Positions 1 to 64,000 of a stretch of 64,000 nucleotides of DNA are shown in pieces (position 1 is the first letter of the stretch; each line of letters begins with the position of its first letter). The DNA lies in assembly GCA_049322315.1 (NCBI GenBank), contig JBMORF010000060.1, forward strand, positions 7,557 to 71,556, read 5' to 3'. The notes beneath the pieces were generated by a model. The model was not told where the DNA came from. It was given only the letters and a program-made list of their open reading frames with translations, and did no database searches. Source of the DNA: Thermodesulfobacteriota bacterium. Lineage in GTDB: Bacteria; Desulfobacterota; Desulfobaccia; Desulfobaccales; 0-14-0-80-60-11. The position numbers and the translations under genes were made by a program.

Positions 1-138
1 GTGGCCATCCGTTTGGAAAAGGCCTTGGGCAGCACCGCGGATACCTGGCTGCGGATGCAGGTCAATTATGATCTGGCCCAGGCGCGGCGACGCTCCTCGG
101 AAATTGTGGTGGAACGGCTGACGCCAAAGGTTGCCTAG
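1..138 (+). CDS. HigA/XRE-type antitoxin, C-terminal fragment (5' end outside window)
   Basis: Frame +1 reads VAIRLEKALGSTADTWLRMQVNYDLAQARRRSSEIVVERLTPKVA, then TAG at 136-138. The pattern matches the end of HTH_3 HigA-type antitoxins. Truncated by the window edge. Confidence 0.5.
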   Translation: MAIRLEKALGSTADTWLRMQVNYDLAQARRRSSEIVVERLTPKVA

Positions 139-200
139 TCGTTGATTTGCCGGTTGCTCCTGATTATCTCTCCCCGAAGCCAATAAATTAGAATTTTCTT

Positions 201-1379
201 TTATTCCGGGTAAAGCAAAAACTCCTGCCGCGCTTCCCTAAAGCGCGCCAGTTCCTCCTGCCAGGCGGCTTCCAGTTCCCTGACCGGGGTACCTTGCTCC
301 AGCCCCTCACGAATGGCTGCGTCCCCGGTGAGGAGATCAATGGGCCGGCGCTCGGTCTCATACTCATAGGGCGGCTGCCGCCAGGCAAAATCGTCAGGGT
401 ACAGCTCCCGGATCACCCCCAACAGGGCCAGGGTGGTGAAATACGGTTTGTAGGCCAGACGGTCGGTGACGTGCAGTTGGAACCCCCGGCACAACTCCCC
501 GGCCCATTTATGAAAGGTGGGCTCGAAGGAGACCTCCCGCAGGATTACTCCCGGCAGGGGAATTTTCTCCAAGCGGACCTTAATTCGGGCCGGATCCAGA
601 AAAGGGGCGCCAAATAGCTCAAAGGGGCGGGTGGCGCCCCGGCCTTCCGACAGGTTGGTTCCTTCCAGCAGCACCTGGCCGGGATAGACCACGGCGCTGT
701 CCAGGGTGGGGAGGTTAGGGGAGGGGAGCACCCAGGGCAGGCCGGTGGCTTCGAAGTAATCGCGGCGCCGCCAACCCTTGGCCGGGATCACCTCCAGGTC
801 GCAGCCCAGCTTTTGGGTGACATTATAGTATCGGGCCAACTCCCCCAGGGTCAGGCCGTGGCGCATGGGCAGAGGGTAAGGTCCCACAAAAGAAGCCCAT
901 CCGGGCTTCAGCATATTGCCTTCCACCTGCGCCCCGCCGATGGGATTGGGACGGTCCAGCACCGCCACTTTGACCCCGGCCGCCGCCGCGGCCTCCATCA
1001 CTTTGGCCACCGTGGCGGCAAAGGTATAGACCCGGGCGCCCACGTCCTGGAGGTCCACCAGGACCGCGTCGATTTTTTCCAGGGAATCGGGGGGAGGGGC
1101 CATGCGCGGCCCATAGAGGCTGATCACCGGCAGTTGCAAGGCGGCATCCAAAAAATCCGGGGAAGAGATCATGTTGTCCTGCTTCTCCCCCAAGAGACCG
1201 TGCTGGGGGCTGAACAGGACCCGGAGTTGACCGGGAAAGCGGCTGGCCAGCAATTCCCGGGCGCTGACGAGATCGGCGTCAACACTGGCCGGATGGCTCA
1301 AAAGCCCCAGGCGCGCCCCCTTAACCCAGGCCGGAGGATCGTGCACGAAGACTTCTAATCCGGAGATTACCCTATTCAT
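201..1379 (-). CDS. DUF1343 family protein (NamZ-like exo-beta-N-acetylmuramidase)
   Basis: 392-aa ORF with DUF1343-like motifs FSPQHG, LVDLQDVGARVYTF, LDRPNP, PMRHGLTLGELA and EGTNLSEGRG. Confidence 0.8.
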   Translation of the reverse strand: MNRVISGLEVFVHDPPAWVKGARLGLLSHPASVDADLVSARELLASRFPGQLRVLFSPQHGLLGEKQDNMISSPDFLDAALQLPVISLYGPRMAPPPDSLEKIDAVLVDLQDVGARVYTFAATVAKVMEAAAAAGVKVAVLDRPNPIGGAQVEGNMLKPGWASFVGPYPLPMRHGLTLGELARYYNVTQKLGCDLEVIPAKGWRRRDYFEATGLPWVLPSPNLPTLDSAVVYPGQVLLEGTNLSEGRGATRPFELFGAPFLDPARIKVRLEKIPLPGVILREVSFEPTFHKWAGELCRGFQLHVTDRLAYKPYFTTLALLGVIRELYPDDFAWRQPPYEYETERRPIDLLTGDAAIREGLEQGTPVRELEAAWQEELARFREARQEFLLYPE

Positions 1380-1394
1380 ATTTAAATATTTTGA

Positions 1395-1419
1395 GGCTAA
1401 GGGCCCCAGGCCCTTAGCC
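1395..1419. other. Perfect 11-bp GC-rich hairpin (GGCTAAGGGCC-cca-GGCCCTTAGCC)
   Basis: Read directly. Lies between the GNAT stop and the DUF1343 start. No clear U-tract, so terminator function is uncertain. Confidence 0.4.
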
Positions 1420-1472
1420 CCCGCAAGAAATTTCCCTTGGTAATTGCCGGATGCCAGGAGGCAGTTGTTTTT

Positions 1473-1504
1473 TACTGGCTACTGGCCACTGACTACTGGC
1501 AACT
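1473..1504 (+). repeat. Heptamer array TACTGGC/CACTGAC (about 4.5 units)
   Basis: tactggc tactggc cactgac tactggc aact. Ends 4 nt from the GNAT stop codon (1509-1511, minus strand). Confidence 0.9.
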
Positions 1505-1508
1505 CCCC

Positions 1509-2078
1509 CTAAAACTCCGCCTCTTCTTTTTTCAGCACCGGCCGCATCATCAGGACTACGTCGTGGGTCACCCCGTCTTTGCGGATAAAGTAGTCGTCCA
1601 GGGTGGCCTTGATCTCAAACCCTTTGGACCGGAAGGCCTTGACGACCTTCTTATGGTCTGCCAGGACCTCCGCTTTCAGCCATTGTAGATTTTCTTTCAG
1701 GGCCAGGCTAAGGAGTTCTTCCAGCATCAAGGAACCCAACCCCAGGTTGCGGAAGGGCCGGGAGACGAAGATACGAATTTCGCCGATATGCTTGGCCGCA
1801 TGTTTGCCCCGGTGCAGGGTGGCGTCGGCAATGAGATGGTTGTTTTCCAGATCCACGGCCACCAGGGGCAATACCTTGTGGTAATCTATATGGTCGATCC
1901 AGTAATTGATGAGCTTCTGGTTTTTGACGTCCTGTTTCAGAAACCGGAGATCTTCGTCGGGGGCATCCTGGAATAAATGGATGAGGCCTTCCCGGTCCTG
2001 ATTGTTGAGGAAGCGGAACATCACCCGCTTGCCATTACTCAGGGTGACAAATTTGCGGTAAGCCACATAGTTGATCAT
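1509..2078 (-). CDS. GNAT family N-acetyltransferase
   Basis: 189-aa ORF with an acetyl-CoA binding-like segment (RPFRNLGLGSLMLEELLSLA). Confidence 0.7.
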   Translation of the reverse strand: MINYVAYRKFVTLSNGKRVMFRFLNNQDREGLIHLFQDAPDEDLRFLKQDVKNQKLINYWIDHIDYHKVLPLVAVDLENNHLIADATLHRGKHAAKHIGEIRIFVSRPFRNLGLGSLMLEELLSLALKENLQWLKAEVLADHKKVVKAFRSKGFEIKATLDDYFIRKDGVTHDVVLMMRPVLKKEEAEF

Positions 2079-2224
2079 ACCGGCCTCAGAAAAGGTATTT
2101 ACCTGCTCATGATACCGGGTTCAGCGGATTTGTCAAGGTAACCGCCGGGTTAATGGCCGGGATGGGGCCGCCTGGGCCAACCGCCATGATCGTTGCCTGG
2201 CTTTGATTTTCCCCGGAACTGCGA

Positions 2225-2345
2225 TTGGGAATAACCATGTGAAAATATACACAAAATAATTTTCTTCAAATGTTTTTTAACTAAATTTCAAGGGATAGCG
2301 ATTTTTGCCCTGATATTTTTTCCCTCCCTATGAAAATCGAGGGAA
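2225..2345. promoter_or_regulatory. AT-rich tract upstream of dnaA (candidate DUE/oriC element, weak)
   Basis: Only degenerate DnaA-box-like 9-mers were found: ATATACACA at 2245-2253 (1 mismatch to TTATNCACA), TGTGAAAAT at 2238-2246, and TCACCCACA near 2599-2607. Confidence 0.2.
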
Positions 2346-2653
2346 TTGCCAGCATAGGCGAGATTGAAAAATCAGGAAGAGCAGCCGTAGATTTCTCGAC
2401 AGCCGTTAAAGCCTAGAAATTGGCGGCTTTTATCTTGTTGAATTAATTGAGCAAAAAATTAGCCGGGATTTAAGCCGCCCCGTTACTTGGCCGCGGCCGG
2501 GGGGAACTCCTCCGGAGATCGAGGGGTGGCTAACCTCAATCTGGCGACACCTCCTTTGACCGGAATCGCCCCCAAGGGCTAATATCACCTTCACCGATTC
2601 ACCCACAACCCCGGCATTTACCCTGGAAACGCCCCTCACCCGGGAAGGAGACT

Positions 2654-4033
2654 ATGCAAGGTATCTGGGAACAGGTCAAGAGCTTACTCAAAGAAGAAAT
2701 ATCTCCCTCCGGTTTCCATCTCTGGATCGAACCCCTGGGGGTCCTTCCCGGGGTGGAAGAGGAACTGGTTCTGACCTGTCCTAATCCTTTCGCTCTCAGG
2801 TGGGTGCAATCCCATTACTTCCATTTTATCAACCAGGCAGTATCCCAGGTGTGCGGTCAGGGACTATCGGTCAAGCTTTCTGCCACCCCGGGAACGCCGA
2901 AGCCCCAGAATCCGGCTCAGGCCTGTCAAGGGGACTTGCCCCTGCCGCCGGCAAAACCCTCCGGCAGCGGCAGATTCAACGGCAGTTTCACCTTTGACCA
3001 ATTCGTGGTGGGAGCTTCCAATCGCCTGGCCTTCCAAGCATCCAAGGCCCTGGCCCGCAACGACACCTTTTTCAACCACATACTTTTCTTGACCGGCGGC
3101 CCCGGTCTGGGAAAGAGCCATCTCTCTCAGGCGGTGGGCAATTTTCTGGCCCAATCAGCACCCAACGGGCCGGTGCACTATCTCTCCGCCGAGAGTTTTG
3201 CCAATGAAATGGTGCGGGCCTTAAAAAACGGCCGCATGTCCCAATTCAAGGAACGCTACCGCAAGAATTGTGAGGTCCTGCTGCTGGAAGAGGTGCAGTT
3301 CCTGAGCGGTAAAGAGAAAATCCAGGCGGAGATGTGCTACACCCTGGATACCCTGATGAGTCGCAAAACCAAGCTGGTCTTCACCAGTTGTTACCTTCCC
3401 GGAGAGATCAGCCAGCTCTCCCAGGAACTGCGCTCCCGGCTCACCGGTGGTATCATCACCCCCATCGGCCCCCCGGATTTTCCCACCCGGGTCAATATCC
3501 TGGCCAAGAAAGCCGAGAACCGCGGCTCCCAGATCTCCCCCCCGATCCTGGAATATTTGGCGGAATTTGTCACCGAAGATGTGCGTCGTCTGGAGAGCGC
3601 CATCGACTGCCTGATGGCCCGCTCCACTCTGTTGCAGAAACCCTTCAGCCTCAGTTTGGCCGAAGAGGTGCTCCAGGATTTGCAGGCGGTGGATGCCCGC
3701 CTCCATGTTCCGGCAATCCAAAAGATTGTGGGCGACCACTACCAGGTCAGTCTGCCGGAGTTGTTGGGTCGCGCCCGGCAAAAGAGACTGGTCCGGGCCC
3801 GGCAGATGGCCCTTTATTTCTGCCGCCTCTATACCCAAAAGACCATGGTGGAGTTGGGAAAGCTCTTCAATAGAAGCCATGCTGCCGTGGTCCACGCCCT
3901 GCAAACCCTGGAAAGGGACCGCAAAACGCAGCCGCGGCTGGCTCAGGAGGTGCAGCTGTTGGAGGGTAAACTGGCTCAGGCCCAGGTCAAGGGGGGGTGG
4001 AAGAGAGCATCCACTCCTCGCACCGATGCTTGA
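2654..4033 (+). CDS. dnaA: Chromosomal replication initiator DnaA
   Basis: Walker A GGPGLGKSHL, AAA+ core, and C-terminal DNA-binding helix region (RARQMALYFCRLYT, HAAVVHA). Confidence 0.95.
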   Translation: MQGIWEQVKSLLKEEISPSGFHLWIEPLGVLPGVEEELVLTCPNPFALRWVQSHYFHFINQAVSQVCGQGLSVKLSATPGTPKPQNPAQACQGDLPLPPAKPSGSGRFNGSFTFDQFVVGASNRLAFQASKALARNDTFFNHILFLTGGPGLGKSHLSQAVGNFLAQSAPNGPVHYLSAESFANEMVRALKNGRMSQFKERYRKNCEVLLLEEVQFLSGKEKIQAEMCYTLDTLMSRKTKLVFTSCYLPGEISQLSQELRSRLTGGIITPIGPPDFPTRVNILAKKAENRGSQISPPILEYLAEFVTEDVRRLESAIDCLMARSTLLQKPFSLSLAEEVLQDLQAVDARLHVPAIQKIVGDHYQVSLPELLGRARQKRLVRARQMALYFCRLYTQKTMVELGKLFNRSHAAVVHALQTLERDRKTQPRLAQEVQLLEGKLAQAQVKGGWKRASTPRTDA

Positions 4034-4688
4034 TCACCCGGCCTTCCACGATAAAGACGATATCCTCGGCAATATTGCTGGCCAAGTCGGCAATCCGCTC
4101 CAGATTACGCACAATAATGACAAAGTGATGGAGCCGCGTCACCCAACGTGACTCCTGGATCATGCAGTTCAGAATCTTCTGGATGTATTCATCGTCCAGC
4201 AAATCCACTTCCACGTCCCGCTGACAGACCCGGATGGCCAGCCGGGGGTCTTGCTGCACGAAGGCGTCGATACTGGTGCGCACCATCCCCAGGGCAATGT
4301 CCGCCATCACCTTGAGATCGATGGGAATTTCTACGGGCTCCCGGCTATTGAGCTCCAGGGCGCGTTCGGCAATATTCACCGCTTGATCGCCGATGCGCTC
4401 CAACTCGGTGGCGATGCGCATGGCCGCGGTGATCAACCGCAGGTCCGCGGCCAGGGGCTGGCGGAGGGCCAGAAGTTTCAAACCCTGGTCGTCGATGGCC
4501 AACTCCATGCGGTTAAGAGTGATATCGTCGGTGATTACATCCCGGGCCAGATCGGAATTGCGTTCCATAACCGAGACGATACTCTTGCCCACGGCGATTT
4601 CCGCCATCTCCGCCATGCGCAGGAGATTCTGCTTCAGGTCTTCTAATTCCTGATCAAACTGTCTGGGCAATTTCATGGGAGCTGCCAT
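3987..4688 (-). CDS. phoU: Phosphate signalling complex protein PhoU
   Basis: 233 aa with two PhoU repeats (ERIGDQAVNIAE and ERIADLASNIAEDIVF). The 3' end overlaps the dnaA 3' end by 47 nt. Confidence 0.85.
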   Translation of the reverse strand: MAAPMKLPRQFDQELEDLKQNLLRMAEMAEIAVGKSIVSVMERNSDLARDVITDDITLNRMELAIDDQGLKLLALRQPLAADLRLITAAMRIATELERIGDQAVNIAERALELNSREPVEIPIDLKVMADIALGMVRTSIDAFVQQDPRLAIRVCQRDVEVDLLDDEYIQKILNCMIQESRWVTRLHHFVIIVRNLERIADLASNIAEDIVFIVEGRVIKHRCEEWMLSSTPP

Positions 4689-4916
4689 ACCCGTCCCCTT
4701 CTGGAATAACTTCCCTGATAGATTTGAATATATTACTATAATTCGGTTTAGATCGGAAGAATATTAAAGCAATTTTACAAAATCCTCCGGGTTTTTAACG
4801 AAATTCTCAAAAAATTTTACTTGATCGCCAACTTTTTTCCTCTATTGTCTGGGATAGAGCCTATCTTATGGAGGAGGCCAGGGGAGGCAGGCTGAGATGC
4901 CCTCCAAAGGAAAGCC

Positions 4917-5849
4917 ATGAAAATCGCCGTAATCGGGCCCGGAGCCGTGGGGTGCCTGCTGGCCGTTTCTTTCGCTCAGGCAGGAGAGGACGTTCACCTG
5001 GTGGATTATCGTCCTCAGCGGGTGGCCCTTTTGCGGGAGCAAGGGATTCGCCTCCAAACCCTTCAAGGAGAGACCCGCCTGATTCCCGTTCCTTGCGGGC
5101 TCCCCGGGGAGGTGGGTCCCTGCGGTCTGGCCATCATGGCCGTCAAAGCGCACCAGACCGCGGCCGCGGCCCCATCCCTTCCCTTGCTCCTGGCCCCCGG
5201 CGGCATCGCCTTAAGTCTGCAAAACGGCCTGGGGAACCTGGAGGACATGGCCCGGGTGGTGGGCCCGGCGCCCCTGCTGGCCGGCATTACTTTTTTAGGG
5301 GTCACCCGCCAGGAAGAAGGGCAAATCCTCTACGCCGGACAGGGGGAGATGCTCATCGGCGCCCCCCCGGGCTCAAGCGTTACTTCCCCGGAAATCGGGG
5401 CAGTGGTGGCTCTTTTCACGCAAGCCGGATTCAAATGCCGCTCCGTGGCGGACATTCAGCCCCTGCTCTGGGATAAGCTGATGATTAACGCCGGCATCAA
5501 TCCCCTCACTGCCCTCCTCCGCGTCCCCAACGGGGCCTTGCCGGAACTGCCGGCGGCCTGGTCCCTGGCGGTGGCCGCGGCGGCCGAAGTCCAGGCCGTG
5601 GCTCAAGCCCAAGGGTTGGCCATAAGCGGCGACCCGGCGGAACGCCTCCTCCGGGTCTGCCGGGCCACGGCTAAAAACCGCTCCTCCATGCTCCAGGACG
5701 TCCTGGCGTCCCGGGTGACGGAGATCGATTCCTTGAACGCCCAGGTGGCCGCCCGGGGCGCGGCCCTAAACGTCCCCACCCCCATAAACGACCTCCTCAC
5801 ACGGCTCATCCGGTCGTTAGACGCCTCCACCTCTTTGCGGATAAGTTGA
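4917..5849 (+). CDS. panE: 2-dehydropantoate 2-reductase (ketopantoate reductase)
   Basis: N-terminal Rossmann motif MKIAVIGPGAVGCLLA, ApbA/PanE-like length, and C-terminal domain (SSMLQD). Confidence 0.8.
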   Translation: MKIAVIGPGAVGCLLAVSFAQAGEDVHLVDYRPQRVALLREQGIRLQTLQGETRLIPVPCGLPGEVGPCGLAIMAVKAHQTAAAAPSLPLLLAPGGIALSLQNGLGNLEDMARVVGPAPLLAGITFLGVTRQEEGQILYAGQGEMLIGAPPGSSVTSPEIGAVVALFTQAGFKCRSVADIQPLLWDKLMINAGINPLTALLRVPNGALPELPAAWSLAVAAAAEVQAVAQAQGLAISGDPAERLLRVCRATAKNRSSMLQDVLASRVTEIDSLNAQVAARGAALNVPTPINDLLTRLIRSLDASTSLRIS

Positions 5850-5888
5850 AAAATTGGGAGAAGAGCCCGAGGAACAATTTGGGGAGAA

Positions 5889-5910
5889 GTTCAAGGTTCA
5901 AAGTTCAACG
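5889..5910 (+). repeat. Heptamer array GTTCAAR x3
   Basis: gttcaag gttcaaa gttcaac. Confidence 0.9.
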
Positions 5911-5932
5911 ACCTAATAATCCAGTACTTCTT

Positions 5933-5981
5933 CACTGACCACTGATCACTGCTTTCTGCTCACCGCTCACTGCTCACTCCC
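5933..5981 (+). repeat. Heptamer array CACTGNY x7, overlapping the pcm stop codon
   Basis: cactgac cactgat cactgct ttctgct caccgct cactgct cactccc. The pcm stop (tca, 5974-5976) lies inside the last units. Confidence 0.9.
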
Positions 5982-6693
5982 CCGGCTCCACCAGGGGGAC
6001 AAATCTCACGGGCAGGCGGGAATCTTGTTGGAGCTTGCCCTGGATTTTGCGGAAGCGGGTCAGGGTTTGGACTCCCCCTGAAGGTCCCAGGGGGATGACC
6101 AGGCGGCCTCCCTCCTGAAGCTGCTTCTCCAGGGCCGGGGGGACCCGGGTGGCCGCGGCGGTGACCAGGATGGCGTCGAACGGGGCTTCCTCCGGCCAAC
6201 CCAGGTAACCGTCGCCGCTTTTCACCTGGACCTGAGGGTAATTCAAGGATTTAAGCACCTTGGCGGCCTTCTCCGCCAGCTCCGGGCGGATGTCGATGGA
6301 AAAAACCTTATCCGTGAGTTCCGCCAGCACCGCGGCCTGGTAGCCGGAGCCGGTGCCCACCTCCAGGACTTTTTCTCCCGGCTTGATCTCCGCCCACTCG
6401 GTCATCAGCGCCACAATATAAGGTTGGGAAATGGTTTGCCCGGAGCCGATGGGCAAGGGATGATCCCCGTAGGCCATGGGGGAGAGGTGCTGCGGCACAA
6501 AGAGATGCCGGGGCGCCTTGCCCATGGCCGCCAGCACCCGGGCGTCGCTGATGCCCCGGGCCTTGAGCTGCGAGTCCACCATGCGGTGGCGGGGGACCTC
6601 ATAGGGGTTGGTCTCCGGAGTCGTTCCCAATATCAGACAGATGCCCCCTACCAGGAAGCCAAGCCAGCAGATGTTCCGAATTTTCTTAAGCAT
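5974..6693 (-). CDS. pcm: Protein-L-isoaspartate O-methyltransferase
   Basis: GQTISQPYIVALMTE and SAM motif VLEVGTGSGYQAAVLA. N-terminal signal/TM segment. Confidence 0.9.
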   Translation of the reverse strand: MLKKIRNICWLGFLVGGICLILGTTPETNPYEVPRHRMVDSQLKARGISDARVLAAMGKAPRHLFVPQHLSPMAYGDHPLPIGSGQTISQPYIVALMTEWAEIKPGEKVLEVGTGSGYQAAVLAELTDKVFSIDIRPELAEKAAKVLKSLNYPQVQVKSGDGYLGWPEEAPFDAILVTAAATRVPPALEKQLQEGGRLVIPLGPSGGVQTLTRFRKIQGKLQQDSRLPVRFVPLVEPGE

Positions 6694-6699
6694 GGTGGG

Positions 6700-7740
6700 C
6701 TAGCCTCCTTCCCCCTGGGCCTTGACCTCGGCCTTAAAGGCCGTGAGTCCCAAGCGTTGGTGCGCCTGGCGGATTTTGCCGATAATGGCTTCAGCCAGCA
6801 GCAGATGGCCGGACCTGTTCAAGTGGCCGCTATCGCTAAAATAAGACCGGGCATTGGGGAGAGGGGAGAAGACCTCCTTCATGGAGAGGTGATAGACCCC
6901 CTCGCCGGTTAAGGAGCGCCCCAGGTCGTCCAGGCCGTGGTCCTCGAAGTGGAAAGACCCGTTGCCGTCGGTCAGGAGACGGCATTGGGTAACCAGCAGC
7001 AGGGGAATCTGGTGCGTCCGGGCCAGGGCCACGCTGGCTGCGTTGGTTTCCCGGGCTACCTTGATGCGGGCCTGGACCTCGTTGGCGTCCTCGGACGCGG
7101 CCACCTGGGCGTCGGGATCGTTGGCCGCAAACTTCAACCGCACCTGCTCCGGCACCAGCCTCCAGAAGAGTTTTTCCATTTTGGCCTCGTACAGCCGCCG
7201 GAAGATAAACATTTTCATGGGCCAGTTGCAGGGGTGCCAGGTTTTAAACTCCTGGCTGCGGCGGTACTCCCGTTCATCTTCGTACTTATTGGAGTCGTTC
7301 ACGTGCAGGATGATCAGGCTGGGTTCGAACTCCAGGGCTTTGCGCAAGACGATCTGGCACCGCCGGGCGCCGTACCCGGGAAGCGCCATATTCACCGACT
7401 CGGCTTGAATGTGGCGTGCCCGCAACTCCTGGCCCAGGAGCCAGGGATAGCCCCCTTTAAAGCTGGGACCCCGGGGCACCGAGTCGCCGATGACAAAAAT
7501 CCGGAAAGTACCCGCTGGACGGCGCCGGAAAAAGGTTTGGGGGTGAAAGCGGCGTCCCCCGGCCCGGATGAGCTTAACCGTGCCGTCGGCGCGTTCGTCA
7601 AAACCTGCGTTCGCACTGTAGCCGTACTCAAAGCGCCCGGAGACGCTTTTAGCAAAGAAGAGCCGCGCCCCCACCTCGCCCAGGACCAGGAGCAGGACCG
7701 CCAAGAGAAAAGCCGGGGGAAGCCACTTTTTCATGGTCAT
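6700..7740 (-). CDS. SGNH/GDSL-type hydrolase-acyltransferase partner of MBOAT (PatB/AlgJ/DltD-like role)
   Basis: N-terminal TM helix, GDS block FVIGDSVPRG, and a 1-nt TGATG overlap with the upstream MBOAT gene. Confidence 0.6.
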   Translation of the reverse strand: MTMKKWLPPAFLLAVLLLVLGEVGARLFFAKSVSGRFEYGYSANAGFDERADGTVKLIRAGGRRFHPQTFFRRRPAGTFRIFVIGDSVPRGPSFKGGYPWLLGQELRARHIQAESVNMALPGYGARRCQIVLRKALEFEPSLIILHVNDSNKYEDEREYRRSQEFKTWHPCNWPMKMFIFRRLYEAKMEKLFWRLVPEQVRLKFAANDPDAQVAASEDANEVQARIKVARETNAASVALARTHQIPLLLVTQCRLLTDGNGSFHFEDHGLDDLGRSLTGEGVYHLSMKEVFSPLPNARSYFSDSGHLNRSGHLLLAEAIIGKIRQAHQRLGLTAFKAEVKAQGEGG

Positions 7741-9320
7741 CAGAACTGAAAGTAGATGAACTCCGTATCATGTTCCGTGGAGGAGACAATCAACAGGAGC
7801 AGCAAGGCGTAGAGCAAACCCCGGGCCGGCCAGGGCAGGCGGCCCAGGCTGGTTTCGTCCCGGTATTTCCAGGTCAAAATCTGGAGCAGAAGCAACGGCG
7901 CGATATGGATCAAGAGCCAGAGGAAGGAGGAGGCCCAGGGCAGACTGATGCCGGTCTGCCAATGGCCCAGGGCTGCCAGCCAAAGCCCCAACTGGTGGAC
8001 ATTGGCGCTCCGGAAAATGGCCCAACCCCCCAGGGTAAAAATCCACATTAGAGCCACGGCCAGGATGCCCCGGCCGAGGGAAGATGATTTCTCATCCCCC
8101 AGGGACCGCAGGGCCGGCGCCACCCGGTAAAGGATGAGCAGGACCCCGTGGTAGGCCCCCCAGAGGACAAAGACCCAATTGGCCCCGTGCCACAGGCCCG
8201 CCAAAAGCATGGTCACCGCCAGGTTGCGGATCGTCTCCCATTTGGTGCCCCGGTTGCCCCCCAAAGGAATATAGAGGTAATCCCGGAACCAGGTGGACAG
8301 GGAAATATGCCACCGGCCCCAAAATTCCGAGGGATTCCGGGAAAAATAGGGAAAGCGGAAGTTTTCCGCCAAATCAATCCCCAAAAGCTTGGCGGAGCCC
8401 CGGGCAATGTCCGTATACCCGGAAAAATCCCCATAAATCTGAAAGGCGAAGGCCACCACCCCCAATACCGCCCAATAGCCGTTCAGGGGGGTCCCGGGGG
8501 CGAAGGCATAGTTGGCCAGAATGGCGCAATTGTCGGCCACGAAGACCTTTTTAAAAAAACCCACCAGAATCAAACACATTCCGTCATGGAGGTGGTCCGG
8601 GGTAAAAGCTGTGGTCCGTTCCAACTGCGGAATTAAGTGCCGCCCCCGTTCGATGGGACCGGACACCATCTGGGGGAAAAAGGCGTCATAAGTGGCGAAA
8701 GTCAGGAGCGAAGCGCAGGCCGGAGATTGTCCCCGGTAAACGTCGATGACGTAACCCAGAGACTGAAAGGTATAGAAGGAGATACCCACGGGCAGGATAA
8801 TCTGCAGCAGCACCCGGTTGGGTTGCAGCCCCATGAAGGTCAGAAAAGTATGGGCGGAGTCCAGGAAAAAGCCGAAATATTTGAAAAAACCCAGGATGCT
8901 CAGGCAAAAGCCGATACTGAGTATCAAATAAGGTCGGCGGCGCTTTTCCGGGGCCAGGCGCCAAATGATTTCGTGTCCGGCAAAAAAAGCCAGTCCCAGA
9001 GCCCCGGCCGCGGCCACGATGACCAAATTGATGCCGGCCGCGGGCAGAAACAGGGAGCAACCGGAGAGCCAGACCCCGGGCAGCAGGGCCAGGAGCAAAA
9101 CCCATAACGTGCCCGTCTTTTGACCATCGATGGTCAGGGCGCAGAGATAATCGATAACCGTGGTGGCCAGCACCAGGGCCAGAAAACGCACGTCCCAACA
9201 GGCGTAAAAGAAGTAGCTGGCAATCAGTAGCAAGACGAGCCGCCCCCTGCCCGGCAGTTGCCAGTACAGCAGCAGGACCAGGGGCAGAAACAGCAGATAT
9301 TGCCAGGTGATGAAGGACAT
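7740..9320 (-). CDS. MBOAT family O-acyltransferase (AlgI/DltB/PatA-like)
   Basis: 526-aa polytopic protein with the MBOAT signature WHISLSTWFRDYLYIPLGGNR and a conserved His (GLWHGANW). Confidence 0.9.
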   Translation of the reverse strand: MSFITWQYLLFLPLVLLLYWQLPGRGRLVLLLIASYFFYACWDVRFLALVLATTVIDYLCALTIDGQKTGTLWVLLLALLPGVWLSGCSLFLPAAGINLVIVAAAGALGLAFFAGHEIIWRLAPEKRRRPYLILSIGFCLSILGFFKYFGFFLDSAHTFLTFMGLQPNRVLLQIILPVGISFYTFQSLGYVIDVYRGQSPACASLLTFATYDAFFPQMVSGPIERGRHLIPQLERTTAFTPDHLHDGMCLILVGFFKKVFVADNCAILANYAFAPGTPLNGYWAVLGVVAFAFQIYGDFSGYTDIARGSAKLLGIDLAENFRFPYFSRNPSEFWGRWHISLSTWFRDYLYIPLGGNRGTKWETIRNLAVTMLLAGLWHGANWVFVLWGAYHGVLLILYRVAPALRSLGDEKSSSLGRGILAVALMWIFTLGGWAIFRSANVHQLGLWLAALGHWQTGISLPWASSFLWLLIHIAPLLLLQILTWKYRDETSLGRLPWPARGLLYALLLLLIVSSTEHDTEFIYFQF

Positions 9321-9431
9321 CAGGCGCTAACCCTGTCGGGAGATATAATCATTTATTCTACCCCTTGAGGGAGGGGGCGGGCAAGGAATTCGAACTCCGT
9401 GTAGTGCATCATTTTGAAAATGAGTGGGAAT

Positions 9432-9455
9432 AAAAAAGCGGCCCAGAGGCCGCTT
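9432..9455 (-). terminator. Rho-independent terminator after the small ORF 9496..9690
   Basis: The minus strand reads AAGCGGCC-tctg-GGCCGCTT followed by TTTTTTA. Confidence 0.6.
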
Positions 9456-9495
9456 GGAGAAGGGTTTTTTCAGGTGTGATAATTCATCACAAAGG

Positions 9496-9690
9496 TTATC
9501 CAGTAAGGAATTTTTTATAGCCGTAACGTTCGGTATCTTGGGGCGTAGGCACTCCGGAAATCTTCTTGGGGATTATTCCCCTTTCCCGTTTGTCATCAAG
9601 AAGGCGCCTGATTCTAATTAGATCAGGCCGTCTATCCTCCATTTCCCTTTTGACATCCAATAAATCTTTGAAGTTTTTTCTTTCAGACAT
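9496..9690 (-). CDS. Hypothetical small, highly charged protein (64 aa)
   Basis: AT-rich ORF 12 nt downstream of the Clp-fold protease gene. No family recognised. Confidence 0.4.
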   Translation of the reverse strand: MSERKNFKDLLDVKREMEDRRPDLIRIRRLLDDKRERGIIPKKISGVPTPQDTERYGYKKFLTG

Positions 9691-9702
9691 GACCTTATCT
9701 CC

Positions 9703-10626
9703 CTAAAAGTAGTTCTTGCTGTGAAGAAAGATCGTGTAATCTGATCGCTGGATAAACTCCACCAAAAAATCGTGATAGTCTCTGATCATGGTGCGAAGCG
9801 GGACATCATTTGAATAATCATCGATTTTTAAGCGGAGAAGACCAGTGATAGTGTTTATTCCTATCTTTCGCCCATGAGAATGCCATAATTTGTTATCTGA
9901 AAGCATCTTAGCTATTTCTTCGGCACGTTCTTCCTTTTCCTCTAAAATTACAGGAGATCCAAGTCTCTCAGGATTCGTTTGGTGAGTATCCCAATTGGCG
10001 AATTTATATTGTACTAGCCATTTTTTCAGCAATGTAATGGTGAGGTTTTTGGCCTGCTCATATGAGCTCAATTGAGCTAGGTCAAGCTGTTGAAGCATAA
10101 CCAATTCTGCATCAGTTATGTTCCCTTCTGCTGACTTTTTAATCATTTTCTCGACTTGGTCGAGATATCCCAGCGCCGGAGCATAATCCTTTCCTGTAAA
10201 TACCTGCGGATCAATAGGCCCCAAGGAGGAGGAATAATCCATGAAGATTTTGTTTCCAGACATGCAAAAAATTGTCCCGGCGGACATGGCATAATCAGGG
10301 ACTACAAAATAAACCTCATCATAGTGGAACCTGATAATGTCGACTAACTTCTCAACAGTCTCAGCTACCCCACCAGTGGTCGTGAGAAATATAGTGACTG
10401 TTTGCTTGTCGGTGAATTCAGATTTGAGCTTTTCTAGAAAATCTCGAAATATTTTTTCGATTGGCGGAATTATTGGCCCATAAACGGACACAATGTCCGA
10501 TGAAAACTGATTCTCCAATCTCTTGAGGCGTTCATTGAGGCTGTCCCTTATATGGGTGTCAAAAATTCGTATGGCCATATGAGCATCACCTTCTGAACCT
10601 TCATTTAGACAGTAAATATTTTCCAA
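9703..10626 (-). CDS. SDH-family Clp-fold serine protease (SppA/ClpP-like)
   Basis: LTTTGGVAETVEKLVDIIR and VVPDYAMSAGTIFCMSGNKIFM resemble the Clp/crotonase-fold S49-like (SDH) family. Visibly AT-rich. The start could instead be Met17 (10578). Confidence 0.6.
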   Translation of the reverse strand: MENIYCLNEGSEGDAHMAIRIFDTHIRDSLNERLKRLENQFSSDIVSVYGPIIPPIEKIFRDFLEKLKSEFTDKQTVTIFLTTTGGVAETVEKLVDIIRFHYDEVYFVVPDYAMSAGTIFCMSGNKIFMDYSSSLGPIDPQVFTGKDYAPALGYLDQVEKMIKKSAEGNITDAELVMLQQLDLAQLSSYEQAKNLTITLLKKWLVQYKFANWDTHQTNPERLGSPVILEEKEERAEEIAKMLSDNKLWHSHGRKIGINTITGLLRLKIDDYSNDVPLRTMIRDYHDFLVEFIQRSDYTIFLHSKNYF

Positions 10627-10697
10627 TCCTATGTCAACTCATTTGCACAAAATGACCCAATACCCAACTACCATAGTCGGGGACGATTAAGGTTTCC

Positions 10698-11369
10698 TCA
10701 GCCTAGCCGGGCCGATACCAAAATCCGGGGTTCTTGGCTAAAAGGCAGATGGTAGCGGTGAAGTTCTAGGGTCCTTAATCCCAAAGAAAGGCACCGCTCC
10801 TGGGCTGCCTCCATCTCCTCCGGCTTCAGGTTCGGCCCCTTGAGGGCCAATACCCTGCCTCCGGAGATAAGCAGAGGGGCCGCCAGTTCCAGAAAGCGAA
10901 TCAGGGGAAAAGTAGCCCGGGAAGTCACTGCCGAAACACGCGGACCCCATTGCCGGGCGAGTTTAAGGGTAAGGTGCACCTGGACCACCTTCACTCCTTC
11001 TATTTTTAGCAAGGATACCAGGTATTCCAGGAAAGCCGCCTTCTTGGCCCGGGCTTCCACCAGGGTGAGGGTCATCTCCGGCCGCGCCAGTTTCAGCGCC
11101 AACCCCGGAAATCCCGCCCCGCTCCCCAAATCCGCCAGAGAGGCCGCCTCCCCCAGAAAAGGCAAGACCGCCAGGGAATCCAGAAAATGTTTGCTGATAA
11201 TATCCTGTTCGGTTGTTAGCCCGGTGAGATTGACCCTAGCGTTCCAGCGCTGCAGTTCCTCTAGATATAAGCGGAATTGGTCGAATGCCCGGGGGAGGAG
11301 TTCCAGCCCCAAGTGGGAGACTCCTTCTTGGAATAAATCCAAAGGCTGAGAATGGGAAAGGCGGATCAT
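10698..11369 (-). CDS. rsmG: 16S rRNA (guanine527-N7)-methyltransferase RsmG (GidB)
   Basis: LADLGSGAGFPGLAL SAM motif. Start moved to Met32 of the track ORF (ATG at 11369) to avoid overlap with mnmE. Confidence 0.85.
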   Translation of the reverse strand: MIRLSHSQPLDLFQEGVSHLGLELLPRAFDQFRLYLEELQRWNARVNLTGLTTEQDIISKHFLDSLAVLPFLGEAASLADLGSGAGFPGLALKLARPEMTLTLVEARAKKAAFLEYLVSLLKIEGVKVVQVHLTLKLARQWGPRVSAVTSRATFPLIRFLELAAPLLISGGRVLALKGPNLKPEEMEAAQERCLSLGLRTLELHRYHLPFSQEPRILVSARLG

Positions 11370-11422
11370 TGTAAAGGTAGCTCGGCTAAAAAAAAGTATA
11401 CAATTGAAGAAGTGGCTTGGGG

Positions 11423-11443
11423 TCCTGACCCCTGACCCCTGCA
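11423..11443 (+). repeat. Heptamer array YCCTGAC x3
   Basis: tcctgac ccctgac ccctgca, 3 nt from the mnmE stop (11447-11449, minus strand). Confidence 0.8.
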
Positions 11444-11446
11444 ATC

Positions 11447-12829
11447 CTACTTTCCCAAGCAAAACTCCCCGAAAATGCGGTCCAGGACGTCGTCCCCCAC
11501 TTCCTGGCCGGTGATCTCCCCCAGTTCCCGGATGCCTTCCTGGAGGTCCAGGGCCACCAGTTCCCAGGGGGCCTCGCCTGCCAACAGGAGGTTCCGGGCC
11601 TGGCGCAGGTTATCCCGGCAGCGGCTCAGGTGCCGGTAATGCCGGGCCTGGGTGACGATTTCCCCGCTGGTGTTCAGGCCCCCTTTCAGGGTCAGGTCCA
11701 CGATCCGGGCCTTCAGGTCGTCAATGCCTGCCCCGGTGAGGGCGGAGATTTTGGTAATGGGGAGAGAAGTCGCCCCTTTTAACTCGGCCAGGGCCAGTTC
11801 CTGGGGCAAATCCACCTTATTGATGACCGCCAGGCCGACTCTGTCACCGATTTCCTCCAGATCTTGCCGGGCCTCCGGGGTTAAAGGCTGGCTGCCGTCC
11901 ACCAGGTAAAGCAAGACATCCGCCTGGGCCAGACGCTCCCGGGTGCGCTTGATGCCCAGTTCTTCCAGCCGATCCTGGGCCGGACGCAGCCCCGCGGTAT
12001 CGCTGAACCGCACCCTTACTCCCCCCAACGTGATAACCTCCTCCACCAGGTCCCGGGTGGTGCCGGGAATCTCGGTGACGATGGCCCGCTCCTGGGCCAG
12101 GAGGCGGTTGAGCAGGCTGGATTTGCCCACGTTCGGCGCGCCGGCGATCACCACCAGCAACCCTTCCTTAAGGAGGCGGCCTTCCCGGTAGGAGGCGGTG
12201 AGGGCCTCCAAAGCCTCAAGGGGTGGAACCAAATCCGCGGCCAAGGCTCCGGCCGGTATTTCGGCGGTCTCTTCCGGAAAATCCAGGGCCGCTTCCACCC
12301 GGGCCAGGTGATCCAGGAGGGTTTCCCGAAGCTCTTGCAACTCCCGGCCCAGATGCCCCTGCAGATGCTCTGCGGCCACCCGCACCCCCGCTTCGGTCCG
12401 GGCCTGGATTACTTCCAGGACCGCCTCCGCCTGGGTGAGATCGATGCGCCCGGAGAGAAAGGCCCTTAAGGTAAATTCCCCTGGCCGGGCCAGGCGCGCC
12501 CCGGAGGCCAGGGTCAGCTCCAGGAGGCGCTGCAACACCCCCCAGCCGGAATGGCAGTGAATTTCCACCACGTCTTCCCGGGTGTAAGTACGGGGCCCCC
12601 GCATCAAAGCAAGGAGCACCTCGTCGATGACCTCCTGGGAGGCGGGGTCGACGATCTGGCCTAGATAGAGATGGTGGGAGAGGAGTTGGGGCCGGGGGTG
12701 GCGGGGACGGAAGAGAGACCGGGCGATACCTGCGGCGTCCGGGCCGCTAAGGCGGACGATACCGATGCCCGCCTCACCCAGGGGGGTGGAGATGGCCGCA
12801 ATGGTGTCGGCCGCGTCTTTCGGCGTCAT
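11447..12829 (-). CDS. mnmE: tRNA modification GTPase MnmE (TrmE)
   Basis: G1 motif GAPNVGKSSLLN, DTAG, NKVD, and the C-terminal FCLGK tail. Confidence 0.95.
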   Translation of the reverse strand: MTPKDAADTIAAISTPLGEAGIGIVRLSGPDAAGIARSLFRPRHPRPQLLSHHLYLGQIVDPASQEVIDEVLLALMRGPRTYTREDVVEIHCHSGWGVLQRLLELTLASGARLARPGEFTLRAFLSGRIDLTQAEAVLEVIQARTEAGVRVAAEHLQGHLGRELQELRETLLDHLARVEAALDFPEETAEIPAGALAADLVPPLEALEALTASYREGRLLKEGLLVVIAGAPNVGKSSLLNRLLAQERAIVTEIPGTTRDLVEEVITLGGVRVRFSDTAGLRPAQDRLEELGIKRTRERLAQADVLLYLVDGSQPLTPEARQDLEEIGDRVGLAVINKVDLPQELALAELKGATSLPITKISALTGAGIDDLKARIVDLTLKGGLNTSGEIVTQARHYRHLSRCRDNLRQARNLLLAGEAPWELVALDLQEGIRELGEITGQEVGDDVLDRIFGEFCLGK

Positions 12830-13494
12830 GAACGGTTAGAAGTGTCCTCCTGGCTCTCTCTCTTTTTGGCCGGATAGATGATCACCTTTTTATACAGGCC
12901 CTCCCCCCGGCTCATGGTCTTCAACTCTTTGTCGGTCTGGAGGGTCAGGTGCACTATGCGGCGGTCGTGGGGATTCATGGGATTGAGGGTAATGGACTTG
13001 CCGCTGCGCTTGACCTTATCCCCGTGCTTCAGGGCCAATTGCACCAAAGCCTCGTTATGGCGAGCCCGGTAAGATTCCACGTCGATGGTGATCCGGACTT
13101 TGCGGCGGCTTTTTTTGGCCATGATTTTGGTAATCAGGTATTGGATGGCTTCCAGGGTCTGCCCCTGTTTGCCGATGAGCAACCCGGCATCCTCGGTCTC
13201 GATATTTAAAATGATCCGGTCATCTTCCTGGGTGCCCGTAACCTTGCCGGGCTCATCCATTTTTTCCAGAAGCTGTTCCAGGATCTCCTGGGCCTGGGGC
13301 AACAGGGGCATCGCCGCCTCTTCCCGGAGCACGGCCCGGATTTTGGCCTTGCGGCCTCCCAATCCAAAGAGTCCCGAAGACCCCACGGACAAGATTTCTA
13401 TCTCTAACTGCTCCGGAGAAACCTGGAAATGGGAGCAGGCGCTTTCTATGGCCTCTTCGGTGCTCTTGCCTTCAAATTCCACAAAGTCCATCAA
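12826..13494 (-). CDS. jag: Jag/KhpB RNA-binding protein (KH + R3H)
   Basis: R3H region NPMNPHDRRIVHLTLQ. Conserved position between yidC and mnmE, with a 4-nt overlap with mnmE. Confidence 0.85.
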   Translation of the reverse strand: MMDFVEFEGKSTEEAIESACSHFQVSPEQLEIEILSVGSSGLFGLGGRKAKIRAVLREEAAMPLLPQAQEILEQLLEKMDEPGKVTGTQEDDRIILNIETEDAGLLIGKQGQTLEAIQYLITKIMAKKSRRKVRITIDVESYRARHNEALVQLALKHGDKVKRSGKSITLNPMNPHDRRIVHLTLQTDKELKTMSRGEGLYKKVIIYPAKKRESQEDTSNRS

Positions 13495-13511
13495 TCTTCC
13501 CCCAGGATAGA

Positions 13512-15203
13512 TCAGGTGAGGTATTTGTTGGTGTAGTATTGTTGGACGATGGATAGAACGTTATTGACCAGCCAGTAGATCACCAACCCGGAAGCGAAAT
13601 TCAAAAACATGAAGGTGAAAATTAGGGGCAGAAACATCATCATTTTGGCCTGGGTGGGGTCACCCGGTGAAGGGGTCATCTTTTGCTGGATGAACATGGT
13701 AGCCCCCATGACGATGGGGGTGATGAGCAGGGGGTCCTTGGTGGACAGGTCCGCCAGCCAGACAATATCGGTAAACGGCAGAGTGGGAATAAAAGGCGAG
13801 TGGCGCAGCTCGATGGCGTAGCCCAGGACATTGTAAAGGGCGAGGAAAAAAGGGAGCTGGATGAGCATGGGCAGGCACCCGGCCAGAGGATTGACCTTGA
13901 AGGTGCGATACAGCGCCATCAGCTCCTTGTTCATGGTCTCCTTGTCGTCTTTGTATTTCTCCCGGAGCTTGGCCACTTTGGGCTGCAACTTCTGCATGTC
14001 CTTCATGGACTTGTAGCTCTTATGGTTGGGGTAGAAAAAGAGCACCCGGATGATAACGGTGAGAATGATGATGGCCCAGCCATAATTATGCACGTAATTA
14101 TCAAAGAACTTAAGGATATACAGCAAAGGCACGGCCAGAAAGTGGAACCAGCCGAAATCCACGGCCTTATCCAGACCCAGGTTCAGAGGCTTGAGGTCGC
14201 TGAGATCTTTAGGTCCAAAATAAAGGGTGTAAGTCAGCGAGGTATCCTGTCCCGGGGCCAGGTTCTCCTGAGTTCTTAAGACCAGATCCATGAGCCCGGG
14301 TTGAGCCTCCTTGACGGTGAGAACGGCTTTGGGCGCGGCCAGGGGCACCATGGCGGTCATGAAATACCCCTCATCCAAGCCGGCCCAGTCCACCTTGCCC
14401 GCAAAGGTCTTAGGTTTCTTCAGGTTGCCGGTTTGGATTTGCTCGATCTTATTATTTACCGAAGCATGGAACCCTAAAAAGTTAAAGTGGCTGGCCTCCT
14501 CGCCGACATAATTGGCTACCAGATCCAGGTCCAGTTGCCCTTCTTGGGCTTGTTTGGTGCGGTTTTCCACCTTCACTGCCAGATCAAAGGCATAGCTGTC
14601 GCTCTTAAAGGTGAAATTCTTAAGGAACACCAGACCTTCGGGACTGACCCCGGTGAATTTCAGGGAGGCCGTCTGTCCCGGTTGGAGAGTCAGCGCCGGC
14701 CGGGAGGCTTGATAGAGGATGCTTCCAGGCACCTTGAGTTTCGGTCCGTCCCACTTGACTTCCAGGGGCAGACCCTCTCCCTGCTTGACCCGCACCAGTT
14801 CCTTGGGCTGGACCCCCATCTTCCCCGGGTCCTGATACCGCTCCACTTCGAAATGCACCGGTCCCAAGTTGAACTGATTGAGGACAGTGAAGGGCATCGA
14901 TTCCCGGTATTTTTTCAATTGAAAACTCTTCAGGGCTCCCCCCAGTTCCGAAAACACAGCTTTATATAAGGGGGTATCCACGGTGATGTCCCGGCTCGGA
15001 TGGCTTGGCCGCGACGGCGGAGGCGCAGGCCGGGCCGCTTTGGGAGGAGGCGGGGCAGCAGGGGGGGGAGTCGCAGGTTTGACTTCGGCCTGGGGCGCCG
15101 GCGCCCCGGTGGGTGCCGGCTTTTGCATCTTTTGCCCAAAATAAAGGAAAAGGACGAAAATTGCGAAGCTTAAAGCCAGGGCAATCAGAGCCCGGTTTTC
15201 CAT
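13512..15203 (-). CDS. yidC: Membrane protein insertase YidC
   Basis: PLAGCLPMLIQLPFFLALY and a 60-kDa inner-membrane-protein C-terminal core. Start set at MENRALIAL (ATG at 15203). Confidence 0.9.
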   Translation of the reverse strand: MENRALIALALSFAIFVLFLYFGQKMQKPAPTGAPAPQAEVKPATPPPAAPPPPKAARPAPPPSRPSHPSRDITVDTPLYKAVFSELGGALKSFQLKKYRESMPFTVLNQFNLGPVHFEVERYQDPGKMGVQPKELVRVKQGEGLPLEVKWDGPKLKVPGSILYQASRPALTLQPGQTASLKFTGVSPEGLVFLKNFTFKSDSYAFDLAVKVENRTKQAQEGQLDLDLVANYVGEEASHFNFLGFHASVNNKIEQIQTGNLKKPKTFAGKVDWAGLDEGYFMTAMVPLAAPKAVLTVKEAQPGLMDLVLRTQENLAPGQDTSLTYTLYFGPKDLSDLKPLNLGLDKAVDFGWFHFLAVPLLYILKFFDNYVHNYGWAIIILTVIIRVLFFYPNHKSYKSMKDMQKLQPKVAKLREKYKDDKETMNKELMALYRTFKVNPLAGCLPMLIQLPFFLALYNVLGYAIELRHSPFIPTLPFTDIVWLADLSTKDPLLITPIVMGATMFIQQKMTPSPGDPTQAKMMMFLPLIFTFMFLNFASGLVIYWLVNNVLSIVQQYYTNKYLT

Positions 15204-15213
15204 GTGAAACTCC

Positions 15214-15423
15214 TCAGGGCACAGGGTCCCAACCACCGGGGTGGAAGGGGTGACAGCGAGCCAGACGCCGGATACTCAGCCACAAACCTTGCCGGAAGCC
15301 GTACCGCTGAAAAGCCTCCGCGGCATATTGGGAACAAGTGGGAGCAAACCGGCAACAAGTCGGGATTAAAGGGGAAAGCAATAGTTGATAGGCCCTAATC
15401 AACCAGAGGGCGACTCTAGTCAA
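15214..15423 (-). CDS. yidD: Membrane protein insertion efficiency factor YidD
   Basis: 69 aa with CRFAPTCSQYA and CHPFHPGGWDPVP. Confidence 0.9.
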   Translation of the reverse strand: MTRVALWLIRAYQLLLSPLIPTCCRFAPTCSQYAAEAFQRYGFRQGLWLSIRRLARCHPFHPGGWDPVP

Positions 15424-15428
15424 ATCTG

Positions 15429-15737
15429 TTAACCTTTCACCCGGGTGAGCAACACCCGGGATAGTTCCTCTTGCACCTGCTGATAAGTTAAGGCCGTGGC
15501 GCCTTTTTTTGCCATAATGATCAGGTCTTCAGGAGGGAGCCGGTCCTTATGGCGCCGGAAAAATTCCCGGAGCAGGCGTTTGACCCGGTTGCGCCGCACC
15601 GCTTTCCCTAACCGTTTGGTCACTACCAGTCCCAGGCGGGGGCGTCCCCCCGGGCCCGGGGCCAAAGTGATGCCGAAATGCCGGGTATAAAGCCGCCGCC
15701 CCTGGGCCAGGGCCCGGAGAAATTCGCTCCGGCGCAA
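15429..15737 (-). CDS. rnpA: Ribonuclease P protein component
   Basis: Basic protein with KAVRRNRVKRLLRE. The TTG start is uncertain because the reading frame stays open upstream. Confidence 0.8.
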   Translation of the reverse strand: MRRSEFLRALAQGRRLYTRHFGITLAPGPGGRPRLGLVVTKRLGKAVRRNRVKRLLREFFRRHKDRLPPEDLIIMAKKGATALTYQQVQEELSRVLLTRVKG

Positions 15738-15846
15738 AAGGCGATCCGCCTTGGTGAAACGGGCGGTCCCTGGGGAATCGGGGGACGGAAAAGAAACGGA
15801 GCCCCGGCTATGCTCTGGAGGACGGCTCAGGAGAGCTTCCCGGCCC

Positions 15847-15981
15847 TTAAACGGTCAGGCGCTTGCGGCCTCTGGCCCGGCGGCGTTTTAATACCCGCCG
15901 CCCCCCCCGGGTGCTCATGCGGCTCAAAAAGCCGTGGGTGCGCGCCCGGCGCAGATTGCTGGGTTGAAATGTACGTTTCAT
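15847..15981 (-). CDS. rpmH: 50S ribosomal protein L34
   Basis: Hand translation of the minus strand gives [44 protein letters not shown] then stop. Too short (44 aa) for the ORF track. Confidence 0.95.
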
Positions 15982-16059
15982 GCGCGATTATCCTTGAAAC
16001 CCAGATTTTTCCAAACTTTTTATAAAACATTTATCCCCCTGTTTGTCAAGGGTAAGAAA

Positions 16060-16087
16060 GTTCCATGTTCCAAGTTCCAAGTCAAAA
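16060..16087 (+). repeat. Heptamer array GTTCCAW x4
   Basis: gttccat gttccaa gttccaa gtcaaaa. A partially complementary arm AACTTGG..AACTTAA AACTTAT lies at 16174-16201. Confidence 0.8.
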
Positions 16088-16223
16088 GAAAATGATAGGC
16101 AACCTTGGCGGAAAAAAATTTGGAAATGCCATGGCTCACCCATTAAATATGCACAGTTCAAAGACCTTCCTTTAACTTGGTGCCAGGAACTTAAAACTTA
16201 TAAGAGCATTAAGCCTCTTTCCA

Positions 16224-16253
16224 TTGACAAGCTCAACAAAAATCTGATATGAC
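16224..16253 (+). promoter_or_regulatory. Putative sigma70 promoter of the TetR gene (TTGACA-N18-TATGAC)
   Basis: The -35 TTGACA is at 16224-16229 and a -10-like TATGAC at 16248-16253. This would give a near-leaderless transcript for the ATG at 16263. Confidence 0.35.
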
Positions 16254-16264
16254 CAAGTGGTCAT
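16249..16264. promoter_or_regulatory. Palindromic operator ATGACCAAGTGGTCAT (candidate TetR site)
   Basis: Perfect 7-bp arms overlapping the -10 element and start codon of the TetR gene. A near-identical palindrome lies at 16976-16991. Confidence 0.5.
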
Positions 16265-16913
16265 GTCTCAGGAACCGGCCCTCTCTACTTTCTCCCATCT
16301 GCCGGCGGACAAGCAGGAAAGGGTCTTGGACGCGGCCCTCACCGAGTTCGCCGACCAGGGCTATCACCAGGCCTCTTTAAACCGCCTGGTGGCCCGGGCC
16401 GGGATTGCCAAGGGTTCTCTCTATCAGTATTTTCCCAATAAAGAAGGCATCTTCCGCTACCTCTTCCAGATCGCCCTGAAGTCGGTGCGCCAGACCCTGG
16501 TGGAGGTTAAGGAAACCACCCGAGATGAGAATTTTTTCCTCCGCCTGGAGAAATCCCTCCAGGCCGGGGTGCGCTTCCTGAAGAAACACCCCCGGATTTT
16601 CAGCCTCTATCTGAAGATTCAATTTGACCGGCAGATGCCCTTCCGGGATGAATTTCTGGCCGCGGTGCGCCGCCATGCCGGGGAATACTTCGGCTCCCTG
16701 CTCCGGCGGGCTAAGGATCGGGGGGAACTAAGGCCGGGAATCTCCGCCTCTGCGGCCCTGTTTCTCTTGGACGCGGTCTTTGACCGATTCCTTCAGGCCG
16801 TGGCTGTGCCCTACCTGGACGTCACCCTCAACCTGCACCAGGCCCCGGAAGAGACCATTAACCGGCGCATCCGGGAACTCATTAATCTTCTCCAGGAGGG
16901 CCTGGCCGCCTAG
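16263..16913 (+). CDS. TetR/AcrR family transcriptional regulator
   Basis: N-terminal HTH ASLNRLVARAGIAKGSLYQYFPNKE. Confidence 0.85.
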   Translation: MSQEPALSTFSHLPADKQERVLDAALTEFADQGYHQASLNRLVARAGIAKGSLYQYFPNKEGIFRYLFQIALKSVRQTLVEVKETTRDENFFLRLEKSLQAGVRFLKKHPRIFSLYLKIQFDRQMPFRDEFLAAVRRHAGEYFGSLLRRAKDRGELRPGISASAALFLLDAVFDRFLQAVAVPYLDVTLNLHQAPEETINRRIRELINLLQEGLAA

Positions 16914-16975
16914 CGTAGCACCGGCCTTCCAGCCTGTGCAAACTAGAGACAACCAAAATTTTTTTTGCATCTAAC

Positions 16976-16991
16976 ATGACCAGTCGGTCAT
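16976..16991. promoter_or_regulatory. Palindromic operator ATGACCAGTCGGTCAT upstream of mqnE
   Basis: 6-bp arms identical to the tetR-proximal palindrome. Lies 15 nt upstream of the preferred mqnE start (17006, RBS GAGGTGG). Confidence 0.5.
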
Positions 16992-17005
16992 ATCAGAGGT
17001 GGAAA

Positions 17006-18109
17006 ATGGCATCGCTCCAATTTAGAGACCCTGCCCTTACTCCTATTTATCAGAAGGTAACGGAGAGTCAAAGGCTCTCCGCGGCTGACGGCCTTACCCT
17101 TTTTCACAGCCCCGACCTCCTGGGGGTGGGCTATCTGGCGAATATCGTCCGGGAGCGCCTCCACGCCCGCCGGGCCTTTTACATTTACAATCAGCATCTC
17201 AATTATTCCAATGTTTGCGTCAATGGCTGCAAGTTCTGCGCTTTCGGAAGAGAGGCCGGACAGGAAGGCGCCTATGAAATGACCCTCCAGGAGATCTGCG
17301 CCAAGGTGGAGGCCCGTCTCCATGAGCCCATCACCGAGATTCATATCGTCGGCGGCTGTCATCCCACGCTCCCCTTTTCTTTTTATGTGGAGATGCTGCA
17401 GAACATCAAAGCCCTGCGGCCGGAGGTGCATCTCCAGGCCTTCACCGCGGTGGAGGTGGCCCACTTGGCGGCGTTGAACGGCGCTTCGGTGGCCGACACC
17501 CTGCAAACCTTGAGGGACGCGGGTTTGGGGTCTCTGCCCGGGGGCGGCGCTGAAGTCTTCAGCACCCGGGTGCGCCAGGCCCTCTGCCCCCAGAAGCTAT
17601 CCCCGGAAGGGTGGCTGGAAACCGCCCAGATTGCGCACCGCTTGGGCCTGAACACCAACGCCACCATGCTCTATGGCCACATGGAAACCCTGGAAGAGCG
17701 GGTGGACCACATGCTTAAGCTTAGGAAAGCCCAGGACGAAACCGGGGGTTTTTTGTCGTTTATTCCCCTCGCCTTTCATCCCCAGAACACGGCGCTGGAC
17801 CACCTCCAGGGCCCCAGCGCCTTTGATGACTTGAAGACCCTGGCGGTCTCCCGGCTGCTTCTCGATAATTTTCCCCATATCAAGGCCTTCTGGATCATGT
17901 TGGGGCCGAAAATGGCCCAGTTGTCGCTCTGTTTCGGAGTGGACGACGTGGACGGCACGGTGATGGAAGAGCGCATCACCCATATGGCCGGGGCCCAGAC
18001 CCCCCAGAGCCTGACCCGGTCCCAACTGGAAGCCTTGATCCGGGAAGCGGGCTGCGTGCCCGTGGAACGGGACACCCTTTACCGGCAGGTGACGGAGGCC
18101 GCGGCCTGA
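17006..18109 (+). CDS. mqnE: Aminofutalosine synthase MqnE (radical SAM)
   Basis: NYSNVCVNGCKFCAF radical-SAM cluster motif in a CofH/MqnE-like layout. Start moved to the second ATG. Confidence 0.75.
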   Translation: MASLQFRDPALTPIYQKVTESQRLSAADGLTLFHSPDLLGVGYLANIVRERLHARRAFYIYNQHLNYSNVCVNGCKFCAFGREAGQEGAYEMTLQEICAKVEARLHEPITEIHIVGGCHPTLPFSFYVEMLQNIKALRPEVHLQAFTAVEVAHLAALNGASVADTLQTLRDAGLGSLPGGGAEVFSTRVRQALCPQKLSPEGWLETAQIAHRLGLNTNATMLYGHMETLEERVDHMLKLRKAQDETGGFLSFIPLAFHPQNTALDHLQGPSAFDDLKTLAVSRLLLDNFPHIKAFWIMLGPKMAQLSLCFGVDDVDGTVMEERITHMAGAQTPQSLTRSQLEALIREAGCVPVERDTLYRQVTEAAA

Positions 18110-19161
18110 TGTCGGCAACCGCCTCCCTGGAAGCCCGGCTGGCCGCGGGCGCTCGTTTAGATAAAGAAGAAGCCCAGGGCCTTTGGGAACTGGACCTCCT
18201 CACCCTGGGGCAGGAGGCCGACCAGGCGCGGTGGCGCCTTAATCCCACGGACCTGGTCAGCTACGTGGTGGATCGCAATATCAATTACACCAATATCTGC
18301 ACCTCCGGCTGCCGCTTTTGCGCCTACTTCCGGGAACCCGGCTCCCCGGAGGGTTTTGTTTTGGATCCCGCGGCTTTAAGCCAGAAGCTGGAAGAACTTA
18401 AAGACCACGGCGGCACCGGCGTCCTCCTCCAGGGGGGCCTCAACCCGGACCTGCCCTTCGCCTATTATGAAGACCTGGTCCGGCAGATCAAGTGCTACGA
18501 CCTGGGGGTCCACGGCTTTTCCCCCCCGGAGATCGCCTTCATGTCCCGGCGCTTCGGCCTGTCCTTAAAGGAAGTGCTGGGCCGTCTCATAGAGGCCGGG
18601 CTCACCTCCATCCCCGGAGGCGGCGCCGAGGTCCTGGCGGACCGGGTGCGCCGCCAAATTTCCCCCCGGAAGGGCAGCAGCGGCGAGTGGCTGGAGGTCA
18701 TGGCCGCGGCTCATGAACTGGGGCTGAAGACCAGCGCCACCATGATGTTCGGCCATCTGGAGAGCAGGGCCGAGCGTCTGGAGCATCTTTTTAAAATCCG
18801 GGACCTCCAGGACCGCACCGGGGGGTTCCTCTCTTTCATCCCCTGGACCTTTCAGCCCGGCGCGACAGCCCTGGGAGGGGAGTCCCTGGGCGCGGTGGAG
18901 TATCTCCGCACCCTGGCCGTCTCCCGCCTGGTCCTGGACAACGTGCCCCATCTCCAGGTCTCCTGGGTCACCCAGGGCCCCAAGATCGCCCAGGTAGCCC
19001 TGAAATTCGGGGCCGACGACTTCGGCTCCACCATGCTGGAGGAAAACGTGGTGGCCGCCACCGGCGTGGGCTTCCGCCTGAGCCGGGCTGAAATCGACAC
19101 CCTCGTCCGCCAGGCAGGGTACGAACCCCGGGTCCGGGACCACCGGTATAATTTGCTGTAG
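18109..19161 (+). CDS. mqnC: Cyclic dehypoxanthinyl futalosine synthase MqnC (radical SAM)
   Basis: VVDRNINYTNICTSGCRFCAY. Paralog of the preceding gene, with a TGATG overlap. Confidence 0.75.
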   Translation: MSATASLEARLAAGARLDKEEAQGLWELDLLTLGQEADQARWRLNPTDLVSYVVDRNINYTNICTSGCRFCAYFREPGSPEGFVLDPAALSQKLEELKDHGGTGVLLQGGLNPDLPFAYYEDLVRQIKCYDLGVHGFSPPEIAFMSRRFGLSLKEVLGRLIEAGLTSIPGGGAEVLADRVRRQISPRKGSSGEWLEVMAAAHELGLKTSATMMFGHLESRAERLEHLFKIRDLQDRTGGFLSFIPWTFQPGATALGGESLGAVEYLRTLAVSRLVLDNVPHLQVSWVTQGPKIAQVALKFGADDFGSTMLEENVVAATGVGFRLSRAEIDTLVRQAGYEPRVRDHRYNLL

Positions 19162-19212
19162 CGAACCTTGTGTTCGCCCCCGATGCTGCTGGGCGAACAC
19201 AAGGTTCGCCCC
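19161..19212. repeat. REP-A inverted pair (GCGAACCTTGTGTTCGCCCC / GGGCGAACACAAGGTTCGCCCC)
   Basis: Two inverted copies about 19 nt long, 10 nt apart. The first base is the last base of the mqnC stop codon. Confidence 0.9.
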
Positions 19213-19294
19213 TACGATAATACAAATTAAGTGATTAGGGAAAAACGTAGGGCGGACGCTTCCCGCTTCCAAAACCTTGAACTACTAAAAACAG

Positions 19295-19402
19295 ATGAAT
19301 CCCAAAATCGCCGTCATCGCCAGAGTGGGCGCACACAAAAGTTTTAAGGCCAAAGGTCTTAATCCGGAGGTCAGGGTGGGCACTGCCCACCGATTCCTTT
19401 GA
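19295..19402 (+). pseudogene. Duplicated 5' fragment of the downstream PNP/MTAP-family gene
   Basis: MNPKIAVIARVGAHKSFKAKGLNPE... compared with the true N-terminus MNPKIAIIARVGAHKSFAAQGLKPE. The frame ends after 35 codons. Confidence 0.7.
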
Positions 19403-19418
19403 ATTGCTGAATTCAACA

Positions 19419-20285
19419 ATGAATCCTAAAATCGCGATAATTGCCCGGGTGGGTGCCCATAAAAGTTTCGCGGCCCAGGGCCTGAAACCGGAGAAGACCG
19501 AGGTTTTCTCCACGCCTTATGGCGACAGCCGTCCGGCTCATTTTTTCCGCCATGAGGGCCTGGAGTTTGTCGTCCTCTCCCGCCACGGGGAGGCGGGTTA
19601 CGACCTCTCCGCGCCCTTCCTCAACCCCAAGGCCAACCTCTACGCCCTGAAGGCCCTGGGGGTGGATAAAATCCTGGCCTGGGTGGCCCCCGGGTCTTTG
19701 CAGGAAGATTTGGCTCCCGGCGATCTGGTGGTGCCCCATGACGTCCTGGATGAAGGCAAAGGCGGCCCCCATACCTTTTTCACCGGGGTGGGTTGGGGGT
19801 TTATCCGCCACAACCCACTCTTTTGCCCGGAGTTGCGGGCCGGGTTGCTGGAGGGACTGGAAGGCGTTCCCTTTAAGGTGCATCACCCAGCCGTTTATGT
19901 AGCCACCACCGGCCCCCGGTTGGAAACTGCCGCGGAGATCAGGAAATTCCGTCTCCTGGGCGGCGACTTGGTGGGCCAGACCCTGGTGCCGGAGGTCTTC
20001 CTGGCCCGGGAACTGGAGTTTTGTTATGCGGCCCTCACCTATGTGGTGAATTATGCCGAAGGCCTCCTCGACCGCCCCTACCAGCCGGGAGTGCTTTTCG
20101 AAGGCCTGGCCACCCCGGAGGAAATGGCCCGGGTGGCTGCGGTGGAGGCGGCTTTCCCGGCATTGATCTTACAGCTTCTTCCGTCCCTGGCGGCCACCCC
20201 CCGGGCCTGCCCCTGCCCCCGGTTGCTGGCGCGATACCGCCTCCGGGGGGACATCGGCGAGGACTGGCGCACATGGGTGAGATGA
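19419..20285 (+). CDS. PNP_UDP_1 (MTA phosphorylase/nucleosidase) family protein, possibly the futalosine-pathway nucleosidase step
   Basis: MTAP-like blocks (VVLSRHG, PGDLVVPHD, GPRLETAAE). Start set at ATG 19419. Located inside the mqn cluster. Confidence 0.65.
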   Translation: MNPKIAIIARVGAHKSFAAQGLKPEKTEVFSTPYGDSRPAHFFRHEGLEFVVLSRHGEAGYDLSAPFLNPKANLYALKALGVDKILAWVAPGSLQEDLAPGDLVVPHDVLDEGKGGPHTFFTGVGWGFIRHNPLFCPELRAGLLEGLEGVPFKVHHPAVYVATTGPRLETAAEIRKFRLLGGDLVGQTLVPEVFLARELEFCYAALTYVVNYAEGLLDRPYQPGVLFEGLATPEEMARVAAVEAAFPALILQLLPSLAATPRACPCPRLLARYRLRGDIGEDWRTWVR

Positions 20286-21544
20286 CGGCCCATGTCAGCC
20301 GCTGGGTGCTGCCGGTGAGCGGCCCACCCATTGATAACGGCGCGGTCCTGGTGGCCGGGGACCGGATTAAGGCCGTGGGTTCCGCTTCCGAAGTCCTGCG
20401 GGGCTTTCAGGGGCAGATTAACGACCATGGTTTCGGAGCCATCCTCCCGGGGCTGGTCAATTGCCATACCCACCTGGAGTTTTCCGCCCTGGCCGGCCGC
20501 GTGCCCCCTCAAGAACGCTGGGAAGATTGGCTGGCCCTTACCCTCGCAGCCGCGGCGGCGCTGACTCCCCCGGAAAAAAATGCGGGCCTCCGCCGGGGCC
20601 TCCAGGCCCTGAGAGACACCGGGGTGGCCCTGGTGGGGGATATCAGCAATACCGGGGAAAGTCTGCCCCTGCTGGCGGCGTCTTCCCTGGATTACCAGTT
20701 TTTTTTTGAATGCCTGGGCTTCGACCTGCTGGATCTGGGAAATCTGGAGGAAGCTTTTCCCTTCTTTGCCACCTCCCTGGCTGCTGATAACCCCTGCATC
20801 TCCGCCGGAGCCCATGCCCCCTATTCCGTGTCTCCGGCTCTCTTTAAGGCCGTCAAGCGGTGGAACCGGGAGCGCCGGCGCCCTCAATGCGTGCATCTGG
20901 CGGAATCCCGGGCGGAAGAAGAATTCCTCGCCCGGGGGGATGGTTTTTTCAAGGAACTGTTACAAGCCCGGCGCCGCTGGGTTCCCGATTTCCGGGCTCC
21001 CGGCCTAAGCCCCGCGGCTTATCTCAACTCTCTGGATTTTTGGGGTCCCGACACCCTGGCCGTTCACGGCGTCTGGCTCAATGCCTGGGACTGCGCCCTG
21101 CTGGCAGGCACCGGCGCCTGGGTCGTTCTCTGCCCCCGGGCCAATGTCTATACCGGCGCGGGTACGCCGCCTCTCCCGGAATTGCTGCAAGCCGGAGTGC
21201 CTCTGGCCCTGGGCACCGACTCCCTGGCCGGCAACCACGACCTGAACCTCTTCCAAGAGATGCTCTGGCTCCATCAAAAATACCGCCATTACCCCGAAGG
21301 CCGCTGGCTGCGCCTGGGAACTCTCCAGGGGGCCCGGGCCCTCAAACGTGAATCTGACTTGGGCAGCCTGGAACCCGGGAAAAAGGCGGCGATGGGGTTT
21401 ATTCCTTTAAGCCGGGAAAAAGATTACTGGGAAGAACTCTACACCCGCGGCGCCGCCGGCGAGTGGCGCTGGCTTGGATCAGGGGTTGTTACGGAGAAAG
21501 ATCATGGCAGACAAGGTGCGTTTGGGCCGCATTCAGTATCTTAA
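20282..21544 (+). CDS. Amidohydrolase (MtaD / aminofutalosine deaminase-like)
   Basis: Metal motif VNCHTHLEFS, HLAES and GTDSLA. Start chosen at the ATGA overlap with the upstream stop (20282-20285). Confidence 0.65.
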   Translation: MTAHVSRWVLPVSGPPIDNGAVLVAGDRIKAVGSASEVLRGFQGQINDHGFGAILPGLVNCHTHLEFSALAGRVPPQERWEDWLALTLAAAAALTPPEKNAGLRRGLQALRDTGVALVGDISNTGESLPLLAASSLDYQFFFECLGFDLLDLGNLEEAFPFFATSLAADNPCISAGAHAPYSVSPALFKAVKRWNRERRRPQCVHLAESRAEEEFLARGDGFFKELLQARRRWVPDFRAPGLSPAAYLNSLDFWGPDTLAVHGVWLNAWDCALLAGTGAWVVLCPRANVYTGAGTPPLPELLQAGVPLALGTDSLAGNHDLNLFQEMLWLHQKYRHYPEGRWLRLGTLQGARALKRESDLGSLEPGKKAAMGFIPLSREKDYWEELYTRGAAGEWRWLGSGVVTEKDHGRQGAFGPHSVS

Positions 21545-22331
21545 CGTTTTGCCCATCTATTTTGCCCTGGAAAATCTCTTTGGGGAAAACGGCTTTGACT
21601 TGGTCACCGGCACGCCTGCGGACCTGAACGCCGGGCTGCGTCAGGGCCGGGTGGATCTGGGCTCCGTCTCGGCCATGGAGTACGGCCGTAACTTTCGGGA
21701 TTATTTTCTGCTCCCCGACCTCTCCATCAGTTCCCGGGGGCCGGTGGGCAGTGTCTTGCTCTTCAGCCGGGTGCCGGTGGCCGAGCTGGATGGCCGGAGC
21801 CTCCTGATGAGCGCCCACTCCGCCAGCGGAGCCGCGCTTTTGAAGGTGTTGATGGCTGAACTTTACGGCCTGCAACCCAGCTACCGCCAGGGTTCGGTGG
21901 AGGAGGCCCTTACCTCGGCAGATGACGGCGTACTGGCCATCGGCGATGAGGCCCTGCAATTACAACCCCGAGGCAGTTGGCCCTATCAGTTGGATCTGGG
22001 CGCGGCCTGGCAGGAGTGGGTCGGCCTCCCCTTCGTCTTCGGCGTCTGGGCCGTGCGCCGGGATTATGCCGCGGCCTGTCCGGAAAAAACCGCGGCCTTG
22101 CATTATCTGCTGCTTCGCTCCCGGGATTGGGGCCTTAAGGCCCTCCCGGAGCTGAGCCGCTTGGCCGCCGCCACCCTGGGCCGCCCGGTCTCCGAGCTGC
22201 TCTCTTACTTCCGGCAACTGGATTATTCCCTGGGTCAGGATCACGAAAAGGGTCTGCATACCTTTTTTAACTATCTCTATAACCTGGGAGAACTTGCAGA
22301 AATCCCGGAGCTAACTTATTTTCAGGAGTGA
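21504..22331 (+). CDS. mqnA: Chorismate dehydratase MqnA
   Basis: RLGRIQYLNVLPIYFAL N-terminus typical of MqnA (VitK2_biosynth family). Confidence 0.75.
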   Translation: MADKVRLGRIQYLNVLPIYFALENLFGENGFDLVTGTPADLNAGLRQGRVDLGSVSAMEYGRNFRDYFLLPDLSISSRGPVGSVLLFSRVPVAELDGRSLLMSAHSASGAALLKVLMAELYGLQPSYRQGSVEEALTSADDGVLAIGDEALQLQPRGSWPYQLDLGAAWQEWVGLPFVFGVWAVRRDYAAACPEKTAALHYLLLRSRDWGLKALPELSRLAAATLGRPVSELLSYFRQLDYSLGQDHEKGLHTFFNYLYNLGELAEIPELTYFQE

Positions 22332-22333
22332 AG

Positions 22334-22683
22334 GCAGTGAGCAGCAAGCAGTTAGCGGTGAGCAGTTGTTTTCTTCTGGCCACTGGCCACTGACTACTGG
22401 CCACTGACTACTGGCCACTGACTACTGGCTACTGACTACTGGCTACTGACTACTGGCTACTGACTACTGGCTACTGACTACTGGCTACTGACTACTGGCT
22501 ACTGACTACTGGCTACTGGCTACTGACTACTGGCTACTGGCTACTGGCTACTGGCTACTGACTACTGGCTACTGGCTACTGACTACTGGCTACTGGCTAC
22601 TGGCTACTGACTACTGACTACTGACTACTGACTACTGGCTACTTAGTATTGATTACTGATTTGAGTTCGCTGATCGCTGTTCT
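22334..22683 (+). repeat. Giant phased heptamer array, 50 units (350 bp)
   Basis: The core 22376-22641 is 38 perfect units: 4 CTGGCCA, 18 CTGGCTA and 16 CTGACTA. Degenerate in-phase units flank it (GCAGYRA on the 5' side, CTTAGTA..CTGATCG on the 3' side). The array starts 2 nt after the mqnA stop. Confidence 0.97.
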
Positions 22684-22709
22684 ATCTTCCTCCTTAAAAG
22701 GATAACCCA

Positions 22710-24155
22710 ATGGGATATCGGCATTTACAGGAATTTATCCGACGTCTGGAGCGGGCCGGGGAGTTGGTGCGCCTCAAAGAACCGGTGAACCCCTATTTGG
22801 AGATTACGGAGATCACCGACCGGGTCTCAAAGGCCGGAGGCCCGGCCCTGCTCTTTGAGCAAGTCCCGGGCTACGATCTACCGGTGCTGATGAACGCCTT
22901 CGGCTCCTTGAAACGCATGTGCCTGGCCCTGGAGGTGGACTCCCTGGACGATATTGCCGGGGAGATTCTCTCTTTCCTGGAGGCTGAGGCCAACACCCTG
23001 ATGAAAAAATTGCAGCTCCTCCCTAAGTTGGCCCGGCTCGGCCGCATGTTTCCCAAGACCGTGTCCAAGGCCCCCTGCCAGGAGGTGGTTTACACCGGCG
23101 AGCAGGTGGACTTAAGGACTATTCCCGTGCTCCACTGCTGGCCCCAGGACGGCGGTCCTTTCATCACCCTGCCCGCGGTCATCAGCCACCATCCGGAGAC
23201 CGGCAAACGCAACGTGGGCATGTACCGCCTCCAGGTTTACGATGGGCAGACCACCGGCATGCACTGGCACCGGCATAAGGGCGGAGCCCAGCACTACCGG
23301 GTGGCTTCGGCCAGGGGGGAAAATCTGCCGGTGGCGGTGGCCATCGGCCCCGACCCCGCGGTGATCTATGCGGCCACCGCGCCCTTGCCGGAAGATATCG
23401 ATGAAATCGTCTTTGCCGGTTTCTTAAGGGGGGAGGCGGTGGAGATGGTCAATTGCCTCACCCAGCCGGTGATGGTGCCTGCAGAGAGCCAGATCGTCCT
23501 GGAAGGCTATGTGGCCCCCGGGGAACTGCGCCGGGAAGGCCCCTTCGGCGATCATACCGGTTACTATTCCCTGGCCGACGATTATCCGGTCTTTCATATC
23601 ACCGCCCTGACCCAGCGCCGGGAGGCGGTTTATCCGGCCACCATTGTCGGGCGGCCCCCCATGGAGGATTGTTTCATTGCCAAGGCCACGGAGCGCATCT
23701 TTTTGCCCTTAATGAAGAAAACCCTGCCGGAGATCGTGGACCTCAACCTGCCGGTGGAAGGAGTCTTCCATAACCTGGCCTTTGTCAGTATCGACAAACG
23801 TTATCCCGGTCATGCCCGTAAGGTGATGCACGCCCTCTGGGGCCTGGGGCAGATGATGTTCACCAAGATCATCGTGGTTTTTGACCGGGAGGTGGACGTC
23901 CAGGATCTGGGCCAGGTTCTCTGGCGGTTAGGGAACAACGTGGACCCCAAGCGGGACGTGGTTTTCGCCGAAGGGCCGGTGGACGCCCTGGATCACGCCT
24001 CGCCTTTACCCCATTACGGGTCCAAGATGGGCATCGACGCCACCCGCAAGGGGCCGGAGGAAGGCTTTACCCGGGAATGGCCGCCGGTCATCGACATGGA
24101 CCCGGAAATCAAACGCAAGGTGGATGAACTGTGGCCGCGGCTGGGACTGGCATGA
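22710..24155 (+). CDS. ubiD: UbiD family decarboxylase (menaquinone/ubiquinone-type, MqnL-like)
   Basis: 481 aa with GMYRLQV, HWHRHKGGA and GPFGDHTGYY. Confidence 0.85.
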   Translation: MGYRHLQEFIRRLERAGELVRLKEPVNPYLEITEITDRVSKAGGPALLFEQVPGYDLPVLMNAFGSLKRMCLALEVDSLDDIAGEILSFLEAEANTLMKKLQLLPKLARLGRMFPKTVSKAPCQEVVYTGEQVDLRTIPVLHCWPQDGGPFITLPAVISHHPETGKRNVGMYRLQVYDGQTTGMHWHRHKGGAQHYRVASARGENLPVAVAIGPDPAVIYAATAPLPEDIDEIVFAGFLRGEAVEMVNCLTQPVMVPAESQIVLEGYVAPGELRREGPFGDHTGYYSLADDYPVFHITALTQRREAVYPATIVGRPPMEDCFIAKATERIFLPLMKKTLPEIVDLNLPVEGVFHNLAFVSIDKRYPGHARKVMHALWGLGQMMFTKIIVVFDREVDVQDLGQVLWRLGNNVDPKRDVVFAEGPVDALDHASPLPHYGSKMGIDATRKGPEEGFTREWPPVIDMDPEIKRKVDELWPRLGLA

Positions 24156-24715
24156 ACCGTTATCTAGTGGCCGTCACCGGGGCTTCCGGCATGATCTACG
24201 CCCGGGAGCTATGCCGTTATTTCGCCAACCGGCCGGACCTGGAACTTCATATGGTCATCTCCTCTGCCGGGGAACAGGTGCTTTCCCTGGAACTTGATCT
24301 GACCCCCGGGGATTTGGCGCCGGGAGCCATCTGGCATAAGGTGGATAACTTCGCCTCGGCTTTGGCCAGCGGCTCTTTCCAGGCCCGGGCCATGGTGGTG
24401 ATCCCCTGCACCATGGGCACCCTGGGGGCCATCGCCCAGGGGGTGGGCCGCAACCTGATCCACCGGGCCGGGGAGGTCTTTCTAAAAGAGAAGCGGCCCC
24501 TGATCCTGGTGGTCCGGGAAACCCCCTTGAGCCTCATCCATCTGCAGAACCTCACCCGGGCCGCGGCCGCAGGGGCCACCATCTTCCCGGCCTGCCCCGG
24601 CTTCTACCACCGCCCCCGAACCTTGGAAGAACTGGCCCGGCACCTGGTGGGCCGCATCCTGGATCACCTGGGCCTGGAACACCAACTCGGCCCCCGTTGG
24701 GGAGAGAATGACTGA
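24152..24715 (+). CDS. ubiX: Flavin prenyltransferase UbiX
   Basis: VAVTGASGMIYA. ATGA overlap with the ubiD stop. Confidence 0.85.
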   Translation: MNRYLVAVTGASGMIYARELCRYFANRPDLELHMVISSAGEQVLSLELDLTPGDLAPGAIWHKVDNFASALASGSFQARAMVVIPCTMGTLGAIAQGVGRNLIHRAGEVFLKEKRPLILVVRETPLSLIHLQNLTRAAAAGATIFPACPGFYHRPRTLEELARHLVGRILDHLGLEHQLGPRWGEND

Positions 24716-24718
24716 AAA

Positions 24719-24795
24719 GTTCAAGGTTCAAAGTTCAAGGTTCAAGGTTTCGAGATGCGATAATAACTTTGAACTTTGAACCTTCAACTTTGAAC
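24719..24795. repeat. Inverted heptamer arms GTTCAAR x4 / YTTGAAC x4 (11 phased units, hairpin-capable)
   Basis: gttcaag gttcaaa gttcaag gttcaag gtttcga gatgcga taataac tttgaac tttgaac cttcaac tttgaac. Starts 3 nt after the ubiX stop. Confidence 0.95.
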
Positions 24796-24806
24796 TAAGG
24801 TTCATT

Positions 24807-25667
24807 ATGCAGCAATTTTTTCGCAATATCTATGAAATTCTGGACATGATCAAAATCGGCCACAGTGTCCTGGCCCTCCCCTTTGCCTTTATGGGGGCCA
24901 TGCTGGCGGCCCGGGGCTGGCCGGATGGCCGCACCACCCTCTTTATCCTCCTGGCCATGGTCACCGCCCGGAGCGCGGCCATGGCCTTCAATCGTCTGGT
25001 GGATGCCGCCATCGACGCCGCCAACCCCCGGACCGCCACCCGATCGTTGCCCCAAGGACGTCTAAAGAGGAACTCGGTGCGGCTCTTTGTGGCCGTGAAT
25101 TGCCTGCTCTTTGTCTGGGCCGCGGGCCAGCTCAACCGAATCTGCCTTTTCCTCTCTCCCCTGGCCCTGGCGGTGATTTTAGGCTATTCCCTCACCAAAA
25201 GGTTCACCTCCGCCACCCATTTTATCCTGGGTTTGGGTCTGGGCCTGGCTCCGGTGGGTGGCTGGCTGGCGGTACGGGGCGATCTGAGCCTCCAGGTTCT
25301 GGTTTTGGGAGGGTCTGTCCTTTTTTGGGTGGCGGGTTTTGATATCCTCTACGCCCTCCAGGATGAGGAGTTCGACCGGCAAACGGGGCTCTGGTCCCTG
25401 CCGGCCCGGGTGGGGTCGGATTGGGCCCGGGGTCTGGCGGCCGGCTGCCACCTGCTGGCGGCCGCCGGTTTTCTCCTTACCGGTATCATGGCGGGGTTAC
25501 ACGGGGTTTACCCGGTGGCCGCGCTTTTAGGGGCCGGACTGCTGGCCGGTCAACATATAATTCTTACCCTGAGGGGAGCCACACGGCTCCCTCCAGCCTT
25601 TTTTACTCTCAACGGCTTGGTGGGGCTGGGCTTGGGTTTAGCCACGTGGCTCAGCCTTGTCCGCTAA
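24807..25667 (+). CDS. UbiA family prenyltransferase (4-hydroxybenzoate polyprenyltransferase-like / MqnP-like)
   Basis: NRLVDAAIDAANPRT Asp-rich motif in a polytopic protein. Confidence 0.8.
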   Translation: MQQFFRNIYEILDMIKIGHSVLALPFAFMGAMLAARGWPDGRTTLFILLAMVTARSAAMAFNRLVDAAIDAANPRTATRSLPQGRLKRNSVRLFVAVNCLLFVWAAGQLNRICLFLSPLALAVILGYSLTKRFTSATHFILGLGLGLAPVGGWLAVRGDLSLQVLVLGGSVLFWVAGFDILYALQDEEFDRQTGLWSLPARVGSDWARGLAAGCHLLAAAGFLLTGIMAGLHGVYPVAALLGAGLLAGQHIILTLRGATRLPPAFFTLNGLVGLGLGLATWLSLVR

Positions 25668-25703
25668 ACTTTTTTCTTTTTTGTGTCGAAGATGATTTTA
25701 TCC

Positions 25704-25733
25704 TTGACAAAAAAAAGGCCTGGCGCTTAAAAT
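25704..25733 (+). promoter_or_regulatory. Putative sigma70 promoter (TTGACA-N18-TAAAAT) of OMP paralog 1
   Basis: The TCCTTGACAAAAAAA block is shared with paralog 2. Confidence 0.45.
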
Positions 25734-25861
25734 GGGGGTGCCTTGAAAAGGAGAAAGGATTGGTCTTGATAAATCCTGGAAAGGAGGGATGGGGGGAACT
25801 ATAAAAAGACAGCCTCAAGACCGCAACAAAAGTTCTTCAACGATTAAGGGGGGATAATCTA

Positions 25862-26695
25862 ATGAAAAAAAGTATTGCGTTTGCCGGAGCCGTAGTTCTG
25901 GCAGCCGTCCTGTTGGTCCTGCCCGTCGGGGCCAAGGCGGAGATGTATGTGGAGGCTTATTTAGGGGGGACTCTGACTAGTTCTTCCTCACAGAATTTCA
26001 GCACTTATACGGCGAGCCCAACTTTGGGGCTAAGCCGCGCTTTCACTCATTCCATTCCCGGAACTTTCGATCCCTCGGTAGTCGGTGGTCTGAAGATCGG
26101 TACCTGGTTTGTCAAGGAAGGTGTCCTGGGATATAACTACCCTGACTGGATGAAATATTTGGGGTTCTATCTCGATTTCAGTTATCATCGTCTGGACATG
26201 CGGCGCCAGTCTACCTCTTCCTTTGTCATCACCAACGATATCGGACCCGGGGTTTCCAACGGCGAATGGTTTAGCGAAGGCAATGCGGCCACCTTGGCCT
26301 TCATGTTCGCCTTCCGGTACGGCTTCCTGCCCGACAGCGAAGTTCCCTTCGGCCGCTTGCAGCCTTATATCGCTGTGGGCCCGGCGATCCTGTTCGCTTC
26401 CCAGAATCCCACATTCCATACGGGCGATTTCACCAACGGCTTGTTTGGCCGTACGCTTGAAGGAGGCTCCAAATCTGGTGCCTTTATCGCCCTGGCATTG
26501 GATGCGGGTATCCGCTGGATGGCTTTAAAGAATGTCTCCATCGACGTTTTCTTTAATTACCGTTATGCTCAGCCCAGTTTCTCCTATACCAGCCAGGATA
26601 ATTTTGGCCCCATCGGGTTTACGCCTCAATCTTTTACCCTCAACCCCACCTATCACATCTTCAGTGGGAATGTGGGTGCGGCGTACCACTTCTAA
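25862..26695 (+). CDS. Outer-membrane beta-barrel protein (paralog 1)
   Basis: Signal peptide ending VGAKA-EMY, alternating beta-strand pattern, and C-terminal GAAYHF. Confidence 0.75.
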   Translation: MKKSIAFAGAVVLAAVLLVLPVGAKAEMYVEAYLGGTLTSSSSQNFSTYTASPTLGLSRAFTHSIPGTFDPSVVGGLKIGTWFVKEGVLGYNYPDWMKYLGFYLDFSYHRLDMRRQSTSSFVITNDIGPGVSNGEWFSEGNAATLAFMFAFRYGFLPDSEVPFGRLQPYIAVGPAILFASQNPTFHTGDFTNGLFGRTLEGGSKSGAFIALALDAGIRWMALKNVSIDVFFNYRYAQPSFSYTSQDNFGPIGFTPQSFTLNPTYHIFSGNVGAAYHF

Positions 26696-26720
26696 TCTGA
26701 ACCTGACAACGTAACTCCCA

Positions 26721-26746
26721 AGGCGGCCTTTTGGCCGCCTTTTTTG
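26721..26746 (+). terminator. Rho-independent terminator
   Basis: AGGCGGCC-tttt-GGCCGCCT followed by TTTTT. Confidence 0.8.
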
Positions 26747-26840
26747 TTAAGCTAACCGACAAGTTGACTGCACGGGAAAGTGGTTGTCTCCCTTAACCTC
26801 AACTGAAACCTTAACTGACCATTGCTGATTCACTATTTCC

Positions 26841-26870
26841 TTGACAAAAAAATAACTTAATTCTTATGAT
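26841..26870 (+). promoter_or_regulatory. Putative sigma70 promoter (TTGACA-N18-TATGAT) of OMP paralog 2
   Basis: Same -35 context as at 25704. Confidence 0.45.
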
Positions 26871-26997
26871 GTGTCTGTATGTAGAAATGTATTCAAAGAG
26901 GGGTTAACAGGAAGACGGCAAGAGGTGTATGGCGGAAGCGGAAAACTCGTTCAGAACCTCAACCGATAGTTTCTCTAAGATTAAGGGGGATAATCAA

Positions 26998-27798
26998 ATG
27001 AAAAAAAGTTATGTGCTTGCCGGAATCATGGTTTTGGTGGTCGTCTTGGTGGTCCTGCCTGTGGGGGCCAAGGCGGAGATGTACGTGGAAGCTTACCTCG
27101 GCGCCAACCTTGCGGCTAACGCCAATAACGAGACCACAGGTTCGTATACCATTCCGGGCGGTGGTGGGGCGTGGCCTTTTTCCTTTAATCACCAGGGGCA
27201 TATCGATCCGGCCTTTCAAGGTGGCCTGAAAGTCGGCACCTGGTTCGTCAAAGAGGGGTTTCTGGGGTATAACTACCCGGACTGGATGAAGTATCTCGGC
27301 TTCTATCTTGATTTCAGCTATCATCGGGTGGATTTTCGGCGGCAGAATATGAGAGCGGTTTATGCCACCCCCACCGGTCCGGAGTCCTATAGAGATGACT
27401 TCTTTAGCGAAGGGAACGCCGCCACCTTGGCCTTTATGTTCGCGGCCCGCTATGGCTTTTTGCCGGACAGCGAGGTCCCCTTCGGTCGGCTGCAACCTTA
27501 CGTGGCGGTGGGACCCGCCATCCTCTTTTCCAGCCAGAGACCCAATTTTTATACCCCCGCCTGGTCCTTGCAGTGTCCTTCCCAATCCAGCACCGACATC
27601 TGCCTGGCAGTGGAAGCGGGCCTGAGATGGATGGCTTTGAAAAACGTCTCCATCGATGTTTCCTATAAGTTCCGTTATGCCAATCCAACTTACTCCTTTG
27701 ATGGGGTGTGGGACACTAATCCTTTGTTGCACAACTTCGACTTCAGCCCCACCTTTTATTTCCATAGCTTCCAGGTGGGCGCGGCGTATCACTTCTAA
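26998..27798 (+). CDS. Outer-membrane beta-barrel protein (paralog 2)
   Basis: Start at MKKSYVLAG (RBS AAGGGGG). The N- and C-terminal thirds are near-identical to paralog 1. Ends GAAYHF. Confidence 0.75.
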   Translation: MKKSYVLAGIMVLVVVLVVLPVGAKAEMYVEAYLGANLAANANNETTGSYTIPGGGGAWPFSFNHQGHIDPAFQGGLKVGTWFVKEGFLGYNYPDWMKYLGFYLDFSYHRVDFRRQNMRAVYATPTGPESYRDDFFSEGNAATLAFMFAARYGFLPDSEVPFGRLQPYVAVGPAILFSSQRPNFYTPAWSLQCPSQSSTDICLAVEAGLRWMALKNVSIDVSYKFRYANPTYSFDGVWDTNPLLHNFDFSPTFYFHSFQVGAAYHF

Positions 27799-27823
27799 TC
27801 CGAACCTGATCAGGTAACTTCCC

Positions 27824-27848
27824 AGGCGGCCTAGTGGCCGCCTTTTTT
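27824..27848 (+). terminator. Rho-independent terminator
   Basis: AGGCGGCC-tagt-GGCCGCCT followed by TTTTT. Confidence 0.8.
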
Positions 27849-27999
27849 CGCGGGAACCTCCCCCCTTGTCCTTTCCCGCTCTTGTCTCCTGAAACCCAAG
27901 ATGATATGTTGTGGTGCGATTATCTGAAAAAATTATCAAGGTCGGGGAGGGGGTTTGGGGGAGATGTCCGGACCCCTGCCGCGATAAATTCCATTTCCC

Positions 28000-28863
28000 A
28001 TGTTTCTTCAGCAATTACTCAACGGTTTGACCGCCGGGGCCGTTTACGCCCTGATAGCCCTGGGTTACACCATGATCTATGGTATCCTTGGTCTGATCAA
28101 TTTCGCCCAGGGTGAGATTTATATGTTCGGGGCCTTTGTGGCGGTCCTGCTCCTGGGCACCGGCCAGGTCAATTTTTTTGTGGCCTTTGCCGCCGGCATG
28201 GCCGCCGCCGCCCTCCTGGGTGTGGTTTTGGAACGGGTGGCCTTTAGGCCCCTGCGGGGGTCCCATCCCTTAGTCCCCTTGATCAGCGCCATTGGCGCCT
28301 CCATTTTTCTCCAGAGCCTGGCCCTGCTGCTTTTCGGCCCCAATGACCGGCCCTTTCCCATCCAGTTTAATTTCCGCAGCATCACCATTGCCGGGCTGCC
28401 CCTCTCCAGCCTCCAGGGGGCCATTCTGGTTGCGGCCCTGGGATTCATGGTCCTGCTCCTGCTTTTTGTCCGTTATACCAGATACGGCAAGGCCATTGTC
28501 GCCTGTGCCCTGGATCAGGATACGGCCCGGCTGATGGGCATCAATGTCGACCGCATGGTGGCCCTCACCTTTCTCATCGGCTCCGCCCTGAGCGGCGCCG
28601 CGGGGATCATGATGGCCATTTACTACAATGCCACCTACCCCCGCATGGGGCTCCTGCCCGGCCTCAAGGCCTTCAGCGCCGCCATCCTCGGGGGAGTGGG
28701 GAACATTCCCGGAGCCATCCTGGGGGGGCTGCTCCTGGGGGTGGCCGAGAGCCTGGGCGCGGCCTATGTCTCCTCCGGTTATAAAGACGCCATCGCCTTT
28801 GCCATCCTCATCCTGGTGCTTCTCTTCCGGCCCCAGGGCATTTTGAAGGGCCGGGGAGACTGA
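28000..28863 (+). CDS. livH: Branched-chain amino acid ABC transporter permease LivH
   Basis: MFLQQLLNGLTAGAVYALIALGYTMIYG is a typical LivH N-terminus. Confidence 0.9.
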   Translation: MFLQQLLNGLTAGAVYALIALGYTMIYGILGLINFAQGEIYMFGAFVAVLLLGTGQVNFFVAFAAGMAAAALLGVVLERVAFRPLRGSHPLVPLISAIGASIFLQSLALLLFGPNDRPFPIQFNFRSITIAGLPLSSLQGAILVAALGFMVLLLLFVRYTRYGKAIVACALDQDTARLMGINVDRMVALTFLIGSALSGAAGIMMAIYYNATYPRMGLLPGLKAFSAAILGGVGNIPGAILGGLLLGVAESLGAAYVSSGYKDAIAFAILILVLLFRPQGILKGRGD

Positions 28864-28864
28864 C

Positions 28865-29734
28865 ATGGCCGCCTATTTCCTGCACCTGGCCATCTTAGGG
28901 GGCATCTATATCATCCTGGCCATCAGCCTCAATCTGATCATCGGCTACGCCGGCCAGGTCTCTTTGGGACACGCCGCTTTTTTCGGCATCGGCGCCTATG
29001 TCTCCGCGCTCACCTCCCTGTATTGGGGCTTTCCTTTTCTGCTGGCGGCCTTGAGCGCCCTCCTTTTTTCCGGCCTCTGCGGCCTCCTCCTGGGACTGCC
29101 CACCCTACGGCTCAAGGAGGACTATCTGGCCATTGTCACCCTGGGCTTCGGGGTGATCGTGGACCTGGTCTTTCTCAACCTGGAGATCACCGGCGGTCCG
29201 GACGGGTTGGCGGGCATCCCCGCGCCCCGTATCCTGGGTCTCAGTTTCCGGTCCCCGGGCATGTATCTTCTGCTGACGCTGCTGATGGTGCTCTTGACCC
29301 TGGCCCTCACCTACCGCCTGGTCCATTCCTATCACGGCCGGGCTTTGAAGGCCATCCGGGATCATGAGGTCACCGCCCAGGTCATGGGCATCAACACCCC
29401 GGCCTACAAGGTGGCCATCTTTACCCTGGCCGCGGCCTTGGCCGGGCTGGCCGGTTCCTTGTATGCCCATTACATTACCTTCATCAACCCCGAGTCCTTC
29501 GGCCTTCACACCTCCATCCTGGCCCTGTGCATGGTGGTGCTGGGAGGGATGGGGTCCATTGCCGGGGCCGTGGTGGGCGCTCTGGCCCTCACCGTGCTCC
29601 CGGAAATGCTGCGCCAATTCAAGGCTTATCAGGACCTGATTTACGGGGGGCTGCTGGTCGCCCTCCTCATCTGGCGCCCTGAGGGCCTCTTGGGCCGGGG
29701 CAAATTGAGCTTGAAGTTTATCAGCAGGGAGTAA
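28865..29734 (+). CDS. livM: Branched-chain amino acid ABC transporter permease LivM
   Basis: GYAGQVSLGHAAFFGIGAY motif. Confidence 0.9.
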   Translation: MAAYFLHLAILGGIYIILAISLNLIIGYAGQVSLGHAAFFGIGAYVSALTSLYWGFPFLLAALSALLFSGLCGLLLGLPTLRLKEDYLAIVTLGFGVIVDLVFLNLEITGGPDGLAGIPAPRILGLSFRSPGMYLLLTLLMVLLTLALTYRLVHSYHGRALKAIRDHEVTAQVMGINTPAYKVAIFTLAAALAGLAGSLYAHYITFINPESFGLHTSILALCMVVLGGMGSIAGAVVGALALTVLPEMLRQFKAYQDLIYGGLLVALLIWRPEGLLGRGKLSLKFISRE

Positions 29735-29739
29735 GTGAT

Positions 29740-29898
29740 CGTTTTTGGTTTTTGGTTTTTCGTACGGTTCTCAGAAGAGTAACCGGAGGGGCGGGCCTCG
29801 GCACCCGCCACCCAAGGAAAGTTTTCCTGTTTCTCAAGTAAGCTTGATTGTTAGCAATATGAACGAAAAACGCAAAACGTAAAACGCAGAACGAAACG
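29740..29898. repeat. CGTTTTT...ACGAAAA-armed intergenic element (copy 1)
   Basis: The left arm is cgttttt ggttttt ggttttt. The right arm is acgaaaa acgcaaa acgtaaa acgcaga acgaaac. The core carries a REP-C hairpin at 29788-29809. Starts 5 nt after the livM stop. Confidence 0.9.
29788..29809. repeat. REP-C hairpin GGGGCGGGCCTCGGCACCCGCC
   Basis: Stem GGCGGG/CCCGCC. A second copy lies at 41074-41095. Confidence 0.8.
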
Positions 29899-29917
29899 TC
29901 AAGAATCATTTTACAGC

Positions 29918-30643
29918 ATGCTAACCCTCAAAAGCGTCCAGGCCGGCTACGGCAAATTAACGGTCCTTAAGGGCATCTCCTTCCACGTGCGCCCCGGCGA
30001 GGTGGTGACCTTGATCGGCGGCAACGGCGCGGGCAAAAGCACCACTTTGCGGGCCGTCTCCGGTCTGCTGCCGCCCTGGCGGGGAGTGGTGGAATTTAAC
30101 GGCGCGGATCTGACCCGGCTGCCGCCGGAGCGTATTGTCTCCCTGGGTCTGGCCCTGGTGCCGGAAGGCCGCCGGGTCTTCGCCAGTCTCAGCGTCACCG
30201 CCAACCTGGAGTTGGGAGCCTTCCACCGCCGGGACCAGAGGCAGGCGCACCGGGACCTGGAAGAGATTCGGGAACGCTTTCCCCTTCTTCAGGAGCGGGC
30301 CTCCCAGCCCGCGGGCACCTTGAGCGGCGGCGAGCAGCAGATCCTGGCCATCTGCCGGGCGTTGATGTCCCGGCCCCGGCTGTTGATGCTGGATGAGCCC
30401 TCCATGGGCCTGGCCCCCCGCATGGTGAGCCAGGTCTACCAGATCCTCCGGGAACTGAAGAGTGAGGGCACCACCTTGCTGCTCATCGAGCAGAACGCCC
30501 GGGCCGCCCTGAAGCTGGCGGACCGGGGCTATGTGCTGGAGACCGGCCGCATCATCCTCGACGGCTCCGCGGCTGAACTCCGGGAAGACCCGGAAGTGCA
30601 GCGGGCGTATCTGGGCAAGGGCTACCGGGAAGTTTGGGAATAA
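29918..30643 (+). CDS. livF: Branched-chain amino acid ABC transporter ATP-binding protein LivF
   Basis: YGKLTVLKGISF..GEVVTLIGGNGAGKSTTL, LSGGEQQ, 241 aa. Confidence 0.9.
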   Translation: MLTLKSVQAGYGKLTVLKGISFHVRPGEVVTLIGGNGAGKSTTLRAVSGLLPPWRGVVEFNGADLTRLPPERIVSLGLALVPEGRRVFASLSVTANLELGAFHRRDQRQAHRDLEEIRERFPLLQERASQPAGTLSGGEQQILAICRALMSRPRLLMLDEPSMGLAPRMVSQVYQILRELKSEGTTLLLIEQNARAALKLADRGYVLETGRIILDGSAAELREDPEVQRAYLGKGYREVWE

Positions 30644-30648
30644 ACCGA

Positions 30649-30676
30649 CAGATTACAGCTATCAGCGGTCAGTTTA
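30649..30676 (-). repeat. Heptamer array CAGNNNW x4
   Basis: cagatta cagctat cagcggt cagttta. Starts 5 nt after the livF stop. Contains the 16-mer AGCTATCAGCGGTCAG, which also occurs inverted at 52060-52075. Confidence 0.85.
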
Positions 30677-30704
30677 AAAACACTTAGCCGCGAGAGAATT
30701 AATT

Positions 30705-31817
30705 ATGAGCGCCAAAAAAGCGATTGATTGGATTACCATCTCGGGGTTCAAGTCAATTCGTGACTTGGACCGATTTGAAATGCGTAGTTTGAATGTACTC
30801 ATCGGTGCCAATGGCGCAGGCAAGAGTAATCTTGTGTCATACTTTCGTATGCTGGGTGAGATGGTGGAAGGCCGCTTGCAAAGTTGGACCCGCAACCAGG
30901 GGTCGGCTGATCGCATCGTCAGTTTTGGGGTAAAAGAAACCAACATATTGAAATCTTTTATAGAATTTGGATTAAATGGTTACGAGTTTACTCTAACACC
31001 CACTGTAGAAGGAAGTTTTTCTTTTGTCAGCGAGAGGCTTTTTTTTTCCGGGGTTTATTTTGGTAGCGAATGGATTAACCTTGGTTCAGGTCATATAGAA
31101 TCGCAACTTAAAAATAAATATGAATCATGGAGTAAAGGTAGCGTTGCAGACTATTGCTATAGCTCCATTGCCAGTTGGAAAGTCTTTCATTTCCATGATA
31201 CCAGTGATACCGCGGGCGTAAAACGTCTGGGGTCGGTACATGACAATGAATACCTGCGCCCGGATGCTTCTAACTTAGCTGCTTTCCTATACCGCCTCTC
31301 TGATGAGAACCCCGATATTTATCAGCAGATCCTCAAGACGATCCGTTTAGCCATTCCATTTTTTGATAAGTTTGTATTGAAGCCACAAAGGTTGCCCACA
31401 GAAGAAGAACAGATTAGGCTTTTGTGGCGGCAAAAAGATAGTGATTACTCCCTCTGGCCAAGTCAATTATCAGACGGCTCAATCCGCTTTATCTGTCTGG
31501 TCACGGCCTTGCTGCAACCAGACCCCCCTTCCACTATTATTATCGATGAACCGGAACTAGGCTTGCATCCTTACGCTATCACCTTATTAGGCTCATTGTT
31601 GCGCTCAGCATCCAAACGGATGCAAGTGATCGTTTCTACCCAGTCGGTGCCTTTGGTGGATGAATTTTCAATTGAAGACTTGGTAATCGTAGAACGCGAA
31701 CAGGAAGAGACCGTCTTCAAACGCTATAATGAAGAGGATTTCAAAACATGGTTGGAAGAGTACTCAATTGGTGAACTTTGGGAGAAGAATATCCTCGGTG
31801 GGAGGCCGCGCAAATGA
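30705..31817 (+). CDS. ABC/SMC-type (AAA_21/AAA_15-like) ATPase, stand-alone
   Basis: Walker A LIGANGAGKSNL, signature-like QLSDGSIRF, Walker B IIIDEPELGLHP, H-loop region VSTQS. AT-rich (a hand count of 60 nt at 31000 gives about 33% GC, against about 75% at 30301 in livF). Confidence 0.8.
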   Translation: MSAKKAIDWITISGFKSIRDLDRFEMRSLNVLIGANGAGKSNLVSYFRMLGEMVEGRLQSWTRNQGSADRIVSFGVKETNILKSFIEFGLNGYEFTLTPTVEGSFSFVSERLFFSGVYFGSEWINLGSGHIESQLKNKYESWSKGSVADYCYSSIASWKVFHFHDTSDTAGVKRLGSVHDNEYLRPDASNLAAFLYRLSDENPDIYQQILKTIRLAIPFFDKFVLKPQRLPTEEEQIRLLWRQKDSDYSLWPSQLSDGSIRFICLVTALLQPDPPSTIIIDEPELGLHPYAITLLGSLLRSASKRMQVIVSTQSVPLVDEFSIEDLVIVEREQEETVFKRYNEEDFKTWLEEYSIGELWEKNILGGRPRK

Positions 31818-32494
31818 CCCGCGTGCACGTGATTTGCGAAGGCCAAACCGAAGAAACGTTCGTCAATGAGGTTCTATACGATTGGTTCCATCCCAGGGGA
31901 ATATATCTTTTTCCATCTCTGATTGGCAAACCTGGACATAAAGGCGGCAAACTGAAATTCCAGCGACTCCTGATCGACATACGAGGAAGACTGATGGGTG
32001 ATAAGGCCGCCTATTGCACAACATTTTTTGATTTCTATGGCCTTCCAAGCGACTTTCCGGGCAAGGAAAATGCCCGGTTAAAATCTAACATCGCCGACAA
32101 AGCGGAGTGTGTGATGCAGTCCTTGAGTGCACAATTGCAAGGCAAGTTAGGGGAAGAACCGCTTCGCAGGTTTATTCCCTATGTGCAGATGTATGAGTTC
32201 GAAGGACTTCTGTTCAGTGAACCTGAAATATTAGCTCAAAGTATTTCCCAATCACAGCTTGCCGGCACTTTCCGAAAAATTCGGGACGGATTTAACTCTC
32301 CCGAGGAAATAAATGACGATCCAGAGAAAGCTCCAAGCAAGCGTATCTTAGACTTTTTTACAGCATACGATAAACCGGTATACGGTTCACTTGCCGCTTT
32401 GGAGATTGGCTTGGCAGCTATTCGCCGTGAGTGCGCTTTATTTAATGGATGGTTAGAACGGATTGAGTCATTGCCAACCGAGGTTATCGCATAA
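31814..32494 (+). CDS. DUF4276-like small protein (possible TOPRIM-like effector)
   Basis: 226 aa starting at the ATGA overlap with the ATPase stop. N-terminus RVHVICEGQTEETFV (strand plus conserved EG/acidic motif, as I recall for DUF4276). AT-rich. Confidence 0.55.
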   Translation: MTRVHVICEGQTEETFVNEVLYDWFHPRGIYLFPSLIGKPGHKGGKLKFQRLLIDIRGRLMGDKAAYCTTFFDFYGLPSDFPGKENARLKSNIADKAECVMQSLSAQLQGKLGEEPLRRFIPYVQMYEFEGLLFSEPEILAQSISQSQLAGTFRKIRDGFNSPEEINDDPEKAPSKRILDFFTAYDKPVYGSLAALEIGLAAIRRECALFNGWLERIESLPTEVIA

Positions 32495-32531
32495 GGGGAT
32501 TCGAAAGCCTCTAAAAACAGTAATCCAACAC

Positions 32532-33293
32532 ATGGAATTATTGACAGTCAATCAACTCACGAAATACTTCGGGGGCGTCAAAGCCGTCGACGGGGTTTCT
32601 TTCGCCGTGGACCAGGAGGAGATCGTCGGTCTCATCGGTCCCAACGGCGCGGGCAAGACCACCTGTTTTAACCTCATCAGCGGCTTGCTGCCTCCCACCG
32701 GCGGCTCGGTCAGCCTCCTGGGGCGCAACCTGGGTAGCCTGGCTCCTTATTACCGCTCCCGCCGGGGCCTGGCCCGCACCTTCCAGAATATCCAGCTCTT
32801 CGGGGGCATGAACGTTTTGGAAAACGTCCTCACCGGTTGCCACCAGCGCCAGGAAGTGGGCGCACTCCGGGCCCTGTGGCCCGGGCGGGGAGTGCGCCGG
32901 GCTGAAGCCCACGCCCGGGAACGGGCCCGGGAGCTCTTGGAGTTGGTGGGCCTGGCGGAAAAGGCGGATTTCCCTGCGGACGCCCTGGCCTACGGGGAAC
33001 AGCGCCGCCTGGAAATCGCCCGGGCCTTGGCCCAGGAACCCAAAGTGCTCCTCTTGGACGAGCCGGCCGCGGGCCTCAACTCCCGGGAGACCGAGGACCT
33101 GATGACCCTGCTCCAGGAACTTAGGGAGCGGGGCATTACCCTGTTGATCATTGAGCATGACATGACCCTTATCATGGGACTCTGCCATCGGGTGGTGGTG
33201 TTGGACCACGGCCAGGTCATCGCCGCGGGCCCGCCCTCCGAAATCCGGCGGGACCCCCGGGTGATCGAGGCCTACCTGGGCCGGGAGGATTAA
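32532..33293 (+). CDS. livG: Branched-chain amino acid ABC transporter ATP-binding protein LivG
   Basis: LTKYFGGVKAVDGVSF..IVGLIGPNGAGKTTCFN, YGEQRRLEIARAL. Start at MELLTV. Confidence 0.9.
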   Translation: MELLTVNQLTKYFGGVKAVDGVSFAVDQEEIVGLIGPNGAGKTTCFNLISGLLPPTGGSVSLLGRNLGSLAPYYRSRRGLARTFQNIQLFGGMNVLENVLTGCHQRQEVGALRALWPGRGVRRAEAHARERARELLELVGLAEKADFPADALAYGEQRRLEIARALAQEPKVLLLDEPAAGLNSRETEDLMTLLQELRERGITLLIIEHDMTLIMGLCHRVVVLDHGQVIAAGPPSEIRRDPRVIEAYLGRED

Positions 33294-33298
33294 CAGAT

Positions 33299-33578
33299 CG
33301 TTTTACGTTTTTCGTTTTGCGTTTTCCGCATGCTTATTCGATATCAAAATGGCTGGAGGGGTTTCCGTTCCTTTCCAGCTTGTAAGAAATAAAATTCTTT
33401 ATCAAAGGTTTGTTACCCGTAGGGGCGAACCTTGTGTTCGCCCGGCATCCGGGACGAAAACAAATTTCCGTAAGTAAAATCAGTGATTGATGAAGAATTG
33501 GCACTGGCAGACTGGATCTTGCGACCAGGCAGGTAAAGAAAATACGAAAAACGCAAATCGGAAAACGAAAAACGGAGA
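33299..33578. repeat. CGTTTTT...ACGAAAA-armed intergenic element (copy 2)
   Basis: The left arm is cgtttta cgttttt cgttttg cgttttc. The right arm is acgaaaa acgcaaa tcggaaa acgaaaa acggaga. The core contains REP-A at 33422-33443. Starts 5 nt after the livG stop. Confidence 0.9.
33422..33453 (+). repeat. REP-A copy GGGGCGAACCTTGTGTTCGCCC(GGCATCCGGG)
   Basis: 7-bp stem GGGCGAA/TTCGCCC. Same 22-mer as at 57763. Confidence 0.9.
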
Positions 33579-33583
33579 AGAAA

Positions 33584-34882
33584 ATGGCGATCTTTGATAG
33601 CGACGCGGAACTGTTGGAGCGCCGGTTTATGGCCCAGCTGCAATTGGAGCGCCTCCAGGCCACCCTGCACCGGGTCTATAAGAACGTCAAATTCTATAAG
33701 AGAAAGTTTGATGAGGTGGGCTTTCTGCCGGAGGACTGCCAGTCCCTGGAGGAACTGGCCCGGCTCCCCTTCACCACCCGCCAGGACCTGGCCCACGGCT
33801 ATCCCTATGAAATGTTCGCGGTCCCTCTAAGGGAGGTGGTGCGCATCCATTCCTCCACCGGCAGCCCCGGCGCCCCCATCGTCATGGGCTATACCGCCCG
33901 GGACTTGCGCCATTGGGCGAAACTCGCGGCCCGGGTCCTCACCGCCGCGGGGGTGGACCGGGACGACGTGGTGCAGGTCACCCTGAGCTATGGTCTTCTC
34001 ACCAGCGCCTTCGGGATTCACTACGGCGTGGAACTCCTGGGCGCTTCGGTGATCCCCACCGGCCCCGGGTCCACTGCCCGGCAGGTGGGCATCATGCGGG
34101 ACTACCGCACCACAGTGCTGGTGAGCACCCCGTCTTACGCCCAGGTGTTGGCGGATCAGATGGAAACCATGGGCGTGGACCCCAAGAACCTGCACCTGAA
34201 GCTGGCCCTGCTGGCCGGGGAGCCCTGGACCGAGGCCCAGCGCCGGGAGATCGAATCCCGCCTTTATCTCACCGCCCTGGACCACTACGCCCTCTCCGAA
34301 GCCATGGGCCCGGGGGTGGCCGGAGAATGCGAGCATCGCCGGGGCATGCATATCAACGAAGACCATTTTCTCCCGGAAATCATCGACCCCATAACCGGCG
34401 CGCCCCTGCCCGGGGGGGAGCTGGGGGAACTGGTGGTCACCACCATCACCAAGGAGGCCGCGCCCCTGGTGCGCTTCCGCACCGGGGACCTCTGCCGCCT
34501 GTTGTACGAGCCCTGCCCCTGCGGCCGCACCCTGCCCCGCCTCAGCCGCATCCAGGGCCGGGCCGACGCGGTGGTCATCGTCAAAGGGGTCAATATTTAT
34601 CCCACCCGGGTGGGACAAATCCTGGCGAACCTCCAGGGGGAAGAGCCGGCCTATCAGCTGGTCATCGGCCGGGAGGGCCACCTGGACTACCTGGAAGTGA
34701 AGATCGAAGTCCGGGAGGGCCTCTTCTTCGACCAGATGAAAAAGCAGCGGGAATTTTTGCAAAGCCTCACCCGCAAACTGGCCCAGGGCATCGGCGTCCA
34801 ACCCCGGGTCAAACTGGTGGAACCCCACTCCATCTCCCGGGAAGAGGAGACCTCGCCTTTGGTCATTGATTTTCGGAAATGA
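33584..34882 (+). CDS. paaK: Phenylacetate-CoA ligase family (PaaK / F390 synthetase-like) adenylating enzyme
   Basis: 432 aa with an N-terminal LERLQATLHRVYKNVKFYKRKFDE and an AMP-binding core. Confidence 0.8.
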   Translation: MAIFDSDAELLERRFMAQLQLERLQATLHRVYKNVKFYKRKFDEVGFLPEDCQSLEELARLPFTTRQDLAHGYPYEMFAVPLREVVRIHSSTGSPGAPIVMGYTARDLRHWAKLAARVLTAAGVDRDDVVQVTLSYGLLTSAFGIHYGVELLGASVIPTGPGSTARQVGIMRDYRTTVLVSTPSYAQVLADQMETMGVDPKNLHLKLALLAGEPWTEAQRREIESRLYLTALDHYALSEAMGPGVAGECEHRRGMHINEDHFLPEIIDPITGAPLPGGELGELVVTTITKEAAPLVRFRTGDLCRLLYEPCPCGRTLPRLSRIQGRADAVVIVKGVNIYPTRVGQILANLQGEEPAYQLVIGREGHLDYLEVKIEVREGLFFDQMKKQREFLQSLTRKLAQGIGVQPRVKLVEPHSISREEETSPLVIDFRK

Positions 34883-34907
34883 GTTTTTCACGGTAAGTTC
34901 TAAGTAT

Positions 34908-34936
34908 GGTAGCCACAGGCTTTAGCCTGCGCTGCC
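34908..34936. repeat. Degenerate REP-B-like hairpin
   Basis: GGTAGCCACAGGCTTTAGCCTGCGCTGCC compared with REP-B GGTGGCACAGGCGTCTCGCCTGTGC. Confidence 0.5.
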
Positions 34937-34991
34937 CCCCTCGTTCCCAAGCTAATCGGGATGTTGCCCAAATCGGTTCAAGTGAATGTAA

Positions 34992-35279
34992 TTGGGCAAA
35001 ATCACGGACGAGATCATCGATACCTACGCCTATTACAGCAGCCTCCCGGGCGCAGCCGCGGCGGTGCGCCAGACCGCCAAGCAAATCGAACCCCAAAATA
35101 TGGAAGCTTTGATTTGCCGCTATAAAAAAATCTCCATGCCCACCCTGGTTATCTGGGGAGAGGAGGATGAAGTCATCCCCCTGGCCGTGGGCCGCAATTT
35201 TAAGCGGGATATCAAGGGCGCGCAACTGGTCGTTTTCCCCCGCTGCGGCCATCTCCCCCAGGAAGAGGAACCCCGGTAA
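34992..35279 (+). pseudogene. Alpha/beta-hydrolase C-terminal remnant
   Basis: Only the last 90 aa or so are present (MPTLVIWGEEDEVIP...PRCGHLPQEEEP, catalytic His region). There is no nucleophile-elbow part upstream in any frame. Confidence 0.65.
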
Positions 35280-35604
35280 ACCCTGGACTGCATCCAGGCT
35301 TTCTTAAAAAAATTAAGTAAATATCCTGGTTCCCAAAGGTTTTTTTCGCCTCCCTAACCCTAGCCTGAAGTGCCCCCAAAAGTGAGACACTTTTTGCAGT
35401 TTTGATACCGATTCGCAATCAAAAGGCATTTCTCCTCCTTTGACCTCCTCTGGGGATAATAGTCCGTCGGGTAAAGGGCTTTGGAGCCAGGAGGCCCGGG
35501 ACGCCACCCAGACCCTCTTGTCTCACCCGGCCTCTGGCCTTGAAGTTAAAGGGATAAAAAGTTATATTGAAAATAACTCGAATTTCTATTAACTTAGAAA
35601 ACAC

Positions 35605-36459
35605 ATGTCGGAATGCCCCTATTGCCAGGAGCCTACTGAGGAAAACGCCCTCTTCTGCCGGTCTTGCGGGGCCAGCCTGAGACTGCCGGAGTACGACCGG
35701 GCTTTCTGCCCCCATTGCGGCGCCCGGGTCAGTTCCCGCCAGGAGTTCTGCCACGAATGCCATTGGTCCCTGGTAAAACCCTCGGGCCCGGAACCGAAAC
35801 CTGAGGCCCCGTCCCCCGTCCCCGTCCCCCCTAAACCTTCCCTGTGGAAAAGCCCCTGGTTCTTGGGTCTCCTGGTGGTGGCGGGTTTGTTTGCCGCCTT
35901 GATCCCTTGGCTCTTTATCTCGAATACGCCTCCTCCCCCTAAACCTGCTGCCCCGGCCCCTAAAGTAATCGTGGAACAACCGGTCCCCATTGCCCCTGCG
36001 CCTACGCCGGCGCCTACGACGACGCCGGCGCCCTCCCCACCCGGTCCCTCAAGCGGGACAGCGGCGGCGCCGCCCCCCGCCGAGACCCCTTTGGGCGCCG
36101 CGGTCTTAAAGGATCAGTTGTCGGAGCCTCTCAACCAGTTGCGGGAGGCCCAACTTAAAAAGGATATCTTCCTTTACAGCCAGGCCTTTGCCCCCAATTT
36201 CCCTGATTTTGACAAGAGGCGCCAGAAAACCCTGGCCGTTTGGGAAGCCTATGATTACGCCAGTCTGGTCTTCCAATTGGCGGATGTTAAGCTTATGCAG
36301 GAGGATCAGGCATTTGCCCTGGTAACCTGGAACCTCAAGATCCAGCAAAAAGCCACCCAGACCGGCAAAACTGAAACCCAGTCTTATAAAGTGTGGTTTT
36401 CCAAGGACGCGGGCAAATGGCGGATCAGCAACCTGGAGTTGGTGCAAAAAACCGGTTAA
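35605..36459 (+). CDS. Double zinc-ribbon membrane protein with Pro-rich linker
   Basis: CPYC..CRSC and CPHC..CHEC motifs, one TM helix, a PAPTPAPTTTPAP linker, and a C-terminal globular domain. Confidence 0.6.
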   Translation: MSECPYCQEPTEENALFCRSCGASLRLPEYDRAFCPHCGARVSSRQEFCHECHWSLVKPSGPEPKPEAPSPVPVPPKPSLWKSPWFLGLLVVAGLFAALIPWLFISNTPPPPKPAAPAPKVIVEQPVPIAPAPTPAPTTTPAPSPPGPSSGTAAAPPPAETPLGAAVLKDQLSEPLNQLREAQLKKDIFLYSQAFAPNFPDFDKRRQKTLAVWEAYDYASLVFQLADVKLMQEDQAFALVTWNLKIQQKATQTGKTETQSYKVWFSKDAGKWRISNLELVQKTG

Positions 36460-36473
36460 GGGGAGAGCACAAT

Positions 36474-37298
36474 ATGCAGCGGCGCTGGCTTTGCTCCGGG
36501 ATCCTTCTCTTATGCGGTATCGCCTTATGGTGCAGTGCTTGCGCCCCCAAGAAGGTGGAAACCAACCCCGCCGTTTACTACGTCACCCCGGTAATCACCT
36601 ACCTGAAAGAATGCCCCGGCTACGATTGCAAGGTAGTGGGGGAGCTTTACCGGGCCGACCGCCTGGAGCGGTTGGAAGTCAAGGGTGACTGGTGGCGGAT
36701 GCGCTTGGCGGGGGGCACTCTCACGGGTTGGCTGCAGCGGGAGCTGCTCAGTGCCCAACCCGTGGCTGCGGTTTATTATTATGTGGCCGCGGACAGCCTG
36801 GAATTGCGGGATTGCCCCAGTCCGGATTGCCCCTTTGGGAAGATCCTCTTAAAGGGCGACCGGGTCCAAAAGATCGATAGCAATGACCAGGGTTGGCTGC
36901 GGGTGCTGGTGGAAAAAGACGCCAGCCTCGGCTGGATTCCCGGGGACCAGGTCTCGGATCAGGTCCAGAAGGCCGAAGTCAAGCCGGCTCCGGAGAAAGC
37001 TTATTATTATGCGGCCGCGGCCACCGTCAGTCTCCATTCTTTGCCCCTGTTCAGTTCCCCCATAGTCAAGTCCCTGCCCCTCAACGCCAAGCTGGAAAAA
37101 CTGGCCCAGCACGGCCAAGACTGGTTCAAGGTACGCCACCCGGCCAGCGGCGCCGAAGGCTGGATCGCCGCCAAAGACCTCAAAGACTCCCCTGTAACCC
37201 AGAAACCCGCGCCCAAGAAAAAGAGAAGGTTCAAAAAGAAAGCCGTCCCCTCGCAACCCAAACCAGGATCTCCCTCCCCGGAACCGGAGGCGATGTAG
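36474..37298 (+). CDS. Secreted/lipoprotein with repeated bacterial SH3-like domains
   Basis: Signal peptide MQRRWLCSGILLLCGIALWCSAC. Three repeats of the pattern Y(Y)V..L.(R/L)..P...GW. Confidence 0.55.
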   Translation: MQRRWLCSGILLLCGIALWCSACAPKKVETNPAVYYVTPVITYLKECPGYDCKVVGELYRADRLERLEVKGDWWRMRLAGGTLTGWLQRELLSAQPVAAVYYYVAADSLELRDCPSPDCPFGKILLKGDRVQKIDSNDQGWLRVLVEKDASLGWIPGDQVSDQVQKAEVKPAPEKAYYYAAAATVSLHSLPLFSSPIVKSLPLNAKLEKLAQHGQDWFKVRHPASGAEGWIAAKDLKDSPVTQKPAPKKKRRFKKKAVPSQPKPGSPSPEPEAM

Positions 37299-37375
37299 GG
37301 GGGAGTGAGGTAGAAGGAAATTGACTTTCCATTAGCTCTCTATTTTCCTAAAATGATTTAGGCCAAGTCACGGGG

Positions 37376-37906
37376 ATGGGAGAATCTATCAAGAAAAGGT
37401 CTAATGGCAAATCCGGTGGCACAGGCGTCTCGCCTGTGCACTCCTTTAAGATCACCCGCAGGAACCTGCCACACTGGCAACTGCCGGAAAGTGTTTACTT
37501 TATCATTTGGCGAAGTAAGGATTTTCAAGTTTTATCACCGGAAGAACGCACCATTACTTTAGAAGCCATTAAATATTGGGAAGGCCGCAAATGGACAGTC
37601 CATGCGGCGGTGGTCATGCCGGATCATGTCCATCTACTGGGTCAACCACTGGCTCTGCCTGGAGGTGGATTTGTTAATTTGGCTAAGATTATCCATAGCA
37701 TCAAAAGCTATTCCAGCCACGAAATAAATAAAAAGCGAGGTACGACAGGCTGCATCTGGCAGGATGAAAGGTTTGACCGCATCGTTCGGGATGAGGATGA
37801 ATTCTTGGAGAAATGGCGGTATATCAGAAATAATCCGGTTAAAAATGAATTGGCGGAAAATCCCGAAGATTACCCCTGGCTGTATGAGAATGTGAGTGAA
37901 GAATGA
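37376..37906 (+). CDS. REP-associated tyrosine transposase (RAYT, IS200/IS605 Y1 family)
   Basis: RRNLPHWQ N-terminal motif, HUH motif MPDHVHLL, and catalytic Tyr region WRYIRNNPVK. The 5' end overlaps REP-B, so the true start is uncertain. Confidence 0.8.
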   Translation: MGESIKKRSNGKSGGTGVSPVHSFKITRRNLPHWQLPESVYFIIWRSKDFQVLSPEERTITLEAIKYWEGRKWTVHAAVVMPDHVHLLGQPLALPGGGFVNLAKIIHSIKSYSSHEINKKRGTTGCIWQDERFDRIVRDEDEFLEKWRYIRNNPVKNELAENPEDYPWLYENVSEE

Positions 37907-37954
37907 TAAAGGAGCACAGGCGAGACGCCTGTGCCACCAGACCACCTGTGCCAC
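37423..37954 (+). mobile_element. REP-B / RAYT / REP-B unit
   Basis: The left REP is CCGGTGGCACAGGCGTCTCGCCTGTGCA (37423-37450). The right REP is an inverted GCACAGGCGAGACGCCTGTGCCACC (37914-37938) plus a partial CACCTGTGCCAC (37943-37954). Confidence 0.8.
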
Positions 37955-37995
37955 TAGATTGAAAAGGTATTATAATTAAAAGGGTTAAGTCGATT

Positions 37996-38601
37996 ATGCG
38001 CCCCTCCTGGAATGAATACTTTATGCTCATCGCCAAGCTGGTGAGCACCCGCTCCACCTGCAATTCCCGGCCCACCGGTGCGGTGCTGGTGAAAGACAAG
38101 CAGATTCTGGCCACCGGCTATAACGGCTCCATGCCCGGCGCGCCCCACTGCATCGACCAGACCATGCCCGACGGCAGCCCCTACTGCCACCGCCGGGCCT
38201 TGCAAATCGCCGACGTGGACAAGTATAATTACTGCCGGGCCTCCCATGCCGAGGCCAACGCCATTGCCCAGGCGGCCCGCTACGGCGTGGCCATCAAGGG
38301 CGCCACCCTGTACGTCACCCTGGAGCCCTGCCTGGTCTGCATCAAACTCCTGGCCACCGCCCAGATCACCCGGGTCTATTTCGAGATGCCCTACGAGTCC
38401 CGGGATCAGGCCCGGGACGAGTTCTGGCGGGAGGCGGTGAAGGATGCGGGTATCGAGGTTTACCAACAACTGAGCATCAGCTCGGAAAGCCTGGCTTATA
38501 TCCTTCCCAGCATAGAAGGGGTGACCTCCGCTCGCCGCCTGGCGGCTACCGGGCCGGGGACCCTACCCCGCCCCCTGGTGGGCGCGGTGGAGTCGGATTG
38601 A
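37996..38601 (+). CDS. dCMP deaminase family protein (ComEB-like)
   Basis: Zinc motifs HAEANAI and PCLVCIKLL. Confidence 0.85.
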   Translation: MRPSWNEYFMLIAKLVSTRSTCNSRPTGAVLVKDKQILATGYNGSMPGAPHCIDQTMPDGSPYCHRRALQIADVDKYNYCRASHAEANAIAQAARYGVAIKGATLYVTLEPCLVCIKLLATAQITRVYFEMPYESRDQARDEFWREAVKDAGIEVYQQLSISSESLAYILPSIEGVTSARRLAATGPGTLPRPLVGAVESD

Positions 38602-38633
38602 GCCTTGATGCGGTTATAAAAAGATAGATCTTA

Positions 38634-38665
38634 CGCAAAGGCGCAAAGGCGCAAAGGCGCAAAGA
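38634..38665 (+). repeat. Octamer array CGCAAAGG x4
   Basis: cgcaaagg cgcaaagg cgcaaagg cgcaaaga. A degenerate inverse (cctttgc..cgtctttg) lies at 56487-56510. Confidence 0.9.
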
Positions 38666-38755
38666 GAGATGCAAGAGAACAGGAAGTGCTCTCTTCGCCC
38701 ACATTGGTTTAAAACCAACAAGCGGATTTAGGGTGGGTACCGACCTTACTTAACC

Positions 38756-38797
38756 AAAAGCTAAAAGCTAAAAGCTAAAAGCTAAAAACTAAAAACG
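38756..38797 (+). repeat. Heptamer array AAAAGCT x4 plus AAAAACT and AAAAACG
   Basis: Read directly. Ends 12 nt before the ftsK ATG. Confidence 0.9.
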
Positions 38798-38809
38798 GAA
38801 ACCGGCCTC

Positions 38810-41047
38810 ATGGCCTCCAAAGCCAATACCAAAAAAAATAATTCCAAGAAGGCCAAAACTCCCTCCGCCCCGGACCCCGGCGTCCCCCGGCCCCGGCGGC
38901 TGGGTCAGGAGATGACCGCGGTCCTCCTTCTGGGTCTGGCGGTGTTCCTCCTGCTGTCTTTGTGGACCTGGACCCTGAAGGACCCCCAGAGCCTCACGGA
39001 GCTGTGGCAGGCCCATGGGGTGCGCAATTGGGGCGGCAAGGCCGGGGCCATTTTGGCCCGGTATCTGCTGGTCGCCTTAGGGCTGGCGGCCTTCTGGCTG
39101 CCCCTGTGCGTCATCGGCCTGGCCTGGAAATCCTATCGCTCCGGCTTGGATGATCTCTCTCTCAAGCAGGGAATAGCCCTGGGGGGCATGATGGCGGCCA
39201 GCGCCGGACTCCTGGCCCTGGGTTGGCCCCTGTTGCGCTGGGGTGATTGGAGTTTTCCCTCCGGGGGCTATGTGGGGGTCTTGCTGGCCCGGGGGCTGCC
39301 CCGGCTCCTGAACCCCTCCGGTGCGGCCCTGGCTCTGGCCCTTTTGCTGTTAATCAGCATTATGTCGGCCACCCGCCTCTCCTACCTGGGACTCTTATCC
39401 CTGGTGGGCCGGATATTTACCGGTCTCTGGTCCTTGATCTGGCGTCGGCGCCGGGAACCGGAGCCGCCCCTGCTCCGGGTCCGCAGAACTGCTCCTCCTA
39501 AGCCGGTGGTCAACCGTAGTGCCGGCGAAACCCCGGAGGTGGTGATGGGGCCTGTGGCCCCTCCCGCTCCCGAGTCCGGGACTGCGGCTCCGAAGACCAG
39601 GAAAGGCGCAACTGCCGGCGGCTTCACCCTGCCGCCCCTGGACCTCCTGGACCAGGTGCCCCCCTGGGATCAGCAGGTGCACGAAGGGGTGATGGTGGCC
39701 CAGGCGGAAAAGCTGGAAGACACCCTGCGTCATTTCGGGGTGGAGGGCAAGGTCGCCTCCATCATCACCGGCCCGGTGGTGAGCCGCTTTGAGTTGGAGC
39801 CCGCGCCGGGGGTGAAGATCAGTAAGGTGACGGGTTTGGCCGACGACCTGGCCCTGGCCCTGAAGGCCATCTCCATCCGCATTGTCGCCCCGGTGCCCGG
39901 CAAAGCGGTCATCGGCATCGAGATCCCCAATCCCAAGCGCCAGGTGGTGGGGCTCCGGGAAATCCTGGCGGACGCCGCCTACCGCAAGTCCTCCTCCCGC
40001 CTGACCATCGCCCTGGGCAAAGACATCATGGGCCAGTCGGTGGTCAACGACCTGGCCAAGATGCCTCACCTGCTCATCGCCGGGGCCACGGGGAGCGGCA
40101 AGAGCGTGGGCCTCAACGCCATGATCTTGAGCATCCTTTTCAAGGCCACCCCCCAGGAGGTGCGGTTTCTCCTCATCGATCCCAAGCGCATCGAACTCTC
40201 CAACTATGAGGGTATCCCCCATCTGCTGCACCCGGTGGTGGTCAACCCCAAAGAAGCCACCGTGGCCCTGCATTGGGCGGTGGCGGAGATGGAACGGCGT
40301 TATGCCCTGCTCTCCGATATGGGAGTGCGTAACATCGACGGCTACAACCAAAAGATAGCCAAGAACGCCAAGGAAAAGCCCCCGGAAGGGGAGGATCCCC
40401 CCCGGCCTTTACCCTATATCGTCATCGTCATCGATGAATTGGCGGACCTGATGTTGCTTTCCTCCCGGGACACCGAGGAATATCTGATCCGCCTGGCCCA
40501 AAAGGCCCGGGCCTCGGGGGTGCACCTCCTGGTGGCCACCCAGCGGCCTTCGGTGGATGTCATCACCGGCCTCATCAAGGCCAATTTCCCCACCCGGATT
40601 TCTTACCAGGTCTCCGCCAAACCCGACTCCCGGGTTATTCTGGACACCGTGGGCGCGGAGCGCCTTTTAGGCATGGGCGATCTCTTGTTCCTGCCCCCCG
40701 GCACTTCCCGGTTGCGGCGGATTCACGGGGCCTTTGTCTCCGACGAAGAAGTCGCCCGGGTGGTGGAATTTTTAAAAGCCCAGCAGACCCCGGAGTTCGA
40801 GCCCGGCATCCTGGAGATGCAGGAGAGGGAAGTAGAAGAAGGGGAGGCGGGGGAGAAGGATGAGAAATGGGACGCGGCCGTGGAATTGGTGGCCGAGACC
40901 CGGAACGCCTCCATCTCCATGCTCCAGCGCCGGCTGCGCATCGGCTACAACCGGGCCGCCCGTATCATCGAGACCATGGAACAAGAGGGCCTCATCGGCC
41001 CCTCCGACGGCCTCAAGGCCCGGGAGGTTTATATCCCCCGGAGATAA
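38810..41047 (+). CDS. ftsK: DNA translocase FtsK/SpoIIIE
   Basis: N-terminal TM helices, Walker A LIAGATGSGKSVGLN, and a gamma winged helix ISMLQRRLRIGYNRAARIIETME. Confidence 0.95.
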   Translation: MASKANTKKNNSKKAKTPSAPDPGVPRPRRLGQEMTAVLLLGLAVFLLLSLWTWTLKDPQSLTELWQAHGVRNWGGKAGAILARYLLVALGLAAFWLPLCVIGLAWKSYRSGLDDLSLKQGIALGGMMAASAGLLALGWPLLRWGDWSFPSGGYVGVLLARGLPRLLNPSGAALALALLLLISIMSATRLSYLGLLSLVGRIFTGLWSLIWRRRREPEPPLLRVRRTAPPKPVVNRSAGETPEVVMGPVAPPAPESGTAAPKTRKGATAGGFTLPPLDLLDQVPPWDQQVHEGVMVAQAEKLEDTLRHFGVEGKVASIITGPVVSRFELEPAPGVKISKVTGLADDLALALKAISIRIVAPVPGKAVIGIEIPNPKRQVVGLREILADAAYRKSSSRLTIALGKDIMGQSVVNDLAKMPHLLIAGATGSGKSVGLNAMILSILFKATPQEVRFLLIDPKRIELSNYEGIPHLLHPVVVNPKEATVALHWAVAEMERRYALLSDMGVRNIDGYNQKIAKNAKEKPPEGEDPPRPLPYIVIVIDELADLMLLSSRDTEEYLIRLAQKARASGVHLLVATQRPSVDVITGLIKANFPTRISYQVSAKPDSRVILDTVGAERLLGMGDLLFLPPGTSRLRRIHGAFVSDEEVARVVEFLKAQQTPEFEPGILEMQEREVEEGEAGEKDEKWDAAVELVAETRNASISMLQRRLRIGYNRAARIIETMEQEGLIGPSDGLKAREVYIPRR

Positions 41048-41073
41048 GATATATAAGGCTCAGGTTTTTCGGG

Positions 41074-41095
41074 GGGGCGGGCCTCCGTGCCCGCC
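41074..41095. repeat. REP-C hairpin GGGGCGGGCCTCCGTGCCCGCC
   Basis: Stem GGCGGGC/GCCCGCC, 27 nt after the ftsK stop. Confidence 0.8.
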
Positions 41096-41310
41096 TCAAA
41101 CCCTGCTTCTCACTCCGTTCTCTGCTTCACATATCAGTAGCAATAAACCTTGACTAACCTCTCTCCTCTAATTCAGCACCCATTTTCGCCTCCGCCGGTA
41201 GATAATTGAGACCGCTACGTATAGTATCTTTTTGACTGCAACTCGGCATAAAATACGAGATCCTTGTTTCACTCAGGATGACAATAAATGGCGCTTTCGC
41301 AGAGGTTTCT

Positions 41311-41345
41311 AATTGTAAACGAGATTATTTTATTGGTTGACAATT
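41311..41345. promoter_or_regulatory. BirA operator-like inverted repeat AATTGTAAAC-N15-GTTGACAATT
   Basis: 9 of 10 positions are complementary. The half-site TGTAAAC resembles the conserved bioO/BirA box. Lies about 30 nt upstream of the bioB ATG. Confidence 0.55.
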
Positions 41346-41373
41346 CGTTTTGTTTCAGAGAAGCTTTCCTGGT

Positions 41374-42399
41374 ATGCCATCGCTTAATGAAGCAGATTTT
41401 GTCGAGATTTTTCGCCGGGATTGGGCGGAGTTGTGGCCCTTGCTGGCCGAGGCCCAGAGCCTCCGGGAGCGCCATTTCGGCCGGGAGGTCAGTTTCTGCG
41501 TCATCACCAACGCCAAGTCGGGACTCTGTTCCGAGGATTGTGCTTTTTGTTCCCAGGCGGCCGGCGCTAGGGGAGAAATTCCCCGCTACCCCCTGTCGCC
41601 CCAGGAAGAGTTGGTGGCGGCCGCGGCCCAGGCCGCCGCAGCCGGAGCCTCCCGCTTTTCCCTGGTGACTTCCGGCCGGGGCCTTAACTCCCCCAAAGAG
41701 CAAGAGGCCCTGCTGCGCACGGTGGCCGCCATCAAGGAGACCGTCCCTATCCGGGTCTGCGCCTCCCTGGGGATTGTGGAGCCAAGCTTTCTCAAGGAAT
41801 TAAAAGCCGCGGGCCTCTCCCGTTATCACCACAATCTGGAGGCCGCGGCTTCCTTTTTCCCTCAAATTTGCACCACTCACTCCTATGCCGAACGGGTGGC
41901 CACCATCGAGGCGGCCCGGGCCGCGGGGCTTTCCGTGTGCGCCGGGGGTATTCTGGGATTGGGTGAGTCTCTGGCTCAGCGCTGGGAACTGGCCCAGGCC
42001 TTGAAAGACTTGCCGGTGGATGCTATCCCTCTCAATTTTCTGCACCCATTGCCGGGAACCGGCCTGGCCCGGCGGCCTTTGCTGCCGCCCCTGGAGGCCC
42101 TGCAGATCATCGTCGCTTTCCGCCTCCAACTCCCGGACCGGTCCCTCATCATCTGCGGCGGCCGCCAGGCGACTTTGCGTTCCCTGGCGCCTTTGATCTT
42201 CGCTGCGGGGGCCAACTGCCTGATGACCGGGGACTACCTGACCACCAAGGGCCGCCTCCCGGAGGAGGACCGGCAGATGCTAACCGACCTGGGCCTGGAA
42301 TTGGCGCAGGAAGGAATAGTGAGCAGCGAGCAGCAAGCAGTGAGCAGTGGCCAGTGGCCAGTAGCCAGTGGCCAGTGGCCAGTAGCCAGTGGCCAGTAG
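41374..42399 (+). CDS. bioB: Biotin synthase BioB (with repeat-encoded C-terminal tail)
   Basis: Radical SAM motif CSEDCAFCSQ. The last 27 aa or so (SSEQQAVSSGQWPVASGQWPVASGQ) are translated from the heptamer array. Confidence 0.9.
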   Translation: MPSLNEADFVEIFRRDWAELWPLLAEAQSLRERHFGREVSFCVITNAKSGLCSEDCAFCSQAAGARGEIPRYPLSPQEELVAAAAQAAAAGASRFSLVTSGRGLNSPKEQEALLRTVAAIKETVPIRVCASLGIVEPSFLKELKAAGLSRYHHNLEAAASFFPQICTTHSYAERVATIEAARAAGLSVCAGGILGLGESLAQRWELAQALKDLPVDAIPLNFLHPLPGTGLARRPLLPPLEALQIIVAFRLQLPDRSLIICGGRQATLRSLAPLIFAAGANCLMTGDYLTTKGRLPEEDRQMLTDLGLELAQEGIVSSEQQAVSSGQWPVASGQWPVASGQ

Positions 42400-42477
42400 C
42401 CAGTAGCCAGTGGCCAGTGGCCAGTGGCCAGTGGCCAGTAATCAGTAATCAGTGATCAGTGATCAGTAATCAGTGAA
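42317..42477 (-). repeat. Phased heptamer array CAGTRGC / CAGTRAT, 23 units (161 bp)
   Basis: tagtgag cagcgag cagcaag cagtgag, then 13 units of cagtggc/cagtagc, then cagtaat x2, cagtgat x2, cagtaat, cagtgaa. It is the reverse complement of the 22376-22641 family. The bioB stop TAG (42397-42399) lies inside a unit. Confidence 0.95.
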
Positions 42478-42501
42478 AACCTAGTGATTTCGGCTTAATA
42501 A

Positions 42502-42537
42502 CCTTGAACCTTGAACCTTGAACCTTGAACCTTGAAC
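42502..42537 (-). repeat. Heptamer array CCTTGAA x5
   Basis: Reverse orientation of the GTTCAAG family. Confidence 0.95.
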
Positions 42538-42549
42538 TCTTTGAGTCTA

Positions 42550-43308
42550 ATGAATCCGAAACTACCGGATATTCCCGAAATCAAAGGTCTCTTCGTCACC
42601 GGCACCGATACCAATGTGGGTAAGACCCAGGTGGCGGCCGGACTCACCGCGGCCTTAAGAAAAGGGGGGCTCAAAGCCGGGTATTTCAAGCCCGTCCAGA
42701 GCGGCTGTCCGGAGGAGGGGGGACGCCTGATCCCCACGGATGCCCGGATCGCCCAAGAGCTGGCGGCCCTGCCGGAGCCCTTGGAGCTGCTCACCCCCAT
42801 CACCTTGCGGCTGCCCCTGGCTCCGGGAGTGGCCGCGGCCCGGGAAGGGATCAAAGTGGACCTGGAGCGGGTGGCGGCGGTTTATCGGGAGCTGGCCCGG
42901 CGCTATGACTTCCTGGTGGTGGAAGGCGCGGGCGGCCTTTATGTGCCCCTGGTGGACACCAAATTTTTAGTCCTGGACCTGGCCTGCTGGCTTAATCTCC
43001 CCCTGTTGGTAGTGGCTCGGGCGGGCCTGGGGACCATCAACCACACGGCCCTCACCGTGTTGGCGGCCCGCCGGGCGGGGTTGGCCGTGGCCGGGGTGAT
43101 CCTCAATCGCTGCTCCGCTTCCCCGGGATTGGCGGAGAAGACCAATCCGGAGGTGATTGAGGCCCTCACCGGCGTCCCCATCCTGGGCAAGGTGCCGGAG
43201 ATCGACAACCTCGAATCTCCCGAGGGCAAGCAGATTTTTCTAAGCGCAATGGCAGGAATCTGCTCCGGCATAAATCTTTTCAAAAATTCGCAATGTCGCG
43301 GAGACTGA
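42550..43308 (+). CDS. bioD: Dethiobiotin synthase BioD
   Basis: LFVTGTDTNVGKT P-loop. Start at ATG 42550. Confidence 0.9.
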   Translation: MNPKLPDIPEIKGLFVTGTDTNVGKTQVAAGLTAALRKGGLKAGYFKPVQSGCPEEGGRLIPTDARIAQELAALPEPLELLTPITLRLPLAPGVAAAREGIKVDLERVAAVYRELARRYDFLVVEGAGGLYVPLVDTKFLVLDLACWLNLPLLVVARAGLGTINHTALTVLAARRAGLAVAGVILNRCSASPGLAEKTNPEVIEALTGVPILGKVPEIDNLESPEGKQIFLSAMAGICSGINLFKNSQCRGD

Positions 43309-43353
43309 TCAGTGATCACTGACTACTGATCACTGACTACTGGCCACTGAATC
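43305..43353 (+). repeat. Heptamer array CTGAYYA x7 filling the bioD-bioF spacer
   Basis: ctgatca gtgatca ctgacta ctgatca ctgacta ctggcca ctgaatc. Overlaps the bioD stop and ends at the bioF ATG. Confidence 0.95.
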
Positions 43354-44529
43354 ATGTTCCCGGAACTGGCCCAAGAATTAGCGGATTTAGAGACCCAGGC
43401 CCTGCGGCGTCGCCTCCAGGTGGTGGAGGAGTTGTTGCCCGGCGGTAAGGTGAGGGTTAAGGGACAGGTGTTATTAAACTTGTCGTCCAATGATTATCTG
43501 GGCCTGGCCCAGGACCCCCGCCTCATCAATGAAGCCCAGGCCGCGGCCGCCCGTTGGGGCGTGGGGGCCGGAGCCTCCCGGTTGGTGGTGGGCCACCTGG
43601 GACTGCATGAAGAAGTGGAAACGGAACTGGCCGCGTTCAAGGGCACTGAAGCCGCGGTGATCTTCAGCACCGGTTACATGGCCAACGTGGGGGTGATTGC
43701 CGCCTTAATGGGGCCCGGGGACCTCATCTTCAGCGACAGACTCAACCACGCCAGCATCATGGACGGCATCAAACTATCCGGCGCGGCCCTGCAGCGCTTT
43801 CCCCACCGGGACTTAAACCGGCTGGAAAAAATGTTACAGCAGGCTCCCCCGGCTAAAAGACGCCTGCTCATCACCGATTCCGTCTTTTCCGTGGACGGCG
43901 ACCTGGCCCCTTTAAGGGAATTGGTGGAGTTAAAGGAACGTTACGGCCTTTGGCTGATGATTGACGAGGCCCACGCCACCGGCGTTCTGGGGCCGGGAGG
44001 CGCAGGCCTGGCCCAGGAATTGGGCCTGACGGCTAGGGTGGAGATCCACCTGGGCACCTTCTCCAAGGCCCTGGGCTCCCTGGGAGGCTACGTGGCCGGG
44101 GACCGGCGGCTCATTGACTATCTGCACAACCGGGCTCGCTCCTTCATCTATTCCACGGCCCTGCCGCCGCCGGTTCTGGGCGCCATCCAGGCGGCCTTGC
44201 AGGTAGTCCGGGCGGAGCCGGAAAGAAGGCGGAGTCTCTTGGAGCAATCCGCCAATTTCCGTCGGGGTTTACAAGCCGCAGGCTTTGACACCCTGGGCAG
44301 CGAAACCCAGATCGTCCCCGCGCTGGTGGGGAAAAATGAACCCACCCTGAAGTTTGCCGGCGCGCTTCGGGAGCGGGGCCTGATGGCCGTGGCCTTAAGG
44401 CCGCCCACGGTGCCGCCGGGAAGGGCCCGGGTCCGTTTTTCTTTGTCTGCGGCCCATGGGGCGGCAGACCTGGACGCGGCTCTCAAGACCATTGGGGAGA
44501 CGGGCCGAGCCATGGGGTTGGCCCAATGA
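43354..44529 (+). CDS. bioF: 8-amino-7-oxononanoate synthase BioF
   Basis: PLP-lysine region GTFSKALGSLGGYVAG, 391 aa. Confidence 0.9.
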   Translation: MFPELAQELADLETQALRRRLQVVEELLPGGKVRVKGQVLLNLSSNDYLGLAQDPRLINEAQAAAARWGVGAGASRLVVGHLGLHEEVETELAAFKGTEAAVIFSTGYMANVGVIAALMGPGDLIFSDRLNHASIMDGIKLSGAALQRFPHRDLNRLEKMLQQAPPAKRRLLITDSVFSVDGDLAPLRELVELKERYGLWLMIDEAHATGVLGPGGAGLAQELGLTARVEIHLGTFSKALGSLGGYVAGDRRLIDYLHNRARSFIYSTALPPPVLGAIQAALQVVRAEPERRRSLLEQSANFRRGLQAAGFDTLGSETQIVPALVGKNEPTLKFAGALRERGLMAVALRPPTVPPGRARVRFSLSAAHGAADLDAALKTIGETGRAMGLAQ

Positions 44530-45224
44530 AGACCTTAATTCTCCTCCACGGTTGGGGCGCCGACGGTTCCGTCTGGCAGAAACAGGCGTCGGTTTTCAAA
44601 GAGCAGTTTCAGGTGGAAACTCCCACCATCCCGGCCTGGGACCCGTCCTGGCTGGCGGCTTATCTGCAAAAATATTCCTTGCCGGATTGCCTCCTGGTGG
44701 GCTGGTCTTTAGGGGGCATGCTGTTGCTGGAGGCGCTGGCCCAGCAGCCCGCTCCTGTGGGTGGCCTGGTCCTGGTGGGCGTGGCCCCGGTCTTCTGCTC
44801 CCAGCCGGACCACCCCTGGGGCCAACCTCCGGCGGTGGTGCGGGCCATGCGCCGGGGGTTGAAGCATGATTCCCGGAAGGTATTGCAGGATTTTACCGGG
44901 AGTTGTTTGAGCCCGGGTGAAGAACCCTGGCACCAAGAAATTGTGGCTTTATTTACGGCCAGTAACGGCATCCATTTGGCTGACGGCCTGGATTATTTAT
45001 TGCACCGGGATTTGCGGCCATTGCTCCCCCACCTAAAGGCCCCCTGCACCATCATCCAGGGGGATCAGGACCGCATCGTCGATCCGGAGCAGGCCCGGTT
45101 TCTCCATGACCGGCTGCCTATTTCCAGCCTGCGCCTTTTGCCGGGTGCGGGCCACCTCCCTTTCTGGACCCAGGCGGAAGCGTTTGCGGCAATTTTGCAG
45201 GACCTGATTTTGGGGAGAAGATAG
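44526..45224 (+). CDS. bioH: Pimeloyl-ACP methyl ester esterase BioH
   Basis: LILLHGWG, nucleophile elbow GWSLGG, and GAGHLPF. ATGA overlap with bioF. Confidence 0.8.
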   Translation: MKTLILLHGWGADGSVWQKQASVFKEQFQVETPTIPAWDPSWLAAYLQKYSLPDCLLVGWSLGGMLLLEALAQQPAPVGGLVLVGVAPVFCSQPDHPWGQPPAVVRAMRRGLKHDSRKVLQDFTGSCLSPGEEPWHQEIVALFTASNGIHLADGLDYLLHRDLRPLLPHLKAPCTIIQGDQDRIVDPEQARFLHDRLPISSLRLLPGAGHLPFWTQAEAFAAILQDLILGRR

Positions 45225-45246
45225 GGGCGAACGGCCCTTTGCGCCC
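45224..45246. repeat. REP-A variant GGGGCGAACGGCCCTTTGCGCCC
   Basis: Begins at the last base of the bioH stop codon. Confidence 0.6.
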
Positions 45247-45270
45247 TCTTCTAAAAGACCATAGCGCACC

Positions 45271-46062
45271 ATGAATATCAAACAAAGCATCCGCCGAAAT
45301 TTTGCCCGCCGGGCCGCCTCGTATGACCGGTATGCCGGGGTGCAACGCCTTATGGCCCGAAATTTGCTGGCCCGAGTCCAGGAGGTGCTACCCCCGCCGG
45401 CGCGTATCCTGGAGATCGGTTGCGGCACCGGTTATCTGACCGCGCGGCTGCGGCAGGTCTATCCCCAGGCGCAACTGGTGGCCCTGGATCTGGACCCCGC
45501 CCTCATCGACCAGGCCCGCCGCCGTCTGGGGTCGGACTCAAAAGTCTCCTGGCTGGTGGCGGACGGGGAGGCTTTCATCCGGGGCGGCTTCGACCTCATT
45601 ATCTCCAACGCTACTTTCCAATGGTTCACCCACCCCCGGACCACCCTTGAGTCTCAGGCCCAAGCCCTGGCTCCTGACGGCTGTCTGGCTTTCTCCACCC
45701 TGGGCCCCTTAACCTTCAAGGAACTGGATGCTTCCTTGCGAGAGGCGGCGGCGGCCCTGAATGTGCCCCAAGCGCCGGAGATCCCCACCCGGGGCTTTGC
45801 CACCCTGAAGAAATGGGAAGATTTTCTGGAGCAGGCGGGGTTCTCCCGGGTGCAGTCGGTCCGGGAAATAGTGGAGGCCCATTTCCCCGATGTGCCGGAG
45901 TTTCTTCAGGCCCTCAAGGCTATGGGGGCTACCAACCCCCGGCCCCGCCCCTTTTCTCCCCGCTTGCTTAACGCCCTGATTCAGGCCTATGAATCCCGGT
46001 TCCGGCAAAACGGCAGCATCCCCGTCACCTATGAGATTATCTGGACCCTGGCCCGGAAGTAG
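45271..46062 (+). CDS. bioC: Malonyl-ACP O-methyltransferase BioC
   Basis: FARRAASYDRYAGVQ and SAM motif ILEIGCGTGYLT. Confidence 0.85.
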   Translation: MNIKQSIRRNFARRAASYDRYAGVQRLMARNLLARVQEVLPPPARILEIGCGTGYLTARLRQVYPQAQLVALDLDPALIDQARRRLGSDSKVSWLVADGEAFIRGGFDLIISNATFQWFTHPRTTLESQAQALAPDGCLAFSTLGPLTFKELDASLREAAAALNVPQAPEIPTRGFATLKKWEDFLEQAGFSRVQSVREIVEAHFPDVPEFLQALKAMGATNPRPRPFSPRLLNALIQAYESRFRQNGSIPVTYEIIWTLARK

Positions 46063-46065
46063 GAC

Positions 46066-46308
46066 CGTTTTTCGTTTTGGGTTTTTCGTTTTTCGTTGGG
46101 GTCTGCTATCGTTATCTTTGTGCAATTTTCTGCATACCTCTTAGCTTTTTTATTGGCAAAATCAATTAATATGTTAACATTATAAGGTTTAAGTAAGGTC
46201 GATGTTGATGGTATAGCAGCTTTTCAAACTTGTTCCTGCTAATCAAACTAAAGTAGATCACCAGATGCTTTTAACGAAAAACGAAAAACGGGAAACGGAA
46301 AACCGTAT
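46066..46308. repeat. CGTTTTT...ACGAAAA-armed intergenic element (copy 3)
   Basis: The left arm is cgttttt cgttttg ggttttt cgttttt cgttggg. The right arm is acgaaaa acgaaaa acgggaa acggaaa accgtat. The core is AT-rich. Starts 3 nt after the bioC stop. Confidence 0.9.
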
Positions 46309-46315
46309 TTAAGCT

Positions 46316-48184
46316 ATGTCCGAATTACTCACAGGCCAGCCGGGTGAACGGCGGTTATTTCTGGGAAACGAGGCCATTGTTCGGGGGGCCCTGGAGGCCG
46401 GGGTCGCCCTGGTCGCCACCTACCCCGGCACCCCCGCCTCGGAGATCGGCGACCGCTGTTACGAAATCTCCCGGCAAACGGACCTCTACTTCGAATACTC
46501 CGTCAATGAAAAGGTGGCCCTGGAAGTGGCCGCGGGGGCGGCGGCCTCCGGCTGGCGCTCTCTGTGTTCCATGAAGCACGTGGGCCTCAACGTGGCCGCG
46601 GACACCCTGATGACCCTGGCCTATGTGGGCGTTAAAGCCGGGTTGGTCATCATCAGCGCCGACGACCCTTCTCTCTTTTCCAGCCAGAACGAACAAGATA
46701 ACCGCTACTACGCCAAAATGTCGGGTATCCCTATGCTGGAGCCGTCTTCCCCCCAGGAAGCCAAAGAGATGACCCGGGCCGCGTTCAAGATTTCCGAGGA
46801 GTTGCAACTGCCGGTGCTGCTCCGCACCACCACCCGCATTAACCATTCCCGGGCCCCGGTGACCTTGGGAGAACTGGCCCCCTTTCCCCGCCCCGGTTTT
46901 TTCCCCAAAGAGCCTTTCCAGAAAGTGATGGTTCCCATGGTGGCCCGCCAGGGCCATGTACGGCTGCTGGAGGCCCAGGCCCGGGCCGCGGACCAGGCCG
47001 AGGTTTCCGGCTTTAACCGGATATCTGGTCAAGGGACCTGGGGCATCGTCACCAGCGGCGTGAGCAGCAGCTACGTGGAAGACGCCTTGGCCGAACTGGG
47101 TCTGAAAGACCGGGTGTGGCTTCTCAAGCTGGGCTTCACCCACCCCCTGCCGGTAAATCTGATCACCAAGTTTCTGGCGCCTCTGGAAAAGGTGCTGGTG
47201 GTGGAGGAATTGGAGCCGTACCTGGAGGAGAGCCTCCGGGCCATCGCCCAGGCCCAGGGTTTGACCCTGCCCATCCAGGGGAAGAGCCCGGCCCTCTTTT
47301 CCCGGCTCTATGAGTATCATCCGGCCCTGGTGCGCCGGGTCACGGCCCGGTATTTCGGCGTGCCCGACAAGGTCACGGAGCCTCCGGAACCGGCGGCGAT
47401 TCTGGGACAGCCCCTGCCGGAGCGGCCCCCCAACCTCTGTCCGGGTTGCCCCCACCGTGCCATGTATTATTCCGTGAAAATAGCTTTAAAAGACTTGGGC
47501 GTCGAAGGGGTCTTCCCCACGGACATCGGCTGCTACACCCTGGGGCTGCTGCCGCCCCTTTCCATGGCCGATATCCTCATCTGTATGGGCTCTTCCATCA
47601 ACAACGCCGCGGGCATTTCCCGGGCCACGGAGCAGAAGGTGGTGGCCTTTATCGGTGATTCCACCTTTTTCCATGCCGGCCTGCCGGGCCTGACCAACGC
47701 CGTGCACCAAAACCATGATTTTCTCCTGGTCATCCTGGACAACGGCACTACGGCCATGACCGGCCACCAGCCGCATCCGGGGGTGTCCCTCACTCCCGTT
47801 GGCTACCCGTGCGAACACGTGCCCCTCAAGCGGGTGGTCAAGGCCCTGGGCGTGGAAAAACTCTGGGTGGTCAATCCCTTTAAATATCAGGAGGCCCTTA
47901 AGGCCACCAAAGAAGCGGTAAGCGCCACCGGGGTGCGGGTTCTTATTGCCGAGGCCCCTTGTCATCTGCATGTGCACCGGCTCCAGGGTAAGAAAAGCCA
48001 GGCCCGCTTCCAGGTCACCGACCAGTGCCGGGACTGCCGCCACTGTCTGGATTACTTCGGCTGTCCGGCTATGCAACTGAACGATAAGCCGGAAGGAGGC
48101 CGCATGCTCATCGACACCGACCTCTGCACCGGCTGCGCCTTCTGCGTCCAATGGTGCGAGGCCATCCGGCCGGTGAAGAAGTGA
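46316..48184 (+). CDS. iorA: Indolepyruvate ferredoxin oxidoreductase alpha subunit
   Basis: TPP motif GDSTFFHAG and a C-terminal 4Fe-4S domain (CRDCRHC, CTGCAFCVQWC). Confidence 0.9.
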   Translation: MSELLTGQPGERRLFLGNEAIVRGALEAGVALVATYPGTPASEIGDRCYEISRQTDLYFEYSVNEKVALEVAAGAAASGWRSLCSMKHVGLNVAADTLMTLAYVGVKAGLVIISADDPSLFSSQNEQDNRYYAKMSGIPMLEPSSPQEAKEMTRAAFKISEELQLPVLLRTTTRINHSRAPVTLGELAPFPRPGFFPKEPFQKVMVPMVARQGHVRLLEAQARAADQAEVSGFNRISGQGTWGIVTSGVSSSYVEDALAELGLKDRVWLLKLGFTHPLPVNLITKFLAPLEKVLVVEELEPYLEESLRAIAQAQGLTLPIQGKSPALFSRLYEYHPALVRRVTARYFGVPDKVTEPPEPAAILGQPLPERPPNLCPGCPHRAMYYSVKIALKDLGVEGVFPTDIGCYTLGLLPPLSMADILICMGSSINNAAGISRATEQKVVAFIGDSTFFHAGLPGLTNAVHQNHDFLLVILDNGTTAMTGHQPHPGVSLTPVGYPCEHVPLKRVVKALGVEKLWVVNPFKYQEALKATKEAVSATGVRVLIAEAPCHLHVHRLQGKKSQARFQVTDQCRDCRHCLDYFGCPAMQLNDKPEGGRMLIDTDLCTGCAFCVQWCEAIRPVKK

Positions 48185-48271
48185 GCGGTGAGCGGTGAGC
48201 GGTGAGCAGTAATAAGTAATAAGTAATAAGTAATAAGTAATAAGTAATAAGTAATCAGTTAATAGTGGGCA
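48181..48271 (+). repeat. Phased heptamer array GTGAGCG x4 then GTAATAA x6 and variants (13 units)
   Basis: The first unit contains the iorA stop TGA (48182-48184). Confidence 0.95.
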
Positions 48272-48315
48272 AGAATAGGTAAGGCCGTGGCGGAATTGAT
48301 AATTTAAGATAGGAG

Positions 48316-48343
48316 CCGGTGGCACAGGCGTCTCGCCTGTGCA
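48316..48343 (+). repeat. REP-B copy, 28 of 28 identical to the left REP of the RAYT
   Basis: CCGGTGGCACAGGCGTCTCGCCTGTGCA, identical to 37423-37450. Confidence 0.95.
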
Positions 48344-48362
48344 TGAAAAGCGAGGGACAGAA

Positions 48363-48887
48363 ATGATGAAGGGAGAATTTGATGAGATTGAATTGAAAAT
48401 TAAAGAAATACTTGAAAAGATTGCCCAGCAAGCCGTTGAAGATGGTGGTTATACCAATGAATGGTGGACAAAGAGAATTAAATCTGAACTTTGCATTTTA
48501 GGCCATGAGAAAGGGTATAGTGTCAGTGCAACAGGATGTGAGCGTCTAGAAAAAGCTCCAGAGACTGGAGAATGGCTGTTTGATCTGATTTGGGCAAAAG
48601 GCGAGGGTCATCCATGGATTTTTCGAGAAATGCCCTTAGCTAGGGAATGCGAATGGCCTTTAAATGAAAATGAAATATGGTGGGATTTTGAGAAACTTTT
48701 AGTAATTAGAAGTAAATATCGTATTTTTATTTTTGATAAAAGAAAAAGAGAGGATATTGAGAGACTTTTTAATGAATTTAATGATGCAATTCATGGTTTC
48801 GAGAGTTCACAAAAGGGAGACAGGTATCTTTTAGCCGGTTTTTCTTGCGAAGATAATAATTTCAAATTTCGACAGGTAATCGCCTAA
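48363..48887 (+). CDS. Hypothetical protein (174 aa), AT-rich orphan between iorA and iorB
   Basis: Start at ATG 48363 with RBS GAGGGA (the track start lies inside the REP). No family recognised. A weak PD-(D/E)xK-like pattern is present (EWLFDLIW...ECEW...DFEKLL). Confidence 0.5.
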   Translation: MMKGEFDEIELKIKEILEKIAQQAVEDGGYTNEWWTKRIKSELCILGHEKGYSVSATGCERLEKAPETGEWLFDLIWAKGEGHPWIFREMPLARECEWPLNENEIWWDFEKLLVIRSKYRIFIFDKRKREDIERLFNEFNDAIHGFESSQKGDRYLLAGFSCEDNNFKFRQVIA

Positions 48888-48893
48888 TAAATC

Positions 48894-49562
48894 ATGAGCG
48901 CCACGGAAAACGGAAAACGGAAAACGGAAAACGCCACCCTCCGGCTCCGCATCTTCCTCACCGGCGTGGGCGGCCAGGGGACCCTCCTGGCCAGCCGGGT
49001 CTTGGGGGAGGCGGGGATGGAGGCCGGGTTTGCTCCCCTGGTGAGCGAAACCCACGGCATGGCCCAACGGGGCGGCATCGTCGTCTCCACCGTGGTCCTG
49101 GGGGAGGTGAAAAGCCCCATTATTTCTCCGGGGGAGGCGGATGTGCTCCTGGGTTTCGAGGCCCTGGAGACCTTCCGGGCTTTAAGCTATTGCCATGACC
49201 GCAGCCTGGTGATCGCCAACACCGCGGCCGTGGCCCCTTATCCGGTGGCCATCGGCCAGGCCCAGTATCCCCCGGTGGCCCACCTCCTGGAACTTATAAG
49301 CGAACACGTGGGCGGGCTTTTGGCTTTTGACGCCGGCGCCCTGGCCCGGCAGGCCGGCAGCGCCCTGGCGGTAAACATGGTCCTCCTGGGAGCCCTGGCC
49401 GCCACCCCTTACCTGCCCTTTAGCCTGGAGGACCTGCGGCACATACTTCGGACCCGCACCAATCCGAAATTCCTGGAGGCCAACCTGAACGCCTTCCAAG
49501 CCGGCGTGGACGCCGCCCAGGATTCTCAATATTGGCTACGCCGTCTTGCGTCCTGGCATTGA
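48894..49562 (+). CDS. iorB: Indolepyruvate ferredoxin oxidoreductase beta subunit
   Basis: IFLTGVGGQGTLLASRVL. The N-terminal 13 codons or so are repeat-encoded. Confidence 0.85.
   Translation: MSATENGKRKTENATLRLRIFLTGVGGQGTLLASRVLGEAGMEAGFAPLVSETHGMAQRGGIVVSTVVLGEVKSPIISPGEADVLLGFEALETFRALSYCHDRSLVIANTAAVAPYPVAIGQAQYPPVAHLLELISEHVGGLLAFDAGALARQAGSALAVNMVLLGALAATPYLPFSLEDLRHILRTRTNPKFLEANLNAFQAGVDAAQDSQYWLRRLASWH
48903..48937 (+). repeat. Heptamer array ACGGAAA x4 plus ACGCCAC inside the iorB 5' end
   Basis: Encodes ENGKRKTEN. Confidence 0.9.
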
Positions 49563-49626
49563 CTCGCCCTTAAAGCATAGTTATGTTTTGCTGGAGGATA
49601 TTAGTAAAACTTTTACAGGCAGAACC

Positions 49627-50070
49627 ATGATGGTTTTTTTACAGGGACCGCAGCCGACCAAATATTGGCAATGGTCCCATACCGCGGACCTGGGCCTGCG
49701 GATCTGGGGTAGTACCCCAGAGGAGCTCTTTGAAAACGCCGGAGAAGCGCTGACCGCCGTCCTGACGGACCGGCGGCGGCTGCGGCTCCGGCGCCGGGAA
49801 GAGATTACGGTGGAAGCCGACGATCTGGAAGCCCTCCTGGTTGCGTGGCTCAATCACTTGCTTTATCTTTATGACGTGGACGCTTTTTTGGCTAGGGAAT
49901 TTCAGGTACAGGAGTTAAGTCCCCGACACTTGAAAGCCCAAGCCCGGGGGGAAACCTACGATCCCCAAAGGCACGAGGCCAAGACCGCGGTCAAGGCCGC
50001 CACGTACCACCACTTGGAGATCGTTAAACGGAACGGTGGCTGGCAAGCGACCGTGATTTTAGACCTATGA
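49627..50070 (+). CDS. Archease
   Basis: WSHTADLGLRIWG, KAATYHHLEI. Start set at Met28 of the track ORF. Confidence 0.8.
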   Translation: MMVFLQGPQPTKYWQWSHTADLGLRIWGSTPEELFENAGEALTAVLTDRRRLRLRRREEITVEADDLEALLVAWLNHLLYLYDVDAFLAREFQVQELSPRHLKAQARGETYDPQRHEAKTAVKAATYHHLEIVKRNGGWQATVILDL

Positions 50071-50073
50071 GGG

Positions 50074-50178
50074 GCTATTAGTAATAAGTGATAAGTAATA
50101 AGTGATCAATTATTAATAAATTCTTATGACTTATGACTTATGACTTATGACTTATGACTTATTACTTATTGCTGTCTA
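50074..50178. repeat. Inverted heptamer arms GTRATAA x4 / CTTATGA x5 plus CTTATTR (15 phased units)
   Basis: Starts 3 nt after the archease stop and ends 2 nt before the rtcB ATG. Confidence 0.95.
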
Positions 50179-50180
50179 AA

Positions 50181-51629
50181 ATGGCCAATCAAGTCAAGCT
50201 CCGCCAGGTGGATGAGTACCGCTGGGAGATTCCCCGGGAAGGAAAGATGCGCACCCGGGGTTTGATCTTCGCCTCCCGGAAGATGCTCACCAAGATCCAG
50301 GACGACCAGAGTCTGCAGCAGGTAGCCAACGTGGCCACCTTGCCGGGCATTGAAGGCGCCTCCCTGGCCATGCCTGACATCCATTGGGGTTACGGCTTCC
50401 CCATCGGCGGGGTGGCGGCCTTTAACCTGGAAGAAGGGGTGGTCTCCCCCGGGGGGGTGGGCTACGACATCAACTGCGGCGTGCGCCTGCTGCGCACCAA
50501 CCTGGCCAAGCCGGAGGTGGCGCCCCGCATCGAGGAGCTGGTCAACGCCCTGTTCGGCAACATCCCTTCGGGTCTGGGCTCCCGGAGGAAGGATTTAAAG
50601 CTCACCGTCCCCTCCTTGCACGAGGTGTTGCGCCTGGGGGCCGGCTGGGCCGTAAAAAAAGGCTTCGGCACCAAGGAAGACCTGGCCCACATCGAGGCCC
50701 AGGGCCGGATTTCCGGGGCCGACCCGGAGTTGGTCTCCCAGTTTGCCATGGACCGGGGCAAGGACCAGTTGGGGACTTTGGGCTCCGGCAACCACTTCGT
50801 GGAAGTGGGTTATGTCCTGGAGATTTACGACCAGGCAGTGGCTGCGGCCCTGGGACTCTTTGAAGACCAGATTACGGTGATTGTCCACACCGGCTCCCGG
50901 GGTCTGGGACACCAGGTGTGCGATGACTATATTAAGTTAATGCTCAAGGCCACCAAAAAGTATGGCATTGAACTCCCGGACCGCCAGCTTTGCTGCGCGC
51001 CTTTAAGTTCGCCGGAAGGCCAGCAATATCTGGCGGCCATGGCTGCCGCGGCCAATTTCGCCTTTGCCAACCGGCAGATGATCACCCATTGGGTCCGGGA
51101 GAGCTTCGAGCAGGTCTTGCAGATGGGTCCTAAGGATTTGGGGTTGGAGCTGATTTACGACGTGGCCCACAACATCGCCAAGATCGAGGAACACCGGGTC
51201 AACGGCAAAAAGAAAAAGGTCTGCGTTCATCGCAAGGGCGCTACCCGGGCCTTTCCCCCGGGCCACCCGGAGACGCCGGAAGCCTATCAGGAGACGGGCC
51301 AGCCGGTGCTCATCCCCGGGGACATGGGGCGCTATTCTTTTGTGCTGGTGGGCACGGAAAAAGCCTTGACGGAAACCTTCGGCAGCACCTGCCACGGCGC
51401 CGGCCGGGAGATGTCCCGGTCCCAGGCTCTGAAAACGGCCCGGGGACGCTCCGTCATCCAGGAATTGAAGGCCCAGGGCATCGTCGTCAGGGGCGCGGGT
51501 AGGGCCACGGTGGACGAAGAGATCCCCGAGGCCTACAAAGACGTGGAAATGGTGGTGGAGGTGGCCCACGGCGCGGGAATTTCCCGGAAAGTGGCGAAGC
51601 TGAAGCCTTTGGGAGTGATTAAGGGATAG
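50181..51629 (+). CDS. rtcB: RNA-splicing ligase RtcB
   Basis: [15 protein letters not shown] and [11 protein letters not shown]. Start at MANQVKL. Confidence 0.95.
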
Positions 51630-51656
51630 TTCAAAGTTCAAGGTTAGGTCTGCAAG
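51629..51656 (+). repeat. Heptamer arm GTTCAAR x2 plus degenerate units
   Basis: gttcaaa gttcaag gttaggt ctgcaag. The first base is the last base of the rtcB stop. Confidence 0.85.
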
Positions 51657-51691
51657 CTGAGTTTTTAGATAGGAAGAGAAAGAAGGCAAGC

Positions 51692-51994
51692 ATGCCAATA
51701 ATCGAACTACCACATGGAAATGCCTCGTTCGATTCTGATGATTTAAAAGGATATATTAGAGCAACAGGTAGGAACTACATCATACAAGGACAGCAAAATT
51801 GTAGTAGAAAAAATCATACTAAGCCTCAAAGCTTGGACTGTTGGCTAAAAGGTAATTGTACTCAATATTCTGATACTAAACAAGCAGTAAATGAAGTAAT
51901 ATATGGTCTTATAAACACTGGAGAATTTAGGGAAGGAAGATATATCTGTCCTGATACTGGAAGATGGGCCAAAGGAATCCAAATAATAGATTAA
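51692..51994 (+). CDS. Hypothetical protein (100 aa), AT-rich orphan
   Basis: ATG with upstream GAAGG. No family recognised. Four Cys residues. Confidence 0.4.
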   Translation: MPIIELPHGNASFDSDDLKGYIRATGRNYIIQGQQNCSRKNHTKPQSLDCWLKGNCTQYSDTKQAVNEVIYGLINTGEFREGRYICPDTGRWAKGIQIID

Positions 51995-52010
51995 ACTATA
52001 GCAGCACTAA

Positions 52011-52092
52011 CCTTGAACCTTGAACCTTGAACCTTGAACTTCTCGACAGCAGTCAAAAGCTGACCGCTGATAGCTGAAAGCTGATAGCTAAT
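52011..52092. repeat. Heptamer arm CCTTGAA x4 followed by CTGAYMG-type units (12 phased units)
   Basis: ccttgaa x4, cttctcg acagcag tcaaaag ctgaccg ctgatag ctgaaag ctgatag ctaatat. Ends at the ffh ATG. Confidence 0.9.
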
Positions 52093-53430
52093 ATGTTCGA
52101 CCGACTCTCCGACAAATTAGCCGCGGTCTTCAAAAAACTCAAAGGCCATGGCAAGCTCAACGAGGCCCAGGTAAACGAGGCCCTCCGGGAGGTGCGGCTC
52201 GCCCTGTTGGAGGCCGACGTCCATTACAAGGTGACCAAGAGCTTCATTGAGTCCATTAAGGCCAGGGCCGTGGGCGAAGAGGTGATGCGCTCCTTAACCC
52301 CGGCCCAGCAGGTGATAAAAATCGTCCACGAGGAGTTGACCCAGCTTTTGGGGGGCGAATCCCCCCGTCTGGACTTAGGCGGCAAGCCCCCGGTGGCCCT
52401 GATGCTGGTGGGCCTCCAGGGCTCCGGTAAAACCACCACCGCGGGCAAGTTGGCCCGGCGCCTTAAAAGCCAGGGCCGCCAGCCTTATTTAGTGCCCGCG
52501 GACGTCCAGCGGCCCGCGGCCATCGAGCAATTGAAACGTTTGGGCGCCGATCTGGGGGTGGAGGTCTATCCCTCCCGGACTGATCAGAACCCGGTGGCCA
52601 TCGCCGACGCCGCCATGGAAGCGGCCTACACCGCGGGCTATGATACCGTCATCCTGGACACCGCCGGTCGCCTCCATATCGATGCGCCCTTAATGGCAGA
52701 ACTTAAGGCCATCAGGGAAAAGACGGAGCCCCAGGAAATCCTCCTGGTGGCCGACGCCATGACAGGCCAGGACGCAGTGCAGGTGGCCCAAAAATTTCAC
52801 GACCTGCTAAAGCTCACCGGGGTCATCCTCACCAAGATGGAGGGCGACGCCCGGGGCGGCGCGGCCCTGTCCATGCGGGCGGTGATCGGCAAACCCATCA
52901 AGTTTCTGGGGGTGGGGGAAAAATTGGACGCCCTGGAGGTCTTCCACCCGGATCGCCTCAGCTCCCGCATCCTGGGCATGGGCGACGTCCTCACCCTCAT
53001 CGAGAAGGCCCAGGAGACCTTCGACGCCGGCCAGGCCCAAGCCCTGGAAAAAAAGCTACGAAAAGAGGGCTTTACCCTGGAAGATTTCCGGGACCAATTG
53101 CGGCAGATCAAAAAGATGGGTACAATGGAACAATTACTCAGCATGATCCCGGGCATCGGCAAGAACAAGGCCCTGAAAGGGATGCAACCCGACGAACGGG
53201 AACTGAAACGGGTGGAGGCCATCATCAACTCCATGACCCCCAAAGAAAGGTCCGACCACCAGATCATCGACGGCAGCCGGCGTCGGCGCATCGCTCAAGG
53301 CAGCGGCACCACCGTCCAAGACGTCAATCGCTTGCTAAAAAATTTCGGCATGACCCAAAAAATGATTAAACAAATGACCCAGGGTGGCAAAAAGGGCAAA
53401 CCCCCCTTCTTCCCGGGGAAATTTTTTTAA
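52093..53430 (+). CDS. ffh: Signal recognition particle protein Ffh
   Basis: GLQGSGKTTTAGKLA, DTAGR, and a Met-rich M domain. Confidence 0.95.
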   Translation: MFDRLSDKLAAVFKKLKGHGKLNEAQVNEALREVRLALLEADVHYKVTKSFIESIKARAVGEEVMRSLTPAQQVIKIVHEELTQLLGGESPRLDLGGKPPVALMLVGLQGSGKTTTAGKLARRLKSQGRQPYLVPADVQRPAAIEQLKRLGADLGVEVYPSRTDQNPVAIADAAMEAAYTAGYDTVILDTAGRLHIDAPLMAELKAIREKTEPQEILLVADAMTGQDAVQVAQKFHDLLKLTGVILTKMEGDARGGAALSMRAVIGKPIKFLGVGEKLDALEVFHPDRLSSRILGMGDVLTLIEKAQETFDAGQAQALEKKLRKEGFTLEDFRDQLRQIKKMGTMEQLLSMIPGIGKNKALKGMQPDERELKRVEAIINSMTPKERSDHQIIDGSRRRRIAQGSGTTVQDVNRLLKNFGMTQKMIKQMTQGGKKGKPPFFPGKFF

Positions 53431-53494
53431 TTGGGCAGGGGCTTAGGTTCCGGCTCCTCTCATCATCAAATCTAAAGGAGGATAAGACAGCTTC

Positions 53495-53758
53495 ATGGCA
53501 TTACGTATCCGGTTGGCCCGTTTCGGCGCCAAAAAGCGCCCTTACTATCGCCTCGTGGTGACTAATAACGAGTCCCCCCGGGATGGCAAGTTTCTGGAGA
53601 TCGTAGGTTCGTACGATCCTAATCAAGATCCGGCTGCAGTTACGGTGAAAGAGGACCTCCTGGCCTTGTGGTTAGGCCGGGGAGCTACCCCGACGGACAC
53701 TGTGGCCAGTCTCCTGAAGCGACGGGGAACCCCCGCCGCAGCTGCATCTGCAGACTGA
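53495..53758 (+). CDS. rpsP: 30S ribosomal protein S16
   Basis: MALRIRLARFGAKKRPYYRLVV. Confidence 0.95.
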   Translation: MALRIRLARFGAKKRPYYRLVVTNNESPRDGKFLEIVGSYDPNQDPAAVTVKEDLLALWLGRGATPTDTVASLLKRRGTPAAAASAD

Positions 53759-53820
53759 ACCGCGTTCGCCCGGGAGAAATTTAAGAGGTGGATTCCCCTA
53801 TCCTCGACGAGGTGGCGACA

Positions 53821-54051
53821 ATGAAAGACTTGGTAAAATTCATCGCACAAGCTCTTGTGGACCAACCGGATCACGTGCAGGTCAAGGAAATCGAGGGAGA
53901 GCAGACCTCCGTCATCGAGCTCAAAGTGGCCAAGGAAGATCTGGGGAAAGTGATCGGCAAGCAGGGGCGTACGGCCAGGGCTATGCGCACTATTTTGAGT
54001 GCGGCCTCCACCAAGATTCGTAAACGCGCGGTCCTGGAGATTCTTGAGTAA
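53821..54051 (+). CDS. khpA: KH-domain RNA-binding protein (KhpA/YlqC)
   Basis: [19 protein letters not shown] and [18 protein letters not shown]. Confidence 0.85.
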
Positions 54052-54082
54052 GACAAGCAGGGCTGCCTCCGTATGGGCAGGA

Positions 54083-54586
54083 TTGGGGCGGGTGGCCGGA
54101 GCACATGGACTCCGGGGCGCTCTAAAACTGCGGCCGGATGCGGCCACCGCCACTACCGACCCCGAGGTTATCGCCGCCCTGGGAGAAGTGGAAGTTGGGG
54201 GAAGACGCCACCGGGTGTTGGACGCGGGACGTCTGAAAGGGCAGATTTTGTTGCGCCTGGAGGGTATTGAGACCCGGAACCAGGCGGAGTCCCTCATCGG
54301 GCAGGAGGTCAAAGGGGAGACGAGCCGCTTTCCGCCGCTGCCCGAAGGCGAATATTACTGGTTCCAGGTTTTGGGGTTGCCGGTTCTCCATGCGGCCGAC
54401 GAGGCCTTATTGGGGCATCTGGAGGAGATCATCCCCACGCCGGGCCATGACGTCTACGTGGTGCGCCGGGGGGAAAAGGAGTTGCTCCTCCCCGCGGTGG
54501 AGGAGGTGATAACCGCCATCAATCTGGAAGAGGGCTGGATCAAGGTGATGCCGCCTCCGGGGCTGCTGGAAGCCTATGCTGATTGA
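54083..54586 (+). CDS. rimM: Ribosome maturation factor RimM
   Basis: GRVAGAHGLRGALKL and a PRC barrel (EGEYYWFQVLGL). The TTG start at 54083 is inferred and uncertain. Confidence 0.8.
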   Translation: MGRVAGAHGLRGALKLRPDAATATTDPEVIAALGEVEVGGRRHRVLDAGRLKGQILLRLEGIETRNQAESLIGQEVKGETSRFPPLPEGEYYWFQVLGLPVLHAADEALLGHLEEIIPTPGHDVYVVRRGEKELLLPAVEEVITAINLEEGWIKVMPPPGLLEAYAD

Positions 54587-55313
54587 GCTGCTGACCCTGT
54601 TCCCGGACTTTTTCACCTCCCCCTTAAGCCAGAGCATGCTCAGCCGGGCCCAGTCCCAGGGGGCCGTGGAATTCCGGATCTTGAATCTCCGGGACTTCAC
54701 CACAGACCGCCACCGGGTGGTGGATGACCGCCCCTTTGGGGGCGGCCCGGGGATGGTCCTGAAGATTGAGCCCCTGGTGCGGGCCATCCGTGCGGTCCGG
54801 GACCAGGACCCGGAAATGCGGGTGATCCTCCTGAGCCCCCGGGGTTCGTTGTTCACCCGGGATAAGGCCCGGGAACTGGCCGGGCTCCAGCACCTGCTGT
54901 TGATCTGCGGCCATTATGAAGGGGTGGACGACCGCCTCCGGTTTTTTGTTGATACCGAGCTGTCCATCGGCGATTATATCTTGACCGGGGGGGAAATTCC
55001 CGCCCTGGTGGTGGTGGACGCGGTGACCCGGCTGCTCCCCGGAGTTCTGGGGGGCGAAGGGGCCGTGGAAGAAGAGTCCTTTGAAACCGGGTTGCTGGAG
55101 TATCCACATTACACCCGGCCCCGGGACTTCGAAGGCCGGGAGGTGCCGGAGATTCTGCTCAGCGGCGATCACCGGCGTATTAATGCTTGGCGGCGCCAGG
55201 AGTCCTTGCGGCTGACGGCCAGGCTCAGGCCCGATCTACTGGAAAAAGCGGTCCTGGAGGATGCGGACCGACAGTTTTTGGCAACTTTAACCGATTCTGA
55301 TAAGAAAGACTAG
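54576..55313 (+). CDS. trmD: tRNA (guanine37-N1)-methyltransferase TrmD
   Basis: LTLFPDFF, GGGPGMVL, CGHYEGVDDR. Confidence 0.95.
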   Translation: MLIELLTLFPDFFTSPLSQSMLSRAQSQGAVEFRILNLRDFTTDRHRVVDDRPFGGGPGMVLKIEPLVRAIRAVRDQDPEMRVILLSPRGSLFTRDKARELAGLQHLLLICGHYEGVDDRLRFFVDTELSIGDYILTGGEIPALVVVDAVTRLLPGVLGGEGAVEEESFETGLLEYPHYTRPRDFEGREVPEILLSGDHRRINAWRRQESLRLTARLRPDLLEKAVLEDADRQFLATLTDSDKKD

Positions 55314-55322
55314 GTGGTTTTT

Positions 55323-55676
55323 ATGGAACGCGTATACCAGATAGCCCGGGAACAGATGCGCGCGGATCTGCCCGCTTTTCGCCCGGGAGACACCGTGGAA
55401 GTGCACGTGCGCATCGTCGAAGGGGAAAAGGAAAGAATCCAGGTCTTTAAAGGGGTGGTCATCCGCAAGAGAGGCGCTCTCACCGGGGCTACCTTCACCG
55501 TCCGCAAGGTTTCCTACGGCGTGGGTGTGGAGCGTATTTTCCCCATCCATTCGCCCAATATCGAACAGGTGAAGGTCCTTTTCCGGGGCGCAGTCCGGCG
55601 CAGTCGTTTGTATTATCTGCGTCAGCGGTCGGGCAAAGCGGCCCGCATCAAAGAAAAGCGGACCCGCCAGGCATGA
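55323..55676 (+). CDS. rplS: 50S ribosomal protein L19
   Basis: [29 protein letters not shown]. Confidence 0.95.
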
Positions 55677-56311
55677 AAAGACTCCGGGCCGGCAAACAAG
55701 TCTTTGCTGACCCGGAAGCTTATTGGCGTCTCCAGGGCATCCCCCTCATCGCCGGGGTGGATGAGGTGGGCCGGGGCCCCCTGGCCGGGCCGGTGGTGGC
55801 CGCGGCCGTGATTTTGCCGCCGGAGCTCCATTTTTCCGGCCTGAAGGACTCCAAGCGCCTTACCCCTGAAGCCAGGACCTTTCTGGATGCTAAAATCCGG
55901 GAGAAGGCCCTGGCTTTTGCCGTCCGGGAACTGAGTCCCCGCCAGATCGAGCGTCTGGGCATTCTGGCCGCCAGCCTTAAAGCCATGGCCCAGGCCATTA
56001 AGGCCCTCTCCCTGATCCCCGAGATGGTCTTGGTGGACGGCCCCCATCCCTTGCCCCTGCCGTACCCCCAACAGCCGGTGATCAAGGGGGACGCTCTCTG
56101 TCCCTCCATTTCCGCGGCTGCGGTCCTGGCCAAGGTGCACCGGGACCGGCTGATGACCGCCTACCACCAGCAGTATCCCCAATATAATTTCGCCGGACAC
56201 AAAGGCTACGCCACCGCCGAACACCTGGAGGCCCTGCGCTGCTGGGGTCCATGTCCCCTTCACCGCCGCACCTTCAGCGGCGTAAAGGAATGGGTGGCTG
56301 AGAGGGAATAA
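55673..56311 (+). CDS. rnhB: Ribonuclease HII
   Basis: [26 protein letters not shown] overlap with rplS. Confidence 0.9.
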
Positions 56312-56314
56312 TGC

Positions 56315-56480
56315 CGTTTTTTGTTTTTGGTTTTTCGTTTTTCGTGAAAAGAATCTAAAAATTTCGACAAACTGCACATAACCTTCGATTCGTTTGCAAG
56401 TGAAGAGGACATGCATTGAATTAATTAAGCTTGTCATTAATACTTATCCTTTACGAAAAACGAAAAACGAAAAACGGTCT
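56315..56480. repeat. CGTTTTT...ACGAAAA-armed intergenic element (copy 4)
   Basis: The left arm is cgttttt tgttttt ggttttt cgttttt cgtgaaa. The right arm is acgaaaa x3 then acggtct. The core is AT-rich. Starts 3 nt after the rnhB stop. Confidence 0.9.
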
Positions 56481-56527
56481 ATTTTTCCTTTGCCTTCTTG
56501 GCGTCTTTGCGTGAGATTAACTTTAAG

Positions 56528-56884
56528 ATGAAAGACCCCAGACGACAGCTTGGCGACGCCGGTGAAGACCTGGCCGCAGCCACCCTGAAAAAGCAGGGTT
56601 ACAAGATCCTGGAGCGCAACTACGTCACCCCCCTGGGGGAAATCGACCTCATCGCCCGGCACCGGGGCGAGCTGGTTTTTATTGAGGTGAAAACCCGCAG
56701 CAGCAACAAATTCGCCGACCCCCAGGACGCGGTGACCCCGGCCAAGCAGGCCCGCCTGCAAAGGCTGGCGGATTATTACTTGCAGCGCCAATGCTTAGGG
56801 GAGGTGGACATGCGCTTTGACGTGGTGGGGATCACCCTGTTAGCGGAAGGACCAAAAGTTGAAGTGATTCAGAATGCTTTTTAG
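56528..56884 (+). CDS. yraN: YraN family (UPF0102) endonuclease-like protein
   Basis: GEDLAAATLKKQGYKILERNY and GEIDLIARHRGELVFIEVKTR. Confidence 0.85.
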   Translation: MKDPRRQLGDAGEDLAAATLKKQGYKILERNYVTPLGEIDLIARHRGELVFIEVKTRSSNKFADPQDAVTPAKQARLQRLADYYLQRQCLGEVDMRFDVVGITLLAEGPKVEVIQNAF

Positions 56885-56923
56885 ATAACCTGGGGTCGGG
56901 CAATGCCCGCCATGATATGCCCT

Positions 56924-57754
56924 ATGCTTTACATCGTCGCCACCCCGATCGGCAATCTGGAAGACATCACCCTCCGGGCTCTCCGGGTCCTTAAAGAAGT
57001 GGACCTGATCGCCGCGGAGGACACCCGCCACACCCGGAAACTTCTGACCCACTATGGGATTAAAACCCCCCTTATCAGCTACCACGCCCATAACCAGAAA
57101 ACCAGAGGTCCGGAGCTGATTTCCCGCCTCCAGGAAGGCCAGAGTATCGCCCTGGTGAGTGACGCCGGCACCCCGGGTTTCTCCGACCCCGGCGCCGACC
57201 TGGTGGCCCTGGCCTGGGACGGGAAGATCAAAGTGGAGGCCGTGCCCGGCCCCGCGGCCGGGGTGGCGGCTTTGTCCATGTCGGGGTTCAAAGGTGACGT
57301 TACTTTCGTGGGCTTTCTCCCCAACCGGGAAGGCAAGCGCCGGGAGATGCTGGGCCGCTTGGCGAATGAGCCCCGGGTGGTTATAATATACGTGTCTCCC
57401 CGGCGCCTTGCGGCCACCCTGGAAGAAATCGCCGGGGCGATGGTTGGCCGTCAGGTGCTGGTGGTCCGGGAGTTGACGAAAAAATTCGAGGAGGCCTGGC
57501 GGGGCCCGGTGGCCGAAGTGGCGGCCCGAATCTCAGGCCGGGAGATCAAAGGGGAATGCGCCCTGGTCCTCTCCTGCCCTGAAGGGGCGGCTGTCCAGGA
57601 CGTGGACTTATCCGGCCACCTCCTGCAAAGGGCCGCGGACCGCGGCCTTCAAGGACGGCAGCTTACCGACCTGGTGGCCGGAGAATTGAAAATGCCCCGG
57701 CGCCTGGTGTACCAGACCTACCTGGCCTTAAAGGCCCAGGGCCGCCTAAAATAG
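56924..57754 (+). CDS. rsmI: 16S rRNA (cytidine1402-2'-O)-methyltransferase RsmI
   Basis: LYIVATPIGNLEDITLRALRVLKEVDLIAAEDTRHT. Confidence 0.9.
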   Translation: MLYIVATPIGNLEDITLRALRVLKEVDLIAAEDTRHTRKLLTHYGIKTPLISYHAHNQKTRGPELISRLQEGQSIALVSDAGTPGFSDPGADLVALAWDGKIKVEAVPGPAAGVAALSMSGFKGDVTFVGFLPNREGKRREMLGRLANEPRVVIIYVSPRRLAATLEEIAGAMVGRQVLVVRELTKKFEEAWRGPVAEVAARISGREIKGECALVLSCPEGAAVQDVDLSGHLLQRAADRGLQGRQLTDLVAGELKMPRRLVYQTYLALKAQGRLK

Positions 57755-57762
57755 AAAAGAAA

Positions 57763-57794
57763 GGGGCGAACCTTGTGTTCGCCCAGCATCCAGG
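57763..57794 (+). repeat. REP-A copy GGGGCGAACCTTGTGTTCGCCC(AGCATCCAGG)
   Basis: 22-mer identical to 33422-33443. Confidence 0.9.
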
Positions 57795-57845
57795 GAGAAT
57801 ACAAGGTTAGCCACATAACTCCCCAGTTTCTTTTGAAATTCGCAT

Positions 57846-58154
57846 ATGTCCAAGATATCCGCGTCGCCCAAAAAGTCGAAAATCCCGGTGGTGGTCAAGG
57901 AATTGTGGGTGGAAAACCGTCTGGGACTCCATGCCCGCCCCGCTGCCCAGGTAGTGCGGTTGGCCCAAAAATTTGACGGAGACCTTATCCTGGAAAAAGA
58001 CGGGAGCCGGGCCAACGCCCGGGATCTCCTGGCCCTCCTGGCCTTAAGCTGCCCCCAGGGGACTCGCCTGGTTTTGCGGGCCTCCGGGCCCCAGGCCCAG
58101 GAAGCCGCGGTCGCCCTGGTTTCCCTCTTTGCCAGCAAGTTTGGAGAGAAATGA
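57846..58154 (+). CDS. ptsH: Phosphocarrier protein HPr
   Basis: NRLGLHARPAA active-site His region. Confidence 0.85.
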   Translation: MSKISASPKKSKIPVVVKELWVENRLGLHARPAAQVVRLAQKFDGDLILEKDGSRANARDLLALLALSCPQGTRLVLRASGPQAQEAAVALVSLFASKFGEK

Positions 58155-59938
58155 CGAGTCAGAATCGGGTCCTCCAGGGTATCCCCGCCTCCCCCGGTAT
58201 TGTCTTGGGCCGCGCCAAGGTGCTGGCCGACAAAGTGGAGGCTCAGCCCTACTATTGCCTGCTGTATGCCCCGGAAGAGATCGCTGAAGAGGTGGACCGT
58301 TTCCTGAAGGCCGTAGAGCAGGCGGAAGTGGACCTCATATCCCTAAAGGAATCCCTGTCTCTGGAGTATCAGGAACATGCCCACCTCCTGGACCTGCAAA
58401 TCCTGATGCTCAAAGAGCGGATGATCTTCGAGGAAACCCAGCGGCTCATCCGGGAAGAGCGCTACAATGCCGAGTGGGCCCTGTTCCAGGCCTGGCAAAA
58501 GGTGATGGACCTCTTTAAGGGGATCGGCGATCCGTATATCAAGGGCCGTATTCAAGACGTGGAGGAAGTTTACCGCCGCCTGCAAGCCATTCTCGCCGGT
58601 AAAGAAGCCTTGAGCCTTTCTGCCCACGAGCCGGTGATTATCGTGGCCCGGGACCTGTCTCCTGCCGAGGCTACCCAGATGACCCGCTCCCAGGTGCTGG
58701 GGTTCATCACGGAACGGGGCGGGCGGACTTCTCACACCGCCATTATCGCCCAATCCCTGGAAATCCCCGCCGTGGTGGGGGTGGACTTTGCCACCAGGGA
58801 GATCTCCTCTGGAGATACAGTGATCCTGGACGGGTTAAAGGGTCAGATCATCTTGGACCCGGACGAGGCGGTGAGTCTTTCCTATCAGGAGCGGCAGGAG
58901 GAATTTGAGGCCTTCAAGGAGGAAGTGGCCCAATCAAGCGGTTTGGCCGCCACCACTATCGATGAATACCCCACGAAGATCCTGGCTAACATCGAATTGC
59001 CCGAAGAGGTGGAGCTGGGCCTCAAGTATGGCGCGGATGGGGTGGGGCTTTACCGCACCGAGTTCCTCTATCTCCGGCTACGGCACCTGCCCACCGAAGA
59101 AGAATTGTTTGAAGATTACCGGCGGGTGGTGGAGGCCATGGCCCCTAAAGTAGTGACCATCCGTACCCTGGATATCGGCGGTGACAAGTTTCTCTCGCCT
59201 TTGGAATACGCGCCGGAAATGAACCCGGCCCTGGGGCTCCGGGCCATCCGTTTCTGCCTCAAAGAAACCACTATCTTCCGCACCCAATTAAAAGCCATCC
59301 TCCGGGCTTCCGCCTACGGACAGGTCCGGGTTATGTTTCCTCTCATCTCCAATGTGGGGGAACTCAGAGAGGCCCGGAGGCTCCTGGAGGAGGTGAAGCA
59401 AGACCTGGAGCAAGAAGGCCTGCCCTTTGACCCCCGCATGCCGGTGGGCGCCATGATCGAAGTGCCGGCCGCGGTCACCCTGGCCCATCTCCTGGCCCAA
59501 TATGCAGACTTCTTTAGCATTGGCACCAATGACCTGATACAATATGCCTTGGCCATTGACCGGGTCAACAAACAGGTGGCCGACATGTATCAGCCGCTGC
59601 ACCCGGCGGTGATCCGCATGATCCGGGAGGTGGTCCACGCCGCCCGGGTGGCCCGGATTCCAGTGGCTATGTGCGGAGAGATGGCCGGAGACCCCCTCTA
59701 TATCCCGGTGCTTTTGGGTTTGGGAGTGGCGGAATTATCCATGAACGCCATGTCTATACCGGTCGCCAAGCACGTTATCCGCATGATTACGATTGAGGCG
59801 GCCCGGAGGATCGCCCGCCAGGCCCTGCGGCTGATCACGGTGAAGGAAATCAATGACTACGTGGCCCAGGAGATGAATCGCCGCTTTCCCGGAATTTTCC
59901 GGTTCGGTCGCACCCTGGCCGCCAACCATGAGTTATGA
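58151..59938 (+). CDS. ptsI: Phosphoenolpyruvate-protein phosphotransferase (PTS enzyme I)
   Basis: GGRTSHTAIIAQSLEIPAVVG and a PEP-utilising TIM barrel (GTNDLIQY). Confidence 0.95.
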   Translation: MTSQNRVLQGIPASPGIVLGRAKVLADKVEAQPYYCLLYAPEEIAEEVDRFLKAVEQAEVDLISLKESLSLEYQEHAHLLDLQILMLKERMIFEETQRLIREERYNAEWALFQAWQKVMDLFKGIGDPYIKGRIQDVEEVYRRLQAILAGKEALSLSAHEPVIIVARDLSPAEATQMTRSQVLGFITERGGRTSHTAIIAQSLEIPAVVGVDFATREISSGDTVILDGLKGQIILDPDEAVSLSYQERQEEFEAFKEEVAQSSGLAATTIDEYPTKILANIELPEEVELGLKYGADGVGLYRTEFLYLRLRHLPTEEELFEDYRRVVEAMAPKVVTIRTLDIGGDKFLSPLEYAPEMNPALGLRAIRFCLKETTIFRTQLKAILRASAYGQVRVMFPLISNVGELREARRLLEEVKQDLEQEGLPFDPRMPVGAMIEVPAAVTLAHLLAQYADFFSIGTNDLIQYALAIDRVNKQVADMYQPLHPAVIRMIREVVHAARVARIPVAMCGEMAGDPLYIPVLLGLGVAELSMNAMSIPVAKHVIRMITIEAARRIARQALRLITVKEINDYVAQEMNRRFPGIFRFGRTLAANHEL

Positions 59939-60405
59939 AAAACGAGAAAGAAGAAAATCTGAAGATCATCTGCCGTAACCGCAAGGCTTATTTCGACTAT
60001 GCCATCGACGCCTTTTATGAGGCCGGGATGGTCTTGCAGGGCACCGAAGTCAAGGCCCTGCGACAGGGCCGGGCCAACATCAATGATGCCTACGCCCGCT
60101 TTCGCGACGGTGAGATCTACCTGTATAACGCCCATATCAGCCCTTACTCCCATGCCGCGCTGGACAGCCATAACCCGGAGCGGCCCCGAAAACTGCTGCT
60201 CCACCGGTGGGAGATGCGACGCCTCCTGGGAAAACTTCAGGAACGGGGCTATACTCTTATTCCTTTAAGGCTGTATTTCAGAAATGAACATGCTAAAGTG
60301 GAACTGGGCTTGGCCAAGGGTAAGAAAAAGGTGGATAAACGGGAAGCCATCCGCCGCCGGGAAGAACAGCGGGAAATAGAGCGGGCCCGGAAACGGCGGA
60401 AGTGA
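59935..60405 (+). CDS. smpB: SsrA-binding protein SmpB
   Basis: NRKAYFDY, GTEVKALR, KLLLHRWE. ATGA overlap with ptsI. Confidence 0.95.
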   Translation: MKNEKEENLKIICRNRKAYFDYAIDAFYEAGMVLQGTEVKALRQGRANINDAYARFRDGEIYLYNAHISPYSHAALDSHNPERPRKLLLHRWEMRRLLGKLQERGYTLIPLRLYFRNEHAKVELGLAKGKKKVDKREAIRRREEQREIERARKRRK

Positions 60406-60422
60406 GCAGCAAGCAGTAGCAA
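60402..60422 (+). repeat. Short heptamer array GTGAGCA GCAAGCA GTAGCAA
   Basis: The first unit contains the smpB stop TGA. Confidence 0.7.
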
Positions 60423-60493
60423 AAGAGGGCCTGCCTGGATTTGTTTGAGGCCCTGGCCCCTAGCGCACAAAATCGACCGAACAAGGAAACACC

Positions 60494-60871
60494 GTGGAAT
60501 CTTTTCACAGGATTGCGGAAAATCGCATTTTAGAGGCCATTGACAATGGCCTGTTTGATAATCTCCAGGGCCAGGGACAGCCTCTCAAGTTGGAGGACGA
60601 AAGCCATATTCCCCCCGAGTTGCGCATGGCTTACCGGATCCTCAAGAATGCCGATTGTCTCCCTCCGGAGCTGGAGTTGCGTAAAGAAATAGTACGCTTG
60701 CAGGATTTGGTGGCCAATATGCCCGACGAAGCGGAGAAGCTCACACAGATGCGCCGCCTCAATTTCCTGATGATGAAAATGGATATGACCCGTCCGGTAT
60801 CTCCTCAGTTACTAGAACATGACCTTTATACCCCCAAGATTCTGGAGCGCCTGCAAACCAGGCCCCGTTAA
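60494..60871 (+). CDS. DUF1992 (DnaJ-C28-like) domain protein
   Basis: IAENRILEAIDNGLFDNLQGQGQPLKLED. Confidence 0.7.
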   Translation: MESFHRIAENRILEAIDNGLFDNLQGQGQPLKLEDESHIPPELRMAYRILKNADCLPPELELRKEIVRLQDLVANMPDEAEKLTQMRRLNFLMMKMDMTRPVSPQLLEHDLYTPKILERLQTRPR

Positions 60872-60880
60872 ATCCGCTCC

Positions 60881-61549
60881 ATGAAGCTCCGCTGGGACCA
60901 TCCCCTCTGGCGCCGTCTGGCCCCGGCCCTGGCCCAGGCCTACTTGCGCACCTGCCCCGCCACTACCCAAATCGGCACGGAAGTTCATAAACTGATGCTT
61001 TCGGGCCGGCCGTTGATCTATACTCTCTGGCACTGCCAACTTCTTTATCCCCTGTATTATGTCCGGCGCTACTATCTGCAACTGCCGCCCCTGGTGGTCA
61101 TGGCCAGCCCCAGCCGGGACGGCGAATTTATCGGCGAGGTGGCCCGGCGTCTGGGCTTCAAGGTCTGCTTCGGTTCCCGGCGCAAGGGCGGGGTCCAGGC
61201 CCTGCACCGCCTGGCGGACTTTTTCCGCCAGGGCTACAGTTGCGGCCTGATCGCCGACGGCTCCCGGGGACCGGCCCGGGTGGCCCAGAAGGGACCGCTC
61301 TATCTGGCCCGGGTGACCGGGGCGCCTCTTATCCCCCTGGCGGTGGCCGCCAAGCGCAAGGCCACTTTTAACACCTGGGACCGCTTTGAATTGCCCCTGC
61401 CTTTTAGCCGCCTGGCGGTGTTGTTTGGGGAGCCTCTCCAGGTCCTCTCCACCGACCGGGGCAAGCTCCTGGAGGAGCGCCGCCGGATGCTAGAAACCCG
61501 CCTCAATCTTCTCTATGACCAGAGCCAAAAATATTTTTCTAAAAATTGA
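60881..61549 (+). CDS. DUF374 (lysophospholipid acyltransferase-like) protein
   Basis: SPSRDGEFIG..LGFKVCFGS, LIADGSRGPARVAQKG. Confidence 0.7.
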   Translation: MKLRWDHPLWRRLAPALAQAYLRTCPATTQIGTEVHKLMLSGRPLIYTLWHCQLLYPLYYVRRYYLQLPPLVVMASPSRDGEFIGEVARRLGFKVCFGSRRKGGVQALHRLADFFRQGYSCGLIADGSRGPARVAQKGPLYLARVTGAPLIPLAVAAKRKATFNTWDRFELPLPFSRLAVLFGEPLQVLSTDRGKLLEERRRMLETRLNLLYDQSQKYFSKN

Positions 61550-61639
61550 CTTAAAAGTTGAGGTTGCCGGTATTAATAGTTTGCCCTGGGAGTGCGATAT
61601 GTTAAATTTAAAGGAAATACATTAAGTTGATGGTATAGC

Positions 61640-62443
61640 ATGCGATTTGAAGAATTGGACGCCCAAACCCTGACCCAGATCGGCACGCCGGAGGCCACGG
61701 CCAAGGCCAAGGAATTGGTGCAGGGACATCATGTACTCCATGGTTACCGTCTGCCTGACCGCCTCCGGGGAGTGGTTTGGGATGAGCAGCCCTTCCAGGT
61801 GGAAGTCAGGACTCAGAATGACCAGATATCCTATGTCTGTTCCTGCCCCCAGGAGGAGGGCGGCGAGATCTGCTCCCATGTTCTGGGTCTGTTGTGGGCC
61901 TGGGTGGAGGATCCCGGCAAGTTTTTGCACCGGGCCGAGCTCAAGGAAAAGCTGAAGAAGTACTCCAAAAAGGAATTGCTGGAGATCATCCTGGACCTGG
62001 CGGACCGGGCTCCGGAAGTTCGGGAAATCCTCAAAGAAGAAGAAGAAGGCCTGGAGGATATTTTAGAATCCATTGACCACGTGGTGGAGGAAGTCTCTGG
62101 GGACTCCACCTCTATAAACGATGCGGAGAACAAGCTGCGCCGGGCTCAGGCCCGGGCCGACCGTCTGGCCCAAAGCGGGCAGTTGGCGGAGGCCCGCTCC
62201 ATCTATTTCTATCTCCTGGATAATATCCTGGGCCTGGAGGAGCGGTTTCAACAGGGCCAGGGTTTTTCCCCGGACCTGAAAACCGAGCTGTTTGAGGAAT
62301 ATTGCCAGTTCATCCACGAAGACCGGCACCTGGAAAAAGAGCTGGTGCAGCAGGAGATCGAACAATTGGAAGGCCGTTCCCCCAGGGTCCGGGAAGGACT
62401 GGACCTCATGGAGCTGAAAAGGGAAGTCTTCGGCGCTCCTTAA
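61640..62443 (+). CDS. SWIM zinc-finger protein
   Basis: CSCPQEEGGEICSHVLGLL (CxC..CxH) with an acidic coiled C-terminal half. Confidence 0.65.
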   Translation: MRFEELDAQTLTQIGTPEATAKAKELVQGHHVLHGYRLPDRLRGVVWDEQPFQVEVRTQNDQISYVCSCPQEEGGEICSHVLGLLWAWVEDPGKFLHRAELKEKLKKYSKKELLEIILDLADRAPEVREILKEEEEGLEDILESIDHVVEEVSGDSTSINDAENKLRRAQARADRLAQSGQLAEARSIYFYLLDNILGLEERFQQGQGFSPDLKTELFEEYCQFIHEDRHLEKELVQQEIEQLEGRSPRVREGLDLMELKREVFGAP

Positions 62444-62508
62444 GCGCCCGCGGAAAAAGTTTTGGCCCCAGGCGCGCCTATCCTGAGCCTGCGGCAGTGA
62501 TAATCATG

Positions 62509-62538
62509 GGACCCAACCCCAGCCGGGGCGTTGGGTCC
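62509..62538. terminator. Hairpin between convergent genes (GGACCCAAC...GTTGGGTCC)
   Basis: 9-bp stem plus inner CCCC/GGGG pairs, followed by TTACTTTT on the plus strand. Abuts the AI-2E transporter stop. Confidence 0.45.
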
Positions 62539-63756
62539 TTACTTTTCCAGGGAGACCGGGGCAGGCTTGGTCGAGGCCGGTTTCACCAGGATGGTCTTCT
62601 GGTAGATGCGCAGCAGCGACAGGAGAAAAGAGAGGATCAATGGCCCCAGAATGAAGCCGATTATGCCGAAATAGGCGATTCCCCCCAGGATGCTAAAAAG
62701 GATGAAAACCGTGGGCGTGGAGCGGGTGCCTTTCATCAGCACGGGCTTGAGAAGGTTGTCGATGACACTCACCAGGACCCCTCCCCAGAAAATCAACCCG
62801 ATTCCTGCGCCCACGTGTCCCTCCACGAGGAGATAAATCGCCGCCGGCCCCCAGATGATGGTACTGCCCACCACCGGGATCACCGCCGCAGGGATCATCA
62901 CCGTGCCCCAGAACGCCGGTTGGGGCAGGCCGAAGATCCAGAAACCCACCCCTCCCAGGATGCCCTGGACGAAGGCCACGATCACCGTGCCCCAGAGAGT
63001 GGCCTTGATGGTGGTTTCCGTCTCGTGCAGAATCTCTTCGTTGTGTACCGTATCCAGGGGGGAGAGCTTCTTGATTTCCTCAATGAAATCGTCCCCTTGA
63101 ATAAACATGAAAAAGGCGATAAAGAGCACCAGGACCAGATCTAGGAAAAAATAGGTAAAACCCTTGAGGAGGCCGATGGCGTTGCTGTAAACGAACTCGC
63201 TGGCTTTGGTAAGGACCGTGAGGATGATCTGGTCTATCTTGATCTGCTCCGCTGGCACCGGCAGCTTCAGATGCAGGAGCCAGGCGTGGACGGCCTTGAC
63301 CTTGGCGTCCACCCATTGCCAGAGATGGCCGTCTTGCATTCCCTGGCGCACCACCCCGGAAAACTCCAAAGCCTGGTTGGCGATGATGCTTACCAGAGAA
63401 ACCAGGGGGATAAGGATGACCAGGGCCAGGATTACGCAGGTGACTAAAGAAGCCAGGGTGCGCATGCCGTAGAAGACCCGGGTAAGAGCCCGGTGCAAGG
63501 GCCTGGCCGTGAAAAAAAGCACCAGGGCCATGAAGATGTCCAGCAGATAGGGCTTAATAATTAAATAAGAAAAGTACAACACCAGCAGGGTAATAACCCC
63601 GAAAAAAAGACGGGCGAATTGGGTGGGAAAACCGGTTTGCTCCTCCCCCGGGGGGCAGGGGGGACAGGGCTCCGCTACCGGAGGCGGCGCGGCCTGGGCG
63701 CTTTCCGCCGGGGTTGGCTGGCGCTGGCCCTCTTTGGGGTATTCCGGTTCGCTCAT
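62539..63756 (-). CDS. AI-2E family transporter (PerM/UPF0118)
   Basis: 405-aa polytopic protein in the usual AI-2E layout, with a Pro-rich N-terminus. Confidence 0.75.
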   Translation of the reverse strand: MSEPEYPKEGQRQPTPAESAQAAPPPVAEPCPPCPPGEEQTGFPTQFARLFFGVITLLVLYFSYLIIKPYLLDIFMALVLFFTARPLHRALTRVFYGMRTLASLVTCVILALVILIPLVSLVSIIANQALEFSGVVRQGMQDGHLWQWVDAKVKAVHAWLLHLKLPVPAEQIKIDQIILTVLTKASEFVYSNAIGLLKGFTYFFLDLVLVLFIAFFMFIQGDDFIEEIKKLSPLDTVHNEEILHETETTIKATLWGTVIVAFVQGILGGVGFWIFGLPQPAFWGTVMIPAAVIPVVGSTIIWGPAAIYLLVEGHVGAGIGLIFWGGVLVSVIDNLLKPVLMKGTRSTPTVFILFSILGGIAYFGIIGFILGPLILSFLLSLLRIYQKTILVKPASTKPAPVSLEK

Positions 63757-63849
63757 GGTCGATTAATGGTTTCTTCGGGTTAAAACCTGCGATTAAAGAA
63801 ATCTTAATCCCTGTCACTATAAGGCAAAAATCGGGGTTTTGCAAAGGTG

Positions 63850-63884
63850 AAAAAAAAGGCAGGGGAGGGGGTAAGTCCGCTGCC
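63850..63884 (-). terminator. Probable rho-independent terminator of the SOD gene
   Basis: The minus strand has GGCAG...CTGCC and GAGGGGG...CCCCCTC pairings followed by T8. Confidence 0.45.
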
Positions 63885-63897
63885 CCCCTCACCCCCC

Positions 63898-64000
63898 TTA
63901 TTTGCTCAATCTCTTTTCCACCTCGGCCCAGTCCACATTGTTCAGGAAAGCTCCAATATAATCCCCCCGTTTCAGCCCGTAGTCGGGGAGGTAAGCGTGT
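63898..64000 (-). CDS. sodB: Fe/Mn superoxide dismutase, C-terminal fragment (5' end outside window)
   Basis: Hand translation gives HAYLPDYGLKRGDYIGAFLNNVDWAEVEKRLSK then stop. This resembles the SOD C-terminus (EHAYY..Y.N.R.DY..AF.N.V.W..V..R). Confidence 0.6.
   Translation of the reverse strand, partial: HAYLPDYGLKRGDYIGAFLNNVDWAEVEKRLSK

Follow-up and report, generated by a model that had tools for sequence, protein, structure and literature searches.

A small AT-rich gene and paired heptamer repeat arms as independent occupants of the rtcB-ffh spacer in an uncultured Desulfobaccales bacterium

The rtcB-ffh spacer

The DNA analysed here (the window) is a 64-kb stretch from an uncultured Desulfobaccales bacterium (Thermodesulfobacteriota). 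It carries on its forward strand the RNA ligase gene rtcB (50154-51629; Pfam RtcB, E 1.9e-179) and, downstream on the same strand, ffh (SRP54; 52093-53430), which is 97% identical to its counterpart in the Desulfobaccales-related MAG JAQTXE01; SRP54 domains were found on the ffh orthologue of relative L210. The RtcB alignments of relatives begin at residue 5-14 of the window protein, and the true start of rtcB is probably the ATG at 50181. Between the two genes, where the GC content dips to 0.34-0.37 as against 0.60-0.65 in the flanks, lies a small gene on the same strand, orf100 (51692-51994), encoding a protein of 100 amino acids with four cysteines. A Shine-Dalgarno-like AGAAGG (51681-51686) is found 5 nt ahead of its ATG, and its GC3 is 0.21, compared with about 0.8 in rtcB and ffh.

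The gene is enclosed by two arms built of inverted heptamers, GTTCAAR and CCTTGAA, as an earlier note made from the sequence had described. The left (5') arm (51629-51653, forward strand) consists of GTTCAAA GTTCAAG (51629-51642) followed by GTT and eight more bases, also complementary to the right arm; its first unit takes its first G from the rtcB stop codon (TAG, 51627-51629). The right (3') arm (52001-52040) consists of GCAGCACT, the pairing partner of the inner portion of the left arm, followed by an array of AACCTTG (equivalent to CCTTGAA) units, detected by TRF at 52009-52039 with 4.4 copies and 100% matches. With 22 of 25 positions of 51629-51653 and 52001-52025 in Watson-Crick register, complementarity reaches past the repeats themselves. 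The arms are 347 nt apart and, when the spacer is folded as a 481-nt RNA, they are paired in both the MFE and the centroid structure, in keeping with the hairpin that the earlier note had envisaged; the spacer as a whole folds no better than its shuffles (z = -1.4). The double heptamer GTTCAARGTTCAAR gave 16 matches where 0.07 would be expected by chance. A further array of AGCTGAY units (5.1 copies, AGCTGAT-type, 52058-52093) reaches into the ffh ATG, and corresponds to the CTGAYMG units previously noted up to that start codon.

orf100, a resident gene of the spacer

The protein encoded by orf100 was initially regarded as an orphan, but 160 homologues were found at E <= 0.01, with 48-82% identity. 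In an alignment of 79 sequences headed by the window protein, L6, I31, Q32, Q34, K44, L48, D49, W51, T76, F79, C86 and P87 are invariant, and the window protein conforms at all of them. Its dN/dS values of 0.08-0.31 show purifying selection, and orf100 is a genuine gene for a small protein. The accompanying statement that it belongs to no recognisable family holds insofar as no match was obtained in Pfam, NCBIfam or PADLOC, nor in a sequence search of the PDB; the four cysteines are likewise real, but a zinc-binding role for them was rejected as C86 alone is invariant. A single PHROGs family of unknown function matches (E 8e-6). The AF2 model has a pLDDT of 88.8, and Foldseek comparisons of this model yielded nothing significant, either against the PDB (best E 0.43, weakly winged-helix-like) or against BFVD (best E 0.024, an uncharacterised SIRV2 protein). 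The family is widespread, AT-rich, accessory and uncharacterised, with a confidently modelled structure that matches no known fold. Its members often occur in accessory or defence-type islands; in Desulfobaccales, orf100 adjoins the RNA-repair genes archease and rtcB.

Three Desulfobaccales clades carry orf100 between rtcB and ffh, each in a different setting: with GTTCAAR arms in the window and L001, with GTTTCGA / TCGAAAC arms in L005 (65% identity), and with no arms at all in L210 and L211 (71% identity). It is missing from this site in L004 and in L006-L012, and its homologues at other sites in other organisms (L002, L212), the flanks of which the earlier note had suggested examining, also lack arms. 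Synonymous divergence of orf100 is close to that of ffh in the three comparisons made (dS 0.30 vs 0.52, 0.82 vs 0.89 and 0.97 vs 0.66), from which we infer that orf100 is an old resident of the spacer. It has occupied the interval between rtcB and ffh in three or more Desulfobaccales clades, and other clades have lost it. Recent horizontal acquisition into the hairpin was rejected because of the ffh-like dS and because three clades have the gene at one and the same place, whether arms are present or not. A candidate orf100 deletion allele in the source metagenome was discarded as well, since reads joining 51645 to 52010 derive from other short-loop GTTCAAR hairpin loci; read depth over orf100 (68) equals that of its flanks.

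The earlier note had taken the gene to be cargo acquired in the loop of a hairpin, and had named occurrence of the ORF without arms in relatives as what would count against this. That is what comparison of the spacer among relatives revealed.

Heptamer arrays across the window

The arms flanking orf100 are not peculiar to it. TRF returned 73 rows for the window, 30 of them of period 7 and 12 of period 14 or 21. The 64 kb contain 29 period-7 arrays of at least ten unit types, 24 of which fall in the 10.3% of the DNA outside long ORFs (p = 1.5e-19); arrays are present in 15 of the 38 spacers of at least 40 nt and take up approximately 19% of intergenic DNA. Seven spacers hold complementary pairs, of the GTTCAAR, CGTTTTT or AGTRATA flavour, whose arms are 22 to 347 nt apart. 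When arrays are found at both ends of a spacer they are complementary in seven of ten cases, compared with 2.7 expected under random pairing (P = 0.0025).

Apart from the rtcB-ffh spacer, the six spacers with complementary arms enclose no ORF and have unrelated cores. The one sharing the GTTCAAR flavour (24716-24796) lies between a ubiX-like gene (24131-24715) and a ubiA-family gene (24807-25667), very nearly where a short-loop version had been announced (24719-24795). Its 27-nt arms (24716-24742 and 24765-24791) are 22 nt apart and form 25 Watson-Crick pairs and one G-U pair; folded as RNA, this hairpin reaches -37.1 kcal/mol (z = -6.8). Just upstream of rtcB, an AGTRATA array in the archease-rtcB spacer (50074-50172) pairs with one of CTTATGA/CTTATTA units, and the best stem is 33 nt long with a 33-nt loop (alternatively, 40-nt arms 19 nt apart; RNA fold z = -4.3). 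The four remaining pairs are variants of the CGTTTTT flavour with longer loops: CGTTTTT / AAAACG at 29740-29886 (99 nt between arms), CGTTTTW / GAAAAAC at 33299-33574 (210 nt), CGTTTTT / AACGAAA at 46064-46306, upstream of a POR/IOR alpha gene (175 nt), and GTTTTTS / ACGAAAA at 56323-56475 (101 nt). The loop of the pair at 46064-46306 is AT-rich and includes a sigma-70-like site, TTGGCA-16-TAACAT with TG, at 46153-46180. No known RNA families or tRNAs were found in the spacers.

Unpaired arrays of the rtcB-ffh flavour also occur. A GTTCAAR array (5887-5909) follows the stop of the gene at 4917-5849, and an AACCTTG array of 5.4 copies (42500-42537) sits immediately ahead of the gene at 42532-43308 and follows a 20-copy CAGTGRC array (42338-42476); the unpaired arms previously placed at 5889-5910 and 42502-42537 were recovered at 5889-5909 and 42500-42537.

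The position and orientation of the arrays are regular. In the window, arms lie 3-9 nt past stop codons and 9-24 nt ahead of start codons. Among 80 metagenome loci, chosen for the presence of GTTCAAG x3, the order GTTCAAR...YTTGAAC was found in 17 and the reverse in one. Arrays following a stop have more G than C in 46 cases, against 17 otherwise, and those preceding a start have more C than G in 43, against 19 otherwise. The usual layout is a G-rich array abutting the upstream stop and its C-rich reverse complement just before the downstream start, and the heptamer arrays form a genome-wide intergenic boundary system, often of complementary pairs. We also considered a model in which genes rather than spacers are bracketed, so that an A-rich array ahead of a gene would pair with a T-rich one behind that gene or its operon, but it fits one candidate only (29862...33299), and the description in terms of spacers was kept.

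Because orf100 occurs without arms and arms occur without an ORF, the arms are to be assigned to the spacer boundaries of the host rather than to the gene. In the rtcB-ffh spacer, orf100 and the arms are two features independent of each other.

Co-variation of the arms among relatives

The arms of orthologous archease-rtcB spacers are of several flavours (AGTRATA, CAGTGAY, AGTAGCC and GCGGTCAGC), and every left arm has as its best partner the right arm of its own spacer; the observed combination ranks first among 720 permutations. The same holds for the rtcB-ffh spacer, where it ranks first among 24. The archease-rtcB spacers of L004, L011, L007 and L009 all have flavours other than that of the window and are still self-complementary; that of L005 has a CAGT-type array at both ends, and its best self-stem is weak. 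The L009 stem has 39 of 40 positions in Watson-Crick register, including a variant unit mirrored between the arms, and variant units are mirrored in L011 too. In other words, comparison of these sequences indicates that the arms co-vary, their flavour differing from one relative to another and their mutual complementarity being kept.

Some flavours are more persistent. The GTTCAAR arms of the rtcB-ffh spacer are shared by the window and L001, across a dS of 0.3-0.5, and the AGCTGAY array before ffh recurs in L001, L007 and L008, with a degenerate version in L004. The rtcB-ffh arms are absent from L011 and from L004, which is the closest relative according to Ffh, and the Desulfobacca acetoxidans MAG locus has no arrays within 20 kb. 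The arms are, in short, dispensable.

Possible roles of the arms

Our preferred reading is that orf100 is an independent resident of a spacer delimited by STRR-like intercistronic hairpins of the host, which would probably act in RNA; we give it a probability of about 0.5. Under this reading the arrays would be transcribed and, in a read-through rtcB-orf100-ffh transcript, the arms would pair into a stem of approximately 25-31 bp closing the whole intercistronic segment. Its effects could be to stabilise or process the message upstream and to hide the A/C-rich leader of the gene that follows, and in this way to set how strongly adjacent cistrons are expressed relative to one another. Slipped-strand mispairing would account for the 7-nt periodicity and for rapid changes in copy number, while either selection on pairing or hairpin-templated correction would keep the arms complementary. 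A search for RNA runs containing the window found none. Several observations weigh against the RNA component. The arms are dispensable, and the 481-nt spacer, taken whole, folds no better than its shuffles. Fifteen stems are strictly Watson-Crick at 364 of 409 positions (89%), and their mismatches, 10 G-U and 9 A-C, bear no sense-strand wobble signature; this near-equality counts against the RNA model, as constraint at the RNA level predicts a wobble bias. Furthermore, the long loops probably contain promoters, in which case the two arms would often be on different transcripts.

A second explanation, which we hold to be rather unlikely yet the most serious of the rivals, sees the arms as neutral mutational by-products at the DNA level: replication slippage in unconstrained spacer sequence would create and expand the arrays and intramolecular template switching (quasipalindrome correction) would copy one arm onto the other, with no function involved and the gene being incidental. 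The lack of a G-U excess agrees with this, as do the variant units mirrored between arms in L009 and L011, which templated copying predicts, and the speed at which the number and flavour of arrays shift between relatives, some lineages having none. The perfect 4.4 copies of the right arm of the rtcB-ffh pair, facing only two units on the left, likewise suggest recent slippage. Slippage alone does not, however, predict the strict placement next to stop and start codons nor the consistent polarity (17:1, 46:17 and 43:19), and the persistence of the GTTCAAR arms between the window and L001, the retention of the AGCTGAY flavour before ffh across distant clades and the share of intergenic DNA given over to arrays in a compact genome all sit uneasily with it.

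More speculatively, the co-varying arrays might constitute a self-renewing boundary-marking system present in many bacterial lineages, in which a stem, of RNA or DNA, isolates intercistronic segments and complementarity is kept by slippage combined with hairpin-templated copying. We consider this broader proposal doubtful; if it were true, the isolated loops would tolerate REPs, promoters and the persistence of small foreign genes, orf100 among them.

It is less probable still that the element works at the DNA level, inverted arrays extruding cruciforms or binding a repeat-binding protein and so insulating or tuning the enclosed promoter. In its favour, deletion of heptamer repeats in Nostoc is reported to alter promoter read-out (bioRxiv 10.1101/2022.06.06.494920), the long loops are AT-rich, one of them with the sigma-70-like site mentioned above, and the arms are near-perfect Watson-Crick complements free of an RNA wobble signature. 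On the other hand, the coexistence of many flavours makes a single sequence-specific protein unlikely, hairpins with 20-35 nt between their arms have no room for a promoter, and a promoter scan scarcely exceeded its shuffles (10 found vs 5.2 expected).

Lastly, the heptamer arms could be terminal repeats, those of a cassette or MITE-like element by which orf100 was brought in, the pair at 24716-24796 being the same element empty. An AT-rich gene between arms in a GC-rich host, the existence of a short-loop copy, the lack of both arms and gene in the closest relative, L004, and the presence of an HUH-type transposase (RAYT) within the window all speak for such a mobile unit. Against it, besides the armless or differently armed copies of orf100 at the same site, the armless homologues elsewhere and the co-divergence of orf100 with ffh, pairs of the same flavour (two GTTCAAR, four CGTTTTT) have cores unrelated in both sequence and length, no direct repeat outside the arms indicates a target-site duplication, and L004 offers no clean empty site, having 31 unrelated nucleotides in place of arms and ORF. 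The R' core consensus of integron attC sites is GTTRRRY, and GTTCAAR has a C at position 4, where this consensus requires a purine (R). Ten window ORFs (seven of them of low GC3) had no match to Phage_integrase, a phmmer search of 340 frames with one integrase query, a weak test, found none either, and tblastn of orf100 against plasmids and phages was also negative. The transposase is flanked by REP palindromes of its own rather than by heptamers. A mobile origin thus appears very improbable, the arms do not represent the ends of a cassette or MITE, and the cassette/attC or MITE logic to which the earlier note likened them finds no support. An apparent cassette with inverted repeats can be the chance meeting of two unrelated features, which calls for caution with scans that flag MITE- or attC-like anatomy.

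Comparison with known systems

What the locus has in common with integron cassettes and MITEs is a small, AT-rich, promoter-poor ORF between inverted repeats, with a GTT.../...AAC flavour at the arm ends. An attC site, in contrast, is a single imperfect hairpin (R''-L''...L'-R') at the 3' end of its ORF, whereas here arms are found on both sides, 347 nt apart. Integrons have an IntI tyrosine recombinase and an attI adjoining a tandem series of cassettes; the present site, flanked by the housekeeping genes rtcB and ffh, has no IntI and no cassette array. The combination of terminal inverted repeats, target-site duplication and clean empty site that defines a MITE is not found, nor is a shared internal sequence, and the ORF also occurs without arms.

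A different comparison is offered by the intervening sequences of 23S rRNA (PF05635), in which a small ORF is also found inside the loop of a long stem. In one metagenome locus (L108), GTTCAAR/CCTTGAA arms do enclose a PF05635 gene. The rtcB-ffh spacer differs in being outside rRNA and in housing a gene that has no relationship to PF05635.

The window also contains a real REPtron, consisting of a REP-associated tyrosine transposase gene (RAYT, 37376-37906) between inverted REPs of the GGCACAGGCG...CGCCTGTGCC family, with a third REP at 48321-48343; the statement that no transposase is associated in the window must accordingly be corrected. The heptamer arms resemble REPs and BIMEs in being intergenic, hairpin-forming and often intercistronic, but they are not members of this family. 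REPs are fixed palindromes of approximately 23 nt with one consensus, while the arms are multi-flavour arrays of variable length up to hundreds of bases apart, and nothing was seen that would connect the RAYT with the heptamers.

Heptamer repeats have been described in two other settings that invite comparison, as TTTTGAA/TTCAAAA in Nostoc (bioRxiv 10.1101/2022.06.06.494920) and as the TAACTGA direct repeats of marine Beggiatoaceae (MacGregor 2015, PMC4679880). Both are found in 'forward' orientation just upstream of starts and have been proposed to act in translation or the 5' UTR. As in these, the arrays of the window are concentrated just upstream of start codons. The BOGUAY genome has essentially one flavour (TAACTGA) and one inverted set among 170 (PMC4679880); the window differs from it in its many flavours, its frequent complementary pairs and the half of its arrays that abut stop codons.

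The closest likeness is to the STRR (short tandemly repeated repetitive) heptamer sequences of cyanobacteria. In filamentous cyanobacteria, hairpins of 7-bp STRR units are found between hupS and hupL, and they have been proposed to serve either transcript stability or translational coupling (PMC2670836). The window likewise has tandem 7-nt units in several flavours per genome, strongly enriched outside coding sequence near gene ends, and complementary arrays (seven pairs) able to form a hairpin between adjacent, presumably co-transcribed genes. It differs in belonging to another phylum (Desulfobaccales), in its unit sequences and in the long loops (99-347 nt) that its pairs also span, one of them enclosing a whole gene. 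Left-right covariation and G-rich-first polarity were not found described in the heptamer-repeat literature searched. Intergenic heptamer arrays such as STRR and TAACTGA have been known for decades; to these, the window and its relatives add three testable regularities, namely placement at stop and start codons, a fixed G-rich-first polarity and the joint change of flavour in both arms, which together suggest that what is conserved is pairing and not sequence.

Heptamer arrays in the spacers of the window

The repeat spectrum of the window is dominated by period 7 and its multiples (TRF): 29 period-7 arrays with at least 2.5 copies occur in the 64 kb, representing at least 10 unit types, and 24 of them lie outside long ORFs, that is in 10.3% of the window (p = 1.5e-19). 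They are present in 15 of the 38 spacers of at least 40 nt and make up about one fifth of the intergenic DNA. Left arrays begin 3-9 nt past the upstream stop and right arrays finish 9-24 nt ahead of the downstream start, and the flavour (type of heptamer unit) matches in 7 of the 10 spacers having arrays at both ends, where random pairing expects 2.7 (P = 0.0025). Seven spacers carry complementary pairs, of three flavour pairs: GTTCAAR/YTTGAAC at 24716 and 51629 (22 and 347 nt between the paired arms), CGTTTTT/AAAAACG at 29740, 33299, 46064 and 56323 (99, 210, 175 and 101 nt) and AGTRATA/TYATGAC at 50074 (33 nt). Pairs that share a flavour have loops without sequence relationship, so they do not derive from a single copied element. 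Such arms occur genome-wide as a habit of the host and are not a feature of orf100, the 100-aa ORF at 51692-51994.

The earlier note had rightly seen a short version of the orf100 arms elsewhere: at 24716-24796, 27-nt arms with 25 Watson-Crick pairs and one G-U stand 22 nt apart, with a folding energy of -37 kcal/mol (z = -6.8), between genes for a UbiX-type flavoprotein and a UbiA prenyltransferase that are likely operon partners. Chance would give 0.07 occurrences of the double heptamer in the window; 16 are present.

Two arrays greatly exceed the usual 3-6 copies, namely CTGGCTA/CTGACTA x38 in a divergent spacer (22376-22643) and CAGTGRC x20 (42338-42476), which overlaps the end of ORF 41350-42399. 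Others enter annotated N-termini: ACGGAAA x4 in POR gamma (48894-48933), where it would encode TENGKRKTEN, and an array in rtcB (50154-50180), where CTTATGA units provide ATGs. The true starts of both genes are probably further downstream, and ORF callers will mis-set them.

The rtcB-ffh spacer and its relatives

All that the earlier note had described at 51629-52092 is present in the sequence, including the 100 aa and four Cys of the ORF. The rtcB gene (Pfam RtcB, E 1.9e-179) ends in a TAG stop at 51627-51629, the G of which is the first G of the left arm, GTTCAAA GTTCAAG GTT. An AGAAGG motif lies 5 nt upstream of the orf100 ATG. The right arm consists of 4.4 perfect copies of AACCTTG (52009-52039, tandem-repeat search), and an AGCTGAT-type array of 5.1 copies (52058-52093) reaches into the ffh ATG. 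Complementarity extends beyond the repeats (51629-51653 versus 52001-52025, 22/25 Watson-Crick); in the 481-nt spacer RNA the arms are paired in both MFE and centroid structures, the whole stretch being no more stable than shuffles (z = -1.4). The flanks have a GC of about 0.63 and orf100 one of about 0.35; its GC3 is 0.21, versus 0.81 in rtcB.

Ffh is 97% identical to that of a MAG labelled 'Syntrophales bacterium STC_127' and 82% to that of a Desulfobacca acetoxidans MAG. Nine Desulfobaccales-type loci share the syntenic cluster POR-alpha, POR-gamma, archease, rtcB, ffh, and the rtcB-ffh spacer is hypervariable among the compared loci. GTTCAAR arms (the left of 5 degenerate units) accompany orf100 (81%) in L001, and GTTTCGA x4 / TCGAAAC x5 arms accompany orf100 (65%) and REP-like hairpins in L005. 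The GTTTTTG.. / AAAACTA, AAACTCG arms of L009 hold REP-like palindromes only. L012 has a left arm GTTCAAG, no right arm and an antitoxin-like ORF; L010 has a left arm GTTTTCG with an antitoxin and a ParE toxin; L007 and L008 have AGCTGAY arrays ahead of ffh; L004 (the closest by Ffh), L011 and L006 have neither arms nor ORF. In L210/L211, orf100 (71%) has no arms at all; it lies 30 nt past rtcB, and only 1 nt separates its stop from the ffh ATG.

The reading of the spacer as a hairpin that had acquired cargo in its loop thus stands for the arms and fails for the cargo capture and cassette logic: orf100 occurs at the same site with other arms (L005) or with none (L210/L211), and there is neither a target duplication nor, in the comparison with relatives, a clean empty site. 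The attC core has the consensus GTTRRRY; here the ORF is flanked by an arm at each end, and the core of the arms departs from that consensus. In L010, an insert of about 70 nt of GC-rich palindromes directly past the rtcB stop (9130-9230), bounded by a near-duplicate of the rtcB gene end (TAAGGGATAG ... TAAGGATAG), resembles a REP/MITE insertion that duplicated its target.

The archease-rtcB spacer carries inverted heptamer-array hairpins in the window (AGTRATA), in L004 and L011 (CAGTGAY), in L007 and in L009, where AGTAGCC x5 gives 39/40 Watson-Crick pairs and a variant unit is mirrored in the opposite arm. In L005 each end carries a CAGT-type array, the best self-stem being weak, and L006 and L012 have a G/C-rich palindrome in place of the heptamer hairpin. 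Left arms pair best with their own genome's right arm, the true assignment being the single best of 720 permutations here and the best of 24 for the rtcB-ffh arms; the arms conserve their complementarity and not their sequence.

Distribution and polarity in metagenomes

A metagenome scan for GTTCAAG x3 yielded at least 120 stretches; the 80 loci listed range in GC from 0.36 to 0.70 and therefore come from many organisms. Among these listed loci, a GTTCAAR array is followed by a YTTGAAC array within 1.5 kb at 17 and the order is reversed at 1, with loops of 7 to 699 nt. Both flanking genes could be called for 11 of the pairs, and 9 of these are placed between co-directional genes, close against the stop and the start. 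On the sense strand, G exceeds C in stop-adjacent arrays (46 versus 17 among listed loci; 11/12 post-stop arrays of the window) and C exceeds G in start-adjacent ones (43 versus 19 among listed loci). Loops contain REP-like hairpins (L144) or, nested within them, arrays with a second flavour (L169), and at L108 (3647-4414, organism GC 0.36) GTTCAAR x4 / CCTTGAA x4 arms surround a PF05635 '23S rRNA intervening sequence protein' gene, which is interrupted by some 300 nt of inserted DNA (halves joined, E 3e-33). By eye, the first ORF of that insert reads like a GIY-YIG fragment.

History of orf100, and possible inserts elsewhere

Taken for an orphan in the earlier note, orf100 has 160 matches at E <= 0.01 (48-82% identity, full length), nearly all of about 100 aa; the sources are numerous metagenomes and the genomes of Methylobacter and Niveibacterium. 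An alignment of 79 sequences has twelve invariant positions, C86 being the only one of the four Cys among them, and dN/dS among six copies is 0.08-0.31. The AlphaFold2 model from this alignment (pLDDT 88.8, pTM 0.80) predicts an alpha/beta fold, for which the best matches in PDB (E 0.43) and BFVD (E 0.024) are not significant. A sequence search of PDB and family searches with Pfam, NCBIfam and PADLOC gave no match, plasmids and phages hold no copies, and the only family hit is one PHROG of uncharacterised function.

In the Ffh tree, syntenic orf100 is found in three clades (window and L001; L005; L210/211) and is missing from sister lineages. This distribution, together with dS values comparable in magnitude to those of ffh (0.30 vs 0.52, 0.97 vs 0.66 and 0.82 vs 0.89), means that orf100 co-diverged with its neighbours and was lost repeatedly; it is odd that its GC3 stays at 0.21-0.38 in hosts of GC3 0.80-0.87. 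Outside rtcB-ffh its surroundings are islands of accessory or defence type: in L084 it is accompanied by a DDE transposase, an integrase and an MvaI/BcnI nuclease, and in Niveibacterium by WYL and UvrD-PDDEXK genes. L002 has it squeezed, without arms, between recX and alaS. Three unrelated settings place an orf100 homologue no more than 3 kb from genes for RNA repair: those of the LigT / 2',5' RNA ligase family in L002 (2700-3218) and L086 (1560-2201), and archease-RtcB in the Desulfobaccales (window 49546-51629). This may be coincidence.

Another AT-rich ORF (48339-48887, 182 aa, GC3 0.28, without family) separates the POR/IOR alpha gene from the gamma gene; its flanks (48181-48933) are non-complementary, with GTGAGCG x4 and AGTAATA x8 on the left and ACGGAAA x4 on the right. 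The same spacer holds a 31-aa remnant, the same REP as in the window and a GTGAGCA array in L009, holds other AT-rich ORFs in L004 and L010, and is tight in L011 and L012. A low-GC3 pair without arms (30705-32494), AAA_21 (AbiEii-like ATPase) and DUF4276, between high-GC3 genes (29918-30643 and 32463-33293), has the appearance of a defence-type insert in an operon. A minus-strand ORF at 9703-10626 (GC3 0.43; ClpP-like SDH-type serine protease domain, E 1.4e-14) probably came in as foreign DNA as well.

According to the earlier note, no integrase or transposase is associated in the window; it missed a transposase. No tyrosine recombinase was found among 10 scanned window ORFs (seven of low GC3) or by single-query phmmer, a weak and window-limited test; the transposase is of the REP-associated tyrosine type (37376-37906; NF047646, 92.9 bits; Pfam Y1_Tnp). 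Inverted copies of the palindrome GGCACAGGCG-NNN-CGCCTGTGCC flank it (37418-37440 and 37913-37935), and a third lies just upstream of the 182-aa ORF (48321-48343). Transposase and inverted palindromes (37376-37941) form a REPtron, separate from the heptamer arrays. REP-like hairpins related to this REP fill spacers in L005, L007, L009, L010 and L144. A second palindrome family, GGGCGAAC-ACAAGG/CCTTGT-GTTCGCCC, occurs in at least three places (19161-19209, 33420-33450 and 57764-57784), once within the loop of the 33299/33542 arm pair and once in a terminator-like context.

Nature of the arms

Two unrelated things coincide between rtcB and ffh, an old small accessory gene in an insertion-tolerant spacer and the boundary arrays of the host; that the GTTCAAR flavour stands on both sides of orf100 happens to be so in this lineage. 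As for the arms, we favour, by inference, a role at the RNA level, since this fits their stop/start placement, polarity and covariation. In read-through transcripts they would form a stem closing the inter-cistronic segment, which could protect or process the upstream mRNA and mask the A/C-rich leader of the next gene. Stem mismatches (10 G-U versus 9 A-C) show no sense-strand wobble bias and the long loops probably hold promoters, so that two other readings stay serious rivals to an RNA-level role: a purely mutational origin, by slippage and hairpin-templated correction, and a role at the DNA level.

The heptamer hairpins of the window are STRR-like (short tandemly repeated repetitive sequences), seen in Desulfobaccales and many uncultured bacteria, and three regularities are documented for them: covariation between relatives, fixed polarity and a long-range form able to enclose a gene. 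The arrangement of the arms matches that of the STRR hairpins between cyanobacterial hupS and hupL, which have no demonstrated function and for which transcript stabilisation or translation coupling has been proposed (PMC2670836), and the arrays ahead of start codons are reminiscent of the TAACTGA repeats of Beggiatoaceae (PMC4679880) and the TTTTGAA/TTCAAAA repeats of Nostoc (bioRxiv 10.1101/2022.06.06.494920).
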